Shown: piece by piece, positions 1 to 64,000 of the stretch
Numbering within the stretch: the stretch's first letter is position 1
Layout of the letters: each line of letters starts with the position of its first letter
Virus record (IMG/VR): IMGVR_UViG_3300025697_002467
Reading direction: 5' to 3' (one strand)
Length of the DNA stretch: 64,000 nucleotides
Origin: a virus
Taxonomy: Duplodnaviria > Heunggongvirae > Uroviricota > Caudoviricetes
Made by a program: the position numbers and the translations under genes
Notes under the pieces: model-generated
Told to the model about the DNA's origin: nothing
The model's input: the letters and a program-made list of their open reading frames with translations, nothing else
Database searches by the model: none

Positions 1-267
1 CCCGCAGTATTGACACTGGCCTTTGTCCCTGATCCAGATATTCCGACGGTTGAACTTCACACCTTTACGGAAGTATTTGGTCATCTTGGCCACAAATCTG
101 ATAATTGACGGTAATGGGAAAGTCGTAGAAGGAGACCGTAAAAATAAACCCTCGTACACATCTTCGATCACAGCTCGACCGGAAGTTATCCATGTGATAG
201 CTTTTTGCCATGACACTGTATTGACGGGCATGTATGAACTATTTAGGACAAGAACTTGGGTTTCCAT
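1..267 (-). CDS. HNH endonuclease, partial (N-terminal 89 aa; C-terminus runs off the window start)
   Basis: Minus-strand ATG at 265-267 preceded by an AAGGAG RBS. Translation ends ...KGVKFNRRNIWIRDKGQCQYCG at position 1, the conserved HNH-family R-N-x-x-x-RD...CxYC segment. Not in the ORF track because no stop codon falls inside the window. Confidence 0.5.
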   Translation of the reverse strand, partial: METQVLVLNSSYMPVNTVSWQKAITWITSGRAVIEDVYEGLFLRSPSTTFPLPSIIRFVAKMTKYFRKGVKFNRRNIWIRDKGQCQYCG

Positions 268-335
268 AACTAACTCCTTTTATAAACTCCTATAAGGACA
301 ATTAAATAATAGAGAAAGTGGCATAAAAGGTCAAG

Positions 336-941
336 TTATGATTCTTGTCGTAGAACATTTCTACAAAACTTGGCTCGATGTATTGGTGTTACTCCCAATT
401 TCTTAATAGCATACGTATGTACCGGTGTGCCATAACCAGCATTTTTATCCCAGCCATAACCGGGATATGCTTTGGACATCTCAACCATATAATTATCTCT
501 AGCCACTTTGGCCAGAATAGATGCTGCTCCAATAGTCCATTCGATTGCGTCTCCATGTATGATGAATTCAGTTCGGACTCCTTGGAGTTCTGCCCATTGA
601 TTTGGATTCGGGGCTTTTCCATCAATCTTCACACACTCAATAGATTCTAAAGGAACTTTCTTCATAAGGTTTAAAGCTGCTTCTCGGAAACACTCAAAAA
701 CGGCCTTGTTGATACCTAAATGGTCAATTGTAGACACTGGCCTGCTTACGATGCTGAAGTACGTGTCAGGGGCATTCTGGAGTGATCTGGATACTACTAT
801 ACGTCGTGTCCCTGTCAGTTTCTTACTGTCGTCCACCCCTGCCACAGGTTTCATATCAACAGGAGCCATAAAAGCTGCTGCATGAACGTCTCCTGCCAAG
901 CATCCTCGACCAACCTCATCTATTCCAATGATGTATTTCAT
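336..941 (-). CDS. rnhB: Ribonuclease HII
   Basis: GIDEVGRGCLAG metal-binding motif at the N-terminus; the 201-aa length is typical of RNase HII. Confidence 0.9.
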   Translation of the reverse strand: MKYIIGIDEVGRGCLAGDVHAAAFMAPVDMKPVAGVDDSKKLTGTRRIVVSRSLQNAPDTYFSIVSRPVSTIDHLGINKAVFECFREAALNLMKKVPLESIECVKIDGKAPNPNQWAELQGVRTEFIIHGDAIEWTIGAASILAKVARDNYMVEMSKAYPGYGWDKNAGYGTPVHTYAIKKLGVTPIHRAKFCRNVLRQES

Positions 942-1115
942 TTCTTTCGATTATCCTTTTTAGGGATGGTCTCCCAGGCTTTACCTGCCCACTGGCAATC
1001 AGAACACTGAACATTATAGCCCCAGTCCCGGAGCTTATAATCTTCGTCAGTCTGATGGATGTTATTACTTCCACACTTAGAGCATTTTGTTTTCATTTTA
1101 GCTCCTATTGAAAAA

Positions 1116-1192
1116 TGGTACTCGTGACAGGGCTCGAACCTGTAATCAACGGCTTCGAAGGCCGGTGCCTTATCCAGTTAGGCCACACGAGC
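1116..1192 (-). tRNA. tRNA-Arg (anticodon TCG)
   Basis: Manual cloverleaf: acceptor GCTCGTG/CACGAGT, anticodon loop CTTCGAA, T-arm GGTTCGAGCCC, encoded CCA. Confidence 0.8.
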
Positions 1193-1197
1193 ATAAG

Positions 1198-1665
1198 TTA
1201 TTTATAGGCCAGAATATCAATCCCAGCTTCTTCTAACATCAGGGCAGAAATCTTGAAATCTTCTCCCCACCTCGGCATCTCGAAATCCGGTACAGAACAA
1301 ACCATCTGAGTTATACCAGACTGAATGATACCCCGAGCACAGTCTGTACATGGGAACCATTTTAAATATATTGTACAGTTTTTCAGAGGAACCCCAGTTC
1401 GAGCTGCATTGTAGATAGCATTCCGCTCTGCATGTTCAACCCACTTGTATTTCTCAGGTCTGACTTCATACCGTTCTTTCTTGTCTTTAACTCCTCGGGG
1501 AATTCCGTTGTATCCTAACGACCGAACTTCTCTGTCCGGACCGACGATAACAGCCCCTACTCCGGTGGAAGGGTCTTTGCTCCACTTTTCAACTGTTCCA
1601 CATAAGTCGAGAAATTTCTTATCCCATCTGCTAAGTTGGGAGTATTCGGTTTCTTTGAGAGGCAT
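1198..1665 (-). CDS. dCMP deaminase (deoxycytidylate deaminase)
   Basis: HAERNAI and PCTDCA zinc-binding motifs of the cytidine/dCMP deaminase family. Confidence 0.85.
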   Translation of the reverse strand: MPLKETEYSQLSRWDKKFLDLCGTVEKWSKDPSTGVGAVIVGPDREVRSLGYNGIPRGVKDKKERYEVRPEKYKWVEHAERNAIYNAARTGVPLKNCTIYLKWFPCTDCARGIIQSGITQMVCSVPDFEMPRWGEDFKISALMLEEAGIDILAYK

Positions 1666-1678
1666 TTTATTCTCCTAT

Positions 1679-1870
1679 TTAGTTACCTGTTTTCTCTGGT
1701 AAAGGACACCATTCAGGAGTCCCTTCCTCTGGGGTTGGTTTATTCATAACTTTACAAGTATCTGTTATTTTAAAACTCGCACAACCAGAGGGGTCTACTG
1801 ATGTAGTTTCTTGAGCATTAATCTGATTTGGACATCCTTTGCAAGAAAAAACTTTAAAATATTTAATCAT
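1679..1870 (-). CDS. hypothetical Cys-rich small protein
   Basis: ORF of 63 aa with CxxC pairs; no recognisable domain. Confidence 0.35.
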   Translation of the reverse strand: MIKYFKVFSCKGCPNQINAQETTSVDPSGCASFKITDTCKVMNKPTPEEGTPEWCPLPEKTGN

Positions 1871-1873
1871 TTC

Positions 1874-2167
1874 TCACCTTTTCCGTTTACGGTGGTTAGA
1901 TTCTTTGGTTTTCATATACTGACCGGGCGGAACTTTCCGGATAAACTTGACAGCTTTGAAAAACCGATCATTGGCCATCAATCCGGCAATAGTGTCCAGC
2001 TCCAAGACAGGATTCCTCAACTCGTGATTGCTAAACAAAGTATGGATTGTCTTATGGCATTCACGGCATACTAACTCAATGTCCTTCTTATCAGTTTTCT
2101 GAGTTTTCATATGGTGTTTCTCCATCAACTCAGGTACTTCTCTTTTACACAATGGGCATTTATTCAT
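1874..2167 (-). CDS. HNH endonuclease (small)
   Basis: CPLC...HH...CRECHKTIH HNH zinc-finger pattern; the start overlaps the upstream gene. Confidence 0.7.
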   Translation of the reverse strand: MNKCPLCKREVPELMEKHHMKTQKTDKKDIELVCRECHKTIHTLFSNHELRNPVLELDTIAGLMANDRFFKAVKFIRKVPPGQYMKTKESNHRKRKR

Positions 2168-2718
2168 GTCAATTTCGGTATCATTATTTTATTTACAGCT
2201 TCATTAAGATCTTCCAGAGTCCCATCGTTAACGATTATGTGATCCGGGATAATGTGATCTACCCCTGTCTCAGTTTCATGTTTCTGTTCATTATCTGTTG
2301 AAGTAGGTCCGCCAGGACGATCCACTCGGATAACATAGTCACAGAAAGCTGCTTCAAAGGGCAATCGGATATCTGAAATGATAGCTACTTTAGGACGGTA
2401 AGGGTGGCTGTCACGGATGTCTTGCTCAAGAGCTCGTAACCACACCATCTCATCCAAACCACGGAAAAAGGATGATATCTTTTGTAAGGCTTCTCGGCCT
2501 GTTAAGTCTGGGGCTATAGTGGATGCTTTCCCTGCAGTACTCCAGGTGTCAGCACCCCATAACCCTTGCACAACCTTCTTCATGTAATTAGACAACTGGA
2601 AAATTAAACTGGAGCCCCCTAACCTACTAATCCGTATAGTTAGAGCATCGGACACGGCATCTTTACCTGACATCATTTTGCCAGTGACTCCAATAACAAT
2701 CGTGTAATTATCAATCAT
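2164..2718 (-). CDS. P-loop kinase, deoxynucleoside monophosphate kinase-like
   Basis: Walker A GVTGKMMSGKD at the N-terminus. Sits among dUTPase and dCMP deaminase genes, as T4 gp1-like dNMP kinases do. Confidence 0.5.
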   Translation of the reverse strand: MIDNYTIVIGVTGKMMSGKDAVSDALTIRISRLGGSSLIFQLSNYMKKVVQGLWGADTWSTAGKASTIAPDLTGREALQKISSFFRGLDEMVWLRALEQDIRDSHPYRPKVAIISDIRLPFEAAFCDYVIRVDRPGGPTSTDNEQKHETETGVDHIIPDHIIVNDGTLEDLNEAVNKIMIPKLT

Positions 2719-2886
2719 TTTTTCCTCGTTTTATTAGGAAATCCCCGGGGATAGGTTTTTGTATTTCTCCCATAGGGTATTTTTCTTTTGCATTCTCGTG
2801 ACGAATACGAGAACGCTCTTCTTTGCCTATAGCCCGCCAAGCATTTAATGTTAGTAAGACAATTCTTTTTTGATCTTCTGTCATAT

Positions 2887-3231
2887 CTAATCTTTCTCCT
2901 GACCGAAATGGGCTTTAGCACATGTCTCACAGAAATAAATCCCACAGTACAAACATCGATAAGCATAGTGCATATTGATGGTTTTTCCACAAACACAAGT
3001 TACGTCAGGACATTTACCCCTGATTTGCTTATACTGTTTCTTGTATGCTGCCCGTTTATCAGGGATTGACATATTTGCCGTCGGGTCTACACCACACTCT
3101 GCTTCCTTATCCTTCAATTCTTTCAAGGCTAAAGCCCTGATGCTCTCAAGACGAGCTCGTATTTCAACGGTATCTCCATAGGAATTAGGAAACCTGTCTA
3201 TCTCAGCCATGATTTTCTTGTATGTTGACAT
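2887..3231 (-). CDS. hypothetical zinc-ribbon protein
   Basis: ORF of 114 aa with a C-terminal CxxC...CxxC cluster. The overlapping ORF 2715..2996 may be an alternative or spurious call. Confidence 0.45.
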   Translation of the reverse strand: MSTYKKIMAEIDRFPNSYGDTVEIRARLESIRALALKELKDKEAECGVDPTANMSIPDKRAAYKKQYKQIRGKCPDVTCVCGKTINMHYAYRCLYCGIYFCETCAKAHFGQEKD

Positions 3232-3428
3232 TAGTTTTTCTTCATGAGGTTAAAGGTTTTGGCCCCCTCAACACATTTGGGGTTGTCATTGCAATACCTG
3301 ACGTTCATGTCCATCGTGCCTGCGGGCATATTCATGTCAGCACTTATATCCCGTTTAAACACGGAGATTTGGGCATCCGGTCGTTCTGTATCACAAACGT
3401 GACATTTCCATTTTAAATCATTCATCAT
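3231..3428 (-). CDS. hypothetical protein
   Basis: ORF of 65 aa, Cys-rich. Confidence 0.35.
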   Translation of the reverse strand: MMNDLKWKCHVCDTERPDAQISVFKRDISADMNMPAGTMDMNVRYCNDNPKCVEGAKTFNLMKKN

Positions 3429-3554
3429 TTAAAGCCCCATTTCTTAGGTTGAAATATTAGAGAGACTACTATTCCGAATAGAACTAAGATACAAGCTACA
3501 CCAACCCCTTCCAGGATTAGTACCATTATGGACTCAATTTCAGTTACTGGGATT

Positions 3555-4364
3555 TCAGTCATCGTCTTCATCCTTTAAGTGTTCCTTCATACGGGAGTCA
3601 ACATCTGCTGCATCTCCCATTACAGAAGGTTTTTGATCTTCTGCCCATTTGTAGACCTGTTTTGTGTCTGGCATCTTCTGAGTTTTGAACATATTATTGA
3701 CAACAGCATTCGGGCAAAGAGGCATTAGTCCTCGAATGGTCGGGAGTGAGTTGCACCCCATTGAAACACCTTTGTGTTTTCCATCCTGAATATCTTTCAT
3801 GTGTTCGTCCCAGTTAGAGAGGGTCTCCAGATTATAGTTATTGGTTGCCAGCTCGTAGTTTGAATACTGTTTCTGGCCTGTGATTTCTTTAAGACACCAA
3901 TCAGGAACTACTACAACAGAACCTTCAGGATCATTTTTATCTTCAGGGTCTGTGTATTCCAACTCAGCAATACGAAGACCTTTGTAACGATCCTCATAAA
4001 GGTCTACTTCAAAGACATGGTATGAAACCAGATTCATGATACAATACCGTACCTTATGAATTACAGCATCACCACAACGATCTATTAATGAATAAGCATC
4101 ATCAAGACTGATAGGGAATTCAAACTCATCCCTAGTAGTTCCGGCAGCATCTAAGAAATCACTCTTTAGGGTTAGATAGGCCATATCTTTTATCAGAGGG
4201 TGTCTGTTTTTAAGCTCTTTTTGAACACGTACTCGAACAACCATACCAGAGAATTTCCCAAGATAACCTTGAATGATATCATAAACATCCTCAGCTTTCT
4301 TAAGTAGGTCGTTTTGATAATAACTGGCACTAACTAACCAACGGCGTTCTATTTCTTTTGACAT
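3555..4364 (-). CDS. CYTH-domain protein (triphosphate tunnel metalloenzyme family) with a C-terminal extension
   Basis: N-terminal EIERRWLV matches the CYTH ExExK signature (EIERKFLV). Confidence 0.55.
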   Translation of the reverse strand: MSKEIERRWLVSASYYQNDLLKKAEDVYDIIQGYLGKFSGMVVRVRVQKELKNRHPLIKDMAYLTLKSDFLDAAGTTRDEFEFPISLDDAYSLIDRCGDAVIHKVRYCIMNLVSYHVFEVDLYEDRYKGLRIAELEYTDPEDKNDPEGSVVVVPDWCLKEITGQKQYSNYELATNNYNLETLSNWDEHMKDIQDGKHKGVSMGCNSLPTIRGLMPLCPNAVVNNMFKTQKMPDTKQVYKWAEDQKPSVMGDAADVDSRMKEHLKDEDDD

Positions 4365-4373
4365 TGAAACCTC

Positions 4374-4844
4374 TTATTTCCCTGTAGAGCCTAACCCACC
4401 TTCACCACGGTCGGTGTCGTTGAGTTTTTCAACTTCGTTCAGTGACACTCCTGCCAGATGAGCTACGAAAAACAGTTGGGCTATCCTGTCGTTTTTATTG
4501 ATAAGGTAAGCACTATCCCCTGTGTTCAACAGGATGACCTTGATATTCCCACGATAATGGGAATCTATAATGCCAGGTGAGTTCACGATGGTAATACCGT
4601 GTTTGGCTGCCAATCCTGAACGAGGGGTTATCATTGCAAAATATCCGACGGGAGTTTCCAAACTGATTCCAGTATCTACAATCAGACGTTGACCTGAACA
4701 AATAGACACAGCATCTGCTGAGGGTAAATCCCATCCCGCATCTGTGGGGTGAGACTTGCTGGGTGTATTGATGCTGTCGTCAGTTTTGTGGAAATTGATT
4801 AAGTTCGGGTTGGGGGGCTGATATATCTTTACTAAATCACTCAT
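4374..4844 (-). CDS. dut: dUTP diphosphatase (dUTPase)
   Basis: GIIDSHYRG and RGEGGLGSTG motifs; the likely start is the internal Met MSDLVKIY. Confidence 0.9.
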   Translation of the reverse strand: MSDLVKIYQPPNPNLINFHKTDDSINTPSKSHPTDAGWDLPSADAVSICSGQRLIVDTGISLETPVGYFAMITPRSGLAAKHGITIVNSPGIIDSHYRGNIKVILLNTGDSAYLINKNDRIAQLFFVAHLAGVSLNEVEKLNDTDRGEGGLGSTGK

Positions 4845-4920
4845 AGGAATCCTTTCGTTTACAATAAAATAATGTCCTTGAATAATAATACCCCATAATG
4901 GCATCCAACTGTTTTAAAAA

Positions 4921-4997
4921 TGGTGGGTCTGTACGGATTTGAACCGTAGATCGTCCGGTTATGAGCCGGGTGCATTAACCAACTATGCTACAGACCC
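4921..4997 (-). tRNA. tRNA-Met (anticodon CAT)
   Basis: Acceptor GGGTCTG/CAGACCC, anticodon loop CTCATAA, encoded CCA. Confidence 0.8.
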
Positions 4998-5181
4998 TTT
5001 ATTCTAATTCTGAATCTAGGAGTACGAAACCAAGGCATCTGGAACAGGTGGCCGTTCCAGAACCTGCAAATTCCATAAACACATGGAATTGTGAACAATG
5101 AGGGCATTTTAATAGAAAGAACCTGAATGTATACATATTAGTCCTCCATAAAGTGGAGAACATCATCAAAAAATTGACTTT

Positions 5182-5385
5182 CTAGTCTGAGTTCTCAGCC
5201 CATAACGGAGCGTTCTCGTTTACATACTCAGTTAAAAAATCTCTAGTTCCTCTATCTTTTTCACTATCTTGTTTTTTCAGAGTTTCAATGAACTCGTCTA
5301 ATTGGTCTCCAGCCTTAACATCCTCAATTACCATAGTTAAGAAATCTACACACATTTCAAGATTAGTCATAAGAATACCTTTCAT
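5182..5385 (-). CDS. hypothetical protein
   Basis: The listed ORF 5182..5496 runs into tRNA-Cys and tRNA-Met; the internal Met at 5385 gives a non-overlapping 67-aa product. Confidence 0.35.
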   Translation of the reverse strand: MKGILMTNLEMCVDFLTMVIEDVKAGDQLDEFIETLKKQDSEKDRGTRDFLTEYVNENAPLWAENSD

Positions 5386-5389
5386 AAAT

Positions 5390-5465
5390 TGGAGCAGCTG
5401 TCCGGATTCGAACCGGAACCTCTGGATTTGCAATCCAGCGTCTTTGCCATTTTGACCACAGCTGC
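5390..5465 (-). tRNA. tRNA-Cys (anticodon GCA)
   Basis: Acceptor GCAGCTG/CAGCTGC, anticodon loop TTGCAAA, encoded CCA. Confidence 0.8.
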
Positions 5466-5466
5466 A

Positions 5467-5541
5467 TGGTGACAGGAGAGGAATTTGAATCCACAACCTC
5501 TCGAATATGAGTCGAGGGCTCTACCATTGAGCTATCCTGCC
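5467..5541 (-). tRNA. tRNA with CAT anticodon (elongator Met, or Ile2 if lysidine-modified)
   Basis: Acceptor GGCAGGA/TCCTGTC, anticodon loop CTCATAT, encoded CCA. It directly abuts tRNA-Cys. Confidence 0.75.
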
Positions 5542-5960
5542 TTAATTTTTGGTTTCGTTGTTAAACGAAACGAACCCATTAAAAAATCTCCAAGGTTCTT
5601 CATATTTTCAGTTCTTATATCCATACTGCCCTCTTTATAGACGGCTATTGCTTTTTCTTCAAGCCCCTTATGGAACTTATATAAACTTTCCATAGTATGA
5701 TCTCCGTTCCCTAACCCTACAGGGGAACCACAGTCGTTATTTTCCCATTCATCAGGTTCCATAGGTCGGATGTTTTTTATTTTACCACCAAAAAGATCAA
5801 TGAAGATTTGTATAAGGTACATATCAAATTCATCTCTGACTTCGGGTCTGTCCCATTGCATAAGGGATTCTTCTAATTTAAAAATCCTTCCAGCATCAGT
5901 ATGAAGTCTGTAAACGTCTCCAAGTTTTCTTAAATCCAATTTCCCGTGATATCCCATCAC
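5532..5960 (-). CDS. hypothetical protein
   Basis: ORF of 142 aa whose stop overlaps the tRNA 5' end by 10 nt. Confidence 0.5.
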   Translation of the reverse strand: MMGYHGKLDLRKLGDVYRLHTDAGRIFKLEESLMQWDRPEVRDEFDMYLIQIFIDLFGGKIKNIRPMEPDEWENNDCGSPVGLGNGDHTMESLYKFHKGLEEKAIAVYKEGSMDIRTENMKNLGDFLMGSFRLTTKPKIKAG

Positions 5961-6289
5961 TCCCCCTTTTCTTCGAAGAATGGAAAGGGGACTCGTTGAG
6001 TCGAACTTTCCATTACAATTTTACCACCACCGTCTATATATACAAGACCTTTGGCCCCATGCTCATTCTCAACCATGTCTGCTTGAGAACGCTGACACTC
6101 AGGACAAGAAACAATTCTCATCTCTGGTCGGTCAAATGGGTGAATTGGTTTCCCATCTTCATCCCATGCAGTCAGCTTTGTGTTTCCTGTGAACTGGAAA
6201 TGGAATCCTTGAACAGGTTTGTCGGCTGTTCCAGGCAGTTCCAGTTTTTCTTTGTCGCCCCATTCCTTGCCACATTTACACTTGTTCAT
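5957..6289 (-). CDS. hypothetical zinc-binding protein
   Basis: CKCG...CPEC motifs in a 110-aa product. Confidence 0.5.
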   Translation of the reverse strand: MNKCKCGKEWGDKEKLELPGTADKPVQGFHFQFTGNTKLTAWDEDGKPIHPFDRPEMRIVSCPECQRSQADMVENEHGAKGLVYIDGGGKIVMESSTQRVPFPFFEEKGE

Positions 6290-6298
6290 AATTACTCC

Positions 6299-7168
6299 TT
6301 ATAAAATGGTTCCGGGAGAAGGAATCGAACCCTCGTCTGATGAACCAAAATCATCCGTCTTGCCGTTAGACGATCCCGGAATGTATCCTTTTTTTACCCA
6401 TTTTCTTATTGAAGTATTACTAACTCCCAACATACTAGCAACCTCCAACTGGGTTTTTTCTTTTAGCAGTATTAAAAGTTCTTGAAAAGATATATCTACT
6501 GGGATAGCTTTTGTTTTCATTATGCAAAAGAAACATAACCCAGATTTACCATGTTTTGTGATTGCACGGCCACATTTTTTACAATTATATGCCTTTTTTC
6601 GTTTGGAAGCCCCACAAAAAGTAGGTTGCTGGCTGTTGCAATTAGGGCATAGTAGACGTAAATTTTCTAATCTGTGATCGTCTCGGACTCCGTTTATATG
6701 ATCCAAAACTAGAACTAATGGTTTCTTGTCCCACATAGGGAGCAACCCGCAAAGGACACATTTGTTTTTTAGTATTCCTTCGTGTAAAAGACGTTTTTTC
6801 AAATGACCCCTACTGTAAGTAGAGTGTTCCACCATTATTTTTTCAAGTGGTCTTTTCTGTGCTTGTCTGCGTTCCTTTAGTTTCCCACAGTTCTTTTTTA
6901 AACTGTTTCGTACAAACTCATTGTAATCTAAACCCATTTCTTGCATTCTGTTTTTTACAGTATAGTGGTTCCCCCCAACCCCTTTCAACCCAAAAAACTC
7001 TAATACTTCTCTAATGGAATCACTATTGTTTAGAAGTTCGATGAATTTGTCGTCTTCTAATTTCCATATAGGGCTTCTTCGTTTTCTAGTGTGCATACAT
7101 AAACCTCTGTTATTAATAGTTAGAACCTGTACTATTATCAATGGTATAGGTTTTTTAGAATAAGTCAA
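6299..7168 (-). CDS. HNH homing endonuclease with a C-terminal HTH-like domain
   Basis: LDHINGVRDDHRLENLRLLCPNCNSQ HNH core. It is a paralog of the 24065..24778 gene. The last ~25 codons read through tRNA-Gln in antisense. Confidence 0.8.
   Translation of the reverse strand: MTYSKKPIPLIIVQVLTINNRGLCMHTRKRRSPIWKLEDDKFIELLNNSDSIREVLEFFGLKGVGGNHYTVKNRMQEMGLDYNEFVRNSLKKNCGKLKERRQAQKRPLEKIMVEHSTYSRGHLKKRLLHEGILKNKCVLCGLLPMWDKKPLVLVLDHINGVRDDHRLENLRLLCPNCNSQQPTFCGASKRKKAYNCKKCGRAITKHGKSGLCFFCIMKTKAIPVDISFQELLILLKEKTQLEVASMLGVSNTSIRKWVKKGYIPGSSNGKTDDFGSSDEGSIPSPGTIL
6307..6380 (-). tRNA. tRNA-Gln (anticodon TTG)
   Basis: Acceptor TCCGGGA/TCCCGGA with a U1:A72 pair typical of tRNA-Gln, anticodon stem GATGA/TCATC, loop TTTTGGT, short D-arm. 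Confidence 0.7.
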
Positions 7169-7326
7169 GGTTTAATTACCTGCTGGACGACACCCGAATA
7201 ATTATCGGTTATACCACATAATATGAGTGTAAGATTTATCTACCTTACCACTCGTAACATCCGAGGGTTTAACCACTCAAGAGTGACAGGTTTATTATCA
7301 TCCTTAGACATTGGCATCTCCTTGTA

Positions 7327-7359
7327 ATACAACAACCCACGAAAATCAAAAACTAAGCC
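7327..7359 (-). promoter_or_regulatory. conserved phage promoter-like motif (plus-strand text CAACAACCCAC-N9-AAACTAAGCC), copy 1
   Basis: One of at least 13 copies of the same bipartite element with an invariant 9-nt spacer; intergenic between the divergent HNH genes. Confidence 0.45.
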
Positions 7360-7399
7360 GTTATTACCAGCTTGGTATTCTTATAGGGTATAATACCCT

Positions 7400-7774
7400 A
7401 TGAAAGGAAATGTCATGCCTAATCCAAATATTCAATGTTCAGCTTGTGGGAAACCAATCTACAGGTCTCCTCGTCAGATAGCCAAATCAAAAACAGGTCT
7501 TTTCTACTGTTGTAAAGCTCATCAGAAGAAATGGCGTTTCTACAAGATGACAGCATATCGGAAATTGGCTTTCGATAATTTCCCTCATAAATGTGATGAA
7601 TGTGGTTATGATTTCATGGAGATCCTTGAAGTTCATCATGTGGATTTCAACCACAGTAACGACCAGCTCGACAATCTTCGGATCTTATGCCCGAACTGTC
7701 ATCGGGAAATCCATTGGTACGGACGTGGAGAAGCTGCTATGGAAGCAGCTTATGAACCTGACTGGGAAGATTGA
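7400..7774 (+). CDS. HNH endonuclease
   Basis: HHVDFNHSNDQLDNLRILCPNCHREIH plus an N-terminal CxxC...CC zinc finger. It is divergent from the 6299..7168 HNH gene. Confidence 0.8.
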   Translation: MKGNVMPNPNIQCSACGKPIYRSPRQIAKSKTGLFYCCKAHQKKWRFYKMTAYRKLAFDNFPHKCDECGYDFMEILEVHHVDFNHSNDQLDNLRILCPNCHREIHWYGRGEAAMEAAYEPDWED

Positions 7775-8011
7775 CGGTTCTTCAACAACCTAACTAATCT
7801 CGTCCGATACATCCAAGGTATATAGGATTTTAATATTGATGGCCCATACGTAACAGGTTGTAACCCTACCAAAGGTTTTGCTTCCAGGCCATTGGTACCT
7901 CTAAGATGGGAGAGTCACTTGCTTTAAGTTTCTTCAATATCTCCCGGACAATTTCATTCCTGTGATGCTCTGGACCACATATCAATACCATTTTCGGATC
8001 AGGGTCGTCCA

Positions 8012-8227
8012 TTACATATCCTTAAATCGGGTAGCAGCCAGTAACCATCCTGCTGCTATTGTGGAACTCATCCACCCTATTACCCAAGCCCAAGGGATTC
8101 CTTGAGAGGGGTTTTCAACAAACCCGTAAACAATGTCAGCAAATACAAGGATAAGTGATACGATAACAAGCACCAAACCAAACACCCAGCTATTCTTAGT
8201 TGGTGGGTTATATTTTGGAGTTCCCAT
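8012..8227 (-). CDS. small membrane protein
   Basis: Two predicted transmembrane helices in 71 aa. Confidence 0.4.
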   Translation of the reverse strand: MGTPKYNPPTKNSWVFGLVLVIVSLILVFADIVYGFVENPSQGIPWAWVIGWMSSTIAAGWLLAATRFKDM

Positions 8228-8239
8228 GACAGTTTCCTT

Positions 8240-8638
8240 TCAAATACAAGATAGCCCAACGTATGCAGTCAAGGACAAAGTGCTTCGATTCCATTCCACT
8301 TTGTGCATCCATACAGTAATAATACCCTCAAAATCCTTGTTTTCTCTCAGAGCTGTGTCCTCTAGTACGGCAACACGCTCTGCAATCCAGAACCCAAGTT
8401 CTTGATACTGCTTTAATAAAGCTGTATCATCCCGAACTTTTGCTGTATAGGACAACCGTGTTAAAGGAACAATAACATGTTCCTTGGTTGGTTTAAGCAA
8501 CAAAACATTTTCACCACCAGCCCCGATTATGAGGGGCTTCTCTTTAGTCTGTGGTTTAGTCGGTTGTTTTACTGCAAAGTCTGCTCCGTTGTAATCATAT
8601 GGGATTACGTCAGTTACTGTTTTGGTTTCAATGTGCAT
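8240..8638 (-). CDS. hypothetical protein
   Basis: ORF of 132 aa ending just before a tRNA. Confidence 0.5.
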   Translation of the reverse strand: MHIETKTVTDVIPYDYNGADFAVKQPTKPQTKEKPLIIGAGGENVLLLKPTKEHVIVPLTRLSYTAKVRDDTALLKQYQELGFWIAERVAVLEDTALRENKDFEGIITVWMHKVEWNRSTLSLTAYVGLSCI

Positions 8639-8656
8639 AACATTTCCTTTTAAAAA

Positions 8657-8732
8657 TGGTGGAGCTTGTCGGGCTCGAACCGACCACCTTCTGCGTGCAA
8701 GGCAGACGCTCTTCCAGATGAGCTAAAGCCCC
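8657..8732 (-). tRNA. tRNA-Ala (anticodon TGC)
   Basis: Acceptor GGGGCTT/AAGCTCC carries the G3:U70 alanine identity pair; anticodon loop CTTGCAC; encoded CCA. Confidence 0.8.
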
Positions 8733-8942
8733 GAATTACCAATTCATTCTTTGTAACATTTCCAAATGAAGCTGTAGGTTCCCAGCTACCCGACGTGCCT
8801 TCTGTAACTCGACGGTCATCTGTTTAGCGGATTTGGTAAATCCTTTGTCGTCATATTTACAAAGTTTGTATCTGTACATCTCAACAATATCATCCTGATG
8901 AGCTATATTTTTTTTCAGTTTCTTGGATCAGATTATCTACGT

Positions 8943-9521
8943 TCATGGTGTATACATTCCTCTATGTTCTTCCAAGAACTCATTAGTACCATGTCGAGTA
9001 TCTTTACCCGATAAAATATCTTTTAATCGGCGGTCGTATAATATTACGTTCACGGCAGCAGCCAAATTCAGGCAATGGGCTGTCGGAATCGTCACGAAAC
9101 TGTGTGCCCAGTTCAGAACCGACTTTGGTAATGACCCGTCTTCTGGCCCAAAGATATAAAGAGCATTCTCTGGGTGTTCAAAGTGTACCAGATTTTCCGA
9201 GTTCGGTCGAACTTCTATGGCCACAGGGGTCACATCAATTTTATCAAAAGCTTTCCAATATTGATCATTGTGAATAACTTCTACTTTTTGATAACCCTTC
9301 ATCCGTTCCTCCCGTGGGAGTCGGCTGAGGTCATCCAATTTATCAATCACTCGGTCTCCTGTGAACCAAAGCTGGTTCATTCCCCAACAGGAACAGGCTC
9401 TTAGAGCATTGCCTACGTTGTGTGGGTCACGGGGATTAATGAGAAGGACTCCTGGTGGCACCGGTGTTCGTTTCTTCATCATCTCTTGGATGTATTTGGC
9501 TTTAACTGCTTTAGTGCTCAT
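8943..9521 (-). CDS. SpoU/TrmH-family RNA 2'-O-methyltransferase
   Basis: SPOUT motifs NPRDPHNVGNALRAC, LYIFGPEDGSLP and IPTAHCLNLAAAVNVILYDR. Confidence 0.8.
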   Translation of the reverse strand: MSTKAVKAKYIQEMMKKRTPVPPGVLLINPRDPHNVGNALRACSCWGMNQLWFTGDRVIDKLDDLSRLPREERMKGYQKVEVIHNDQYWKAFDKIDVTPVAIEVRPNSENLVHFEHPENALYIFGPEDGSLPKSVLNWAHSFVTIPTAHCLNLAAAVNVILYDRRLKDILSGKDTRHGTNEFLEEHRGMYTP

Positions 9522-9957
9522 TTAATTATATCCGCCCATTTTCGTTGAAAGCATTAAACTTTTCTTCATCGGTCATGTTGTTCATACGTCGTTCTATCAG
9601 ACGGTCACGTAATACCAAAATACCTATTGAAACAAGTGTGATACCAACAAATGTGATACCAACAAATAAACTAGCTGTTAAACACATAACATTTTCCTTT
9701 CGAGTTATGACGGGGCTGCAACCCCATTATAAAAACCTGACCCCTTGAGGGGGGACGAGAGGTCAGGCCACGGTGGTTTGGTTAAGAAAGTAAAGAGTAA
9801 AAAGTTTATGGCTCAACCGCTGTTTGATATCAGTTCCGGCTCCCCGTGCTAAAAAAGCTCTCGGTGCCTTCATGAGTGTGTAATCACGGTGTTTCTAGCC
9901 ATTTTCATAATCCTGTTAGGGATCGATTTAACCTCACCAACCATGTATAAAACCAGC

Positions 9958-10524
9958 TTACTCAAAGAGAGCTGGCTCCAATCCTTCAATTTCAACCTTG
10001 GTTCCATTACCTATCTGAATAGCTTCTCGAAGGGCAGATGCTCTCCGTGCTGCTGTCTTGGCCAATAGCTGAGAGTCAGTAACCGTAATCTGCTTCTCAG
10101 CATATTCAGTACCTTCTTCCCGACTACGTTTCAGACTCTCACCAAAATCATAACGATCCATTTTCTTAGGTTTGGAAAGATCACGCCATTTCTTTTCTAC
10201 ACGTCCAGCACCACCGACCAATTTAATAGCCATAGTTAAAGAGATATCTTGACCTCCAACTGACACTTTTACTTTTTGATTGTAGAGAGCCTGAGCAGCT
10301 TGCACCTGAGCAAAATTAGCTTCTGCTTCACGAAAAATTGACATTGCAGCTACAGGGCTGGGTTTTTCCTCATCTTCAAACTTCCAAATGGAATCATCAA
10401 AGATATGTTCAGCCGTTTCTTTAGCAAAAGCCAGTTCTTTCAAGGCTCTCATCAATTGGTATCCAGTAACTTCCATAGTCAGTACTCCTCTTAAACTTAA
10501 TAAAACCCTGACAGGCTTTAACAC
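9958..10524 (-). CDS. hypothetical coiled-coil protein adjacent to the flotillin-like gene
   Basis: ORF of 188 aa; the likely start is the internal Met MEVTGYQL. Ala/Gln-rich coiled-coil content. Confidence 0.45.
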   Translation of the reverse strand: MLKPVRVLLSLRGVLTMEVTGYQLMRALKELAFAKETAEHIFDDSIWKFEDEEKPSPVAAMSIFREAEANFAQVQAAQALYNQKVKVSVGGQDISLTMAIKLVGGAGRVEKKWRDLSKPKKMDRYDFGESLKRSREEGTEYAEKQITVTDSQLLAKTAARRASALREAIQIGNGTKVEIEGLEPALFE

Positions 10525-10550
10525 CTGTCAGGTGATTAAATCACGTTCAG

Positions 10551-12545
10551 TTAAACTTTCGGGGCATCCATCATCGATCTCATCCGTTTAGTCATCGTTT
10601 TTTTAACCTTGGGGATAACATCATCACCGTTGGCCATGCCCGTCAGGGTTGCAAAGAGTCCGTCCATGGCACTCCCACTGCCACCACCGGTTACGAGAAC
10701 CTTCGGCATGATGTTCATACCATTCTCAGACAAGGAACGAGCCACGTTGACTACTGTAGTTCCCTGCTGACCAATGGCCTCCACTTGCTTCTGATAACCC
10801 TCAGCAAGACCAAGAGCAGTAGCTCTGACTTCGGCAGCTTTAGCAGCACCCGTCATTTCGATGTATGTTGCTTCACCATCAGCTTCGTTTTTACGAGCAT
10901 TGGCTTGGTTCTCAGCAATTTCCATACCGAGTTGGGAACTAACCAGATCTTTCTGCTTGTCAGCCTGAGCATTGGATTTCTCCATCTTGACACGTTGGTT
11001 CTGAGACTCAGTCTGTTTCTTGTAAGTTTCGATTTCCTGATTGGCAATTTCACGTTCGGTCAGGACTTCTACCAACTGTGCTGGCAGGATAACATCCTGA
11101 ATATAGACACCACGGACTTCAACTTCATACTGGCCTAAATGCCTCACGATATGGTCGTTGGCTTCTGTTTGGATGGTTTGACGATCCTCAATGAACTTGA
11201 CAGCAGCCATTGTTTGCAGCTTATCCCGGAAATGGTTACCAACGGCAGCTTGCAAAACTTCATTGATCAGATTTGCCATAGTTCCGACCATCGAAATAAC
11301 CTGTGGGGCTTTCGTGTCAGGAACATGAATCTGCACTTGAAGGTCGATAGTAAATACAAAACCTTCCTTGGATTTAGCACCAATCGAACTGAGCTGTTTG
11401 TCAAGGTCATGAGCGTCAGAAGTAGCATTTGCCCAGTTCAGAGTCAGGATGCTGGTAGGCACCTTTTCAACCTGATAACAACGGGGATTTAAAGCATACT
11501 TACCTGTACGAAGAGGTTCTTGCCAAATACCACGGTGACCAGGTCGGACAAGAGAGCCAAATTTGAACTCAGCACCAGAGATGTCTTCTGTAACCAAACC
11601 GACATAGGCTTTGACCACGGCAACTTGACCCTGTTGGATTACCAACATTGGAGCTTTTTCTACTCTAACGAGGAAGGGGTTCAGTGCATATGCACCATAC
11701 ATCAACGGATCATGCTGGAGTCCCATTGTCCCGCCTTCGTCGAGGAACTTCTGGTAATCCTGATAGTTGTTATGTTTGTCGTTCTGGCTGCCGAGCAATA
11801 GCTCAATCATAGCAGCATCAGAAATTTTATCTTTGCTTGTTTCTATGTCCCCGATGTCTTTGAATCCATTCATACGGGATGCAATATCACCAGCAGGAAG
11901 TGGAGGTCCTTCAAGAGTTGTCACGATACCAATGATATCCTTAACTCCGTTGTTGGAGGAATCTGGTTCGATGACAGTCAACTTGAAACAACTGGGGGAA
12001 AGTCCAAATCGTTCTGAGCCTCGAACTGCTTTTTTCACGTCTTCGGACATTGGAAGCCCGAATACTTTGTCAGAAGTAACGACAAGGAAAGCAACAGGAT
12101 GGATTGGGACGATAGTTCCTGGAGATAGCACAGGACGTTGGATACCTTTTTGACCACCGTTTTCAATGAATACCTTCAAGTCACGATAGTCACCGAAGAT
12201 TTCTTTGTAAGCAGCAGATTTAGCACCGATAGGCAAAGGGTCTCCAATCTGAGATTGAACCACACCAATTTGGCCTGGAGGTACTTGCACCCACGGATGT
12301 TTTTCAACGGAATAAATTGGCCAGAGCATGAATCTCAAGCCAGGCATCAACAAATCAGCTTGATAACCGGCTTCACCATTGAAGGCTATCGGGTTATCCC
12401 CACTCAGTTGTTTAAAGGCAAGGTTTTTGGATACAAGTCCAACCTCGTCCTCATCAATAAAGTGGAACGACTTGATCACCATTCCGGTGATCACGCCTGC
12501 TATAACAGCAAGCACAGCTACAACAAAAAGCACAAGACCAGTCAT
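10551..12545 (-). CDS. flotillin-like SPFH/band-7 membrane protein
   Basis: N-terminal transmembrane helix, a central SPFH-like region, and a C-terminal Ala/Glu/Gln-rich coiled-coil of the flotillin type (YqiK-like). Confidence 0.65.
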   Translation of the reverse strand: MTGLVLFVVAVLAVIAGVITGMVIKSFHFIDEDEVGLVSKNLAFKQLSGDNPIAFNGEAGYQADLLMPGLRFMLWPIYSVEKHPWVQVPPGQIGVVQSQIGDPLPIGAKSAAYKEIFGDYRDLKVFIENGGQKGIQRPVLSPGTIVPIHPVAFLVVTSDKVFGLPMSEDVKKAVRGSERFGLSPSCFKLTVIEPDSSNNGVKDIIGIVTTLEGPPLPAGDIASRMNGFKDIGDIETSKDKISDAAMIELLLGSQNDKHNNYQDYQKFLDEGGTMGLQHDPLMYGAYALNPFLVRVEKAPMLVIQQGQVAVVKAYVGLVTEDISGAEFKFGSLVRPGHRGIWQEPLRTGKYALNPRCYQVEKVPTSILTLNWANATSDAHDLDKQLSSIGAKSKEGFVFTIDLQVQIHVPDTKAPQVISMVGTMANLINEVLQAAVGNHFRDKLQTMAAVKFIEDRQTIQTEANDHIVRHLGQYEVEVRGVYIQDVILPAQLVEVLTEREIANQEIETYKKQTESQNQRVKMEKSNAQADKQKDLVSSQLGMEIAENQANARKNEADGEATYIEMTGAAKAAEVRATALGLAEGYQKQVEAIGQQGTTVVNVARSLSENGMNIMPKVLVTGGGSGSAMDGLFATLTGMANGDDVIPKVKKTMTKRMRSMMDAPKV

Positions 12546-12632
12546 TACGTTTCTCCTTACAGAGGGTTAAATGGTAGCACTGAAAATATTCAAAAATCAA
12601 TATTCGTTAAATTGTTATCTCCTTAGTAGGAG

Positions 12633-13328
12633 GTGTTGTTTATGTTACCCTTATTTACTGACGAAGAATTTGAAAAAGCTAAGTCCAGAGAAAAACTCCC
12701 ACTGAAATGTAAGCATTGCGGGAAAACTTTTTATCAAACTAAGAATCAAATTCAAGTTGGGTATTCCCCCAAGTATCATACAAAATGGGAATTCTGCTCT
12801 CCTTCCTGTATGGGTTCTTATCGGTATAAAGGTCACCGTATTGATTTTAACTGTGAACAATGTAGGAAATTATCCAGTAAGTTAAAATCTGCATATAAAA
12901 GAACAAAACATCATTTCTGTTCAAAATCTTGTTCAGCTACTTATCATAACCAAAGAAAACAAACAGGAACTCGGAGATCAAAATTTGAAGTCTGGGTTGA
13001 AAAACAACTGGTCTCCTTGTATCCAAATCTTGAGTTCCATTTTAACAAGAAAGACACCATTCAATCAGAACTAGATATCTACATCCCCTCTCTCAAGCTG
13101 GCTTTTGAGATAAATGGGGTTTTTCATTATGAACCTATCTTTGGACAAGATAAACTTGATAAGATTCAAAAAAATGAAAAAGGTAAATTTGCTGCCTGTA
13201 TTGAAAAGAACATCAGTCTTTGTATTATTGACGTTAGTACTTTAAGCTACTTCAAGCCTAAAAAAGCTCAGAAGTTCCTTGACATAATTACTAATATCAT
13301 TGATCAAGCTATCAGCCTGGATTCATAA
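12633..13328 (+). CDS. putative homing-type endonuclease: N-terminal zinc finger plus Vsr/DUF559-like PD-(D/E)xK nuclease domain (paralog 1)
   Basis: CxxC...CxxC...HHFCSxSC zinc-finger region. The C-terminal SELDIYIPSLKLAFEINGVFH matches the D...(I/V)E(I/V)DGxxH core of Vsr/DUF559 nucleases. About 75% identical to the 15665..16357 gene, with a conserved upstream region. Confidence 0.55.
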   Translation: MLFMLPLFTDEEFEKAKSREKLPLKCKHCGKTFYQTKNQIQVGYSPKYHTKWEFCSPSCMGSYRYKGHRIDFNCEQCRKLSSKLKSAYKRTKHHFCSKSCSATYHNQRKQTGTRRSKFEVWVEKQLVSLYPNLEFHFNKKDTIQSELDIYIPSLKLAFEINGVFHYEPIFGQDKLDKIQKNEKGKFAACIEKNISLCIIDVSTLSYFKPKKAQKFLDIITNIIDQAISLDS

Positions 13329-13375
13329 TCCAGTTTCCATCCAATGCCTCGTGGAGGCTGCTTGACATCATTGGA

Positions 13376-13448
13376 CAGCGGTGGCCGGATTCGAACCGAC
13401 GACCTGATGGGTATGAGCCACCCGAGCTGTCCTCTGCTCTACACCGCA
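13376..13448 (-). tRNA. tRNA with CAT anticodon (third CAT tRNA; Met or Ile2)
   Basis: D-arm TAGAGCAGAGGACAGCTC, anticodon stem GGTGG/CCATC, loop CTCATAC, T-arm GTCGGTTCGAATCCGGC. The acceptor has a 1:72 T:T mismatch and CCA is not encoded. Confidence 0.55.
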
Positions 13449-13464
13449 AAAAAAGTTTTTCTCA

Positions 13465-13497
13465 ATACAACAACCCACGACTTTTCAAAACTAAGCC
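13465..13497 (-). promoter_or_regulatory. conserved promoter-like motif, copy 2
   Basis: Lies between gmk and the third CAT tRNA; same motif and spacer. Confidence 0.45.
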
Positions 13498-14051
13498 GTG
13501 TTTTTTATTATTCGGTATAAATCTTGTACTGTTTTTTCAATATCAACATTAATCAACTGATAGTCATATGTCTCAGCATCTTTGATTTCTTCTAATGCTC
13601 GGTTTAATCGTATTTGAATCACATCTTCAGTATCAGAACCTCTACCCCGAAGACGTTTTTCCATCTCATCCTTAGAAGGAGGTAACAAAAAGATTGTAGT
13701 AGCTTCAGGGAGTTTTGCTTTGACAGTTTCTTTTCCCTGAGTATCAATTACAAGGATTGCTCCGTCTCCGCAATCCCAAACAGTCTCCACATCAGACATT
13801 AAAGTCCCATAAGATTGACCGTGGACTGTGGCATACTCAAGGAATTTGTTTGACTTAACTAAGATATTAAAAGAAAATTCTGTTAAAAACTGATAGTCAA
13901 TACCATCTAATTCACCTTTACGAGGTTTTCTAGTGGTACAGGTTTTAACTTGTCTCCAGCCAGCATTAGAATATCTTTGGAGAAACCGATCCACTACGGT
14001 TGTTTTTCCAACTCCTGACGGTGCTGACAATATAACTAAATCTTTCGGCAT
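13491..14051 (-). CDS. gmk: guanylate kinase
   Basis: P-loop SAPSGVGKTT, plus TTRKPRKGELDGIDYQF and the remaining guanylate-kinase signatures. Confidence 0.85.
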   Translation of the reverse strand: MPKDLVILSAPSGVGKTTVVDRFLQRYSNAGWRQVKTCTTRKPRKGELDGIDYQFLTEFSFNILVKSNKFLEYATVHGQSYGTLMSDVETVWDCGDGAILVIDTQGKETVKAKLPEATTIFLLPPSKDEMEKRLRGRGSDTEDVIQIRLNRALEEIKDAETYDYQLINVDIEKTVQDLYRIIKNTA

Positions 14052-14204
14052 TCAATTTATCCAATCTTATTCAGATGGCTGATTTTCGTAACGATGGCTG
14101 AGGTCGAATCAAGTTCATCCATATCAGGGATGAGCTTCAATCCATAGGATTGCTGCTTCTAATGATGTTGATTTAAACGGGTTAATAATCATAATGGTTC
14201 TCTT

Positions 14205-14242
14205 TCTTACCTCAACAACCCACAAAAAAGAGAAACTAAGCC
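14205..14242 (-). promoter_or_regulatory. conserved promoter-like motif, copy 3
   Basis: Lies between tRNA-Gly(CCC) and gmk. Confidence 0.45.
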
Positions 14243-14251
14243 AAAAATAAA

Positions 14252-14327
14252 TGGAGCGGGAGACGGGACTCGAACCCGTGGCATCTACCTTGGGAAGGTA
14301 GTACTCTACCAACTGAGTTACACCCGC
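14252..14327 (-). tRNA. tRNA-Gly (anticodon CCC)
   Basis: Acceptor GCGGGTG/CTCCCGC, anticodon stem CTACC/GGTAG, loop TTCCCAA, encoded CCA. Confidence 0.75.
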
Positions 14328-14334
14328 GTTTTTA

Positions 14335-14724
14335 TTAAGCTTTGTTCAGGTAATCAGCAACTTTTTGAAGGTTACTTAAGAATCGGCCACCGTTTCGTTC
14401 AACCATCTCACCGACAGCTTGAAGGCTTGTTTTAGCTTCTTTACTGTAAGTAGCTGTTTTACTTGGGATATAGCAGAATACGGTTTTCTCTGGCCGTTTG
14501 TTGGAATCATCGACGACTTCGGCTATTGAATACACACCCTTCATATCCGGGGTGATGACATACAAGCAGAAATCACATTCCTCACGTTCCCTCAGTTCCG
14601 TTCTCTTGGCTGTTTCATCCCAGTTCTCTACGACAGGGTCAAAGAAATCAATGGTTAGTAATTGGATGAGTTCTTCTCTCCATGTTGTTTCAGCACAGGT
14701 ACCACCTAAAAACACTCGTTTCAT
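14335..14724 (-). CDS. nucleoside 2-deoxyribosyltransferase-like protein
   Basis: N-terminal VFLGG plus a conserved acidic core resemble the Rcl/deoxyribosyltransferase fold; the call is weak. Confidence 0.35.
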   Translation of the reverse strand: MKRVFLGGTCAETTWREELIQLLTIDFFDPVVENWDETAKRTELREREECDFCLYVITPDMKGVYSIAEVVDDSNKRPEKTVFCYIPSKTATYSKEAKTSLQAVGEMVERNGGRFLSNLQKVADYLNKA

Positions 14725-14780
14725 TTGGGGTTCTCTTTTTCATCAAGGTTAAAAAAAAATGGAGCTGGGTCTTAAAGATC

Positions 14781-14960
14781 CTATTTTTTTTCTGCTGTAA
14801 GTGATGTGGGGCTGAAGGTTCCTTCAAGAAGGTCTTTTGCCTTAAACCAAAGGCAAAAGAAATTTCCATTTTTGTCTTTTTCAGATATTGTCATCATAGG
14901 ACCGCCTGATTTTAATTCAACTACATCCCCTATTTTCAATTCTTGGTTGTCAGTACTCAT
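14781..14960 (-). CDS. DUF2158-like small protein (59 aa; absent from the ORF track)
   Basis: MSTDNQELKIGDVVELKSGGPMMTISEK... matches the KxGDxVxLKSGGPxMTV signature of the DUF2158/YodC family. Confidence 0.5.
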   Translation of the reverse strand: MSTDNQELKIGDVVELKSGGPMMTISEKDKNGNFFCLWFKAKDLLEGTFSPTSLTAEKK

Positions 14961-15028
14961 AGCATCTCACTTTCATTGTAAAGGGTTTTTCTGATAGCAA
15001 CTATCATACTATACCCAAAGAATAAAAA

Positions 15029-15104
15029 TGGAGCAGATAACGGGGTACGATCCCGTAGCCTTCGGATTGGCAACCCGATGCTCTACCAGTTGAGCTATAT
15101 CTGC
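15029..15104 (-). tRNA. tRNA-Gly (anticodon GCC)
   Basis: Acceptor GCAGATA/TATCTGC, anticodon loop TTGCCAA, encoded CCA. Confidence 0.8.
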
Positions 15105-15114
15105 ATTATTACTA

Positions 15115-15190
15115 TGGATGAGGTGGAAAGGTTTGAACTTTCGACATTCGGATTCAGAGACCGATGCTCTACCAACTGAGCTACACCTCA
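15115..15190 (-). tRNA. tRNA-Gln (anticodon CTG)
   Basis: U1:A72 acceptor, canonical D-arm TAGCTCAGTTGGTAGAGC, anticodon loop CTCTGAA. There is one U:U mismatch at the base of the anticodon stem. Confidence 0.65.
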
Positions 15191-15201
15191 ATAATTATAA
15201 A

Positions 15202-15278
15202 TGGTACATCTGACAGGACTCGAACCTGTGGTCCCTGGTTTCGTAGACCAGTGCTTTATCCATCTAAGCTACAGATGC
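15202..15278 (-). tRNA. tRNA-Arg (anticodon ACG)
   Basis: Acceptor GCATCTG/CAGATGT, anticodon stem CTGGT/ACCAG, loop CTACGAA, encoded CCA. Confidence 0.8.
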
Positions 15279-15285
15279 TTAATTG

Positions 15286-15585
15286 TTAGAGTAAGGAAAG
15301 TCTTCGGAAAATTTCTCCGGTATGCACGGTGGCCAGAGCAGTTACTTGGTCACCAATATCAGGTTCCCGGAACACCTTGAAAGGGATATCGTTCCCTTCC
15401 AATCGTCTCCTCCAGGTTTTCAGTTGCCTTCGGCCACTGACTCCCAAGATGATCATAGTTCCGTTCTTCCACTTTGTTTTGGGTCCTCTCAGAAGCCACT
15501 CAGCTACGGCATGGCCGGACTGAACAACTTGCTGGGACATCGGTAAGTCCCTACGGACTAAGACGTATAATTTTTGTTCTTCCAT
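15286..15585 (-). CDS. peptidyl-tRNA hydrolase PTH2-like protein
   Basis: YVLVRRDLPMSQQVVQSGHAVAEW resembles the PTH2 core (vvRtDL...GK.aAQ..HA). Confidence 0.45.
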   Translation of the reverse strand: MEEQKLYVLVRRDLPMSQQVVQSGHAVAEWLLRGPKTKWKNGTMIILGVSGRRQLKTWRRRLEGNDIPFKVFREPDIGDQVTALATVHTGEIFRRLSLL

Positions 15586-15664
15586 TAGGAACTCCTATAA
15601 ATATTGGTACGTGATACTGGGATTTAATTTCAATATTCATTAAATTGCCATCTCCTTATAGGAG

Positions 15665-16357
15665 GTGTTGATTATGATCCCTTTATATACCCCAGAAGAA
15701 TTCGAGAATGCTAAGTCCAGAGAGAAACTCCCCATCAAATGTAAACGCTGTGGAAAAACATTTTATAAGACCAAACATGTTGTGTATATGACATTCTCAA
15801 AGACATCTACCACAAATGATTTCTGTAGCAGATTTTGTAGTTCTAAATATCTTCATGAAAGCCGCTGTGTTGATTTTGACTGTGAGCAATGTGGAAAACA
15901 CACCAGTAATATCTTATCTGAATTTAATAGAAACAAACACCATTTCTGTTCTCGGTCTTGCTCTGCTACCTATTATAACCAAAGGAAACAAACAGGAATC
16001 CGAAGGTCAAAATTTGAAGTCTGGGTTGAAGAACAGTTGGTCTCCTTGTACCCAAATCTTGAATTTCACTTTAATAGGAAAGATACAATCCAATCGGAAC
16101 TTGATATTTATATCCCATCTCTTAAATTAGCTTTTGAGATAAATGGTATTTTCCATTATGAACCCATCTTTGGTCAAGATAAACTTGACCGAACTCAAAA
16201 GAATGAAAAAGGAAAGTTTGCAGCTTGTTTTGAAAAGAACATTAGCCTTTGTATAATTGATATTAGCACTTTAAATTATTTTAAACCAAAAAAGGCTCAA
16301 AAGTTCCTTGATATTATTACTACTATCATTGATCAAACTCTTAGCCTGGAGTCTTAA
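15665..16357 (+). CDS. putative homing-type endonuclease: zinc finger plus Vsr/DUF559-like nuclease (paralog 2)
   Basis: Paralog of the 12633..13328 gene with the same SELDIYIPSLKLAFEINGIFH core and a near-identical RBS region (ccatctccttataggaggtgttgattatg). Confidence 0.55.
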   Translation: MLIMIPLYTPEEFENAKSREKLPIKCKRCGKTFYKTKHVVYMTFSKTSTTNDFCSRFCSSKYLHESRCVDFDCEQCGKHTSNILSEFNRNKHHFCSRSCSATYYNQRKQTGIRRSKFEVWVEEQLVSLYPNLEFHFNRKDTIQSELDIYIPSLKLAFEINGIFHYEPIFGQDKLDRTQKNEKGKFAACFEKNISLCIIDISTLNYFKPKKAQKFLDIITTIIDQTLSLES

Positions 16358-16374
16358 TCACGCATGATTTTAAA

Positions 16375-16449
16375 TGGTACGGGAGGAGGGTTTCGAACCC
16401 CCAGCTTCTGCCTTGTAGGGACAGATTTCTACCATTGAATTACTCCCGC
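16375..16449 (-). tRNA. tRNA-Val (anticodon TAC), tentative
   Basis: Acceptor GCGGGAG/CTCCCGT, anticodon stem CTGTC/GGCAG, loop CCTACAA with an unusual C33, T-arm GGGGGTTCGAAACCCTC, encoded CCA. Confidence 0.6.
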
Positions 16450-16454
16450 ATGAA

Positions 16455-17099
16455 TTATTTGACTTCGTTAGCTGCTATCGGTTTGCCTGTCAGGAGATTT
16501 TTCCATCGGACAGCCACGATAGGTAATATGGTAAAAATTGACAGGAGAGCCTGCCAGTTTATTAAGAACCAGTCAGCATAGATTAACACTGTCGGCTGGT
16601 CTTTTTTTAATTTTGGGTCATCCCTATAAGCTAATAAGGTGAGTTTTTCCAATTCTTTTGCTTCTTCTGCTTCACTGAGGATGTGTTTACGAAGGAGTGC
16701 CCGTTCTTCTCTTTTTAAAGAACTGATCTCTCTCTGGATAAAATCTATTATTTCATCCTTTGCATCATCCCCATCAGCAATAAGGCTTTGTAGATATTTA
16801 CGTTCGTCTCGAATCTGACGTAAACTTCTGTCAGCTTGTCGGCCTCCAAATAGATTTCTTGGTTTTTTCTTCTTGGCCGATCTCTTTGATAACTCCCCAA
16901 TCTCAGGAATATCTTCTTTGAATACTAATCCGTCAAGGTCTGATTTGATAGCAGATTTAGGTTGAGATTTAGGTTGGGGGGCATCAATTACTAATCCAAC
17001 CTCACCGCTTATTAGGTAAGGAGGAATCCAAATACCTAATTGTATGAAAACTATGATGAGAATTAACCATCGAGCCTTGATTGTTTTAAGCCATTTCAT
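16455..17099 (-). CDS. membrane protein with a coiled-coil region
   Basis: N- and C-terminal transmembrane helices; charged coiled-coil centre. Confidence 0.5.
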   Translation of the reverse strand: MKWLKTIKARWLILIIVFIQLGIWIPPYLISGEVGLVIDAPQPKSQPKSAIKSDLDGLVFKEDIPEIGELSKRSAKKKKPRNLFGGRQADRSLRQIRDERKYLQSLIADGDDAKDEIIDFIQREISSLKREERALLRKHILSEAEEAKELEKLTLLAYRDDPKLKKDQPTVLIYADWFLINWQALLSIFTILPIVAVRWKNLLTGKPIAANEVK

Positions 17100-17141
17100 A
17101 GTAGACCTCCTATAGAAGGAGAGGTATCAAATAAAAACCGT

Positions 17142-17474
17142 CTATTCCCCAAGCCTGTCTTTTATATGTTCATCCTTAATAGCCCTTAACTCAATTAACC
17201 ATCGGGCTAATTGGTCAGTGTATTCAGCTAATTCAGGATTGTCATATTGGGCACAGTCAAGGACAGTCTCCTCAGCATGTTTGATTGCCTCTGTGAGCTT
17301 CATAATCTCCCCTGCTGGATTGCATCGAGGACATTGTTTGATAGAGCAGTACGTGAGCAGCGGAGGCCTTTCTTTGCCTGTTGGCACTTCGGAAGACTCC
17401 AATGAAAACCCTTTAAGGTTTGCATCTGAGAGATACCCAGAATAGAAGTGGTTACATTTTTCACATTTAGGCAT
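17142..17474 (-). CDS. hypothetical zinc-ribbon protein
   Basis: CEKC...CPRC motifs in a 110-aa product. Confidence 0.5.
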   Translation of the reverse strand: MPKCEKCNHFYSGYLSDANLKGFSLESSEVPTGKERPPLLTYCSIKQCPRCNPAGEIMKLTEAIKHAEETVLDCAQYDNPELAEYTDQLARWLIELRAIKDEHIKDRLGE

Positions 17475-17489
17475 CTTGTTACCTCACAG

Positions 17490-17720
17490 TTAAAATTGGA
17501 AAGGTTCGTCCATCTTAATCATAGCTCTAGTACCCTCTAACATCCTGCCTAATCCGTTTCTTGCTGTCAAGGATTTGTAGTCATCTACCCATAATTTAAT
17601 GAGTCCTTGTTTCGATTCAGGCTTTTTATCTAATGCTTCTCTTTCTTCATCAGAAAGAGCTTTCATACGTTTCTCATGGTTTTCATGAGAAACCTCATAA
17701 CATACTCGGTCTATACGATA
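17490..17720 (-). CDS. hypothetical protein
   Basis: The listed ORF 17490..17840 overlaps a tRNA; the internal Met (MYRIDRV) gives a 77-aa product. Confidence 0.4.
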   Translation of the reverse strand, partial: YRIDRVCYEVSHENHEKRMKALSDEEREALDKKPESKQGLIKLWVDDYKSLTARNGLGRMLEGTRAMIKMDEPFQF

Positions 17721-17747
17721 CATAATCGTTACCTCATAGTTAAAAAA

Positions 17748-17824
17748 TGGTAGACCCAGTGGGAATCGAACCCACAACCTTCGGATTAAGAGTCCGCTGC
17801 TCTGCCTGATTGAGCTACAAGTCC
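17748..17824 (-). tRNA. tRNA-Lys (anticodon CTT), tentative
   Basis: Canonical D-arm and T-arm with anticodon loop CTCTTAA. The acceptor stem holds four G:U pairs, so this could be a weak or pseudo tRNA. Confidence 0.5.
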
Positions 17825-17901
17825 ATAAAACGATTGACAAGATATTCTACCCTCGATATACAATAATTACCTTTTGGGGTATTATATATAAGGAGGTTCT
17901 A

Positions 17902-18168
17902 ATGTCTCGAAGTTATAAAAAATCTCTTGCCGGTGTTCTACACTACGGCAGAGAAAATAAAAAAGGAAAACGAAGGACACATAAAGAATTAAGAGCTAAA
18001 GTGAGAGCTCTGATTCACCGATTGATGGGGAACCCTGAAGAAGAACATACGATCCCTGATATCCGAGATGTTCATATGAGTCCTGATAAGGATGTTCATC
18101 AAGATGATACCCGAGAGTTCTATAACCCCTTCTTAGAAGAATTCCCAAAAAAACTAATGAAAAAATAA
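17902..18168 (+). CDS. small basic protein (MSRSYKK family)
   Basis: Strong RBS taaggaggttctaatg. Its N-terminus MSRSYKKS is paralogous to the 22289..22600 product (MSRSYRKP). Lys/Arg-rich. Confidence 0.5.
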   Translation: MSRSYKKSLAGVLHYGRENKKGKRRTHKELRAKVRALIHRLMGNPEEEHTIPDIRDVHMSPDKDVHQDDTREFYNPFLEEFPKKLMKK

Positions 18169-18169
18169 A

Positions 18170-18246
18170 TGGTACCCGTGGTAGGACTCAAACCTACAAT
18201 TTTCGGAATAGAAATCCGCTGCCTTATTCAGTTAGGCTACACGGGC
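18170..18246 (-). tRNA. tRNA-Arg (anticodon TCT)
   Basis: Acceptor GCCCGTG/CACGGGT, anticodon loop TTTCTAT, encoded CCA. Confidence 0.75.
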
Positions 18247-18251
18247 AAAAA

Positions 18252-18321
18252 TGGTGGGAATCGAACCCTTTCGAGTCCACACATCCGAAGATATGCCTGT
18301 GTTCGTCAACACAGGATTCCC
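18252..18321 (-). ncRNA. tRNA-like structured element, non-canonical
   Basis: A 70-nt unit ending GGGTTCGATTCCC-ACCA, with a perfect GGGAATC/GATTCCC closing stem and two internal hairpins (CCTGTGTT-GACG-AACACAGG and CATATC-TTCG-GATGTG). There is no canonical D-arm or anticodon arm. Confidence 0.3.
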
Positions 18322-18327
18322 GTAAAA

Positions 18328-18405
18328 TGGTCGGGCTGCTGGGGCTTGAACCCAGAAATCTTCGGTGTAGGAGACCGCTGCTCTATCCAGTTGAGCCACA
18401 ACCCG
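18328..18405 (-). tRNA. tRNA-Arg (anticodon CCT)
   Basis: Acceptor CGGGTTG/CAGCCCG, anticodon loop CTCCTAC, T-arm CTGGGTTCAAGCCCCAG, encoded CCA. Confidence 0.7.
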
Positions 18406-18406
18406 A

Positions 18407-18739
18407 TTATTTGTACTTACGAATCCCACGAAACCCTGTCATTTGGATAGGTTCGGTGTCATATAAAGGACCAGACCTTTGAATGTATTTACCTGCTGGC
18501 CATACCACACCAGTTGTTGCACATTTCCAATCATGAGGGTATTCTTTCAGCCCTACAATCCTCATCCAACCTCGAACATTACCGTTCCAGAGAAGGTAGC
18601 ATTTATCTCCCACCTTCATTTCTTTTGGGAAATACCGTGTTTTGTAGTTCATACGGAACTTCCCGTCTTCTACGGCATCTAATTCTTTCTGGTAATCATC
18701 CCAGGATATTGTTTTCGGGATTGTGACAATCCAGTCCAT
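18407..18739 (-). CDS. hypothetical protein
   Basis: ORF of 110 aa, Trp-rich. Confidence 0.5.
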   Translation of the reverse strand: MDWIVTIPKTISWDDYQKELDAVEDGKFRMNYKTRYFPKEMKVGDKCYLLWNGNVRGWMRIVGLKEYPHDWKCATTGVVWPAGKYIQRSGPLYDTEPIQMTGFRGIRKYK

Positions 18740-18753
18740 GAGAACTCCTTAAA

Positions 18754-18837
18754 TGGCGGAAGAGACAGGAGTCGAACCTGCTAATGTTTTACCACCGACG
18801 GTTTTCAAGACCGCTTCCCACCGTTAGGCTCCCTTCC
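18754..18837 (-). tRNA. tRNA-Ser (anticodon TGA), type II with a long variable arm
   Basis: Acceptor GGAAGGG/CTCTTCC, anticodon stem GCGGT/ACCGT, loop CTTGAAA, a roughly 18-nt variable arm, encoded CCA. Confidence 0.75.
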
Positions 18838-19022
18838 AAAATAAAATGCAGAGTAGGATTGATTACCCACGAAACTGACGGTTTATCACGGCCTCCATGT
18901 AGTGTGACGGGTACTTCAACTAAACTACATACTTCCGTGTTTTCCCTGTTGTCAGATGTCCCTCGTGCAAAGGGCTAGGCCTCAAGTACCAGTTCCAGCC
19001 GTTGTCTGCAAAATTAAAGAAC

Positions 19023-19418
19023 TTAACCCAATTCCTCAATCATTTTATTGATGTCTTCCTTGGACAGATTTTGCATATCATCTGTCTCTTTCTGAGCCAA
19101 GAGGTTCATCAAGAACTGCTTTCTCTCCTTGTTGCTCTTAGCTTTCAGAACAGCTTCGTTCTCAGCTTTGCGTACCTGGATGACATGTTTGACGATATCA
19201 AATTTGTTCTTGGAAGTTTCATCAACTTTTTTTACATCATCCACAAAGGAAACCACGTCAGAAGCTTCTTTTGTTTCTTTGTACAAATCCAGGGCAATAC
19301 TATTGAGATTAGCTTTGCCAGTCTTGGAGGTTAAAGGTATGTCCCAAAGGTCTTCAGTGGTAAGATTACCTTGTGGGGTGTTAAATCGGAATTTCTGTCT
19401 TGTTGCTTTTTCAAACAT
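19023..19418 (-). CDS. hypothetical protein
   Basis: ORF of 131 aa, charged. Confidence 0.5.
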   Translation of the reverse strand: MFEKATRQKFRFNTPQGNLTTEDLWDIPLTSKTGKANLNSIALDLYKETKEASDVVSFVDDVKKVDETSKNKFDIVKHVIQVRKAENEAVLKAKSNKERKQFLMNLLAQKETDDMQNLSKEDINKMIEELG

Positions 19419-19434
19419 CTGATTTTCCTTTCAA

Positions 19435-21447
19435 TTAGAAAATGATTTTAATATCCCGTCTGAACGACCCTCTTACTCGGCACACTACCGAGTTTTTCTT
19501 CGTAGAGGAGAACCCCAGACCAGATAACTGATTGTCAGTACCTTCTATCGTTGTTTTGGAACCGACGATTTCAAGAACTTTACGGTGTTTATCAAGTTCG
19601 GTTGTGAGAAATTCATTGAAGAACCCACGAGCCTTGCCTTCATGCTTACAGCCTTCCAAGAAGAAGAAACAATGTCTGTTTCCTACTGGTTTGTCACCCC
19701 AATAGTTCGGGGAAAACATTACAGTCTGTACCTTATGGAAAGACTGAGTTGTAACATTCCAGATCGTCTTCGGAGTTTGACTGGTCGGTAAGGACGAAAG
19801 AATCTTGAATACTCCATCCTTGTACTGGATTCGAGCTACCTCTACAGTTTTCTTTGAAGGGAGGGCATTTGGGTAACTCATATGGAAAATGTTACCGTCA
19901 AATTCAATCTCTACTTCAAATCCTACATTCGTAGTGTTTCTCTTAGAATACTGATTAACACTGAGAACATAGATACCATTCTTCATCTTACGACGGTTTG
20001 GGTATGTGATGTTCTCAACAGGATCAACAGAGTTGTTCCTACCACCAGCATTCATATCTACGTCAAGTCTTCCACCTGTGCTAACTGAGCGTTTAGTACT
20101 GAAATGTATATGGTACCCACCAGCTTCTTTCATGTGGAGATCCAAATCGTCAGAGTTGAACCAACTCAGTGAACATCTGAGATCACCTGTAACATCTCCT
20201 CCGGCCTTCTTAACTCTTTCTTTAATAGAGTCAGCTACTTCCCCTGCATAACTCCAGGAAAAAGCATTCGGCCATTTGAACATCAAAGGGGCATGTTCTT
20301 GCTCTGGTGCAACCAAGCTGACAAAGTTTGGGTTGTGACGGTTTTCTACCAGAAGCTCAAGACTTTCAGCTTTAGGTAATACTTCTTTAAGGAAAATATC
20401 AATAGAAACCTCTTCCATTTTATCAGAGCTTTTGATCTTTTCAGAAGTTCCGGCAGCTACTTCATCAAACACGTCATTCATCAGTTCTTTTGCAGAACGA
20501 TCAGCAAACAACACATCGGTAGCCGAGATGTCTTCCAGTACAGCAAGGCGTCTTTCGATGGATGGTAAGAAGCCAAGGTCTTCGATTGTTTTTTTGGCTT
20601 TGGCTACCATAGTTTTGGTTACTAATGCCGTTGGACGTTTGTAGTTTTCAGGTGCAACTTTTGCTTCAAAAGAACCTACTGCATGATCCAATGCAACTTC
20701 ATTGGACAAGTCAACAAGCAGAGTACCTATTGAAGTGCTTCGGATTCTGAGTGTTGCTTCTGAACCAGACTGAACTTTTGACCAGCAGAAAAACGTCTTG
20801 TTTTCAGCTTTATCAAACTCAGTTTTCAGCTTTTTGAAGGCTGTAACTATAGCCTTCTGCTCTTCACCACGGTAAAGGGAATTCTGGCCGATGAGTTCAA
20901 GAACGGTATCAATAGCATCAACTTTGATTTCTTCCAAAGAACGGAACATCACATCAAAGGTTGAACGGTATCTGCCGAGCTTGGTTCCAATGTCTGATTT
21001 CTGGCATTGTAAACTTGCAGGGAGTTTGAGATAAAAGTGTTCCCATTGAATCCTGTCGGTGGTGCCTTCTTTTTCCTCAAAGTTCTTGTCCACTCCAATA
21101 GCACTTTCACTGTGAAGGAAGACGTTTTCAATAGCACAGGACTTCACAAGAGCGGATAAAGCATCCGTAACAGGTTGATAACCCTCACCAACCTCTACAT
21201 CCCACAGGCTTACCAACTCACCCTTATGGATGACAACCATACCACCAGCTTGTTTAATGAACTGACGGCAGCAAGAACAATCGTGTTCCGTTCGTTCTCG
21301 GAAAATTGGGTTAGTGCCTTCTTCAAAAGAATTCAGGTAAGTTTCCCAGAGCAGGTCTCTGTCGACATTTACTCGAAAAACACTACCTAACTTTTGCATT
21401 TTGCTAAAATGCACACTTATAGCTTTTTTAAAAATTGAAAAATTCAT
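19435..21447 (-). CDS. large hypothetical protein (670 aa)
   Basis: Long uninterrupted ORF with a CSCC motif near the N-terminus. No domain could be assigned by eye. Confidence 0.6.
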   Translation of the reverse strand: MNFSIFKKAISVHFSKMQKLGSVFRVNVDRDLLWETYLNSFEEGTNPIFRERTEHDCSCCRQFIKQAGGMVVIHKGELVSLWDVEVGEGYQPVTDALSALVKSCAIENVFLHSESAIGVDKNFEEKEGTTDRIQWEHFYLKLPASLQCQKSDIGTKLGRYRSTFDVMFRSLEEIKVDAIDTVLELIGQNSLYRGEEQKAIVTAFKKLKTEFDKAENKTFFCWSKVQSGSEATLRIRSTSIGTLLVDLSNEVALDHAVGSFEAKVAPENYKRPTALVTKTMVAKAKKTIEDLGFLPSIERRLAVLEDISATDVLFADRSAKELMNDVFDEVAAGTSEKIKSSDKMEEVSIDIFLKEVLPKAESLELLVENRHNPNFVSLVAPEQEHAPLMFKWPNAFSWSYAGEVADSIKERVKKAGGDVTGDLRCSLSWFNSDDLDLHMKEAGGYHIHFSTKRSVSTGGRLDVDMNAGGRNNSVDPVENITYPNRRKMKNGIYVLSVNQYSKRNTTNVGFEVEIEFDGNIFHMSYPNALPSKKTVEVARIQYKDGVFKILSSLPTSQTPKTIWNVTTQSFHKVQTVMFSPNYWGDKPVGNRHCFFFLEGCKHEGKARGFFNEFLTTELDKHRKVLEIVGSKTTIEGTDNQLSGLGFSSTKKNSVVCRVRGSFRRDIKIIF

Positions 21448-21940
21448 TTGTATTACTCCTTTGTGATGTCTGTTTATCTAAGTGGCTTTGACCACTAGCT
21501 CATTCAATATTACCCTAAAAAAGTTTGAATGCACCCCCAACGACCGATGGGCCGTACTCCTAATGTGAATTATAGAGACCCGTAAAGTTGCACCTAGGCA
21601 CCATGTCACATCACGGTGATTCCTAGTCAGGCTTCAACGACTGGGAGAACATTCAGGCCGGTAATTAATCGGCCTCTTTCAAATTTAAAAGAATACCCTA
21701 CTGGGTTTGCACCAGCATCTCCCTACTCCACGTAGGGCGGTCTTAATTAGACGAAGGGCTCTCGTAAAACAATCCAACTAATACCAAGTTCTTAAAAGGC
21801 TAAGACTGCCTCATGGTATTGTTTTCATGTCTCACTATTCAAATTCTATGTTGGACAACACGACCTTTGCACCCTACGGGTCATCCTAAGATGTAACCTA
21901 CGGGTTATCTAGTCATGTCGTCTAACATAGAATCGAAAAA

Positions 21941-22016
21941 TGGTGGAGCTGGCGGGAGTCGAACCCGCTACCTCTTGAATGCCATTCAAGCACTCTACCA
22001 GATGAGCTACAGCCCC
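21941..22016 (-). tRNA. tRNA-Ala (anticodon GGC)
   Basis: Acceptor GGGGCTG/CAGCTCC with a G3:U70 pair, anticodon stem CTTGA/TCAAG, loop ATGGCAT, encoded CCA. Confidence 0.8.
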
Positions 22017-22288
22017 AAAATATGTCGGTAGTAGTGACGATAAAACAGTCGTCCCATTTATAACCCCATGCGGGGTAACTACCTAAATTTTCAGACAATA
22101 ATGATAAACCTTGTTAGTTCCTAGCTCCATCTATCCAATAAGCATCCGGCTAAACGACCTATCCGGCAGGTATTTGTATTATCATTATCACCATATCAAG
22201 TTTCTTAAGATGGGCGTCGAAAGGCTTTAAGGAAACCGCGTCAACGACGAGATTCAATAAAGGTTGACCCCTTCAACTAACCCGCTTT

Positions 22289-22600
22289 CTATTTTCTTTT
22301 CAAAGGTTCAAACCAAGTGTTTTCTTCATTTTCATCAGCCCATTCGTTGGCTATGTGTTCTGCTTGGTAGGGATTAGTTCTCCCGTCTCCAAAGTAGATA
22401 GCACCCCAATCAAGATCTCTACTACCCGCTTTACCACGGTTACGATCTTGACGATGAATGAAGTTGAAGTCCTCTTCTTCAATGTGAAGAAGTTGTCGTA
22501 TTTTACGACGAATTGCCCGACTTGTAACTTGCTTGCCTTTTTTGGAATGATTTCCACCAGTGGCAAAGCTAAATGCAGGCTTACGGTATGACCGTGACAT
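22289..22600 (-). CDS. small basic protein (MSRSYRK family; paralog of the 17902..18168 gene)
   Basis: The internal Met of the listed 22289..22690 ORF gives MSRSYRKPAFSF...; it shares its N-terminal motif and basic character with the other copy. Confidence 0.5.
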   Translation of the reverse strand: MSRSYRKPAFSFATGGNHSKKGKQVTSRAIRRKIRQLLHIEEEDFNFIHRQDRNRGKAGSRDLDWGAIYFGDGRTNPYQAEHIANEWADENEENTWFEPLKRK

Positions 22601-23395
22601 TGTGACCTCCTTTTTAAAGGTTTCACAACATGACGGACCTCCTTCCTTGGTTAAAGATACTGAGCTGTAGGCCAAAAATACCCACACCATCTAATAGATG
22701 CCTTCACTTAGGCAAAGGTACTCAGTAAGTCATTCAGTATATTATGCCGAGCTATGAGTCATGAACTCATCAACCAATCTTTAAGTAAAACACACTCCCA
22801 AAGCTTAACTGAGAAGCTGATCAGCACTTGATACAGCTCGTAGGCAGCTACCTACAATGAATTACCAAACCAGATTAACCGCCCCTTACAGGAACAGGGA
22901 CTCTCGACATAATACACCGAACAGTTTAAATTATCAACCCTTAGCAGGGATTGAACCTGCATTCTCCACTATACGTGGCATCCTACCGTTAGAAGATAAG
23001 AGTTAGATGTGCAATCCCCTAAACAATCAAAGCCTTTCCTAGGATGCTCTTCTTTAATCTAGGTTCTTACAATTATCAAAAAACCGGTGGGTAACAGACA
23101 ACCGTGAAAGGATTGTTACTTCCTATCTCGGCAAAGAGACAGATGAGTACCTTATGGTTGATGCCTTTAGTGAGGTTGGACTAGCTTTGCAGAGCATACC
23201 AACTGAACTAATGCAGAGGTCTGAAACCCTAATTACCTTATTCAATATCCTATCAGGAAATGCAGTTCCAGACAGTTAGATTTGAACCAACGTCCTCCTG
23301 CACTCTGGCAGGTGCTCTACCAGACTGAGCTACATCCAGATTTGCATGACCTGATACGATATTGAATTGCTATTTAGTTTTCAATGAACGTCTTT

Positions 23396-23432
23396 CTTAC
23401 TACAACAACCCACGGGAATCCAAAACTAAGCC
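23396..23432 (-). promoter_or_regulatory. conserved promoter-like motif, copy 4
   Basis: Extended form TTCTTACTACAACAACCCAC...AAACTAAGCC. Confidence 0.45.
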
Positions 23433-23444
23433 AAAGTTGTAAAA

Positions 23445-23519
23445 TGGAGACCCCGACGGGGATTGAACCCGCGTTACCGGATTGAGAGTCCAGCTTCCTA
23501 GCCACTAGAAGACAGGTCC
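23445..23519 (-). tRNA. tRNA-Glu (anticodon CTC), tentative
   Basis: D-arm CTTCTAGTGGCTAGGAAG, anticodon stem CTGGA/TCCGG, loop CTCTCAA, T-arm GCGGGTTCAATCCCCGT, encoded CCA. The acceptor has one A:G mismatch. Confidence 0.5.
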
Positions 23520-23771
23520 TTAATTTTTAGTTTCTTTTCTCCAAGTTACTGTTTTTAATTTGGGTTCTTGTGGTTTGTAGTTTTCCATACTATCACCAAA
23601 TACCCTTACAAGACCTACATTATTAACTGCTGCTGTTGAGTTTGTTGGTGTAGGGTTTGTTTTTATAACTTCTGGACAATGTTCACAATGAGGACATAAA
23701 GTCCAATCATTTGTGATTTCTTTTGAAGGAAACCATTCTAAACATTGCTGGCATTGTTTACGTTGTTCCAT
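23520..23771 (-). CDS. hypothetical zinc-ribbon protein
   Basis: The listed 23520..23969 ORF runs through two tRNAs; the internal Met (MEQRKQCQQC...CPHCEHC) gives an 83-aa product. Confidence 0.4.
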   Translation of the reverse strand: MEQRKQCQQCLEWFPSKEITNDWTLCPHCEHCPEVIKTNPTPTNSTAAVNNVGLVRVFGDSMENYKPQEPKLKTVTWRKETKN

Positions 23772-23797
23772 AGTAAAATAATCTCCTAAGTAAAAAA

Positions 23798-23871
23798 TGG
23801 AGCGGGTAACCGGACTCGAACCGGTATCTCCAACTTGGAAGGCTGGGGCCCAACCCTTAGACCATACCCGC
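23798..23871 (-). tRNA. tRNA-Gly (anticodon TCC)
   Basis: Acceptor GCGGGTA/TACCCGC, anticodon stem CCAGC/GTTGG, loop CTTCCAA, encoded CCA. Confidence 0.8.
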
Positions 23872-23908
23872 TTACATATACTGATTATCATACCCTTAAA
23901 ATTAAAAA

Positions 23909-23983
23909 TGGTACGGGCGGAGGGGATCGAACCCTCGACAATTGGTTTATCAGACCAATCTTCTACCACTGAAATACACCCGT
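23909..23983 (-). tRNA. tRNA-Ile (anticodon GAT)
   Basis: Acceptor ACGGGTG/CGCCCGT, anticodon stem TTGGT/ACCAA, loop CTGATAA, encoded CCA. Confidence 0.8.
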
Positions 23984-23989
23984 TTAAAA

Positions 23990-24065
23990 TGGTGGGACTG
24001 GGGCGGCTCGAACGCCCTACTTACGAATTAAAAGTTCGTTGCTCTACCTGTTGAGCTACAGTCCC
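23990..24065 (-). tRNA. tRNA-Lys (anticodon TTT)
   Basis: Fully canonical cloverleaf: acceptor GGGACTG/CAGTCCC, anticodon loop CTTTTAA, encoded CCA. Confidence 0.85.
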
Positions 24066-24778
24066 TAATGGTTTCTTAGGTGTTTCCGAATGGCATTATC
24101 AGAAACCCCAAGTTTTTTTGCTACTTGTGTCATAGGCATACTGTTTACTAACACCATCAAGTCTTTATAGGATGGCCATTCTATTTTAGTGGGCCTTACC
24201 CTTGACTTTTCTGCACAAATTTTACATTGTTGTGAAGTATGGAACTTTACTCTTCCACAAGAACAAATAGTTTTATCTGATTGAGGTTTTCGGTATTTAT
24301 TACGTCCTTTATAAGTAGGGAGTTGGGAATCACAATGAGGGCATATAATTCTTAAATTTTCTATCCTGTTATCAGAGCTATCCCCATTTATATGGTCTAA
24401 GTGTAAGATTAAAGGCTGACCTTTCCAGATTGGCTCCTGCCCACATAAGGAACATACATTATTTAAGAGTTTCTTTGACAACAACCGATGTTTTAAATTA
24501 TATGTTGATGTGTTTGGTGAATTAGAAACCAGTATCTCTGATAGTTTCCTTTTTTTATGATACCTACTAATATTATTTGATAAATGTGATACATCAACAC
24601 CATCATTAAGTGCTCTAGTTAATAATGTCATCCTGTTTGAACCTACAGGGCGTAACCCACATCTAGTGAGGGCTTCAGACATTGTTTTAGATACTTGGAT
24701 AATATCTCTAAATTCATCAATTGTTTTTTCATAAATAATACTAGGCATTTGAACCTCCATTCTTAGTGCTTTACACAC
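24065..24778 (-). CDS. HNH homing endonuclease with a C-terminal HTH-like domain
   Basis: LDHINGDSSDNRIENLRIICPHCDSQ HNH core; paralog of the 6299..7168 gene. Its stop codon abuts the tRNA-Lys 5' end. Confidence 0.8.
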   Translation of the reverse strand: MCKALRMEVQMPSIIYEKTIDEFRDIIQVSKTMSEALTRCGLRPVGSNRMTLLTRALNDGVDVSHLSNNISRYHKKRKLSEILVSNSPNTSTYNLKHRLLSKKLLNNVCSLCGQEPIWKGQPLILHLDHINGDSSDNRIENLRIICPHCDSQLPTYKGRNKYRKPQSDKTICSCGRVKFHTSQQCKICAEKSRVRPTKIEWPSYKDLMVLVNSMPMTQVAKKLGVSDNAIRKHLRNH

Positions 24779-24866
24779 TTAGAGGGTTCAATAATACAAA
24801 AATTGAAAAAACACCCAAGAGGGTGCTCGGTGTCCTGTGTTAGACGAGAAGGTAATAATTATACGA

Positions 24867-24975
24867 TGGAGGGGAGGTTGGTAGATTCGAACTACCTCGA
24901 CCCCGTAAGACATGCAAAACAAAGAGGTCTTTCCCTATAGAGTTATTGCTGGCCATACAATAACCCCTTCTCCCC
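24867..24975 (-). ncRNA. long tRNA-like element (~109 nt), non-canonical
   Basis: Ends with the T-arm GGTAGTTCGAATCTACC followed by CCTCCCC-T-CCA, which pairs with the 5' GGGGAG. The interior has a 7-bp hairpin GTTATTG/CAATAAC and no canonical D-arm or anticodon arm. Confidence 0.25.
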
Positions 24976-24980
24976 ATAAA

Positions 24981-25057
24981 TGGTCCGATACCCCAGATTT
25001 GAACTGGGAACCTCTTGATCCCGAACCAAGCACCCTACCAGATTGGGCCAGTATCGG
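24981..25057 (-). tRNA. tRNA-Pro (anticodon CGG)
   Basis: Perfect acceptor CCGATAC/GTATCGG, anticodon stem CTTGG/TCAAG, loop TTCGGGA, encoded CCA. Confidence 0.75.
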
Positions 25058-25180
25058 TTAATTTGCCATGTACTAAAAAGTGTGGCCACACCTTCCAGTA
25101 TTTGGGTTTAGTTACCTTCTCAGAGGATCACCCTGATATACGTCTAAAACCCGTTGCCCATGGCCCAGCAGTATTCAAAA

Positions 25181-25257
25181 TGGTCGGAGTAGACAGATTT
25201 GAACTGTCGGCTTCTTGACCCCCAGTCAAGCGGTCTACCAGACTGACCTATACCCCG
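25181..25257 (-). tRNA. tRNA-Pro (anticodon GGG)
   Basis: Acceptor CGGGGTA/TACTCCG, anticodon stem CTTGA/TCAAG, loop CTGGGGG, encoded CCA. Confidence 0.75.
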
Positions 25258-25414
25258 GAAAATGTTAATACAATATTGTGTTACACACAGATTTGTGTAG
25301 TAAAACATACTCGGGCAGGAGTCGAACCTGCATTACCAAGTTAATCCCTGGCGTGTTTCCTAAACCAACACTCATGAGGTATTGGTGTTTTTTTTATCAC
25401 TACCGAGTAAAAAA

Positions 25415-25491
25415 TGGTCGAGGTACTCAGATTCGAACTGAGGACTTCCTGCTCCCAAAGCAGGCGGACTACCAGACTGTCCTATACCTCG
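25415..25491 (-). tRNA. tRNA-Pro (anticodon TGG)
   Basis: Acceptor CGAGGTA/TACCTCG, anticodon stem CCTGC/GCAGG, loop TTTGGGA, encoded CCA. Confidence 0.8.
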
Positions 25492-25725
25492 TTATTTGTG
25501 TTTTCGTTTCTTTAATCTTGGAACAGACCCCATCGGAGTCCATTCATATTCCCCATCAATAGGGAATTTTTGTATTTGTTTAGGATAATCTCCTACACCT
25601 TTGATGAGTATTCGTTTCTGTTCACCTGTCAGGTTTAAACATTCCTCAGAATCCAAGATCCATCGGATACGTTCCCAAACTTGGTACTTGTTCTCACGTT
25701 CGACCTGAATGGAGAACTGTCCCAT
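25492..25725 (-). CDS. hypothetical protein
   Basis: ORF of 77 aa sitting between tRNAs. Confidence 0.4.
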   Translation of the reverse strand: MGQFSIQVERENKYQVWERIRWILDSEECLNLTGEQKRILIKGVGDYPKQIQKFPIDGEYEWTPMGSVPRLKKRKHK

Positions 25726-25800
25726 ATTAGGGTCGTACTGAGAAACTTCTACTTCATAGCTTCCTGGCGGTGCATAGCTTCCTCCTGATGTAAAAATAAA

Positions 25801-25878
25801 TGGCGGAACATATGGGATTTGAACCCATGATCTCTGCCTTGACAGGGCAGCGTCTTAAGCCAACTAGACTAATGCTCC
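25801..25878 (-). tRNA. tRNA-Asp (anticodon GTC)
   Basis: Acceptor GGAGCAT/ATGTTCC, anticodon stem CTGCC/GGCAG, loop CTGTCAA, encoded CCA. Confidence 0.8.
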
Positions 25879-25886
25879 ATATATAA

Positions 25887-26432
25887 TTAAGTTCCTTGTA
25901 GAGCTGGAACTTGTTCACATTCTTCTCTTAATAGGGAGTACATTTTGTAATCCCTATGCTCACCTCTATTGAAAGCACATTTCCTCATCGTTCCTTCGTG
26001 CCGATAGTGACATTTCTCAGCTACTTTCTGGCAACCGATGTTATCAACATCCATCATAACTTGTAAACGAGGAGTTTCAAAGTTCTGGAAAAGATAATTA
26101 GACATGATCTTTAGTGCCTCAGTCATGTATCCTTTACTTCTGTGTTCGGCCTTAAAGATATGGAATCCGATCTCATACCCATTTACATAAGCACCATTTG
26201 AGAAGTACCCAATACTTCCGATAATGTTCTCTTGGGTGTTGCAGATAAGTAACCAACCCTCATCATTGTCCCACAAGCCTGTGTCCTTGAACTCTTTTTC
26301 GAGCTGAGACAGACTTCGAAGATATGAAGGCCAGAACTTACCTCTTTCAGTGAGATCGTTATCTAACTGAAGGTATTCTTCAAGGCCTTCTTTTCTGAAA
26401 GTTCTTAAAATAACTTTTTCACCTGTAATCAT
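25887..26432 (-). CDS. GNAT-family N-acetyltransferase (RimJ/RimL-like)
   Basis: GSIGY...YEIGFHIF...KGYMTEAL acetyl-CoA-binding region typical of RimJ/RimL-type GNAT enzymes. Confidence 0.7.
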   Translation of the reverse strand: MITGEKVILRTFRKEGLEEYLQLDNDLTERGKFWPSYLRSLSQLEKEFKDTGLWDNDEGWLLICNTQENIIGSIGYFSNGAYVNGYEIGFHIFKAEHRSKGYMTEALKIMSNYLFQNFETPRLQVMMDVDNIGCQKVAEKCHYRHEGTMRKCAFNRGEHRDYKMYSLLREECEQVPALQGT

Positions 26433-26595
26433 TTTCTCACCTCTATATAATGAACTTATTATATGATACCCAAAATGACGGGTTTCTCGGGAAGGGATTT
26501 GAACCCTCTTTACACTGACCTTTGGCCAGCATCTTTACCAGTATGTTGCATCTCCGATAATTCCCTAACAGACTGTCATGACAGTCCATTAACAA

Positions 26596-26671
26596 TGGCG
26601 ACCGTATAGGGGTTTGAACCCTAGTTGCCGAATTGAAAGTCCGGTGTCCTGACCAATTGGACGATACGGTC
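26596..26671 (-). tRNA. tRNA-Glu (anticodon TTC)
   Basis: Perfect acceptor GACCGTA/TACGGTC, anticodon stem CCGGA/TTCGG, loop CTTTCAA, encoded CCA. Confidence 0.8.
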
Positions 26672-26719
26672 ATTAAATGTTTTTGTCAGAAAAACTATAC
26701 TTTTTTCTGACAAAATAAA

Positions 26720-26794
26720 TGGCTCCTGGAACAGGATTCGAACCTGTATTGAGACGGTTAACAGCCGTCGGCCTTACCAATCGGCCATCCAGGA
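26720..26794 (-). tRNA. tRNA-Asn (anticodon GTT)
   Basis: Perfect acceptor TCCTGGA/TCCAGGA, anticodon stem GACGG/CCGTC, loop CTGTTAA, encoded CCA. Confidence 0.8.
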
Positions 26795-26842
26795 ATAAAA
26801 TTTCAATTTGTCAACATCCAATAAACTTGGACATTCAAAAAT

Positions 26843-26918
26843 TGGGGTGGATGACGAGAATTGAACTCGCCTAAACTTGGGCCACAACCAAGCGGTCAAC
26901 CACTGACCCACATCCACC
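26843..26918 (-). tRNA. tRNA-His (anticodon GTG) with an encoded G-1
   Basis: Extra 5' G opposite discriminator C73, the His identity element. Acceptor GTGGATG/CATCCAC, anticodon loop TTGTGGC, encoded CCA. Confidence 0.8.
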
Positions 26919-27030
26919 ATAATAAGAAGGACCATGTAAGGAATCGAACCTTACACCAATTAACCGGCCTAGAGGGCCTATTTCTACGAGTACCAGTTAA
27001 ACAGACTCACCACAGAGGGGTCCATAATTT

Positions 27031-27067
27031 AACAAAAACAGTGGGGGGAATTTAACCACCCCCACTG
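27031..27067 (-). terminator. rho-independent terminator-like hairpin (minus strand)
   Basis: A 9-bp GC-rich stem CAGTGGGGG/CCCCCACTG followed on the minus strand by a T-run. Confidence 0.5.
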
Positions 27068-27135
27068 GAAGTGTTATGCCATTTTCTCTATTATTTAATT
27101 GTCAATGAACATGGGCAACGATTACCCATTAAAAC

Positions 27136-27172
27136 ATAAAAAAAGCCGGACACCCTTTTGAGGTGTCCGGCT
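27136..27172 (-). terminator. rho-independent terminator (minus strand)
   Basis: Perfect 11-bp stem AGCCGGACACC/GGTGTCCGGCT followed on the minus strand by TTTTTTTT. Confidence 0.6.
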
Positions 27173-27197
27173 TGTAGCTTAAATTGCTGTTAGGCTG

Positions 27198-27419
27198 CTA
27201 CGTCACACCGGACACCTCAATATCATTATGACCATTTTCTTCTGGACGATTTGATGGTGCTGGGGCTGATCCCACGACTACACAAATCTGTCCAACGGCC
27301 ATAATCTTGGCTGCTTGTTTGACTGATTGTTTGTTGTCGTGTCTGCGTATCATCTTCTTCTCCATAGTTGCTCTAATAGGAAATTTGATTTTCCTGAGCA
27401 TTAAGTATCCAAAATACAA
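27198..27419 (-). CDS. hypothetical small protein
   Basis: ORF of 73 aa. Confidence 0.3.
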   Translation of the reverse strand: MYFGYLMLRKIKFPIRATMEKKMIRRHDNKQSVKQAAKIMAVGQICVVVGSAPAPSNRPEENGHNDIEVSGVT

Positions 27420-27493
27420 GCTCTTTAAAAGAATGTCAAGAACTTTTTTAAGTTATTTTCAATTTAATTACCAAGACTTTTTTTATCGTCTTG

Positions 27494-27528
27494 TAGTACA
27501 ACAACCCACAAGAAATCAAAACTAAGCC
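27494..27528 (-). promoter_or_regulatory. conserved promoter-like motif, copy 5
   Basis: Lies downstream of the NAD-operon distal gene, about 75 nt upstream of the 27419 start. Confidence 0.45.
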
Positions 27529-27548
27529 AAAAAAGTTTTATTGCCTGT

Positions 27549-28508
27549 TTACTGGCCTCCTGCCAAGTCTTGTAGGTTTTTGAAACGGCTGATGTATTCT
27601 TCTATAGGGACGATTGCTGTTTCAGCTACGTCCAAGGTCTTGGCATAATCCACAGCTTTCTGAAGTTTCTCAAGACACTCTTGGATTTGGTCGATATCGA
27701 AACGGACATCGGAAATATCCTTGGGGATACTTGTTATTGGGTTATCTGTTTCATCCAAGTCAATCAGGATATTCATTAACCAAGGCATCTCTGTAGCTAA
27801 AGCCCCTACACATTTATTTCCAGCAGCCTTGAACATCCCCATATCCACCAACCCTTTCAAGAGTTTTGGAGTGTTGAATGTGTCTCGGGCAGCCCTGATT
27901 GTCATCACATTATATCCATCACGCCCATAAGGGATTGCATAACCACTCAAGAAATCTTTTGGACTCATTGGCAATTGGTAGAAAACACTCGTGGCTTTGG
28001 GAGTTTTTAAACTTTCTTTACCGTTTAATGCTTTCTCTTTATCCCCAACTGCCTTATTAAGGTCGTATGGAGCCTTCGTTGCCATCATATCCAATAGGAT
28101 TAGGGAACGGATCGGATAATTGTGATTGGTCATATAGTCCTTAGCCAATTCCCAATCTTTCTCAGTTGTTGGGTGATTCCCTGAAAACTGTTTATAAGCT
28201 TCAACATTACTTTGCCATCCAAGGAATGGGACAAAGGGAGAATCTACAACGTAATCTCCAGGAACTTTATTACCATCATTCAGGGAAGATTCAGAATCAT
28301 TTTTTCCAGAGGGCAAAGTCATAAAACCTGAAGGCTTATTACCTTTGAAATCTACGTACAGGAAATAATCCAAACCGTCCACATTCCCTATCATGAGAGA
28401 CATGCCAGTGGCATCTCTTAATTCAGGGTTGGAGGTATCGGATGTGAACAGGCATGTGCCTCTTACGAAATAATTTCGTTTTTGTCCTTCAATCTTAATA
28501 AGTCTCAT
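27549..28508 (-). CDS. hypothetical protein, distal gene of the NAD/ADP-ribose operon
   Basis: ORF of 319 aa with no recognisable motif; its stop overlaps the NMNAT start region. Confidence 0.6.
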   Translation of the reverse strand: MRLIKIEGQKRNYFVRGTCLFTSDTSNPELRDATGMSLMIGNVDGLDYFLYVDFKGNKPSGFMTLPSGKNDSESSLNDGNKVPGDYVVDSPFVPFLGWQSNVEAYKQFSGNHPTTEKDWELAKDYMTNHNYPIRSLILLDMMATKAPYDLNKAVGDKEKALNGKESLKTPKATSVFYQLPMSPKDFLSGYAIPYGRDGYNVMTIRAARDTFNTPKLLKGLVDMGMFKAAGNKCVGALATEMPWLMNILIDLDETDNPITSIPKDISDVRFDIDQIQECLEKLQKAVDYAKTLDVAETAIVPIEEYISRFKNLQDLAGGQ

Positions 28509-29059
28509 AAGTATAGTCCTTTCTCGACTATGTAATCAAACACATTTTTTGGAATCATCTTCTCTACATAAGGCATATTAGTTTCGTGAGCTGCAATCAG
28601 CTCACGAATCCTGGTGGAACTGATATTAGGCATCTCCCATACCCAAATTGAATCAGAAGACCTTTCTCGTGGAACGACATGTAATCCTATCAGGTTCTCA
28701 AGGATGTTCCAATCTTTCCATCGGTGTTGCTCTAACACATTATCTGAACCTATAATGAAAGTGAAATCATTATCAGGATAGTCCCGTTGCAGGTTCGTTA
28801 CTAAGTGAATGGAGTATTTGGTCTGGTACATCTTCTCATAATGACGAACAATCACATTTGGCCATTGAGAGAAAGCTAACCGGCACATTTCCATCCGAGT
28901 CTCGAAAGGCAACAAGCTGTCATTCTTATCAAAAGCATGTTCCCAACATGGGAGCACCCAAACTTCATCAAATTTCCCAGAAGCTAATGCATCCGTAACC
29001 ATGAAAAGATGGGCTTTGTGTGGTGGGTTAAAACCACCACCGAGAATAGCAACTCTCAT
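28505..29059 (-). CDS. nicotinamide/nicotinate mononucleotide adenylyltransferase (NMNAT, NadD-like)
   Basis: ILGGGFNPPHKAH matches the (H/T)xGH nucleotidyltransferase motif; the ISSTRIR motif is also present. Confidence 0.8.
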   Translation of the reverse strand: MRVAILGGGFNPPHKAHLFMVTDALASGKFDEVWVLPCWEHAFDKNDSLLPFETRMEMCRLAFSQWPNVIVRHYEKMYQTKYSIHLVTNLQRDYPDNDFTFIIGSDNVLEQHRWKDWNILENLIGLHVVPRERSSDSIWVWEMPNISSTRIRELIAAHETNMPYVEKMIPKNVFDYIVEKGLYL

Positions 29060-29787
29060 TACTTCACCTCAAAATCAATCCCCTGCTCAAGCAGGGCTTC
29101 GTAGTTGGTTTTATCAAAACGATACTTGAGGGCTGGTCTGCCCCCACTCCGCTTCTGTCCGTCAGGAGTTAACACACCCAACTTCATTACTTTAGCTCGG
29201 AAATTCCGTTTATCAAGTTTCTGGCCGAGAATGGCCTCATAGACCTCCTGAAGCTCTGTAAGAGTAAAAGCCTCTGGTAGGACGTTAATACCTATCGGTT
29301 GCCACCTGACCTTAGATCTGAGCCTCTGAAGGCCCCTCTTAATGATCTTATTGTGGTCGAAAGCCAAGCTGGGTAATCCTGAGATAGGAAACCACTTAGC
29401 TTTGGCTGCATCGTCTCCAGCTTCGACGGTTACGTCAGCAGCACGGACGAGTGCCAGATAAGATGTGGAGATTACTCTGCCACGAGGATCTCGTCCAGGG
29501 TCTCCAAAGGTATAGAGCTGTTCCATCCAAGCCAGCTTCACGCTGGTTTCTTCTTCCAGTTCCCGAAGGACAGCTTGATCGATGGTTTCGTCTTCTTCAA
29601 GATAACCCCCGGGCAATGCCCACTGGCCTTTGAAAGGGTCGTCTTTTCGTTCAATCAGGAGAACATGGAGTTCATTCCTGTCTATGAACATCTTATCAGG
29701 CCCAATGCCGAACACCACTGCATCTACAGTATTGTCGGCCATTGGGTAATCGTATGTATATGATTGTTTTTTATTTCTCGACTTCAA
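29059..29787 (-). CDS. Nudix hydrolase (ADP-ribose pyrophosphatase-like) with a C-terminal winged-helix-like domain
   Basis: Nudix box GGYLEEDETIDQAVLRELEEETSV. Its start overlaps the NMNAT stop. Confidence 0.8.
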   Translation of the reverse strand: MKSRNKKQSYTYDYPMADNTVDAVVFGIGPDKMFIDRNELHVLLIERKDDPFKGQWALPGGYLEEDETIDQAVLRELEEETSVKLAWMEQLYTFGDPGRDPRGRVISTSYLALVRAADVTVEAGDDAAKAKWFPISGLPSLAFDHNKIIKRGLQRLRSKVRWQPIGINVLPEAFTLTELQEVYEAILGQKLDKRNFRAKVMKLGVLTPDGQKRSGGRPALKYRFDKTNYEALLEQGIDFEVK

Positions 29788-29965
29788 CGGTTGGCCATCC
29801 TTTCAGAATTTTTCTAATCCCTAAAAAAGCCACTTTGTAAGCAGCATAATGTCCTTCAAGGTATTTTAAGCTATGATCGGAATCAATACATGCTTCGTTT
29901 TTTTCTTCAAGGAGCTTGGCCAAGGCCTGTAACTCCGTATGTGCCGTTTCTATTTTTGTTGACAT
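29771..29965 (-). CDS. hypothetical small protein
   Basis: Internal Met of the listed 29771..30031 ORF; it lies between the macro and Nudix genes. Confidence 0.3.
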   Translation of the reverse strand: MSTKIETAHTELQALAKLLEEKNEACIDSDHSLKYLEGHYAAYKVAFLGIRKILKGWPTVEVEK

Positions 29966-29978
29966 CCCTACAACCCTC

Positions 29979-30905
29979 CTATTTAACAGGTACTTTAATG
30001 ATGTTTCCGTCAGCGTCACGTTTGATAGCAACGTACACCAAATTAGCAGCCGTCACATATTTCTCATCGTCTTCACGTCCTGGTCGTGAAGCTGTAACTT
30101 CTACCCGAACAGTGATGGAGGTTTTACCAATTTTGACCAGTGATGTCCAAAAACTGATTGCATCACCGATCTTCAAAGGCTTCTTAAACTCAATACCGTC
30201 CATTGCAATGGTAGCCACATCGTGGTTTGTGTGACGTTGAGCTTCCATAGCTCCTGCCAGATCAATCTCAGCCAGAACAGCCCCGCCAAAGACTTCTCCA
30301 CGGTGGTTAGTATCTCTTGGGAGCAGCATTCTACGAACTGCTAAATAACGGTCGATCTTGGAGTTAATGACAATTTTAGCAGTCTCCAATTCTTCATCGG
30401 TAAACATCACCAATGAAATTTCTTCAATGTGGTCCCATTTCCGGGAAGTGGCTGCTTTGTAAGCTATGTTGACACCCAGTTCCAGAGGACAACCATACAC
30501 ACCACAAGAGATGGCAGGGAAAGCAATCGTTTTGCATTGGGTTGCATCGGCCAATTTAAGACTATTCAAGTAGGCTTCATACAAAAGTTTTTCTTTATCG
30601 GTACCATCCGGCAGAGTGATAGCATTATCAATTTCGATGTCTGCAAACAAAGGACCCACGGTATGAATGACGTAACGTGCAGGAAGATTGTACCCTGCTG
30701 TCAGAAAAGCCTCACCTGTATAACAACGGACACCAGGTTCTTTTTCAGGAAGTTGCTCACAAGCAAACTTGAGAGCCGAGCCAGCACCACGATGGATTGC
30801 ACCATCTACACCACCACCCCCTAATAGGGAAGGACGGCCAGCATTAACGATGGCATCAACGATCATTTTGGTAATATCATCTTGAATAACAAGTATTTTG
30901 GTCAT
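29979..30905 (-). CDS. macro-domain (ADP-ribose-binding/processing) fused to a hotdog-fold acyl-CoA thioesterase
   Basis: N-terminus VIQDDITKMIVDAIVNAGRPSLLGGGGVDGAIHRGAG is a macro domain; C-terminus GGAVLAEIDLAGAMEAQRHT...ATIAMDGIEFKKPLKIGD is a YciA/4HBT-type thioesterase. Confidence 0.75.
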   Translation of the reverse strand: MTKILVIQDDITKMIVDAIVNAGRPSLLGGGGVDGAIHRGAGSALKFACEQLPEKEPGVRCYTGEAFLTAGYNLPARYVIHTVGPLFADIEIDNAITLPDGTDKEKLLYEAYLNSLKLADATQCKTIAFPAISCGVYGCPLELGVNIAYKAATSRKWDHIEEISLVMFTDEELETAKIVINSKIDRYLAVRRMLLPRDTNHRGEVFGGAVLAEIDLAGAMEAQRHTNHDVATIAMDGIEFKKPLKIGDAISFWTSLVKIGKTSITVRVEVTASRPGREDDEKYVTAANLVYVAIKRDADGNIIKVPVK

Positions 30906-30924
30906 GATTTTTTTCCTTCAGTTT

Positions 30925-31128
30925 TTAGTGTATACGTTTGCAATGATGAGGCCATACTTCTCTGCCATGATGAGGCCATACTTCATCCGTTTTCAATTCA
31001 TGATCTGTAACCTCTAGTTTAGGGGCTAAGAGGACACGCCCCCAGAACTCCTTTACATTAATAGGTTCAGGAGGGTCTACGTGCGTGAAAGGATGAATTA
31101 CATCAATGATAATCAAATCTTTTTTCAT
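30925..31128 (-). CDS. hypothetical protein containing an in-frame tandem repeat
   Basis: Encodes EVWPHHGR-EVWPHHCK from a 24-bp tandem DNA duplication. Confidence 0.35.
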   Translation of the reverse strand: MKKDLIIIDVIHPFTHVDPPEPINVKEFWGRVLLAPKLEVTDHELKTDEVWPHHGREVWPHHCKRIH

Positions 31129-31505
31129 GATTTTTCCTTTTTTCCTATGTGTTCGTGAAGGCCTCCGGCAATATCACCTTTGACATCACAGTCTGTGTTG
31201 GCAGGATACCAGTTTTCCCCTCTTTCCTCATGGAATTCCTTGTCGGATTCATGAGGGTTAGGAGCTACAATAAATCCAGGCAGTGAAGTCCCACCATCAA
31301 GACAGGTAAGAATACTGAAGGCCAGACCTTCCATCCGTTCTCGAGTGGTTTTGTCAGGAAGATCATGCCAGTATTCGGTCATCATACGAACGTGGTCAAG
31401 GAACATTTCCCTGACCTCGTCCGTGGTGTATTCTCGTGAATCAGACATGTTAATTTCCTTGGTAAAATTGTATAAGGCTGATATAATGTGTAATGGTAAC
31501 GGCAA
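31125..31505 (-). CDS. hypothetical protein
   Basis: ORF of 126 aa; the likely start is the internal Met MSDSREY. Confidence 0.45.
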   Translation of the reverse strand: MPLPLHIISALYNFTKEINMSDSREYTTDEVREMFLDHVRMMTEYWHDLPDKTTRERMEGLAFSILTCLDGGTSLPGFIVAPNPHESDKEFHEERGENWYPANTDCDVKGDIAGGLHEHIGKKEKS

Positions 31506-31650
31506 GTGCTAAAACCATAGTAATAACAACATTGAATTTTTCTATAGATTTCTTTTTGGATAATTCAAATGTCCCAGAAAAAACAAAAACCAGAACCCCA
31601 AAAAACATCATAAACCAGTGGAAATACTCATGATTTATATAATCCGGCAT
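31450..31650 (-). CDS. small membrane protein
   Basis: Two transmembrane helices in 66 aa. Confidence 0.35.
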   Translation of the reverse strand: MPDYINHEYFHWFMMFFGVLVFVFSGTFELSKKKSIEKFNVVITMVLALAVTITHYISLIQFYQGN

Positions 31651-32054
31651 TAGTTAGCTCCTTTCTGACCAAGCTGCATCAGAACCATGCTGTTAGGGAT
31701 TTTGTAGCTTTTACCGGTTACACAATCCACAACTGAGATTGGGTACTTAGGACGACGAGTGTTGATTCCAGTGATTTTAGCCATGTTGCCGTTGTTGAGG
31801 CGGATTTCTTTGTTGTAGTCATCTTCGGTCATGTTATACAAAGGAGCAAGACGTTTGAAATCAGCAGGGATACCATCTTCGGTAACAATACAGAATTTCA
31901 GTTTAGGGCTGTAACTGGCAGCGGGGTCATACTTGCCACCGTTGATGCTCATAGTCAAGCCGTGTTTCTCTACAACCTCAGCTAAAGCAGCTTTGATCTC
32001 AGAGTCCAGTGTTGTCATAAATGCTTTTGTTACCTTGGTAATTTTCTGTGCCAT
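31650..32054 (-). CDS. hypothetical protein
   Basis: ORF of 134 aa with a good RBS (ccaaggagatgaacaatg). Confidence 0.5.
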   Translation of the reverse strand: MAQKITKVTKAFMTTLDSEIKAALAEVVEKHGLTMSINGGKYDPAASYSPKLKFCIVTEDGIPADFKRLAPLYNMTEDDYNKEIRLNNGNMAKITGINTRRPKYPISVVDCVTGKSYKIPNSMVLMQLGQKGAN

Positions 32055-32098
32055 TGTTCATCTCCTTGGGTTAAGTTTTCAGTGTCGTTTTATCTTCT

Positions 32099-32134
32099 AC
32101 ACTTCAACAACCCACGAGAATCCAAAACTAAGCC
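32099..32134 (-). promoter_or_regulatory. conserved promoter-like motif, copy 6
   Basis: About 50 nt upstream of the ATG at 32054. Confidence 0.45.
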
Positions 32135-32135
32135 A

Positions 32136-32429
32136 TTATTTTTTCTTTTTAGCAGATTGTGCTGCTTCGATGAATCGGCCAAGGAATTTACTGTAGTATG
32201 TTTCAGCAGTTTCAACGGCAGCTTTCTGTGTTTTAGCTGTGAAATCCTCAGCCCAAACAGCATCCTCTGGGTCAATGATATCATTTTCATCTTTAATCAT
32301 GAAGAACACTTGATATTTTTTCTTGTCGTAGTCAACAGTAAGTTCATCTCCTGGAGCATGAACTAATGCAGCTCCAAAAAAACCATCATCCGAGTACCAC
32401 AAGCCTTTTGATTTCTTCTTAAATTTCAT
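32136..32429 (-). CDS. hypothetical protein
   Basis: ORF of 97 aa. Confidence 0.5.
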   Translation of the reverse strand: MKFKKKSKGLWYSDDGFFGAALVHAPGDELTVDYDKKKYQVFFMIKDENDIIDPEDAVWAEDFTAKTQKAAVETAETYYSKFLGRFIEAAQSAKKKK

Positions 32430-33379
32430 TCATCTTCTCCTAACTTCAAAAGTTTTCGAACCAACTCTTTCATATCCGTTGGCCATAACCATTCTGGTCG
32501 AGGGTACTGAGTATCTGGTGAACCGTACTGAGGTTCACAGTTCAATACGGTATCCTGCCATTTCTTAGGGATTGCTTCGATTCCATAGTAAGCTCCAAGG
32601 AGAGCCCCGACAATAGCACCGTTTGTATCGGTATCCCCACCACGTTGAATAGTGTCTACCAGACCTTCCTCAAAATTCTCAGCATGAAGCAACTGCCAGA
32701 AAGCATTCTGGAGAGCAATCAAGACCCAGCCCATCTGGTGAAAATACTCATCAGGAGGATTCTGTTTAGCATTTGTAAGAGCTTCAATAACAGAAGGAGA
32801 AATTCCCCGTTTCTTGGCCAGTCGTAGAATAAACTCATATATTTCCAAGGGGCTTTCGTCCCTTACCAAGCAGGTATAAAGTGCAAACACGAAAACACTG
32901 TTTGCATCGACACACACCTGATTGACATGAGTGATTCTACAATCGTGTGCAGCCCAACCCATAAATTTATTAGGGAAAGCCAGACCCAGAATGCCTAACG
33001 GGGCAGCCCGCATCATGGCTCCATTAGCTTGGCTGCCTTTGTCAAATCTGTTGGACAGAGATTTGTTGATGGTCCCACCAATACCGAAAGGCATCGTGTT
33101 TCTCCACTCTATGTAAGCCCTCTTAACTTCGTTCGTTTTATACCTGCCGTTTTTCAGGACCGATCGAATCATAGCCAGAGCCATCTCAGAATCATCCGTA
33201 ATCTGTCCAGGAGCTAATTTCCATACTCCAGGGTCACCAAACTCACGAACACCTTTAGGATACCTCCATTGGATGTCAGCAGGGTTCTCAAATTCCACGA
33301 TAGCTCCGAGAGCGTCTCCAACACACATTCCAATGAGACAGCCATCAGTTTTGTTAAGTTGTTTTTTTGTCGGTTTCAT
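32426..33379 (-). CDS. ADP-ribosylglycohydrolase (DraG/ARH family)
   Basis: GCLIGMCVGDALGAIVEF, GQITDDSEMALA and GGDTDTNGAIVGALLGA motifs. Confidence 0.8.
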   Translation of the reverse strand: MKPTKKQLNKTDGCLIGMCVGDALGAIVEFENPADIQWRYPKGVREFGDPGVWKLAPGQITDDSEMALAMIRSVLKNGRYKTNEVKRAYIEWRNTMPFGIGGTINKSLSNRFDKGSQANGAMMRAAPLGILGLAFPNKFMGWAAHDCRITHVNQVCVDANSVFVFALYTCLVRDESPLEIYEFILRLAKKRGISPSVIEALTNAKQNPPDEYFHQMGWVLIALQNAFWQLLHAENFEEGLVDTIQRGGDTDTNGAIVGALLGAYYGIEAIPKKWQDTVLNCEPQYGSPDTQYPRPEWLWPTDMKELVRKLLKLGEDE

Positions 33380-33665
33380 CTGGTCTTTCTCCTAAATGTT
33401 TTCTTATATCTTTTGCATAAGTTTCTGCAAGCTCTCCAATTGTCAAAGCACCATGCATCAGATGCATGTCCATAAGTAGAGGACCTATTGACGGGACACC
33501 GATATTATCAACTATCATCTCATAGTGCATAGTGATTTGAATATCCTTGTCAGGAAACATCTCCTTTAAAACACTCTGGACTTTTTCAGAAACACTCTGG
33601 GGTTTTTTCTCATCACTCATTTCATTACCTTTAGCCACCGACTTGGGAATTCTAATTCTCTCCAA
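33354..33665 (-). CDS. hypothetical protein
   Basis: ORF of 103 aa. Confidence 0.4.
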   Translation of the reverse strand: MERIRIPKSVAKGNEMSDEKKPQSVSEKVQSVLKEMFPDKDIQITMHYEMIVDNIGVPSIGPLLMDMHLMHGALTIGELAETYAKDIRKHLGERPDETDKKTT

Positions 33666-33874
33666 TAGGTTATTGTTGCCGTGTGTAACTCATCTAGGTC
33701 ATAGGAATGGTCGCAGGAAATAGACCACGAATGGCTTCCCCATTCGGCCACAGCCTGGTATCTCTCCCCGTCCTTTTCGTAACATATCAGGACGGGAGTT
33801 CCCGTCTTGGGCATTTTCTTGGAAACCTCGATCCATTTTTTCATTTCATCCTCTTTCAATAATGTGCTGTCCAA
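33617..33874 (-). CDS. hypothetical protein
   Basis: ORF of 85 aa. Confidence 0.45.
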   Translation of the reverse strand: MDSTLLKEDEMKKWIEVSKKMPKTGTPVLICYEKDGERYQAVAEWGSHSWSISCDHSYDLDELHTATITYWRELEFPSRWLKVMK

Positions 33875-34015
33875 GTTTTTTAAGGGTTTCCGATGCCTTC
33901 ATAAAATCTTCTTTAGACATCTTATGCCCAGTTACTATGTCGTGTACCCCATCAAATTTCTTTAGGTTAACAGTTGGGCAACTTACTATCTCAAACTTAG
34001 GGACTTTAACTCTCT

Positions 34016-35740
34016 TCATTTCATCCTCACTTTGTACATTTTATTACCCTTGGACACAACGACAGCACCGGCATGTTTGCCGAGCTTCATATCACCACCG
34101 ACCACAGGGTCATCAATAATTTTAATTGAGGATGCATTCTTCCGGCTACTGAAAGCCTCCATCTTCTCATCCTCAGTAATGGACACACAAACCCCAGAGT
34201 CCAACGTCACGAAGTTCAAGCCTGTAGGCTGAATATCTTTGACTTCTCGGACATCATAAGATTGGTCAGTCAAATCAAATCTGAAAACCAACCTGTTATA
34301 CTTACCCTTAATTTGGCCGACGACCATCAAGACACCACCTTCAAATTTGGCATCCACGATTCGATAACCGTCCAGTTCCTTGATAGGGATCTGATATGAC
34401 TTTCCAGACTCTGGGAGCAGGGACACATAAACCGAACCCAACAGGTTCTGTATGGCCACACCCGGGTATAGCCTGGTTGCATGTTCCAACACTTGAGCTG
34501 CTTCCTTGGTGGAAGGGATAATGGTGTTCCCTACCTCAGTAAAGATAACTTCATGTATTCGATCAGCAGTACGGATATACATTCGACCATTTGTGTATGA
34601 CACTTCTTTAGTGGTCAGACCAAAAGGTAGGTTCTTTTTCAAGATCATATCCGTCATTGTAATAGGTTGAGTCGAACCATTTATCTGGACAGGACGGCTG
34701 CCACGGGGAGTGAATGTTGTTCCCGTAGCTTGGGTTGGTTGTCCAGACTTAATTTTATCTACGTACATGGCTTTGGTTGTGGCCACGACCAACTTATGAC
34801 CGTCACTCCAGAAATCCTTGATATCCCCATCGTACTCACCAATTTCAGTGATATCCAAATATTGAGTACCTGACAAGGTAACAATCTTGGGTACGAAAAT
34901 CATAGCTGCCCCGATGTCCATAGGCGGAGCACATCTCCTACCATTCTCGAATATTGCTTCATACCATTCACGGTATCCCTTGGGGATAACATCAAAGGGA
35001 TAGGCAGCTTTGGGAACTCCCACGTCCTGATTGAAAACACTAATGCCTTGTTGCATCCGTTCATCAAAGGACATTTTCTTTTTCTTATACCGGCCTTTAT
35101 AAGGATGAATCCCTGTAAACATTTGAAAAGTGACAATGCCGAAGCTGTACCAATCAGAATCAGTTGTGAATTTGTTTTTCTTAACCTTCCAGTCCTTGAC
35201 TGAAGGCATAATTGCCGTGGCAGGATAAGATTTGGTTTGATAGGAATCCACATCAATGAACATCACATCATCGAATTTCTTGGGGATGAGGAAATTCATC
35301 TCGTTCAGGTCTACAATCAAGATACCTGACTTGTGGACGTTCTCCACGCCTTCATGCATTTTCTTGACGAGCTCTTGGATAGTATTAAAGGAAATACCAT
35401 TTCTATCCCTGAAAGCACGGGGGAAAATCTGGCATAAGGACCAAGCATCTTTAACAAACTTGTAAGTGTAACCAATAGGTTTGCCACGGTCGTCTGTCAA
35501 TACTCTCTCAGGCTTAATAACCCTGGGATCAGATATCTGGGAAAGTTCCTGAATCTTGCCGAGGGGGATGACTTTCTTGGGGTCGAAGTAAACTTTGAAG
35601 GCTACCCCACCCTTCTGATAAATCCGACCTTCACCACCCTCACCAACGTAATCACGTTGAGTCAGGCTAATGGCAGCAGATTGTCCTTTGGTATAAACTT
35701 TCATTTTTTTATCCAAGCCCAACCAACGACAGGATTCCAC
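34016..35740 (-). CDS. Hanks-type Ser/Thr protein kinase with a large C-terminal domain
   Basis: Gly-rich loop GEGGEGRIY plus VAFKVY lysine, catalytic-loop-like ILIVDLNEMNF, DVDS, and the subdomain-IX-like DWYSFGIVTFQMFTG. Confidence 0.8.
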   Translation of the reverse strand: MESCRWLGLDKKMKVYTKGQSAAISLTQRDYVGEGGEGRIYQKGGVAFKVYFDPKKVIPLGKIQELSQISDPRVIKPERVLTDDRGKPIGYTYKFVKDAWSLCQIFPRAFRDRNGISFNTIQELVKKMHEGVENVHKSGILIVDLNEMNFLIPKKFDDVMFIDVDSYQTKSYPATAIMPSVKDWKVKKNKFTTDSDWYSFGIVTFQMFTGIHPYKGRYKKKKMSFDERMQQGISVFNQDVGVPKAAYPFDVIPKGYREWYEAIFENGRRCAPPMDIGAAMIFVPKIVTLSGTQYLDITEIGEYDGDIKDFWSDGHKLVVATTKAMYVDKIKSGQPTQATGTTFTPRGSRPVQINGSTQPITMTDMILKKNLPFGLTTKEVSYTNGRMYIRTADRIHEVIFTEVGNTIIPSTKEAAQVLEHATRLYPGVAIQNLLGSVYVSLLPESGKSYQIPIKELDGYRIVDAKFEGGVLMVVGQIKGKYNRLVFRFDLTDQSYDVREVKDIQPTGLNFVTLDSGVCVSITEDEKMEAFSSRKNASSIKIIDDPVVGGDMKLGKHAGAVVVSKGNKMYKVRMK

Positions 35741-35991
35741 CCTTCACCTTTACCACTTGTTGACCGTCCAAGCCCCTTGAAGTTGTACCAATAGTCAGCA
35801 GATCCTGAACGATAGGTATTTACTACCTCTTTGTCATTTTCCAACTCCACCATGATAATCCATTGTCCGTCTTCCGAAGGGGTCGGGAGAGGGTCGGTTC
35901 TGTTAATTTTAATCTTCCACATTATTTTTTCCTCTGTTAAATTGTTTTTTTCCAGCACATCGGCAGATTGTCCTTTGATATGTACTTTCAT
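35701..35991 (-). CDS. hypothetical protein
   Basis: ORF of 96 aa overlapping the kinase start by 40 nt. Confidence 0.4.
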   Translation of the reverse strand: MKVHIKGQSADVLEKNNLTEEKIMWKIKINRTDPLPTPSEDGQWIIMVELENDKEVVNTYRSGSADYWYNFKGLGRSTSGKGEGWNPVVGWAWIKK

Positions 35992-36377
35992 TTTATCACC
36001 GATTTGTATTCGTTAAAAAGTTCAAGAAATCGAGTTTTAGCTTTATTTTCTGTTAGTCCATCACCAGGGTCATCAAAAACACCTATGGCAATGTTGGTAC
36101 CATATGTACCAGCTACTATCATTGGCCCATCAAAACACACAACTGCCAGATTATTTTGGTGTTTAGATGCTTGGTGGATAATGCTATGTATTTTTTCCCA
36201 CAAGGCATCTAAAGAATTTCGTTCCAAATACACTCTAGGGAGCAATACCAATTCCTCATCCTTTAATTCATCTTTAATACGACTATCCCCAGCATAGACT
36301 GTAACAGCCTGACCTTTTGCTTTACTAAAAGCAGCTAGTGGAAACACGAGGGCTTGAATGTTATACAGGATGTTCAT
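35988..36377 (-). CDS. hypothetical protein
   Basis: ORF of 129 aa. Confidence 0.5.
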   Translation of the reverse strand: MNILYNIQALVFPLAAFSKAKGQAVTVYAGDSRIKDELKDEELVLLPRVYLERNSLDALWEKIHSIIHQASKHQNNLAVVCFDGPMIVAGTYGTNIAIGVFDDPGDGLTENKAKTRFLELFNEYKSVIK

Positions 36378-36613
36378 TTTGCTTCTTCTTCCAATAATAA
36401 ATCTTCACCAAAGAGCTGGATAAATTCGGATCGGGTCATAGCCCTAAAACCATCCCCATCTTTAATTACTGCTGGGGTTTTCTCATCATCCACTTTGAAG
36501 CCTGCTTCGATGGCATCCTGCCTTGACATAACCACACGAGCTGATGTTAGTGGGTGTTTGTTTAAAAGCTCAAAGGCTTCATCTAAGGTTTTATTGTCGA
36601 GCTTATCCATCAA
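36374..36613 (-). CDS. hypothetical protein
   Basis: ORF of 79 aa. Confidence 0.45.
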   Translation of the reverse strand: MMDKLDNKTLDEAFELLNKHPLTSARVVMSRQDAIEAGFKVDDEKTPAVIKDGDGFRAMTRSEFIQLFGEDLLLEEEAK

Positions 36614-37107
36614 ATGCTTTCATAGAGTTGGAGGTAAAGTTTCACTTCACCTGTAATGCCCAGTTTGGTAGCTTCAGCAGTAATTTCATCAGCATGAGCC
36701 TGAAGTTCTGAGATTGTAAATCCTGTTTCTCCCCCACCACCTTCGGTACTGCTATAACCTAAGAGATGCCCGAACACTAAAGTGTCAGGATCTCCCTCAC
36801 CGATAGTTTTGGGGTCTGCATCATGGACACAGAATCCGTTCATACCTGATTGTTTCAGGTCTTCCCAAAGGCCATCAGAATCTTGAGCATCAAGAGTTTT
36901 CCCAAACCATGTCAATAATTTTGGTGTTGGAATTTCTTCCCATTCTTCCCGTACAGCTTTTCCACAGATAGGACAAAACTTAGGGACGGGAGCCTCATAG
37001 ACATGACCATCCTCACACACGAAACGAGATTCAGTTGAAAATGTGAAAAACTGATCTTGTGTAACCTTGATCCCCATAATATGTCGAGCATATGCATCGT
37101 ATCCCAT
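36610..37107 (-). CDS. hypothetical protein
   Basis: ORF of 165 aa with a CxxC pair. Confidence 0.5.
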   Translation of the reverse strand: MGYDAYARHIMGIKVTQDQFFTFSTESRFVCEDGHVYEAPVPKFCPICGKAVREEWEEIPTPKLLTWFGKTLDAQDSDGLWEDLKQSGMNGFCVHDADPKTIGEGDPDTLVFGHLLGYSSTEGGGGETGFTISELQAHADEITAEATKLGITGEVKLYLQLYESI

Positions 37108-37110
37108 TGT

Positions 37111-37515
37111 TTACCTCATTCCTGAGTTGTCCGGAACCTGATCTCCGTTATTTATTGTTACAGTACGTCTGGAGAACATCCCTTTCAGGGCATCCAATAA
37201 TTTGTTTTTCATATCCTGAGTTCCATACAGATGGATTTCAGCAACCAAACTACCCTGCCGGATTACAGCAACTGTCACTCCATAACCTCCACAGATACCA
37301 CCTCCCTCTGAAGGGACAAAATCGTGGAGTGCTTCATTGTAAGAGAATGAATCAAATACACCTACCAATTCCATAATCCGCATAATTGGAACCCCAACTA
37401 TTAAGTTCCCTACCAGAGTGGGGATTGGAGTTCCTGAGTCTTCGTTTTTCCTGTGTGGTTTGGATGGGAAAGATATTGTGATGTCACTTTTTTCTAAAAG
37501 TCCTTGGTTATCCAT
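37111..37515 (-). CDS. hypothetical protein
   Basis: ORF of 134 aa. Confidence 0.5.
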   Translation of the reverse strand: MDNQGLLEKSDITISFPSKPHRKNEDSGTPIPTLVGNLIVGVPIMRIMELVGVFDSFSYNEALHDFVPSEGGGICGGYGVTVAVIRQGSLVAEIHLYGTQDMKNKLLDALKGMFSRRTVTINNGDQVPDNSGMR

Positions 37516-37852
37516 AAGTTACTTCTCCTTCGTTTTCCCGTTCAAGTTCCAGAGCTGCCTCAGCATCTTTGAATTCTTCCAACATGTCGGCATCCAGGAT
37601 TTCTTTAATAGTTCGTCTCTTGGCATCAGGAAGGAAATCGGCTAGGAATTGTCGGTGGGTGGTCATTGACCCTGCAGAGGCTGTCATCTCCCACCCTGCC
37701 CCAGTTAAAGCCATCAGCTCTATACTTAACTCAGTGCCTTCTATTATAGACATGACTCCTGAGTACACATAAGGGGATTTTTGTCTCCAAATAATCATTT
37801 TGATCCTCCTGAATATCGTTCTGCACCAGTTTCTGAATGCCATTCTGGCCAA
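37508..37852 (-). CDS. hypothetical protein
   Basis: ORF of 114 aa. Confidence 0.5.
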   Translation of the reverse strand: MARMAFRNWCRTIFRRIKMIIWRQKSPYVYSGVMSIIEGTELSIELMALTGAGWEMTASAGSMTTHRQFLADFLPDAKRRTIKEILDADMLEEFKDAEAALELERENEGEVTYG

Positions 37853-38254
37853 CGTCCGTCAGCTAAACTACCACCGATACACCGATACATCGATACCAAC
37901 CGGTATAGTCGTGGCCATCTATTTCATATTCGTATTTACCATCATATGAGTGCCAGTAAGTCATTTGGTTTCCTCTTTGATTTCTCGAATCCATGCCCAT
38001 TGTAGAACGGCACTTGCTTGAGGTCTACTTGCTCCTGATTCTATATCAGTCCAAATTACACCATCATAATCATGGAAAGCTGCTTCAAGGAAACCAATCA
38101 TCCCATTTTTGTTTCTCCACTGGACAATTATAATTGACCCATAGACAGGTTTCTCAGGGAGAGTTTACTCCTTTTTTCCATTTAACTACCCACCCTTCAT
38201 TAAAATGGTGAGCCTTTGGTTTTTCAAATTCTTTAGTCATCGTCTTCCTCCTCC

Positions 38255-39037
38255 TTAAAATAAATTAAGTATATTAATTTCAACTTCTTGTTTGGAGATA
38301 CGTTTTACAGCACCATCAAAGATTTCAGGATCTAATTCAATCCCTATAAAACCTCTGTTCAGTTCTATACAAGCAACCCCTGTTGTTCCTGATCCCATAG
38401 TGAAATCTAATACTAACTCATTTTCATTTGTGTAAGTTTTAACTAAATAAGTCATTAGTGCAACAGGCTTTTGGGTGGGGTGAAGTTTACTACCTTTTGG
38501 GGTGTTTGGAACACTTTTAAATTTTAACACCGTTTTGGGATTTACCTTTGTTTCATTATAAAATTTTGCTTTTTGGTTTCCCATTTTTATGTGATTAGAC
38601 TTGTTACTATTTCCCTGAAGTTTATATTTTGCTCTATCAAGGCTACTACTGTTTCTCTCGGCTAATTGCTTATTAAAAGTTGGCTTTCCTTTGTTTATAA
38701 AAATGCTTATTGTTTCATGATATTTCATAGGCATATATGAACTTTGTGCCATTCCTGTTGGCATTGATTTTTGCCATATCCAATCATATTTATAATTCTT
38801 AATATTGCTCATTCTCAAAGCACTTGAAAATGGTTCACTACCAAATAAAACAATAGCCCCATTTGGTTTTATTAATTTGTTTAACCGTTCCCACAGTTCA
38901 TCAAAAGGGATAATAAAATCCCATTTACATGCCGTGGTACCATAAGGGGGGTCCGTTATGATAGCATCTACTACAACCCCCTTTTTAATTAAAAAGTCCA
39001 TCTCTTTCAGACAATCCCCATTTATAAGATTAATCAT
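38255..39037 (-). CDS. DNA methyltransferase, N6-adenine or N4-cytosine (beta class)
   Basis: ITDPPYG (motif IV) lies N-terminal to FTMGSGTTGVAC (motif I); HPTQKP is also present. Confidence 0.8.
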   Translation of the reverse strand: MINLINGDCLKEMDFLIKKGVVVDAIITDPPYGTTACKWDFIIPFDELWERLNKLIKPNGAIVLFGSEPFSSALRMSNIKNYKYDWIWQKSMPTGMAQSSYMPMKYHETISIFINKGKPTFNKQLAERNSSSLDRAKYKLQGNSNKSNHIKMGNQKAKFYNETKVNPKTVLKFKSVPNTPKGSKLHPTQKPVALMTYLVKTYTNENELVLDFTMGSGTTGVACIELNRGFIGIELDPEIFDGAVKRISKQEVEINILNLF

Positions 39038-39942
39038 TTTCCCTCTTCCTCAATGATCTCCTCAATGTAAATAGCTCCGACCCCCAAATCGTCGTAATGT
39101 TGCCATTGCTTTTTCGGGAGAGTTTTCTTCTCAAAGGCATTAAGCCTACGTTTTACAAAAGAACCCTTCAGGTTCTTAAAACCCACTATATGAGGAAGAA
39201 CTTCAGCCAGAGGAACAGGGACTGGGGAAAGGTCACTGATATCTTGAAAAGATTCAACTCCATCACTCATCAAAACTACCAAATCTGTGTCTCTGGGATC
39301 TACAAGGAACGTGAAGTCTGGAAAACTTTCCAGTTCATCAGGAGTCCATTCCCAGATGGCTTTTTCTTCACCATCCACAATAACAGTTACTTTCCGGCCA
39401 CCGAAACCAGCCTTTTTCAGAGCTTCCATTCGGTCAGGGCTGCTAAAGTACGAAGGATAAGCTGGAGCACCCCCCTGGTCGATAATGTAAGTTTCAAGAG
39501 AACCATTCCGACGCCGGACTGACACCACACCATCTCCAAAGACCTGAACCTTGATGTAACCGGTAGGTGTGGAGTAAGCTGCCATCAATGTGGCATCCAA
39601 ACACCCCTCCGATAATTCTCTCGGATGTTCTGCAAACCACATCAATCTTTGAACATCAATATTTTTGATCGGCCCTCCTTGAATACACCTTTGTGCTGAA
39701 AGAACCAAAGACCGAGACCCAAAATCGGTATCCTTAGAAGAAGAACATCCATCTGATACAAACACAGCTACAGAGGGTGTTATCTCTTTAAAATCAAAAC
39801 ACCTTGAATAATCCTCACAGACGTGGTGGGAGGAACCAATGGTGAAATAATCATCCGTGTGAAAATGGAACTTCCGGCCATCCTCAATAGGTTTGCCCAA
39901 CGGGGGGAAAAACCTCAAATATCGTGAAATGTCAGGCTGCAT
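39034..39942 (-). CDS. PP2C-type Ser/Thr protein phosphatase-like protein
   Basis: FVSDGCSSS and VLMSDGVESF metal-binding Asp motifs in a PPM-like arrangement. Confidence 0.6.
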   Translation of the reverse strand: MQPDISRYLRFFPPLGKPIEDGRKFHFHTDDYFTIGSSHHVCEDYSRCFDFKEITPSVAVFVSDGCSSSKDTDFGSRSLVLSAQRCIQGGPIKNIDVQRLMWFAEHPRELSEGCLDATLMAAYSTPTGYIKVQVFGDGVVSVRRRNGSLETYIIDQGGAPAYPSYFSSPDRMEALKKAGFGGRKVTVIVDGEEKAIWEWTPDELESFPDFTFLVDPRDTDLVVLMSDGVESFQDISDLSPVPVPLAEVLPHIVGFKNLKGSFVKRRLNAFEKKTLPKKQWQHYDDLGVGAIYIEEIIEEEGK

Positions 39943-39959
39943 AGTAAAACTCCTTTGAA

Positions 39960-40703
39960 TCAGAAAGTGATGGACTGTGAAGGACCGCCGGTGCCCAGAG
40001 CTTGGGACTGGCTGGAAATCGACTTCGAGATGAAGTTGGCCAGCTTTGCCAGTTCGTTGGCTGTGGCATTGGCAATGGCCACATACTGCTGGAATCCACC
40101 GTTGTCACGGTAATCTTCCAGGTAGTGATTCAGGCCATTTGCAGCATCGGTGTTGACACCAATAAGAACCGGCATGATGGACTCAACTGCTTCATCGGTC
40201 TTGGCTTCACGGATGGCATCAGCCACCATCTTCATCGAAACACTGGAGCAGTTGTCATCACCATCGGTAATAACGAACACAGCCGAATTGACAGCATAAT
40301 CCTGTTCGGTCAAGTCCCGACCAAAATCGGTCATTGCTTTGACCGCATTGTAAGTGGCATCAAACAGTGAAGTTCCACCACCGGGACGGATAGTGCCGTC
40401 ATACAGGTTGTCATTGCAGTTGGAGAGGAGTTGGAACCCGTGGATTTCATCAACACGAGTGTTGAAATAAACCACACGTAACATCAGGTTATCCACACGT
40501 TTGTCCTTCTGACAGGCACGAGCGACGGTTTTGACAGCTTCTTCGATGTCCTTTCCGAACCCTGTTACGGAACCTGACACATCAACCACGAGGGTGACGA
40601 GGGTGTATTCGGAAGCTCCTGTCAGGGATTCAATCTTCTGGGCAGAAAATCCGTAGTTGGAACCGGCAATGGTTTTCATTTCCATGTCATCAGTAAATTT
40701 CAT
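39960..40703 (-). CDS. von Willebrand factor A (vWA) domain protein
   Basis: MIDAS motif LVVDVSGSV, plus GGTSLFDA and VFVITDGDDN. Confidence 0.8.
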   Translation of the reverse strand: MKFTDDMEMKTIAGSNYGFSAQKIESLTGASEYTLVTLVVDVSGSVTGFGKDIEEAVKTVARACQKDKRVDNLMLRVVYFNTRVDEIHGFQLLSNCNDNLYDGTIRPGGGTSLFDATYNAVKAMTDFGRDLTEQDYAVNSAVFVITDGDDNCSSVSMKMVADAIREAKTDEAVESIMPVLIGVNTDAANGLNHYLEDYRDNGGFQQYVAIANATANELAKLANFISKSISSQSQALGTGGPSQSITF

Positions 40704-40731
40704 AGCACAATATCCTTTCTTTGCTGGCAGT

Positions 40732-41577
40732 TTAGGCCAGGAAGTCCACCGTAGTGGAAAGTTTCATACCTTTAGCAACCATGTCTTTAACGAATGCATC
40801 ACCGAGGAAATCAAAACCAGGCACGTTTGATGAGGCATCTGTCAACAGAGTGATTTTCTGGATGTACTTCGGGTCACTAAAACTGTCAGCAATATCACGT
40901 CCAGAGTTAGCCAAGCAATGGCTGAGGGCTTCACCCGAAAGGGCAATGATGTCAGCTTCTTCCAGAGTCTGGATCAGGCCAGTGTTGATCTGAGTTGTAG
41001 GATCATCAGGATCTGGCACTTGAGCTTTAACAGCACCAAAATGCTCGGTGAAGATGTTGGAACCTTTAGTAACATAGTTAGTTACTGCAATCTGAGCTTC
41101 CCATTCGTGGATAGCATCCAGCAGTTCAGGAACGATACAAGCACCCCAACTACCGATCAAGCAATGAACTGGCCAGATGCAATGTGGGTAACGGCCTGTG
41201 GCATCCAGATCTTCCAAGTATTTAGTAACTTTTGGAAGGAAACTGAACTTGACTGTGGTGTATTCCTCAGTCGTCGGGATTTTTTGACCAGTGGCATCCA
41301 TATCACACTTGACGATTTTACCATTGTCAAGGCCAAGAATAGTGAAGGGGTCAGGAGCAGCACCATCACTGACACGTTTCCACATCGTGGGGTGGCTGAT
41401 GTCCAGATAATGGTGACTATCCAGAGTAACGTGGATATCGTCCAGTTTACCTTTGGTACGTTGAATCATGGTTGCCAGACGTTTCATATCTTCGTCTGCA
41501 CCTGGTACGGCCAAGGTTCCTTTTTTGGGGTGACAGAAATCGTTCTGCGGGTCAATGATAAGCAATTGAATGTTCAT
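40732..41577 (-). CDS. pncA: nicotinamidase/isochorismatase-family hydrolase (PncA-like)
   Basis: LLIIDPQNDFCHPKKGTLAVPGADE matches the PncA start (DxQxDF...GGxLAV); Cys/Lys/Asp triad context. Confidence 0.7.
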   Translation of the reverse strand: MNIQLLIIDPQNDFCHPKKGTLAVPGADEDMKRLATMIQRTKGKLDDIHVTLDSHHYLDISHPTMWKRVSDGAAPDPFTILGLDNGKIVKCDMDATGQKIPTTEEYTTVKFSFLPKVTKYLEDLDATGRYPHCIWPVHCLIGSWGACIVPELLDAIHEWEAQIAVTNYVTKGSNIFTEHFGAVKAQVPDPDDPTTQINTGLIQTLEEADIIALSGEALSHCLANSGRDIADSFSDPKYIQKITLLTDASSNVPGFDFLGDAFVKDMVAKGMKLSTTVDFLA

Positions 41578-41987
41578 GAGTTATCCTTTCGGGATAAAAT
41601 TGAAATTGAAGGATTAAGTTTTCCTTCTAAAATATCGTCAGCTAATGTAGAATTTAGAGATTCATCACGGATTCTTTGTGTACGTGCCTCCCTTTTCTTT
41701 TTTTCTTCCATTTGTTCGGTATAGGTATCATGAAACTGTTTATGATTATCCAGTTTCTCATCGGTTTCGTGAACGAGTGTCAAGAAAACATGATCCCCGT
41801 AATCCTCATTATGGATTTCCAAATCAATATCAACAAGACCCACTGAGGGAAACTTGCTGGGTGCAAAATCATAAATATCCACGATACTATCCACACCTTC
41901 AGGGATTATAACCGTGTATCGGTATTTTTTTGAGTGGCCAACCTGGACTTCCCGTTTGTGATATTCTTCGTTGTAATCACACATCAT
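41574..41987 (-). CDS. hypothetical protein
   Basis: ORF of 137 aa, acidic. Confidence 0.5.
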   Translation of the reverse strand: MMCDYNEEYHKREVQVGHSKKYRYTVIIPEGVDSIVDIYDFAPSKFPSVGLVDIDLEIHNEDYGDHVFLTLVHETDEKLDNHKQFHDTYTEQMEEKKKREARTQRIRDESLNSTLADDILEGKLNPSISILSRKDNS

Positions 41988-42301
41988 TTATTATCTCCTG
42001 TTCGGCGTACCCGTAGCCATATGGCCAACCATTTATGTTTGTAAGAGAAATCATATTGTTTCTTTCGTACATGGGATGAGTAATCAGCAATAAACCCGTC
42101 TTTAAGCAATCGACCAAGAACCATCGATGCAATATTAATACTGATTCTGGCTGCCTTAGCAACTTCACGAGATGTTGCAATCCCGTTGATAGAGGCCAGG
42201 CTAGCCAGAACTTTACGTTTTTGGGGGGGCAACTCATCCATTGTAGCAGTGAATATAGGAGTCATTTCATCAAGAACTATTTTTTGGTTTTCTGTTAACA
42301 T
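41984..42301 (-). CDS. winged-helix DNA-binding protein (MarR/ArsR-like)
   Basis: LASINGIATSREVAKAARISINIASMVLGRLLKDGFI HTH region. Confidence 0.5.
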   Translation of the reverse strand: MLTENQKIVLDEMTPIFTATMDELPPQKRKVLASLASINGIATSREVAKAARISINIASMVLGRLLKDGFIADYSSHVRKKQYDFSYKHKWLAIWLRVRRTGDNK

Positions 42302-43401
42302 TATATCTCCAAACCATTAGACAAAATACCTGCCTTAACCAACTCGGCACGAGTACCGAGACTTGGGATAGCTGGGTTTTCTTTGTGCCGAGTTATCTTC
42401 TCAGCTCTACGAGCAGCCCATAGGTAATCTGCAACTTTGGGTGGTTCCATATCTTTAGGGAAAATACCTTTATCTTTAGAAATCAATATCATATGGTCTA
42501 TTAAACCAGACAGGTTAGGGACATCATCCCGAAACAAAACATCACCTATAGTTAGTTTAGGGAAAGGGGGTTCCATACCTGGAGGGTATAGACCACTTGC
42601 CCAAGCATTAGCATACTTAAATTCCGTATCCAGCAGACGAGACATTCTTTCGATGGTCCCATATTCAATAATCTTGCCTGTTTCAGGATCAACTTTACCA
42701 TAGGTAAAAGATACTCCTGTCCAGCTTTTCAGTTCGTCCTCATCGTTATGGTCATCACCATCACCCCAAAGGTCGGGGGAAGGTTTGACGGAGATCAATT
42801 CTTTGAAACACTCACCAAGAACTGAATCAGGGTGACGTTGTGAAATGCCCCAAGCCATCTGGAATACTTCTGTTTTGGTCAGCATTTCCATAGGGTTAGT
42901 GTCAACTTCTCCATCCCCACCTTTTTGGTAGAAGCGGAGGAATCGGTCTTCACATTCGTTGCCTGTACCATGACGAAGGCCACCACCATTCAGGCGGTTA
43001 AAGAAACGTCCGATAGGTGCTCGAAGTGTAGACTTAAAAGAACCTACGATAGTAGGGTCGAGTGCTATACGTTCATCAGCAGCCTTACCTAATTTCATTT
43101 TCATATCAAAAACCAGATCATTAAACAGTTCGGTTATATCGAAATCCACGAATTGAGCTTCAAGAGCATCCACTGCTAATTTTCTAGCCCGTTCGGTTTG
43201 TTCAGGGTTTGTATTGATTTTGGAATGAACTAATATAACATTTTCCACACCCAGAGCCTCTATCAACAGGTAAGCCATCACAGCGGAGTCGATGCCACCA
43301 GACAAGTCCAGTTCAGCTTTCTTTATACCACATTCTCTATGGTATGCTTGAATAGCAAAGATTCGGTTTTGTATTAAAAGTTCAATATTTGGTACACTCA
43401 T
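42301..43401 (-). CDS. nadE: NAD+ synthetase (NadE family, PP-loop ATP pyrophosphatase)
   Basis: SGGIDSAV PP-loop; GTGNECEDRF...GGDGEVDTNPMEMLTKTEV matches the NadE core. Confidence 0.8.
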   Translation of the reverse strand: MSVPNIELLIQNRIFAIQAYHRECGIKKAELDLSGGIDSAVMAYLLIEALGVENVILVHSKINTNPEQTERARKLAVDALEAQFVDFDITELFNDLVFDMKMKLGKAADERIALDPTIVGSFKSTLRAPIGRFFNRLNGGGLRHGTGNECEDRFLRFYQKGGDGEVDTNPMEMLTKTEVFQMAWGISQRHPDSVLGECFKELISVKPSPDLWGDGDDHNDEDELKSWTGVSFTYGKVDPETGKIIEYGTIERMSRLLDTEFKYANAWASGLYPPGMEPPFPKLTIGDVLFRDDVPNLSGLIDHMILISKDKGIFPKDMEPPKVADYLWAARRAEKITRHKENPAIPSLGTRAELVKAGILSNGLEI

Positions 43402-43416
43402 TTTGGTTCTCCTTCT

Positions 43417-43450
43417 ATATCAACAACCCACAACTTCGGGAAACTAAGCC
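43417..43450 (-). promoter_or_regulatory. conserved promoter-like motif, copy 7
   Basis: Immediately upstream of the nadE RBS: GTGGGTTGTTGATATAGAAGGAGAACCAAAATG on the coding strand. Confidence 0.45.
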
Positions 43451-44946
43451 AGTTTTTCAGACATCTCGTTAATTCTCATCACACACAAGGCTTGGTATGC
43501 TCTTGTAGTGGGGCTGAATGCCACATCTTTGTCCAGAGAAGGTCGATCCATCCCAGCCTCTAACAGACTGAATCCAATAGGAGGTTCTTCTCCTGCTTGG
43601 CCAATAATGCCAGTGATCTCAGTAAACTCTGTAAAGCCAGAGGTATTCTGACGGAAAATAACAGGGACACCTGGAAGTGATGCTTTAGCCGGTGCTGAAT
43701 CACAAGTCTTCATTACAGGAACATTGCTGGTCATGCTGAGTTTATAGACTGCCGAAACTCTATCACGGGTCAGATCGGTGAATTCGGGTTTAACGAAGAA
43801 CCCACCAGCACCATACAAACGGCGTTCTTTGATGATACCAAACTTATTACAGAGAGCCTCAAAGTGCAAAACTTTCTTATCGTTGATACTGTCCTCGAAA
43901 ATGTAATCTCCATTATCCAAGTCTGCCTGTCCCACACACATTGCAAGCTGGACATCCTGATCTCCAGAATCAAACCTGATAAAGAAATCCCTGTTAGGAG
44001 TTTCTCTCATCACTTTGAAAGCAGCGGGGAGACCTAATTCTATAGGGCTAAAAGTATCTGGCAAACAAGAAGGTTTACCTGATCTCATATCTCTCATAGC
44101 ACGACAGGCAGTTAAATCATCTCCCCATCTCAGGATATGTTCATGGCCTGTTGTTCCAACGGCTTTCATACCTAATTTCTCAGCCAGATAAACATTAGAG
44201 GTGCTGTTGATACCGAGATCCTTGAGGACTTGTAGAGCTATCTCGTGCATTTCCATACAGGAGCAAGCTCTCATACCGACTTCAAATAAACGGCTGGGGT
44301 CTTTATCGTCCAGAGCATCAATTAAGGACTGTGCTCTATCTGAAACATCCTGTTCATATCGTTCCTGTTCAACGGTGATGATTCGGGTACTGTCGTCTTT
44401 TCCGATAGCTTTAAGAGTAGCATGGACGATGTTTGCTTCATCCTCACAGGTACACCTGAACTCTTTTTTGTCGTTCAATAAAACTTCCGTAGCTACCTGA
44501 ATGGGGAAATGAAGCATCAAGGCCAAAGGTTCCATAACCGAAACAGGAAACGATGGGCATGTGAGTGCAAAGAAAGGTTCTTTCTCACGGACCCATGAAC
44601 CCTTGGGGGCTGCATTGATAGTGACAGAATCTTTATCTTTCAACATCTCAATAGACTCTACCATTCCAGGTGTCAAACTATAACCCATTGAATCCAAAAA
44701 AGAGGCCTCGTGTTGCCGAGGTTGCCCTGTTGGAAGCAATCCTCTAATGACAGTTTCAACGTCAAACGGGACGTAATACATTCCTTTACGTCTGAATGAC
44801 ATATAGAAGGTCTCCTCCCGCATTGGGAAACCAGCTTGTGCCATTGCAAATTTATACCCATCGGTCTTCAAAACTGAAGGACCAGAATATACATATCCAA
44901 GGATATGTTCAATCAGTTCTTGTTCGTATGTGAGTTCCATTTTCAT
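43444..44946 (-). CDS. nicotinate/nicotinamide phosphoribosyltransferase (NAPRT/NAMPT family)
   Basis: TDGYKF (TDSYK-like), IRFDSGDQD (RPDSG-like) and LYGAGGFF (GSGGG-like) motifs. The 500-aa length is typical of NadV/NAMPT. Confidence 0.8.
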   Translation of the reverse strand: MKMELTYEQELIEHILGYVYSGPSVLKTDGYKFAMAQAGFPMREETFYMSFRRKGMYYVPFDVETVIRGLLPTGQPRQHEASFLDSMGYSLTPGMVESIEMLKDKDSVTINAAPKGSWVREKEPFFALTCPSFPVSVMEPLALMLHFPIQVATEVLLNDKKEFRCTCEDEANIVHATLKAIGKDDSTRIITVEQERYEQDVSDRAQSLIDALDDKDPSRLFEVGMRACSCMEMHEIALQVLKDLGINSTSNVYLAEKLGMKAVGTTGHEHILRWGDDLTACRAMRDMRSGKPSCLPDTFSPIELGLPAAFKVMRETPNRDFFIRFDSGDQDVQLAMCVGQADLDNGDYIFEDSINDKKVLHFEALCNKFGIIKERRLYGAGGFFVKPEFTDLTRDRVSAVYKLSMTSNVPVMKTCDSAPAKASLPGVPVIFRQNTSGFTEFTEITGIIGQAGEEPPIGFSLLEAGMDRPSLDKDVAFSPTTRAYQALCVMRINEMSEKLA

Positions 44947-45027
44947 ATTTTCAAACCTTCCTTACTTTATAAGTTAGTGTGTCTTTCACACTAAGTCAAG
45001 CTGTTTCTCAAAAGAACTTCATATTTC

Positions 45028-45063
45028 TTACCCCAACAACCCACAAGAAATGAAAACTAAGCC
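45028..45063 (-). promoter_or_regulatory. conserved promoter-like motif, copy 8 (minus-oriented half of a divergent pair)
   Basis: Back-to-back with the inverted copy at 45078..45113. Confidence 0.45.
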
Positions 45064-45077
45064 GAATTTGATTTTTT

Positions 45078-45113
45078 AGCTTAGTTTCGGGTAGTAGTGG
45101 GTTGTTGTAGTAG
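45078..45113 (+). promoter_or_regulatory. conserved promoter-like motif, copy 9 (plus orientation)
   Basis: AGCTTAGTTT-N9-GTGGGTTGTTGTAGTAG sits about 24 nt upstream of the ATG at 45134, the first gene of the plus-strand operon. Confidence 0.5.
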
Positions 45114-45133
45114 AACAAAGAAAGGAAAAGATT

Positions 45134-45820
45134 ATGGATCTTAGTTGCACGACCCCGAAATATAATAAAATATATGCTCCTTGGCTGGCTAATCCAGGTA
45201 AGCTGTTGGATCTGGCCGAATACAAAGTCGGTGATACCCTATTGGATTTGGCCGGTGGGACAGGAGCTATATCTGAAGAAGCTTTACGGCGTATCCATCA
45301 AGAACGAGCCATTCTCAGATTTGATGAAGGTTTGTCTCTTTTGGATATGAACCCTCGTACAAAACATAACAGCATCAAAGTATCAAAAGGATATGTTGAG
45401 AACGTAGACAATATTTACATCAAAGATTCCTTTAATATCGTTGTCTGCCGTCAGGCCGTTGGTTATATTTATATGGATCAAGCCATTCCAGGCATCTGGA
45501 AGGTTCTAAAGTCCGGTGGGCGTTTCGTTTTCAACTCCTTCGGTAAACCCTCACGAACTAGATTCCGATATCACAAAACAAAAAACGGGGTAAGATTTGC
45601 TGAGTTCAGCCTACGAATAGAAGACCATGTTTTCCATATCCAAGCTCGACTCAATCAAAGACCTGGGATAGATTTCTCATGGTTTAAATACTGGTCTGCT
45701 AAAGAACTTCACGATCTTTTAATGCCGTGGTTCAAAGTAGATATTTTTCAGAAACATAATTCATTTAACTGGGTTTGTACTAAAAGAGATTTAGGGCTGC
45801 CCGCAAGGAGAAAAACATGA
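45134..45820 (+). CDS. class I SAM-dependent methyltransferase
   Basis: Motif I LLDLAGGTGAIS. It is the first gene of the plus-strand operon and is preceded by the inverted promoter motif. Confidence 0.7.
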   Translation: MDLSCTTPKYNKIYAPWLANPGKLLDLAEYKVGDTLLDLAGGTGAISEEALRRIHQERAILRFDEGLSLLDMNPRTKHNSIKVSKGYVENVDNIYIKDSFNIVVCRQAVGYIYMDQAIPGIWKVLKSGGRFVFNSFGKPSRTRFRYHKTKNGVRFAEFSLRIEDHVFHIQARLNQRPGIDFSWFKYWSAKELHDLLMPWFKVDIFQKHNSFNWVCTKRDLGLPARRKT

Positions 45821-46020
45821 ATAGTAGTATTGTAATAGGTGTTTTAATAACACTTGGGGTTCTTTTTGTTTGTTTTGAAGGTTTTATGGATAACAATCCT
45901 AAAAATCAGGAGAGCTCCGGGAGAATGGTTCCAACTGGCAAAGATGTGCCGTTTGTTAACAAACGGAATTGTATCGGATTACAAGAAACAGAAAATTCAA
46001 AAGAATCTGGATATCCTTGA
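45817..46020 (+). CDS. small membrane protein
   Basis: ATGA start/stop overlap with the upstream gene; an N-terminal transmembrane helix. Confidence 0.4.
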   Translation: MNSSIVIGVLITLGVLFVCFEGFMDNNPKNQESSGRMVPTGKDVPFVNKRNCIGLQETENSKESGYP

Positions 46021-46129
46021 AAAAGAAAAGGGTCAGATTATCTGGAATAAAAACCACACCAAATACGAAGCTGAGGTAACTCTGGATGCTTTGAAAGAAC
46101 AATACGAGGCATGGGCTTCGGGTAAATAG
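45944..46129 (+). CDS. hypothetical protein (alternative frame; overlaps the 45817..46020 ORF)
   Basis: Internal Met of the listed 45854..46129 ORF; charged C-terminal part. Only one of the two overlapping ORFs is likely real. Confidence 0.3.
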   Translation: MCRLLTNGIVSDYKKQKIQKNLDILEKEKGQIIWNKNHTKYEAEVTLDALKEQYEAWASGK

Positions 46130-46147
46130 CCTAAGAGAGGTACAAGT

Positions 46148-46399
46148 ATGTTGTCCCGTATAAATATGGTTGGAATGTCCCAAGTAGTTTTAGGCATAGC
46201 ATATGATAATGAACAGGCTAATGAGGCATCTGATAAAGCAAGGGATGCCCTGAGCCTTCTTGAAAATCCTATGAACAAAGGGAAAGTCATAGAGATGACA
46301 TGCTTCAACCTGAAGGACGAGAACATACATCGGAAGGCTTTCCAGATGAGACTGTCTACAGAACAGATGGAACGAGTTTTCTTTATCCGATATTTTTGA
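46148..46399 (+). CDS. hypothetical protein
   Basis: ORF of 83 aa. Confidence 0.45.
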   Translation: MLSRINMVGMSQVVLGIAYDNEQANEASDKARDALSLLENPMNKGKVIEMTCFNLKDENIHRKAFQMRLSTEQMERVFFIRYF

Positions 46400-46416
46400 A
46401 ACTGAGGAGACCTTAA

Positions 46417-46749
46417 ATGATAATTAGAATTGAGAAGTCAGGTAATAACTATCGAGCCTATATGAAGGACCTACCAGGAAGTCCTCCTGTTGGGACAGCT
46501 CAGACCCCAGAAAAAGCAGTGGCTGATATGTTTTTCAGGGTACTCCATCCTAATAACCAGAACCCTTGGACACAATACATAGACTTCAAAACTTTAGAAA
46601 TTGAAATGGTTACAGACCCTGGTGAAGATCAACAAACCTTCTGCCACATTTGCGGAGCAGAATGGCACGATAAAAACCCAGCCTGTCCGAACGTAGGTTG
46701 TTCTGATAATCAAGATTTGGAGCAGAGCTTTGATGCAAAAACTAACTGA
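46417..46749 (+). CDS. hypothetical protein
   Basis: ORF of 110 aa with a good RBS (tgaggagaccttaaatg). Confidence 0.5.
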   Translation: MIIRIEKSGNNYRAYMKDLPGSPPVGTAQTPEKAVADMFFRVLHPNNQNPWTQYIDFKTLEIEMVTDPGEDQQTFCHICGAEWHDKNPACPNVGCSDNQDLEQSFDAKTN

Positions 46750-47350
46750 TTCAGACCTTGTTTTTCAGGAGCACAAAGAAGAGGTTGTAGAATATCTGGT
46801 ACACCGAGGATTCACCGTCAGGGAGGGAGCTGATGCTCTTACCCTTGTGGTCAGTAAAAACGAGCTGGAAATCCTAACATTTTGGTGGGACACTGAGAAA
46901 GAAGCCTGGAGTCCTTGGTTTATGGGTCCTCCTATCAGAACCCTGAAAGATCTCGATGTAGTTATAAACTCAGCCAATGCTAATGAGGAGACTCTCAGAT
47001 TAGTTGATAAAACTTGGGAGGTGTATCTCAACCATGAAAACGATGAAAATTGGATGAGTTATCTCGGTTCTCAATGTCCTTTTTACCAGAAGGCTAATAC
47101 TTGGGGTAGTATACTGGATGAAATGTCGGAGGATCTTGAGGCAATAAAAAAACTGGCACTTAAAGCAGCCGATATGTTGTGGAATCGAGGAAAAGGACAT
47201 TTAGGTTATATATCCCTGAACGACCCCTCCATGTCAATAAAACCAAAGACTCAAGGATTCACGGTAGATGACCTATTCCAAATGAACCAGAAGATATATG
47301 ACCTACTAGGAAAGATTGGATACCCTGAGAAGGAAAAGAAAAATGATTGA
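46730..47350 (+). CDS. hypothetical protein
   Basis: ORF of 206 aa. Confidence 0.5.
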   Translation: MMQKLTDSDLVFQEHKEEVVEYLVHRGFTVREGADALTLVVSKNELEILTFWWDTEKEAWSPWFMGPPIRTLKDLDVVINSANANEETLRLVDKTWEVYLNHENDENWMSYLGSQCPFYQKANTWGSILDEMSEDLEAIKKLALKAADMLWNRGKGHLGYISLNDPSMSIKPKTQGFTVDDLFQMNQKIYDLLGKIGYPEKEKKND

Positions 47351-47582
47351 CTTAACTAAAGGACAAACCTTGTTTCTCGACCAAATGACTCGAAAACTCT
47401 TGGTAGGTTGGTGTGACAAATCTCTCCAAGGTGTTCGTTTTATGGAAGTGACTGAGATCGAAACTAAGAAAGAACATAAAGTTTATTTAGAATACGCTCA
47501 AAAGAAAGGTTTTGTCTCTGCTGATGGAACCCGTATTCTTGCCAAAGGGTGGCAAGCTGCCACCAGTTTTCTTAAACGATAG
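47343..47582 (+). CDS. hypothetical protein
   Basis: Internal Met MIDLTKGQ of the listed 47316..47582 ORF. Confidence 0.4.
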   Translation: MIDLTKGQTLFLDQMTRKLLVGWCDKSLQGVRFMEVTEIETKKEHKVYLEYAQKKGFVSADGTRILAKGWQAATSFLKR

Positions 47583-47592
47583 GAGAAGTACT

Positions 47593-47874
47593 ATGAACAA
47601 GATGCTTAAGAAAGACCTGTTAGCCGATCTGGCCACGACAACTAACATGAGCCAAACTCAAGTTGATGCCGTCCTGACCAGCTTGGCCAAACTTGTTGCC
47701 ACGCAAACTCTCGAAAACGACACTGCCGTTGTTATCATGGGTTTGGGGACATTCACACCGAACTTCAAGAAAGCACGTACTGGCCGTAATCCTGCTACAG
47801 GAGCACCTCTGCAAATTGCAGCCAAGACCGTTATCAAGTTCAAGCCCGTTGCAAGTCTGGTCAAAGCCGGTTAA
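47593..47874 (+). CDS. HU/IHF-family DNA-binding protein
   Basis: MNKMLKKDLLADLA...GLGTFTPNFKKARTGRNPATGAPLQIAAKTVIKFKPVASLVKAG carries the RNPxTG arm motif of HU. RBS aggagaagtactatg. Confidence 0.85.
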   Translation: MNKMLKKDLLADLATTTNMSQTQVDAVLTSLAKLVATQTLENDTAVVIMGLGTFTPNFKKARTGRNPATGAPLQIAAKTVIKFKPVASLVKAG

Positions 47875-47894
47875 CACGCCTTTCCAGTTCTAAA

Positions 47895-47929
47895 CCCACA
47901 GGCAGTCTAATCTGCCTGTGGGTATTTTT
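47895..47929 (+). terminator. rho-independent terminator (plus strand)
   Basis: Perfect 11-bp stem CCCACAGGCAG/CTGCCTGTGGG with a 6-nt loop, followed by TATTTTT. Confidence 0.6.
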
Positions 47930-48395
47930 GGAGAAAATGGTTATGATAGCCTTTATTACAGAAATACTTACGACAAAAATATACCCTTATGCCTTACCTT
48001 ATCTATTGATCATTATGGCTATGGTTGTAGCCAAGATCATAATGTACAGATCCAAAAAACCCCAAACGGGTGTTGAATGCATTACAAAAGAACGGCAGTT
48101 TCAAAAGAACATTGGGTTTAATGATAAACATGATGATACTCAGATTCAAAGAGAACTTGTCCAGCTTGGGGTGGCATATGCATCCCACGGAGTCCCTATG
48201 AAATCCTATGAGCCAGAGTTATGGGACGGGGTTGGGTTTTTCCCAAATGGTTGGGATTATTCCCTATGGAATCCCTCTGAAGTAGACCCTAAAGACATGA
48301 CTATCGATGGCCGTATCCGACATCTGACTATTGCAGGTGCTTTAATGGCAGCTGAAATTGATAGACTCGAACGCCAAAAGAAAAAACAAATCTAA
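47928..48395 (+). CDS. membrane protein
   Basis: Two N-terminal transmembrane helices in 155 aa. Confidence 0.5.
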   Translation: MEKMVMIAFITEILTTKIYPYALPYLLIIMAMVVAKIIMYRSKKPQTGVECITKERQFQKNIGFNDKHDDTQIQRELVQLGVAYASHGVPMKSYEPELWDGVGFFPNGWDYSLWNPSEVDPKDMTIDGRIRHLTIAGALMAAEIDRLERQKKKQI

Positions 48396-48429
48396 CACCA
48401 AACCTTCAGAAACGAAATAGGTTCATTAT

Positions 48430-48945
48430 ATGATTGACTTAGTAGTGATGGATCTTTCTGATGATAAAGTGTTAGACATAATGGCAACCTACAGTAAAAC
48501 CATTCTACATAAGATGTTCCGTAATGGAATGCAGTTGATGTCCGAACTTACCAGTGAACAATGCATTCAGGATAACTGTCCCGGACTCTGCTGTTCCCCA
48601 GAACAATGTGAAATTGTAAAAAATGATTTAGATGGCCAAGGGGTAAAGTATGAAACAGGCACCGACCCACGGATGCCCTTCTTGACCGAAACTGGTTGTA
48701 TCTTAGAACCTTGGCAAAGGCCAATATGCACTTTACATATTTGTGATAAGCTTCTTGTGGTTGATACAGAGTTCTACGACAGATATTTTCATCTTCGGTC
48801 AAACTTGGATCTTTTAATGTATTTGCTAGATGAGGATGATGAATGTCTGAAAAAACAAATATGCAGTTGGCCAAAGCCCTCCGAATCATCGGAAACCTCC
48901 TCAAAGGGAATTCAGGATCTGATAAAAAAGCTGAAGAATTTCTAA
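48430..48945 (+). CDS. hypothetical Cys-rich protein
   Basis: ORF of 171 aa with multiple CxxC and CC pairs. Confidence 0.5.
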   Translation: MIDLVVMDLSDDKVLDIMATYSKTILHKMFRNGMQLMSELTSEQCIQDNCPGLCCSPEQCEIVKNDLDGQGVKYETGTDPRMPFLTETGCILEPWQRPICTLHICDKLLVVDTEFYDRYFHLRSNLDLLMYLLDEDDECLKKQICSWPKPSESSETSSKGIQDLIKKLKNF

Positions 48946-49055
48946 AAAGTGTTGAATCTCACGAAATCTTATTGAATCCGCTGGAGACGACTACAACAGT
49001 AAAACCACACTGGTTCCAAAGCAATTCTATTTGGGGGAACACCGATGGCAAATAA
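48843..49055 (+). CDS. hypothetical protein (overlaps the preceding ORF)
   Basis: ORF of 70 aa in an alternative frame. Confidence 0.3.
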   Translation: MSEKTNMQLAKALRIIGNLLKGNSGSDKKAEEFLKSVESHEILLNPLETTTTVKPHWFQSNSIWGNTDGK

Positions 49056-49410
49056 AGGATACTACACAATTATCCAATATATCCCTGACCAAGGACGACT
49101 CGAATCTGTCAATATAGGTGTTGTCTTGGTTATTCCTGATCTGGAGTATGTTGGGGTTTCTTCAGGCTACCCAAATAGCTATCATAGAGCTCATGCATTT
49201 TTCCCTGATGTAGATTTAAGCTGGTTATCAACAGCTATGGACAGTTTGACTAATAGAATACGTATAACATCCCCCACAAAGCTCGAATTTGGCTCTCTAA
49301 TCAACACTAGAGCCAATGAACTCAGAATGACACCCCTTCGGGCTATGAAGGTCATAGAGAAGCCCTCAGAAGCTCTGAAGAAACTCAAAGCAGAACTCGT
49401 TGATGTCTAA
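49045..49410 (+). CDS. DUF3037-like hypothetical protein
   Basis: N-terminus YYTIIQYIPDQGRLESVNIGVVLV resembles the DUF3037 signature. Confidence 0.4.
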   Translation: MANKGYYTIIQYIPDQGRLESVNIGVVLVIPDLEYVGVSSGYPNSYHRAHAFFPDVDLSWLSTAMDSLTNRIRITSPTKLEFGSLINTRANELRMTPLRAMKVIEKPSEALKKLKAELVDV

Positions 49411-49455
49411 CCAATAAAAATATCTCTCCTTAAAATTTAGGGTAAATAACATCAC

Positions 49456-49490
49456 GGCTTAGTTTTCGTTTCCCGTGGGTTGTTGAAGTG
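49456..49490 (+). promoter_or_regulatory. conserved promoter-like motif, copy 10 (plus orientation)
   Basis: GGCTTAGTTT-N9-GTGGGTTGTTGAAGTG sits about 40 nt upstream of the ATG at 49526. Confidence 0.5.
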
Positions 49491-49525
49491 TAAAGAGTTC
49501 AGTAACTCAAAAATAAGGTTTTGAT

Positions 49526-49738
49526 ATGAAAGACCCTTTTAAAATTAACCCTTTCGGAAATTTAACCGATCAGGAACAGAAAGCTTATAACAATATACGC
49601 CTATACCAAGAGAATGGTTGGTTTATAGCAAGCTGGATTCCCGGAGGTGTTAGTGGCCGATTGATTGATAACGGTAAAAATGAGACACAAACTATGAAAG
49701 ATGCTATTAAAAAAGCCATTGATTTAGGATTAATATAG
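49526..49738 (+). CDS. hypothetical protein
   Basis: ORF of 70 aa preceded by the promoter motif. Confidence 0.45.
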   Translation: MKDPFKINPFGNLTDQEQKAYNNIRLYQENGWFIASWIPGGVSGRLIDNGKNETQTMKDAIKKAIDLGLI

Positions 49739-49741
49739 GAG

Positions 49742-50389
49742 ATGGACATGAGAAGTATAAAAATACGTGACCCTTTGGTATTGGAATGTATTGAATACAT
49801 GAAAAGAATGCACGAAGGACAGGTCAGAAGGGTTAACAAAACACCCTTCTATATTCATCCTCTCAGGGTCCTTGAGCTTCTGGAAGAAGCACCGTTCTTT
49901 TTCTCAGCCCGTGACAAATGTGCTGCCCTACTTCATGACGTGAAAGAAGACAGCCCCCTATTCTCGTGGGACGAGATTGTGGACAAATTCAGTCCGTGGG
50001 TGGCCGGTGTAGTTGCCCTGCTTTCCAAAGCAAAACTAGGTGAAACACAACCCGCTGTCTATTTCCATATGCTCCGGCATACCCATCCTAACATTATTGC
50101 AATCAAGATATGTGACCGTATCAGTAATACTGAGGATTTCAATATTATCACGGATGCTGTTTGGTTGGAGAAATACCTCTCTGAAACAATAGAACTCGTA
50201 CATCCCCTGATTCAACTACTGGTTGCCCGTGGAAGTATGATGTCTCCACAAGGTTACTTCAAATTGGGAGTCTGGCTTGAGAAAAAACTTCAACATAACC
50301 TACACGGTATGCAAGTCCGACTCAGAGAACTCCAAGTTGTTGAAATGGAAAAAGAAATACAAAAAGCAGACCCTTCGGACAAGAAATAG
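49742..50389 (+). CDS. RelA/SpoT-type HD-domain small alarmone hydrolase (SAH)
   Basis: MHEGQVRRVNKTPFYIHPLRVLELL...AALLHDVKEDS matches the (p)ppGpp-hydrolase HD core (HxGQxR...HPL...AALLHDxxED). Confidence 0.8.
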   Translation: MDMRSIKIRDPLVLECIEYMKRMHEGQVRRVNKTPFYIHPLRVLELLEEAPFFFSARDKCAALLHDVKEDSPLFSWDEIVDKFSPWVAGVVALLSKAKLGETQPAVYFHMLRHTHPNIIAIKICDRISNTEDFNIITDAVWLEKYLSETIELVHPLIQLLVARGSMMSPQGYFKLGVWLEKKLQHNLHGMQVRLRELQVVEMEKEIQKADPSDKK

Positions 50390-50506
50390 GACTCATTATT
50401 GACCCTATAAGCTGCTTTTAGGAAAGGTTACGATAAACCTTTAGACTATAAATCTCTATTCAGGAGATATATTTATCTTAAACTCAACCCTTCACATTTC
50501 AATGCC

Positions 50507-50541
50507 GCATCCCCCAACATTGGGGGATGCCCATAGTTTTA
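50507..50541 (+). terminator. terminator-like hairpin (plus strand)
   Basis: A 10-bp stem GCATCCCCCA/TGGGGGATGC followed by CCATAGTTTTAT. Confidence 0.45.
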
Positions 50542-50940
50542 TGCTTGAGCCTCTTTTAACTACCGCCACTCAGGACCTCTCCAGAACCCCCACCGATCTC
50601 AACTGAGATTCACAATGTATTGTTGGATACAAATGATGCCCTTATGGGTACAGGCCACTATTCTTATCGGGATCACCGGATTTTTATTCGGCTCGATTCG
50701 TTGGTTTTTTAACCTAATTACACCCCCAAAGAAAAAATCCGCAAGGGGTAAGAAATAAGAGTTAAATCTTATTTTGGCAGATTATCTGCCAATTGGGGAA
50801 AGCAAAGAGTTTTCAAAGACTTAGGTCTTCTCAGCTCTTAGTGTCCTGCCCACTCCTGGGCAGTGTGACTTTTAGGCATAAAAAAACGGCCAAAACCCCC
50901 AGTTAGGGATTTTGACCGTGTGTGTGTTAAGGAGTTTGGT

Positions 50941-51483
50941 TTACAGTACTTTACGAATGCTCCCGCCCGATATCTTCAAAGCCCCGGGTGCTATTTTCTT
51001 AATAGAAGCTAAGATGGAAACCACTACAGCATCATAAGGTTTTCGAGCAGTCTTACAAAAAGCAAAAGCATTGGTGGTTTCTTTTTGCATGTAGAAAGAC
51101 TCATGAGAAAGATCATCTGGACCATCTGGACCGATATATTTCTTATTACCGTTCAGAGAGATAAGTTTATTATTCAGGATAGGTTTGCCTGTACCGAAAG
51201 GTCCGAAAATCTGAATGCCATCAAGAGCAATTTCTTCATCGTAATAATCCCCAGAAGGTGCTTTCAATTTTGTTGTTCTAGCAGCTTTGGCAATGATCTG
51301 TTTTGACACCTGTATGATCTTAGACCATTCCTGATCGGTAAAAGGACGGAGGATATCCCAATAATGGGTGTAACCTGCCTGCTTGGTCGTTGAGGTTTCT
51401 TTCAAAATCGGGACTAAATGTTCCCGGATACCGTCAGGATTGTCGTTGGCTAATTTTACTAATTTGTTTCGTAAGTTACTCAT
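50941..51483 (-). CDS. hypothetical protein (tandem paralog A)
   Basis: Internal Met MSNLRNKLVKLANDNPDGIREHLVP of the listed 50941..51522 ORF; homologous to the C-terminal half of the 51488..52813 product. Confidence 0.5.
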   Translation of the reverse strand: MSNLRNKLVKLANDNPDGIREHLVPILKETSTTKQAGYTHYWDILRPFTDQEWSKIIQVSKQIIAKAARTTKLKAPSGDYYDEEIALDGIQIFGPFGTGKPILNNKLISLNGNKKYIGPDGPDDLSHESFYMQKETTNAFAFCKTARKPYDAVVVSILASIKKIAPGALKISGGSIRKVL

Positions 51484-51487
51484 AGTG

Positions 51488-52813
51488 TTACCCTTCCAAG
51501 GCTTTATCAAAAAATTTGGCAATATTTAAAGAAGTTGCTGCCTGTGTAGACAGTTTAACTTTTTCATCTACATATTTTCCAAATGCTGTTAGGTTCACAG
51601 TGTTATTATCATAATTGGGGAAAACACCCAATGTGATTTTCACAATATCAACCTTCGTATGGATATACAACCGAGGTATCCTGACTTCAATACTTAATAT
51701 TTTCACAGGAGTATGCATCTTGGTTATGATTGTTTTAGCCATGTCGTTCATCATTTTCTCATAAGAACCGAGAATTGTCTCACCACCAGCATAAATGCGT
51801 TTAATGGCACTCGATCCACCATCAGATGACACCCTCACTGACTTAGGAGCTATCTTCTTAATTGCTGCCAAAATAGAAACTATGACAGCATCATAAGGAC
51901 GCTGTTCAGTTTTGCAGAATTCATTCTGCTCTGTCGGGTACTTGGATACAAGAAAACCCTCATACTGGTCATCAGTAGAACGATCACCGTTTATTAAAAT
52001 CTCCTTATTCGTCAAGATCGGTGACCCTGTACCCATCCCATTACGAATGATAATCCCGTCTTTTTTAGCTTTTCCGATTATCTGTTTTGTAACCCGAATA
52101 ATCTTAGACCACTCTTGATCAGTGAAAGGCTCTGTCCAATGATGTTCTGGAGTTGTTTGATACTCCAAGTAGTGAGTGTAACCGGCCTGCTTGGCCATTG
52201 AAGCCTCTTTAGGCTCTCCTACAGGACCGTCACCGTTGGCATCTCCGTTGGCATCTCCCTTGCCTTTACCCTTGGATTTTGTTTTGTTGCCTGGATCGGC
52301 ACATTCAGCACTCTTTAACAAAGGAACCAAATGCTCCCGAATACCATCAGGGTTATCGTTGGCTAATTTTACTAATTTTTCTCTTAAATTACTCATAGTG
52401 TTTCCTTCTTTTTGTCGAGGTCTTTTTAGAAAAATCTTTAAATGCTTTATCAAACCACGGGCAATCTTCTGACCTGTAGCATCTGTTAAATTATTAAACG
52501 ATAAAACATACTTATCTGATTTCTCAACCCCATACCGTTTATCAGCTATATTAGCATGTATCTCAATGTCATTAAGACTCAAATCCTGATGAAAAGAATT
52601 CAAATGGTATGCAATGCTAAATAGAAAATGACCGTGAGTAGCATCATAACCCTTAGCTACCATCTGAAACATAATCTTATTCTCAAGATAATTGTTTGCA
52701 AAATCAAAATGAGTCACTTTACCATAGGAACGTAAAGCTTTCTGAACCTGTACCCAGACATGCTTCACAACCTGCTTTGTAACAAAATTCATTTTAAAAG
52801 CGGACCTATCCAT
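51488..52813 (-). CDS. hypothetical protein (441 aa): N-terminal domain fused to a copy of the paralog A domain
   Basis: Contains the internal ...KEGNTMSNLREKLVKLANDNPDGIREHLVP repeat of the downstream gene's start context, plus a Gly/Asp/Ala/Asn-rich low-complexity linker. Confidence 0.55.
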   Translation of the reverse strand: MDRSAFKMNFVTKQVVKHVWVQVQKALRSYGKVTHFDFANNYLENKIMFQMVAKGYDATHGHFLFSIAYHLNSFHQDLSLNDIEIHANIADKRYGVEKSDKYVLSFNNLTDATGQKIARGLIKHLKIFLKRPRQKEGNTMSNLREKLVKLANDNPDGIREHLVPLLKSAECADPGNKTKSKGKGKGDANGDANGDGPVGEPKEASMAKQAGYTHYLEYQTTPEHHWTEPFTDQEWSKIIRVTKQIIGKAKKDGIIIRNGMGTGSPILTNKEILINGDRSTDDQYEGFLVSKYPTEQNEFCKTEQRPYDAVIVSILAAIKKIAPKSVRVSSDGGSSAIKRIYAGGETILGSYEKMMNDMAKTIITKMHTPVKILSIEVRIPRLYIHTKVDIVKITLGVFPNYDNNTVNLTAFGKYVDEKVKLSTQAATSLNIAKFFDKALEG

Positions 52814-52816
52814 AAC

Positions 52817-53263
52817 TTATAAACCCCATACCTTTTTAGTTAACTGTCTGACTTGTAATCGAACCGCCTCAGATATATCAGCAAGACCCCAATTCTTATC
52901 TATCAAATAAGACATCGGATAATTCTCAACATCTTCAACATTCCGGCCATGATGATAATCACGAATCCTAATGGTAATTTTGACACCCCTCCCATCAAAC
53001 AACCATGTGGCACTGATAATAGAAGGAATCTTACCGGTATCCAGCTCTAAACTCCAAATCCAACCATTAGCTAACTTGATAGTCTTCAAGTCATCAAAGC
53101 CAATGTCTTCAAATACCTTGAACAACATTCGATTATTAATTACAGAATACAAATCCTTCTCAGCCTTAACAAAACCACGGCTAAGGAGCTCTGATAAATG
53201 ATCTGACATACCATTAGAGGAAGAACTCAGGATAGTCTTGTAATCTTGTATAGATAAACTCAT
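52817..53263 (-). CDS. hypothetical protein
   Basis: ORF of 148 aa. Confidence 0.5.
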   Translation of the reverse strand: MSLSIQDYKTILSSSSNGMSDHLSELLSRGFVKAEKDLYSVINNRMLFKVFEDIGFDDLKTIKLANGWIWSLELDTGKIPSIISATWLFDGRGVKITIRIRDYHHGRNVEDVENYPMSYLIDKNWGLADISEAVRLQVRQLTKKVWGL

Positions 53264-53267
53264 TTTA

Positions 53268-53648
53268 TTACTCCTTCAAAGCCTCTACAGTAGCACGTAT
53301 AACATGATTAACTATGGTCTCGGCCATAGCAGCCGGAGGGATATTATAATCAATCTTGAAGTCAGGAAGCTTCTCTTTGGAAATACCCTTAACTTCTCCC
53401 CGGAACTGGACGAACCCAGTTGCAGTAAAATAATGTAAAATAACATCAACAGACTCAGAACCCAATTTCAACGTGAAACCTAACCGGCTATTAAGCAGAG
53501 CCGTCAATTTCACAAGAGATACTTTACGGTCACGCCTGAGTTCCATTCCTATAAACGGCCATAGTGTCTTGTCAACAAACTCAGGATACATATCCACAAA
53601 AGGTGCATCCCGAACTGCCAGTTTTTGATATTCACTTATAGGTAACAT
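53268..53648 (-). CDS. hypothetical protein
   Basis: ORF of 126 aa. Confidence 0.5.
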   Translation of the reverse strand: MLPISEYQKLAVRDAPFVDMYPEFVDKTLWPFIGMELRRDRKVSLVKLTALLNSRLGFTLKLGSESVDVILHYFTATGFVQFRGEVKGISKEKLPDFKIDYNIPPAAMAETIVNHVIRATVEALKE

Positions 53649-53880
53649 CTCAGGTTACTCCTTACAAAATATAAGACTTCCTACCAAAGGGTATCCTATA
53701 AGGGAAAAATTGCCAATAGAATAATACACCAACCCTCATATTTATAGTTAGGGAAAAAACTCGTATTACAGGTATTCAAAGAAACACTCCGCCGCCGGGA
53801 AAAATTAGTTCAAAATAAAAATCGAATATACGATATCACAAATCCCGTTTCAAAAAAGCTCTCATATAAAGGGCCCTTCT

Positions 53881-54096
53881 CTAAGGGAACCTTAGTCTAT
53901 TGATTCTCTCCTGCAACTCATTCCATTCTTCTTCCTCAGTAGGGTCGTCAGGATTCCAAGGGTTCTCCATCCTACAGTATGCCTTCTCATATTCTTCTGG
54001 GGAACGGTCTGGTATCTTAAACATATCTACACCTCCTGTATAGTATACGATCATAGAACGGATTCGTGACAAACAAAGGGGATTCCAATACCCCAT
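53881..54096 (-). CDS. hypothetical acidic small protein
   Basis: ORF of 71 aa. Confidence 0.35.
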   Translation of the reverse strand: MGYWNPLCLSRIRSMIVYYTGGVDMFKIPDRSPEEYEKAYCRMENPWNPDDPTEEEEWNELQERINRLRFP

Positions 54097-54348
54097 TTCA
54101 ATGTTGGTCCTCCGTTTTCAATGCACATCCAATACGCGTTTTTGAGGGGGTCGGTACTTTCTTCGAAATTTACTAATCGGTTATACAGATGTGACCGGGT
54201 GGGGTCTCCAGAGAGGGGTGTTGTTATCACAGTTATAACTCAGAGGGATAGGTTGTTTTCAGGTTGTTTTCAGGTTGGTCACTTACAACTTGGGTTGAAG
54301 GACCGACCAACCTACGGATTTTTTCCCTAGCTATCAATGAGTGCTCCA

Positions 54349-54594
54349 TCACCACCCTGCTTGGTGTTCTTCACAAATGCAGTGACAGGAGCAAAACTCT
54401 CCTGCCCGTTCTTTCTTTACACAGTCTGTTATAGGATAGAACAAATGTTTACAGTGGGGACATGTCACACTGGTGTCCTCTGTAGCTTCGGTTACAGTGA
54501 ACCACTGATTACACTCAGGACACTTGACCATGATGTTCCCAGTTTCTGATATTGCTGTCGGTACTAAGACTGTCTCTTGATCCATATTAATCAA
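54349..54594 (-). CDS. hypothetical zinc-ribbon protein
   Basis: CPECN...CPHCKH...C-rich, 81 aa. Confidence 0.45.
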   Translation of the reverse strand: MINMDQETVLVPTAISETGNIMVKCPECNQWFTVTEATEDTSVTCPHCKHLFYPITDCVKKERAGEFCSCHCICEEHQAGW

Positions 54595-54860
54595 CCCTCT
54601 CTGTTTCGACCTGGATACCGTGCTGTCTCATTTCTTCCTCCAAGGCTATGATGTTGTGGTACGGACACTGCTCCCCTGGACTCCATCCCATACAGGATCT
54701 GTTGGCTGCCTTGCATGGTGGGGTAGTCCCCCTGACTCCAAGGGTCTGCTACCCAATCGTTCGGTACATGTCCGCAATATTTACAGTTGTCTGCCAGTAG
54801 GCATTGATGCTTCGACATGGTTAGTGCGTCTCCAATTCTGATGGTGGATAGTAACCACAT
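54591..54860 (-). CDS. hypothetical protein
   Basis: ORF of 89 aa with CKYCGH. Confidence 0.4.
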   Translation of the reverse strand: MWLLSTIRIGDALTMSKHQCLLADNCKYCGHVPNDWVADPWSQGDYPTMQGSQQILYGMESRGAVSVPQHHSLGGRNETARYPGRNREG

Positions 54861-55810
54861 AGTCTGGCCACCTCTCGTATCGTGACCATAGCTTTACCTA
54901 TTGAGGTACGGCTGATGTCTAACATCTCAGCCATGTCTCCGTGTGTGTACCCTTGACCAAGCAGAGGGACAACTCGTAAGGCCAGACGATTCTCCCTGGT
55001 AGGTCTGCTCAATAGCATCAGGGACAGGTCGTCCGTCATAGTAGATTGTTTACGTGGGTCCTTGGTATGTTTCTCAGCTAATCCTTCCGCTGCATCAGCC
55101 TCTTTCCATACTCCGTCCTTCATCATCTTCATACCTACCATCTCAGCCTTGGCTCGACGAGACTCCTTACGATGATAGTTCGATAGAATACACCGGCACA
55201 CCTGATGAACGTAATGACCAAAGGATGCCTTCCTCACATCGAAGGGACACGTACCCTTGTTACGGATCAAGATCCCTTTATATACTTCCTGCAACACTTC
55301 CTGCGGATCATACCCGGACCCAAAGATCCAATTCTTGAAACCTGCAAACAAAAGTTTAGCAACCTCGTGGCCTCTTTCGTCTAAATTTATCCCAAGTATC
55401 GGCCCGTTAGGAAACTTCTGCATATCTATCAGTGCTTGTTCGGCACAAGTAAGTTTTAAGTTTCCCTTAGCTTGTAAACTTTTAGGGTTGATAGTTAGGT
55501 TCTGAGTTGATTTAGTTTTACCGGGGACGATTATCCCGGCATCTGTAACGATGCCACCGGGTTCAAAGAGGTCGAGTACGGGAACGATTGGTTGGATGTC
55601 ACGTTGAGGCGGTGACCAGATTCCTTGTTTGAAGTACCGGTCGAAAGTCCAGTTACGAGCTTGGGGGTGACCGGTGAGATTAATGATTAGTTGACGAGCT
55701 GAGGAACAGATTACTTTTTCGTGAGGCTTGTGGATTTCGTACTGGCCGTCGTCTCTCATGTAAACTGGAAAACTGCCATCTTGATACCGACTGTATAATA
55801 ATCTCTCCAT
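54821..55810 (-). CDS. sigma-70-family (ECF-like) sigma factor with a ~170-aa N-terminal extension
   Basis: Region-2-like QEVLQEVYKGILIRNKGTCPFDVRKASFGHYVHQVCRCIL. Region-4.2-like TRENRLALRVVPLLGQGYTHGDMAEMLDISRTSIGKAMVTIREVARL. Confidence 0.6.
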   Translation of the reverse strand: MERLLYSRYQDGSFPVYMRDDGQYEIHKPHEKVICSSARQLIINLTGHPQARNWTFDRYFKQGIWSPPQRDIQPIVPVLDLFEPGGIVTDAGIIVPGKTKSTQNLTINPKSLQAKGNLKLTCAEQALIDMQKFPNGPILGINLDERGHEVAKLLFAGFKNWIFGSGYDPQEVLQEVYKGILIRNKGTCPFDVRKASFGHYVHQVCRCILSNYHRKESRRAKAEMVGMKMMKDGVWKEADAAEGLAEKHTKDPRKQSTMTDDLSLMLLSRPTRENRLALRVVPLLGQGYTHGDMAEMLDISRTSIGKAMVTIREVARLCGYYPPSELETH

Positions 55811-56294
55811 GCATCACCTCATTTTCAATAGGACTGGATAACTACATCTTCTACCCGAAAATCATTTTGATTTTCAAAATACATTCACAATTTTATTTTC
55901 AATGCGTGTTTGGATTTTTTCAAATATACACACTAAGTCCACACCTTTACTCCCACCTTTGAGAAAGGTTGGGGGGCTACGGGGTGGGTCGGTAATACCA
56001 TCATCAACAGGGTTCCCATATTTACGGGGGAGTATTTACAGCATGATTTCTTTTGTCTATATCAGGTCAGATACGATAAAGCAAGCAAAAAGGTATAATA
56101 GGTTAAGAAAAGGGTTATCTCTGTAACTAGTATTGATGGGGGGGTCACTGAGATTTAGGGATTTATGAGCTCTTTTGTTTTACCAGCATCCTCTTTTAGG
56201 TTTAGGGTACATAGAGTCTACCTATGATTGTTTGATAAGCAGGGATAGTATTCTGTGTCCTTTACGAGTTGCTTGTATTTCGTAAGCCATTGTG

Positions 56295-56915
56295 TTAGTC
56301 CTCCTTTACTACTATGAAATAGGTCACCCATACGAAGTCCCCATTACTATTTTGTTTGGTAGTAACATCTGTAATTTCTATAATGAGGTCATCTGATAGT
56401 TTTTCAAACGATCCTGTACGGGTATAAGGGTAGAGTACGAAACGGAATGGACAATTAGTATACTCAGGGTCAAAGAAATGACCCCCGAAGAAGTGAGCTC
56501 CGAAGCCTTTAGACCCTTCATACACTTTTACTGTAACATCCTTGAGCTTCTTTTCAGGCTGGTTATCAAACAACCGTTCAGTGCGGGTTAAGGTTCCTTC
56601 ACGGATATCCGAATAAACTGTACCTTTGTGGAGATTAGGGAACAGTTTCATAGTCTTGGGCGTGTCCTTAAAGTGTTCCTGTCCTGCTGGTGGTTCTTGA
56701 GGGGTATTTAAAGTTTTCTGGGCTTCTACTGTAATGCCTGCTGCCATTAGGAGGCTACTGGCTTGTTTAGCTCTGATATTGATATTATCAAAAATGTTGG
56801 CTGATGTTTCATTACCTAAAGATTTAGCTGTGTTAGAGGCTAATTCCAGGTCTTCTTGTACACGTAGGAGGTTATCTATACCTTCTTGTATTTGTTTTGC
56901 TTGTTCTTCATTCAT
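56295..56915 (-). CDS. hypothetical protein
   Basis: ORF of 206 aa directly downstream of the C5-MTase gene. Confidence 0.5.
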   Translation of the reverse strand: MNEEQAKQIQEGIDNLLRVQEDLELASNTAKSLGNETSANIFDNINIRAKQASSLLMAAGITVEAQKTLNTPQEPPAGQEHFKDTPKTMKLFPNLHKGTVYSDIREGTLTRTERLFDNQPEKKLKDVTVKVYEGSKGFGAHFFGGHFFDPEYTNCPFRFVLYPYTRTGSFEKLSDDLIIEITDVTTKQNSNGDFVWVTYFIVVKED

Positions 56916-57994
56916 TGTTTGTTCCGTTCTGTAAGGATGTTTTTAACTAACCGTGCTAAGAAAAAAGAAATCTTTGGTGGTACTGCATTCCCTATCTGTC
57001 TACTGATGGATCGTTTGCCGCCATAGAATACGAAGTCATCAGGGAAACTTTGAATCCTTGCTGCTTCTCTGGGTGATAGTGTTCTATTTTCAGTAGGGTG
57101 TATAAATCTACCACCTGTAGGTGTATCAAATCTTGTTGTTATTGTTACGGACTGTTTATGCCAATCCATCCTTCCATATGACCCACTGTGTACTGATTTG
57201 ATTGTTTCATCTAATACTGTATAGTTTTCACCTGTCTTAATCAGTTTCATTCTTTCAACAGCCGTTTTTGAATGTTTTGCCTGCCAGTGGTTTTTTATTG
57301 TTTTGCCTGTACAGGCTAGGTATTTCTCATAATTTGTTTGAGGTGTTGGATTATCTACTACTCCGTCTTTGCTTACAGTAGGTAGATTCCCGATTGCATT
57401 GTGTATGTTTACTGTATCGAAGTATGATGGGTTTAGTTCGTTCTTGGTTTGTTCCCAGAGTTTGTTTATGTCTGTATCCAGCGTTGTACCAATAACTATG
57501 AGTCGTTCTCTTTTCTGTGGTATCCCGAAGTCTGATGTTTTGATTATTACGGAAAATAGTTGATAGGGTTCATTGAGTGTATTGAATGCTTGTTTTATTT
57601 CTTCGAAGATTTTACCTTTCTTCATTGTCAACATGCCTTTGACGTTTTCCATTACGAACACTTTTGGTTTCACCATTGATACTATGTTGAGGTAATGCTT
57701 GAACAGGTAGTTTCTGGGATCATTGGTAAAGTTTTGTCTTATTCTGGCTCCGGCCATTGAGAATCCTTGACATGGAGGTCCACCGATGATTACGTCCTTC
57801 ACCTTGTTTAAAGGAGTTTTATCTACATTCTTGATATCATCTACGATCATCTTTATTTCTGGGTGGTTCAGTTTATAGGTATTGGCAATCATAGGGTCAA
57901 ATTCCACAGCTTTCTCTATGATAAACCCTTCTTTTATGAAGCCGAGAGAAAACCCACCACATCCAGCAAATAGGTCAATTACTTTGATTGACAT
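56912..57994 (-). CDS. DNA cytosine-5 methyltransferase
   Basis: DLFAGCGG (motif I), GGPPCQGFS (motif IV), ENV (motif VI) and QIGNAVPP (motif X). Confidence 0.9.
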   Translation of the reverse strand: MSIKVIDLFAGCGGFSLGFIKEGFIIEKAVEFDPMIANTYKLNHPEIKMIVDDIKNVDKTPLNKVKDVIIGGPPCQGFSMAGARIRQNFTNDPRNYLFKHYLNIVSMVKPKVFVMENVKGMLTMKKGKIFEEIKQAFNTLNEPYQLFSVIIKTSDFGIPQKRERLIVIGTTLDTDINKLWEQTKNELNPSYFDTVNIHNAIGNLPTVSKDGVVDNPTPQTNYEKYLACTGKTIKNHWQAKHSKTAVERMKLIKTGENYTVLDETIKSVHSGSYGRMDWHKQSVTITTRFDTPTGGRFIHPTENRTLSPREAARIQSFPDDFVFYGGKRSISRQIGNAVPPKISFFLARLVKNILTERNKQ

Positions 57995-58000
57995 TATACT

Positions 58001-59155
58001 TTATCCTTTGAGCTTTTTCTTTAAACGGTTCTGGTAAACTAGAACAGATTGGCAATCAAATCCTTTGTGGAACCCTGTCATAAACATTGATTTGAGAAGA
58101 TTCTCCCCGACATTGTTTGTTTTTAACTTGGGTAGGTGTTTGGTTTTAAAATGATTCTCAGACCGATCTTGATATGTAATATTGTACCGTATCTCAGGAT
58201 CATTGGGGGCATCTTTATCACATTCAGCTCTACCATCTTCGAATCCTGCAAGGAACATTTTTTCAGCTTGTTCTTCCCCTGTCTTTGTTCTGAGGAACTC
58301 TGGGACTTGTGGGTCTGGAGGGTTATCATTCTCAGTTATACTCTTATACAATCCAGCAAAGTGTTCATGCGGAAATGTGTCTAATGGTGGCAGCTTTAAC
58401 TCCAGTACCTCTTGTTCTTCTGTGGTAAGGACTACAGGAGCTTTCTTAGGGGCTTTTTGTTCCTTGGCTTTGTTACGTTCTCTGTATTGTTTGATACGTT
58501 CACTGTAACTGTCAAGGGAGTAGAAACTGATATCAAACTTCTTCAAGAGCTTTGTAAGTTTATCCCAGTCAGTAAGGGCATGAAGGAGCATCTTGGTTGC
58601 TTCCTCTGTAAAAGTGTAGCTCTTGGGATCTACATGGATATTCTTCTCCATGTAGCCTGGGTTATTTATATCCCATATTAGCCTTCGGGTACATCTATGA
58701 GTTCCATAGATATCGAGCCTACGTTCTTCTTCCTCTATCATTTTCCATTTTAACTCTTGGTGTATTCTTTCTTGGCAGTCTGCTATGAACTCTTGAAGGA
58801 ACTTTTTACGGAATTTTCTGGTTAGGCTGGGGTGTCCTTGGTATTTGTCGTTGTTGGAGTCTTCTTCTGGTTTATAGTGGAAGTAGGAGACATCTGAATA
58901 GCCATGATAGAAATTATGGAGTCCGACAGAGCCTATGGTTCCATTTTCTATAGGTAGATTCATCCAGCCTCTCCAACCACCTCTTCCTATTTCCTCTTGT
59001 CCTGTAAAAGCTACTTTATGGATATCACACATGTCCTCAAGTAGTCCTTGAACGGGTTGTATTTCTTTCTTGTATTCGGCTCGTTCTTCCGCTCTCCGTG
59101 CTGACCAGGCATCTTGTCTTTTCTCAGCTTGTTCTTGTGTTATGTAACAGGGCAT
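58001..59155 (-). CDS. hypothetical protein upstream of the C5-MTase
   Basis: ORF of 384 aa; no catalytic motif recognised. Confidence 0.55.
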   Translation of the reverse strand: MPCYITQEQAEKRQDAWSARRAEERAEYKKEIQPVQGLLEDMCDIHKVAFTGQEEIGRGGWRGWMNLPIENGTIGSVGLHNFYHGYSDVSYFHYKPEEDSNNDKYQGHPSLTRKFRKKFLQEFIADCQERIHQELKWKMIEEEERRLDIYGTHRCTRRLIWDINNPGYMEKNIHVDPKSYTFTEEATKMLLHALTDWDKLTKLLKKFDISFYSLDSYSERIKQYRERNKAKEQKAPKKAPVVLTTEEQEVLELKLPPLDTFPHEHFAGLYKSITENDNPPDPQVPEFLRTKTGEEQAEKMFLAGFEDGRAECDKDAPNDPEIRYNITYQDRSENHFKTKHLPKLKTNNVGENLLKSMFMTGFHKGFDCQSVLVYQNRLKKKLKG

Positions 59156-59370
59156 TATCTTCTCCTTTTATCACATTTTCTTTTCAGGTCATTTGGATGA
59201 ATACATTTCAGTTCTTTCATGTGTTCCTGAGTACGGTCTCCATAGTCAATAACTTGATCCAGAAATTTTTTACCTTCTGGGGTTGAGAAAAGGGATTTGA
59301 GTGTTCTTTTCTTCATCCTAATCCTTGTGCTTGTTCGATGTATCTCCATTGTGTGACTGTGTAGCCCCAT
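59155..59370 (-). CDS. hypothetical basic protein
   Basis: ORF of 71 aa. Confidence 0.35.
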   Translation of the reverse strand: MGLHSHTMEIHRTSTRIRMKKRTLKSLFSTPEGKKFLDQVIDYGDRTQEHMKELKCIHPNDLKRKCDKRRR

Positions 59371-59654
59371 TTGTTTATTTTGCCATAGATACTAGAGAGC
59401 CATTGACCATCTTCATAGCAGCCGTGTTCTATTGATCTTGTATCAAGATCAATTTCGACCTTCATGTTCTCTGGCGGGGTCTTGTCATCTGGGTTGATCC
59501 ATCCATCGTTGTCGTCTGGTATTCCCTTGGTTGTTTTACGATCACATTCAGGGCAATAGAGGTCTGTTTTACCTTGTGGTTCAAAGGAGCTGTTACATTT
59601 GACGCAGGTTCCTTTTGTCCAGTTGATATATTTCCAAAATTGTTCTTCTTTCAT
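59313..59654 (-). CDS. hypothetical zinc-ribbon protein
   Basis: CVKCN...CPECD in 113 aa. Confidence 0.45.
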   Translation of the reverse strand: MKEEQFWKYINWTKGTCVKCNSSFEPQGKTDLYCPECDRKTTKGIPDDNDGWINPDDKTPPENMKVEIDLDTRSIEHGCYEDGQWLSSIYGKINKWGYTVTQWRYIEQAQGLG

Positions 59655-59721
59655 GTCTGATCCTATCCTTGATTATAGTTTTTAATAGCTGCTGATTCTT
59701 TTATTGTGTATGGGTCTTATA

Positions 59722-59976
59722 TCAATGTTTTTCTTTTAGTTCCAGTCTGAAAACATTTGTTAGATGCTTGACACATTGGTAATTGCAAAGATCTCTATAA
59801 AATTTAACGGCACATCTTTTGTAACAGCATACCGGAATGGTATCCCAATTCTTTTCTTTTTCTACTTCGGTCTTACACAGAATAATTGAATCTTTACCAT
59901 ACTGCTCGGCCTCTTTGTGCATTTCACCGCAGGAACACATTAGGAAAGCCATTATTAAAATCATAAAATATCTCAT
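59722..59976 (-). CDS. putative lipoprotein, Cys-rich
   Basis: Signal peptide with a lipobox-like LMCSCG; 84 aa. Confidence 0.45.
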   Translation of the reverse strand: MRYFMILIMAFLMCSCGEMHKEAEQYGKDSIILCKTEVEKEKNWDTIPVCCYKRCAVKFYRDLCNYQCVKHLTNVFRLELKEKH

Positions 59977-59992
59977 TGTTTTCGGTCCTTTC

Positions 59993-60433
59993 TTATCTAA
60001 ATCCGGGGTATCGGTATCTCTTATGCTTCTTCACAGGGTTTGGGTGTCCTAAACAGCCTAGAAGGAATGTATCTGAGTTGTTTCTTTTACCCATTAGTTT
60101 TTTGTTATCTTCATAGAGGGCAGTTCCGATCCATACGCAGCATTGTTGTATTTCTTTATGTGAGCATTGGGTGCATTCTATGTCTTTGAGGGAGCTTTGG
60201 ATCACTTCATACTCTGATGATCCTATGTCTGTGTATTGAGTTCCTGCACATATGTTACGTGTTATGACTCCCAAGTCATAATGCTTGTCTAATTCTCCTA
60301 CACGTAAGGTTGGCAGGTTTATTAAAAACAAGTATAATAGCCACATAACCCCTAAGACGATAAATAGGATAAGAAGGTTACCGAACCAGTCATTTTTTCT
60401 TTTCTTTTCAGTCATTGTTATTATATGTTTCAT
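59993..60433 (-). CDS. membrane-anchored hypothetical protein
   Basis: N-terminal transmembrane helix; Cys-rich ectodomain. Confidence 0.5.
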   Translation of the reverse strand: MKHIITMTEKKRKNDWFGNLLILFIVLGVMWLLYLFLINLPTLRVGELDKHYDLGVITRNICAGTQYTDIGSSEYEVIQSSLKDIECTQCSHKEIQQCCVWIGTALYEDNKKLMGKRNNSDTFLLGCLGHPNPVKKHKRYRYPGFR

Positions 60434-60690
60434 AACGTCCTTACCATTTTCTCATAGGAGTCCATAGTCACTGCCATGGTTTTTATTTCTTTTTGAAGGG
60501 CTTCTTCATTTGACTTTGCCTTTTTTCTTATTTTTTCAAGCCTTTTTATGTCATCAGACAGAGATTTCCCGTCGGTGTCATCTTGAATCATACTTTCATA
60601 TTCCCATGAAATTACTTCATCGACTGCTATTTCTAATTCCTTAAGTCGTTGAAGTAACTCTTTATTTTTATTTTTTAATAAGTTTATCAT
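60430..60690 (-). CDS. hypothetical coiled-coil protein
   Basis: ORF of 86 aa. Confidence 0.45.
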   Translation of the reverse strand: MINLLKNKNKELLQRLKELEIAVDEVISWEYESMIQDDTDGKSLSDDIKRLEKIRKKAKSNEEALQKEIKTMAVTMDSYEKMVRTL

Positions 60691-61052
60691 TTGACCTTTA
60701 TCCCCTTGGATAATCGTCTTTCCAAGGTTAGAGTAGGAATATTAACATTATCCTTAACATCTATACAAATACGTCCTTTACCATCAGGAGTGTACAACCA
60801 AGCATTAAGCTTTAAATAACTATTGTTTTTATAACATACTTCTGTTGCTTGTTTAGAGAATAGCTCTTTCACGTTCCAAGGCTCTACAACTAACTGAGAA
60901 AACAGAAAACCAGCTATAAATATAACCACTACAACCATTACAGTACCTAATGGGCAGCATTTTTTATTATTTGTCATCATTTTCCCCATCGTTGATGAAC
61001 TCTGGACCTTCTGGGTGTACCAGAGGATTATAGAATCCGCACCTTGGCCCAT
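60687..61052 (-). CDS. membrane protein
   Basis: Transmembrane helix; 121 aa. Confidence 0.45.
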   Translation of the reverse strand: MGQGADSIILWYTQKVQSSSTMGKMMTNNKKCCPLGTVMVVVVIFIAGFLFSQLVVEPWNVKELFSKQATEVCYKNNSYLKLNAWLYTPDGKGRICIDVKDNVNIPTLTLERRLSKGIKVK

Positions 61053-61191
61053 CTATCTCATGACAGACACATTTTTCTGGAGTTTCCGTCCACATACATC
61101 CGCCACAATCTCTTATATCAAGACAGGTCAGTTTAGTTTTCCAGTCCTTTGGTAATGTTTTATACCTCATAAGTAGCCTCTTTACTTTCAC
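60967..61191 (-). CDS. hypothetical Cys-rich protein
   Basis: ORF of 74 aa overlapping its neighbour. Confidence 0.35.
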   Translation of the reverse strand: MKVKRLLMRYKTLPKDWKTKLTCLDIRDCGGCMWTETPEKCVCHEIDGPRCGFYNPLVHPEGPEFINDGENDDK

Positions 61192-61796
61192 TAAATCAGA
61201 AAAAAATTCATTCCACTACTGACAAGAACCAGACTGCTATTTTTCCAGTTTGTAAAACGGGTCAGCATGTTGTCCCACAACGAGGACTTAGGTTCTGTTT
61301 GGGTCTTTTCTGGAAAAAAGATAATAGAACAAATATCTTCGTTAAACACTTTGGGTTTATTTATCATTGGCTTAATTGGTGTAGTTGGTTTAGGCCAAAT
61401 AACTTTTCTTTTTTCTTTTTCTCTCCATCGGAGGGTTCTAAGAAAACACTGTTCGGCTTTTCCGTAAACCTCACAGTGTTCTGCTGCAGAACCAGCCACA
61501 GCAGCAGCATGGACGGCAGTTCCAGAGTCAGCTACTTCAAACACTTCAAGATATGTCCAGTCAATAGGGATGTCTCCATAAACGAAAATAGCCAAACCCC
61601 TATCCTTAGTACTCACGATCCAATTGTCAGATTGGATTTTCCTACCCCCTTTCAGACCCCTGACCATGTGGTTGTTGCCTACCTGTAGGAATGGGGTAGC
61701 TATGGGGATTCCGTGTTTAAGACCTCTCCAAATATGGTCTCCAACTTGAGGGATGTCTAAGAGTTCATAGGTTTTTGGTAGTCTGCATTTTATCAT
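61191..61796 (-). CDS. hypothetical protein
   Basis: Start moved to the internal Met MIKCRLPK (RBS aaggagcaaactatg), because the listed start lies inside the promoter motif. Confidence 0.5.
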   Translation of the reverse strand: MIKCRLPKTYELLDIPQVGDHIWRGLKHGIPIATPFLQVGNNHMVRGLKGGRKIQSDNWIVSTKDRGLAIFVYGDIPIDWTYLEVFEVADSGTAVHAAAVAGSAAEHCEVYGKAEQCFLRTLRWREKEKRKVIWPKPTTPIKPMINKPKVFNEDICSIIFFPEKTQTEPKSSLWDNMLTRFTNWKNSSLVLVSSGMNFFLI

Positions 61797-61810
61797 AGTT
61801 TGCTCCTTCT

Positions 61811-61845
61811 TACTACAACAACCCACAACTTTCAGAAACTAAGCT
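61811..61845 (-). promoter_or_regulatory. conserved promoter-like motif, copy 11
   Basis: Directly upstream of the RBS of the gene starting at 61796. Confidence 0.45.
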
Positions 61846-62464
61846 AATCCAAGTCTGGTGGTGTCCAGACCGTATGGGGATATAGTAGTCCTTCTGGCAA
61901 ATGTATCAACTGTTCTCTCTTGATCGAACGAGACCAATCAAAATATTTCTTTTCAGGGTGTATCCAAGCTCTAGGGTACGAGACAAGTGTACTCCCTTCA
62001 TGTAAGACTTTACCCTTTGGTACTCCAAGGGAGGTTTTCGTTGGATTCAGGCAAACTGCCAGACCTTTAGGAATAATGACTCTGAATCCATTCATGCTGA
62101 TAACATACTCACAGGTTGTGAGCCACAGGCTGAAATGAACCAGTTCAGGGTCTTCATTTTCAGTTACTTCAAAGTAATCGTTCAGGAGTTTAACTCCATA
62201 GATGTGAATGTCATCAGCAGGGTGTATTTTCTGGTCTCCCCATTGTTTAGCTGGTATTTTATCATAATAGATACCGAACTCCGGTGTAGGGGGTGCAGGA
62301 CGTTGAAAATAGACGTGGGTATGTGTGTGTGTGGATATAATGTTGATCGTCGTTCCTAGACCGTCTAAGACCCCTTTTGAGTGATTTGGGGCAGGGTATG
62401 TCCAGTCCTTCGGATGAACCCATGGAAAGAAGGATTGGAATCCTGTTGGATCGTTATTTGACAT
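61844..62464 (-). CDS. hypothetical protein
   Basis: ORF of 206 aa containing an HTHTHV stretch encoded by an (AC)n microsatellite. Confidence 0.5.
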   Translation of the reverse strand: MSNNDPTGFQSFFPWVHPKDWTYPAPNHSKGVLDGLGTTINIISTHTHTHVYFQRPAPPTPEFGIYYDKIPAKQWGDQKIHPADDIHIYGVKLLNDYFEVTENEDPELVHFSLWLTTCEYVISMNGFRVIIPKGLAVCLNPTKTSLGVPKGKVLHEGSTLVSYPRAWIHPEKKYFDWSRSIKREQLIHLPEGLLYPHTVWTPPDLD

Positions 62465-62714
62465 GTTTTTCGGCCCCTCTGTTTAGTTCCAATCTTGATC
62501 TCATTATGGCTCTCAGAGAGCTTTCGATACTTTTCGTAAAGAACTCAATCATAATTTCTGCTACTGCACCCCCTCTTATTTCCCAGAACTCCTGTTGTTT
62601 TTGGTACCTGATGATATCTTGTTCATTGTATCTGATAAAAGCATTGATTCTTTCTTCATCAGATTTGCTTGAGTCTTGAAACAGCAGGTAATCTTCAGAT
62701 AGTTGTGTTGTCAT
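62454..62714 (-). CDS. hypothetical protein
   Basis: ORF of 86 aa. Confidence 0.4.
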   Translation of the reverse strand: MTTQLSEDYLLFQDSSKSDEERINAFIRYNEQDIIRYQKQQEFWEIRGGAVAEIMIEFFTKSIESSLRAIMRSRLELNRGAEKHVK

Positions 62715-62977
62715 GACTGTTTCCTTTTGATTGAGGCTTCAGCAAACTCTACATCGTTAATAAGGTTTTTATAAGAAAATCTTATGTTGAAGTCAGATGT
62801 GAGGTGGATGTCTTCATGATCTATGTCAAAACTATTGCAGGTTAGTAAGAGCCAACCAAGGTCTTTTACCATGCTGCCTGTTCCTTTAAGGGCAAAGACT
62901 CTAGCAGCTAATGCTGGGAGTTTTTTACCGATTGTTTTCATGCTGTCAAAGTATTTTATAATTCCTGCTTCGTTCAT
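62711..62977 (-). CDS. hypothetical protein
   Basis: ORF of 88 aa preceded by the promoter motif and RBS aaaaggagaacaatcatg. Confidence 0.45.
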   Translation of the reverse strand: MNEAGIIKYFDSMKTIGKKLPALAARVFALKGTGSMVKDLGWLLLTCNSFDIDHEDIHLTSDFNIRFSYKNLINDVEFAEASIKRKQS

Positions 62978-62993
62978 GATTGTTCTCCTTTTC

Positions 62994-63029
62994 TTACTTC
63001 AACAACCCACAATAAAGAGAAACTAAGCC
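62994..63029 (-). promoter_or_regulatory. conserved promoter-like motif, copy 12
   Basis: About 20 nt upstream of the ATG at 62977. Confidence 0.45.
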
Positions 63030-63039
63030 AGAAAAGAAA

Positions 63040-63372
63040 TTATTTGATTTCGTAAAGTTCCACCCATTCTGTTTTGATCCAGAATTTCCATTTAGGAACA
63101 CGTTTAACGGCCATGAATAATATGTCTGAGTTGTTGTAGAGGTCATCAAAGACATCATAAGCTGCCTGGAATGCTGCCTCAGCATCGTTCATGGTGTCGT
63201 AGCGGGTTGCGTTATCAAGACCCCATATGAAATCATAGCCTTTCCTGTAAAAGTCGTTGGGGTGGTGATTTGGGTCGTATTTCAGGTATGTCGGAGTGTC
63301 ATACCTGCCGGTTAAGCTCTTGATAATGATGGTTTCCTGTTTCATTATGATCTTTCCTTTTGCATTACTCAA
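63040..63372 (-). CDS. hypothetical protein
   Basis: ORF of 110 aa. Confidence 0.5.
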   Translation of the reverse strand: MSNAKGKIIMKQETIIIKSLTGRYDTPTYLKYDPNHHPNDFYRKGYDFIWGLDNATRYDTMNDAEAAFQAAYDVFDDLYNNSDILFMAVKRVPKWKFWIKTEWVELYEIK

Positions 63373-63712
63373 TCAGTTCAGCTTTTTCTTTTGTAATAGC
63401 TGCCAAACATTTGCTTTCACACATTTCCTGATCTTTTTTTGATGTATAGAGCAGCCATATATCTGAACATTCACCTTTACAGCATGAGGTAGTGTATTTA
63501 GATTCGAGGCATTGATATATAACTCGTGACATTTTCTGATTGATATTGTTTTCGAGCAGTTCATTAAACGTCTGGTCCATATCCAGACTATTTAGAGCTT
63601 TGCTGCATTTCTTGATGCCCACTGCTACCACAATTATCAGTGCTATAACTACAAGTATTGATGCAATAGTTACAACCCAGTCTTTTATTGATTTTTTTGT
63701 TTCTTTAGTCAT
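63365..63712 (-). CDS. membrane-anchored hypothetical protein
   Basis: N-terminal transmembrane helix; preceded by the promoter motif. Confidence 0.5.
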   Translation of the reverse strand: MTKETKKSIKDWVVTIASILVVIALIIVVAVGIKKCSKALNSLDMDQTFNELLENNINQKMSRVIYQCLESKYTTSCCKGECSDIWLLYTSKKDQEMCESKCLAAITKEKAELIE

Positions 63713-63746
63713 TTTCTCTCTCCAAGATTAGGGTTAATGTTTCTTT

Positions 63747-63783
63747 CTTACTACAACAACCCACAGATTAAAGAAACTAATCC
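63747..63783 (-). promoter_or_regulatory. conserved promoter-like motif, copy 13 (variant AAACTAATCC)
   Basis: About 36 nt upstream of the ATG at 63712. Confidence 0.4.
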
Positions 63784-64000
63784 AAGCTGGTTCAATAGTC
63801 CAAATTAAAATCGTCTAGTTCGTGGTATTTATTACAAACCTCATCAACAGTTTTTAGTCTTTTTGTGATGTTGACACAAGCTATTATGCAGGCCGACCGC
63901 CTGGTGTTAGTGCAGCCTCAAGAACCAAAGAAGCATTGGCCTTTGCAGCATTCTAAAACACTTGGCTCTCCGGTACAGATTAAGCCGTTGGCACAAGCTT

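Follow-up and report, generated by a model that had tools for sequence, protein, structure and literature searches.

The window analysed here, a 64,000-nucleotide stretch of a Caudoviricetes genome, contains a rightward gene block of ~5.7 kb, within a phage of about 400 kb. Between positions 45134 and 50389 every ORF of at least 120 aa lies on the plus strand, while the rest of the window is almost wholly minus-strand. As the first-pass annotation had claimed, and as the strand distribution of the ORFs confirms, this is the sole multi-gene plus-strand block of the window, running against leftward surroundings. The other plus-strand genes are isolated singles, namely an HNH endonuclease gene (7400-7774) and genes for zf-FCS proteins (12633-13328 and 15665-16357). 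The window also holds 28 tRNA genes, and NAD-salvage and ADP-ribose-reversal genes lie near the block.

A phage-specific promoter-like motif, GCTTAGTTT-N9-GTGGGTTGTTG, occurs 13 times in the window and not once in 100 shuffles. All 13 copies are intergenic, and each is oriented toward its downstream gene; in one case the motif is placed 18 nt 5' of a tRNA gene. The genes that it precedes include a tRNA gene (13372-13449), the NAD synthase gene, the NAPRTase-like gene and the hydrolase unit described below. A promoter role for the motif is predicted from this recurrence and position. The block opens at back-to-back copies, as had been noticed earlier: an exact match on the minus strand (45034-45062), aimed left at the NAPRTase-like gene (43444-44946), and a plus-strand copy, P1 (45079-45107), 26 nt 5' of the methyltransferase ATG. 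Both are found in the related phage sequence L015, and as an inverted repeat the pair takes on the look of a hairpin when folded. Between the minus-strand copy and the start of the NAPRTase-like gene (44946) lies a perfect 8+8 palindrome, TTAGTGTG-TCTTT-CACACTAA (44974-44994), present once in the window and invariant in L015 although the neighbouring bases differ; it is a possible operator or 5'-UTR hairpin.

The first gene of the block (45134-45820, plus strand, 228 aa) encodes a class I SAM-dependent methyltransferase, an earlier assignment that holds up by Pfam matches above cut-off (Methyltransf_11, 26.7 bits against 21.2; Ubie_methyltran, 22.8 against 20.1), by conservation and by fold. 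It has 45 homologues, many from phage contigs of 190-520 kb, with D38, G41, G42, G44 and D71 invariant. The folds nearest to its AF2 model (pLDDT 88) are those of small-molecule N-methyltransferases, namely TylM1, CcbJ, glycine/sarcosine N-methyltransferase and ToxA. The methyltransferase is followed, on the same strand, by conserved small proteins whose counterparts are found in L015: an 83-aa protein (46148-46399, 71% identity, syntenic), a 110-aa protein with a C-terminal Cys cluster (46417-46749, 61%, syntenic), a 205-aa protein (46733-47350, 67% to a 210-aa protein) and a 79-aa protein (47343-47582, 48%), the last also present in L012/L009 and L014. Profile searches gave no family match for the 83-aa and 110-aa proteins, and the 205-aa protein had none in Pfam, PHROG, PADLOC or PDB. 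The 93-aa protein encoded at 47593-47874 is a canonical HU, a DNA-binding protein of the HU/IHF family, with 78.9 bits to PF00216, 3.4e-22 to phrog_379, partial matches to NCBIfam HU-alpha and IHF, and 83% identity to its L015 counterpart; the RNPxTG arm previously ascribed to it is visible in the translation as GRNPATG. Directly 3' of the HU gene lies an intrinsic terminator, T1 (47894-47923, plus strand), made up of a 12-bp stem, 8 of its pairs G-C, and then ATTTTTGG; the stem is kept in L015.

Downstream of T1 the plus strand encodes a 150-aa protein (47943-48395) that is hydrophobic in an N-terminal segment, 53% identical to its L015 counterpart and also present in L012/L009. Its C-terminal domain is common to several phage protein families: the matches, to phrog_6628 (9e-9) and to five further PHROGs, fall in every case on the C-terminal ~90 residues of these families. 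It is followed by a 171-aa Cys-rich ORF (48430-48945), a 70-aa ORF (48843-49055) and a stand-alone DUF3037 protein of 121 aa (49045-49410; PF11236, 44.4 bits against a cut-off of 22.6, covering profile positions 1-118 of 118), with orthologues in L015 and L009.

Two overlapping pairs of frames in the block, which the first-pass annotation had left undecided, are largely settled by comparison with L015. At 45817-46129, where a small membrane-protein gene follows the methyltransferase, the methyltransferase stop and the ATG at 45817 share the letters ATGA, as they do in L015. The 67-aa ORF that it opens (45817-46020) has no blastp match in L015, its conservation being limited to its start, whereas the frame at 45854-46129 (91 aa, TTG start) is the conserved one of the pair, 39% identical to a 101-aa L015 protein (7e-19). 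The DNA of this interval is identical across three independent assemblies. In the second pair, the frame at 48430-48945 corresponds to an intact, uncalled ORF in L015 (6085-6600; 85.7% nucleotide identity, gapless) with substitutions at codon positions 3:1:2 of 33:22:6, and within its overlap with 48843-49055 third codon positions of this frame account for nine of the 14 substitutions. This pattern marks it as a real gene. The other member retains an N-terminal 42 aa, 69% identical to a 241-aa L015 protein, plus a C-terminal tail; the L015 protein in turn shares 43% identity and a conserved HE(T/I)LH with an L009 protein of 256 aa. The 70-aa ORF is an in-frame deletion remnant of the 241-256-aa HExxH protein found in the relatives.

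The last part of the block begins with a second exact plus-strand copy of the motif, P2 (49457-49485), directly after the DUF3037 gene, a position also kept in L015. It lies 40 nt 5' of a 70-aa ORF (49526-49738, plus strand) that has no homologue in L015 and no family match in profile searches, and whose stop overlaps the Shine-Dalgarno sequence of a gene for a single-domain RSH/HD_4 protein of 213 aa, a small alarmone hydrolase (SAH; 49748-50389, plus strand). A start at 49742, as first annotated, is also allowed, but AGGAG 6 nt upstream, gene calls and relatives concur on 49748 as the most likely one; the end stands. The block had been thought to finish there, at hairpin terminators. It in fact runs on past a hairpin that is rich in G+C but has a weak T tail (50507-50530, plus strand), a possible terminator poorly conserved in L015. 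Its last gene is a 47-aa predicted membrane ORF (50615-50758, plus strand), conserved in L015 apart from a 3-nt indel that keeps the frame. A bidirectional terminator hairpin (50886-50919; 15-bp stem, TTTTTTT on the minus strand), conserved in L015, marks the junction of the block with the minus-strand genes.

The block had been described as an operon, and its opening at the divergent pair agrees with this. However, because a conserved T1 follows the HU gene and the hydrolase has its own motif copy, P2, the methyltransferase, HU and hydrolase are probably not on one transcript. We propose at least two transcription units, with the phage's own promoter motif at the head of each: P1 would drive the methyltransferase through HU, as far as T1, and P2 would drive the 70-aa ORF and the hydrolase. 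A single operon with one promoter (45134-50389), co-expressing methyltransferase, HU and hydrolase as a functional module, seems rather unlikely to us. The genes are densely packed on one strand, several starts overlap or abut preceding stops, and two relatives, L015 and the 444/381-kb phage of L012/L009, repeat the order methyltransferase, HU, hydrolase; moreover, the genes at 47943-49410 have no preceding motif copy, so they may rely on read-through of T1. Yet the terminator straight after HU is strong and its stem conserved, P2 is exact and conserved in position, the genes between the conserved ones vary among relatives, and the hydrolase neighbourhoods in other phages are unrelated.

The assignment of the HD protein to the alarmone hydrolases is borne out by several lines of evidence. 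It matches TIGR00691 at 1.4e-11 and Rel, Mesh1 and SAH entries of the PDB at 1e-8. The signature first quoted for it is found in the translation as HEGQVRR...IHPL...AALLHDVKED. Across 21 family members H39, H65, D66, D70, D125 and N129 never vary, and R29 and E69 hardly do; in 30 more distant relatives, all Pfam HD_4 matches, H24, R29, H39, H65, D66, K122, D125 and N129 are invariant. In a HMMER alignment to human Mesh1 (3nr1), R29, H39, H65 and D66 correspond to R24, H35, H61 and D62, and E69, D70, D125 and N129 to E65, D66, D122 and N126, Mesh1 residues whose roles are established. All catalytic His and Asp residues are thus present and conserved, in keeping with the alarmone-hydrolase reading. 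The 44 best Foldseek PDB matches of the AF2 model (pLDDT 91) are RSH-type hydrolases (SAHs, Mesh1, and hydrolase domains of Rel, SpoT and RelA), except at ranks 36 and 38-40, which are four chains of 7smg, the (p)ppApp hydrolase of B. caccae. PaSAH, Mesh1, RelH, Rel and SpoT are among the PDB matches, with target-normalised TM-scores up to 0.82, and the viral structural matches extend to proteins of jumbo phages that carry a (p)ppGpp hydrolase annotation. The clade is narrow (7 cluster representatives at E<=1e-30) and known from metagenomes only. Some points weigh against the assignment: the HD_4 score lies slightly below the Pfam gathering cut-off (24.0 bits against 27.2), a helical extension at the C-terminus, about residues 165-209, is absent from most relatives, and no alarmone synthetase was found in the window among the best 25 of 29 families.

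We read the protein as a stand-alone RelA/SpoT-type hydrolase with a complete Mn2+-dependent active site. Identity to characterised hydrolases is low, about 20-30%, so substrate preference is not readable from the sequence. Its activity, its substrate and how it would benefit the phage are inferred, as follows. It would most likely take the 3'-pyrophosphate off (p)ppGpp, (p)ppApp or both, and 3'-pyrophosphorylated tRNA is a further possible substrate; such alarmone removal would keep the infected cell translating, against the stringent response or toxSAS defence toxins. Since its neighbours are not conserved in the more distant phages L007 and L008, no functional partner can be inferred.

NADPH is a reported substrate of metazoan Mesh1, and one may speculate that NADPH or another 3'-phosphorylated nucleotide is the main substrate, the enzyme and the adjacent NAD-salvage genes together reshaping the NAD(P) pool. 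Mesh1 ranks with the nearest relatives of solved structure, and it has been solved with NADPH and PAPS (5vxa, 9chy); the NAPRTase-like and NAD synthase genes lie directly across the divergent promoter; the window encodes NrtR, a Macro-domain protein and an ADP-ribosylglycohydrolase; and a bacterial orphan SAH is reported as metabolically promiscuous (PMC9765508). We nevertheless find this improbable: the link to NAD genes is gone in more distant hydrolase-bearing phages, the conserved residues are common to all RSH hydrolases, with none specific to NADPH binding identified, and the phage SAHs assayed so far act on toxSAS products. That the protein is a degenerate, non-catalytic relic or binding protein, as its HD_4 score and narrow clade might suggest, is very improbable, given catalytic residues invariant in all 21 close and 30 distant relatives and a confident model superposing on active enzymes. 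We think it likely that a huge phage of about 400 kb carries here a variable block of accessory genes, with at least two transcription units and a small alarmone hydrolase that spares host translation.

The DUF3037 protein may add to this picture. It matches PADLOC PDC-M66B (5.8e-9), and in bacteria the DUF3037 partner of the HipA-like kinase behaves as its antitoxin (PMC12548924, PMC13092281). Because DUF3037 is homologous to the antitoxin-like partner of a HipA-kinase defence system, the orphan gene suggests a small counter-defence cassette. Compared with its counterpart in that defence system (PDC-M66 / DS-6 / HipAD), the phage protein has the full-length DUF3037 domain but is that 121-aa domain alone, without the C-terminal part of the 281-position model. 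No HipA-like kinase lies beside the gene in any of three phage lineages, and 50,697 GenBank phage records gave zero matches to the protein.

Alarmone hydrolases are already known from phages, among them jumbo phages, and in this respect the hydrolase of the block is fairly ordinary. Roles in degrading (p)ppGpp or ppApp, or in countering alarmone toxins, have precedent and would be reasonable here. The SAHs of phage PVP-SE1 (PbcSpo) and Salmonella phage SSU5 (PaSpo) neutralise every toxSAS toxin tested (PMC7229694), and PaSpo is routinely used for CapRel detoxification (PMC9712102). In jumbo phages an 'HD-alarmone PDEase' was noted in 2021 and read as a counter to alarmone-based immunity, beside NAD+-centred counter-systems (PMC7824862). 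Like those jumbo-phage enzymes, ours is an HD-superfamily protein of a very large phage, and proteins of GAP32, Alexandra, FBKp24 and CcrSC are among its structural matches, whereas the proteins that tblastn matches in sequenced phages, including FBKp24, share about 28-33% identity with it in partial-length alignments. SSU5 and PVP-SE1 are absent from the tblastn matches; the C-terminal helical extension and the origin from phages of about 400 kb also set the clade apart from PaSpo and PbcSpo. With these two and the C. marina ATfaRel antitoxin it shares a single-domain, phage-encoded RSH hydrolase without an adjacent synthetase. From human and Drosophila Mesh1 and the P. aeruginosa SAH (6yvc, 6z3o) it differs in sequence (about 19-24% identity) and in a C-terminus ~35 residues longer, but it shares their fold (target-normalised TM-score 0.72-0.79), and its residues for metal binding and catalysis (R, H, HD, ED, D and N) are the same as theirs.

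In the HD protein at 49748-50389, which the first-pass annotation had read as a small alarmone hydrolase (SAH), the catalytic residues are all present and conserved, with no catalytic His or Asp missing. When the protein is aligned with human Mesh1, R29, H39, H65-D66, E69-D70, D125 and N129 correspond to R24, H35, H61-D62, E65-D66, D122 and N126, which are metal ligands and catalytic residues. In 21 family members sharing 54-88% identity these positions show little or no variation, and H24, R29, H39, H65, D66, K122, D125 and N129 are invariant across 30 much more distant relatives. The HD_4 profile scores 24.0 bits on the window protein against a cut-off of 27.2. Several close homologues carry precomputed HD_4 matches, and HD_4 is matched by all 30 members of a distant alignment made of the window protein and its 29 nearest cluster representatives (best E-value 2.2e-40). 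The protein also matches other profiles (TIGR00691, 1.4e-11; phrog_990, 2.5e-17), and its phmmer hits in the PDB include chains of Rel, SpoT, Mesh1 and SAH (1e-8 to 1e-5). The AF2 model (pLDDT 91, pTM 0.87) has the all-helical HD fold of Rel/SpoT hydrolase domains. Its best 44 Foldseek matches in the PDB are RSH-type hydrolases, save four chains of the (p)ppApp hydrolase 7smg, and jumbo-phage proteins with a (p)ppGpp hydrolase annotation are among its best viral structural matches.

A profile search of this family over 1.84 billion cluster representatives returned 22,969 relatives at E<=1e-3, of which just 7 reach E<=1e-30, placing the predicted hydrolase in a narrow, diverged clade within a very large family. 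The protein is a single domain of 213-215 aa with HD_4/HD matches only, and no RelA_SpoT domain was found among 30 relatives. A C-terminal helical extension marks the clade and has no counterpart in most relatives. The hydrolase is a new, diverged member of an already known phage gene type. It adds a metagenome-only clade to the phage SAHs, which could help to map their substrate specificity.

The window is part of an uncultured huge phage. Metagenomic contigs of up to 402 kb carry hydrolase, methyltransferase and DUF3037 proteins identical to those of the block, relatives lie on contigs of 381-520 kb, and a megablast search with the block among 50,697 deposited phage genomes gave no match; the load of tRNA and NAD genes points the same way. 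The DNA of the block region is identical in independent assemblies from several JGI and ENA samples. The window holds 28 tRNA genes, all on the minus strand between 1116 and 26917 and covering most amino acids, so that the phage has at least 28; the one at 23265-23340 has an odd anticodon loop. No tRNA genes were found in the related loci fetched, which argues that any linkage between hydrolase and tRNA genes is not local.

The window is also rich in nucleotide- and NAD-related genes. Five of these, all on the minus strand, encode a NAPRTase-like protein (43444-44946), an NAD synthase (42301-43401), an NrtR-type Nudix regulator (29059-29787), a Macro+4HBT protein (29979-30905) and an ADP-ribosylglycohydrolase (32426-33379), a cluster that looks like NAD+ reconstitution combined with reversal of ADP-ribosylation. 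A CTP_transf_like gene, possibly an NMNAT, lies somewhere in the window. Upstream of the NAD genes are a Hanks-type protein kinase (34016-35740), a PP2C phosphatase (39034-39942) and a VWA protein (39960-40703), also on the minus strand, and the order PP2C, VWA, NAD synthase, NAPRTase is kept in a 444-kb relative (L012). The 5' leader of the NAPRTase-like gene contains a perfect palindrome at 44974-44994, TTAGTGTG-TCTTT-CACACTAA, which is invariant in L015, a related phage with a syntenic block. Its GT-N7-AC core is presumably similar to NrtR operators, and an NrtR is among the proteins of this phage. As a regulon signal the palindrome found no support, further copies in the window being no more frequent than chance; it is single-copy.

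These neighbouring NAD genes are the sole suggestion that the HD protein could instead be a Mesh1-like NADPH phosphatase. We consider this a minor alternative to alarmone hydrolysis, as more distant phages carry the hydrolase without the NAD-gene neighbourhood. A conserved partner of the hydrolase was also sought in these loci: its neighbourhoods in two of the more distant lineages (L007 and L008) are unrelated, and the 70-aa ORF upstream of it is absent from L015.

All sizeable ORFs between 45134 and 50389 lie on the plus strand, as the first-pass annotation had observed, and nearly all other genes of the window on the minus strand; the remaining plus-strand genes are isolated singles, namely one HNH endonuclease and two zf-FCS proteins. 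The ORF list matches the gene calls stored for identical contigs, and the overall description, including the protein assignments, held up. In order, the block encodes the methyltransferase (228 aa), proteins of 67, 83, 110, 205 and 79 aa, HU (93 aa), proteins of 150 and 171 aa, the DUF3037 protein (121 aa), a 70-aa protein and the HD protein (213 aa). Queried against PDB sequences, the 206-, 171-, 155- and 121-aa proteins had no match under E = 0.2. Methyltransferase, HU and hydrolase follow one another in this order, with different cargo between them, in L015 and in the 444/381-kb phage represented by L012 and L009, and not in L007/L010 or L008. The block thus amounts to a conserved framework filled with variable accessory genes rather than a proven functional module.

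One regulatory feature is sharply defined: a bipartite 29-nt promoter-like motif, GCTTAGTTT-N9-GTGGGTTGTTG, in most cases with tAGTA after it. The 64-kb window has 13 copies (12 exact and one with a single mismatch), and 100 shuffles have none. Eleven copies are on the minus strand (7330-7358, 13468-13496, 14213-14241, 23403-23431, 27499-27527, 32105-32133, 43421-43449, 45034-45062, 61816-61844, 63000-63028 and 63754-63782) and two on the plus strand (45079-45107 and 49457-49485). All are intergenic and point at a downstream gene, most of them with a gap of about 18-50 nt to the start codon. The genes so preceded include NAD synthase, the NAPRTase-like gene, the methyltransferase and the hydrolase unit. 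One copy stops 18 nt upstream of the 5' end of a tRNA-Met gene (13372-13449), which speaks for a promoter and against a translational element. Exact copies are present in L015 too. A scan with the sigma-70 consensus showed no enrichment (16 sites against 14.5 expected), and in the 44947-45133 spacer it found no site upstream of the methyltransferase; the motif therefore looks like a phage-specific promoter class, unlike the sigma-70 consensus. The back-to-back promoter motifs reported earlier correspond to the copies at 45034-45062 (minus) and 45079-45107 (plus), which face leftward to the NAPRTase-like gene and rightward to the methyltransferase; both are invariant in L015, while the spacers between copies vary. 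The segment 45029-45115 has a predicted RNA fold of -33 kcal/mol (z = -4.8) and no Rfam match. We rejected it as a structured 5'-UTR or riboswitch, the apparent stem being two inverted copies of a motif that recurs singly upstream of genes and a tRNA. The motif gives a transcription map for this phage and, like the DUF3037 gene described below, may be more useful than the hydrolase result.

Transcription of the whole block as a single operon, as first proposed, is not supported by the sequence, given two plus-strand motif copies, the second of them inside the block, and a conserved internal terminator. This terminator (47894-47923), 20 nt past the HU stop, consists of a G+C-rich hairpin of 12 bp with a T run after it, and its stem is conserved in L015. 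The internal promoter-like copy at 49457-49485, the third of the block area, closely follows the DUF3037 gene, with the 70-aa ORF in front of the hydrolase starting 40 nt further on; at the equivalent position L015 has a copy too, though the genes from there to the hydrolase differ. The hydrolase Shine-Dalgarno overlaps the stop of the 70-aa ORF, and 49748 is the likely hydrolase start. The genes at 47943-49410 have no motif copy in front and may be reached by read-through of the terminator or use another promoter class. Downstream of the hydrolase comes a hairpin at 50507-50530 with poor conservation, then a 47-aa membrane ORF (50615-50758) that is conserved apart from an in-frame indel, and finally, closing the block, a bidirectional terminator (50886-50919), likewise conserved. 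The non-coding stretch 50545-50590 (CTTGAGCCTCTTTTAACTACCGCCACTCAGGACCTCTCCAGAACC), 5' of the 47-aa ORF, is almost invariant between the window and L015 and could act as a small RNA or as a promoter of a different class. Past the block, the minus-strand genes 51488-52813 and 50941-51522 are paralogues that have in common an N-terminal module (MSNLR.KLVKLANDNPDGIREHLVP...) and a C-terminal region; L015 contains related copies.

Two overlapping ORF pairs had been left without assigned frames. For the pair at 45817/45944, comparison with L015 settles the conserved frame and leaves two options for its beginning. The methyltransferase stop and the ATG at 45817 share bases (ATGA), an arrangement that a 101-aa gene in L015 also has. 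The match to this gene (39% identity, 7e-19) lies in the frame 45854-46129, which is that of the methyltransferase, and the 67-aa frame from 45817 found no match in the L015 comparison. The conserved stretch starts upstream of ATG 45944, the start chosen initially. In this small membrane-protein gene the ancestral ATG and the conserved body are in different frames, the change of frame falling in the region 45817-45900, and the DNA is identical in three assemblies. Either translation starts at a TTG at 45854, or the frames are joined by a frameshift, mutational or programmed, for which a GGGG run (45856-45859) and a T-rich run (45863-45880) are candidate sites. The second pair, 48430/48843, can be assigned by comparison with L015 and L009. 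The frame 48430-48945 is a genuine gene, since it is an intact (uncalled) ORF in L015 whose substitutions are biased to third positions, also within the overlap. The ORF at 48843-49055 retains the first 42 residues and the tail of a metallopeptidase-like HExxH protein and is, by the same comparison, a 70-aa in-frame deletion remnant. The intact gene encodes 241-256 aa in L015 (6522-7247) and L009 (6779-7549); it lies directly 5' of DUF3037 in the former and directly 5' of the hydrolase in the latter.

The class I SAM-dependent methyltransferase is well supported by Methyltransf_11 (26.7 bits, cut-off 21.2) and Ubie_methyltran (22.8 bits, cut-off 20.1). SAM-binding motif I (D/E-x-G-x-G-x-G) and the motif II acid are represented by D38, L39, G41, G42, G44 and D71, invariant in 25 homologues. 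The AF2 model (pLDDT 88) is a Rossmann-like seven-stranded fold with 348 PDB matches at E<=1e-3, the best 50 of which are all SAM methyltransferases. The closest folds among the matches listed are the small-molecule N-methyltransferases TylM1, CcbJ, GSMT and ToxA (TM-score about 0.6, 12-16% identity); the PHROG match is named tRNA methyltransferase (3e-5). A match to PADLOC mad2 (2.5e-7) is confined to the generic methyltransferase core. A DNA methyltransferase, as this match might imply, is not supported, with no DPPY-type motif seen by eye among the conserved positions and small-molecule enzymes as the closest folds. The family is common on huge-phage contigs, and a protein-pattern scan of IMG/VR found no relatives. 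In two relatives the gene adjoins a CoaB-like DFP gene. In the 520-kb phage (L014, 5829-10139) a homologue is part of an island that also encodes two HD_4 hydrolases, MazG, NUDIX, a LOG/DprA-like protein and an ART-PolyVal ADP-ribosyltransferase. The HU protein is canonical: it scores 78.9 bits with PF00216 (cut-off 22.4), its residues 4-91 cover profile positions 1-87 of 90, and the RNPxTG motif of the beta-arm reads GRNPATG; DNA binding or bending is predicted.

The gene at 49045-49410 encodes a full-length DUF3037 domain (PF11236, 44.4 bits, cut-off 22.6), which matches PADLOC PDC-M66B at 5.8e-9 over positions 5-73 only of the 281-position model. Bacterial DUF3037 proteins pair, in an antitoxin-like role, with HipA-like kinase toxins; the pair belongs to a validated anti-phage system, in which DUF3037 deletion is toxic and the kinase is required for defence (PMC12548924, PMC13092281). 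Unlike the DUF3037 component of that system (PDC-M66, DS-6, HipAD), the 121-aa phage protein lacks the C-terminal DNA-binding/DUF1829 part. No HipA-like kinase gene lies beside DUF3037 in the window, L015 or L009, the sole kinase in the window being the Hanks-type Pkinase at 34016-35740. With no such neighbour in three lineages, the phage gene is not in a two-gene HipA system and is at most an orphan homologue of one component. At tblastn sensitivity the protein had no counterpart in deposited phage genomes, and we know of no phage-encoded DUF3037 anti-defence protein. By analogy it may be an antitoxin mimic, and the gene is a testable candidate inhibitor of the recently validated HipA-kinase defence. 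One may speculate further, although we think it unlikely, that the right half of the block is a counter-defence cassette of orphan antitoxin homologues. According to this scheme, DUF3037 would neutralise the HipA-like kinase toxins of the host and the hydrolase would reverse the products of toxSAS toxins such as CapRel and FaRel, including 3'-pyrophosphorylated tRNA, jointly protecting tRNA charging and translation. Of the leads from this analysis, the most useful are the promoter motif and the orphan DUF3037 gene.

As for the hydrolase itself, it would most likely remove the 3'-pyrophosphate from (p)ppGpp and/or (p)ppApp, and perhaps act on modified tRNA as well, with suppression of the stringent response or of toxSAS defence as the benefit to the phage. 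If active, it would give a very large phage a further means of keeping its host translating, beside its large tRNA set and NAD+ salvage genes. Iyer et al. list an 'HD-alarmone PDEase' among the counter-nucleotide systems of jumbo phages (PMC7824862), and PaSpo detoxifies CapRel in protein production (PMC9712102). The stand-alone SAHs of phages PVP-SE1 and SSU5 neutralise all toxSAS toxins tested, and it was proposed that incoming phages use SAHs to bypass alarmone-based defence (PMC7229694). By analogy with these two enzymes, a like mode of action is the most likely one for the hydrolase described here.
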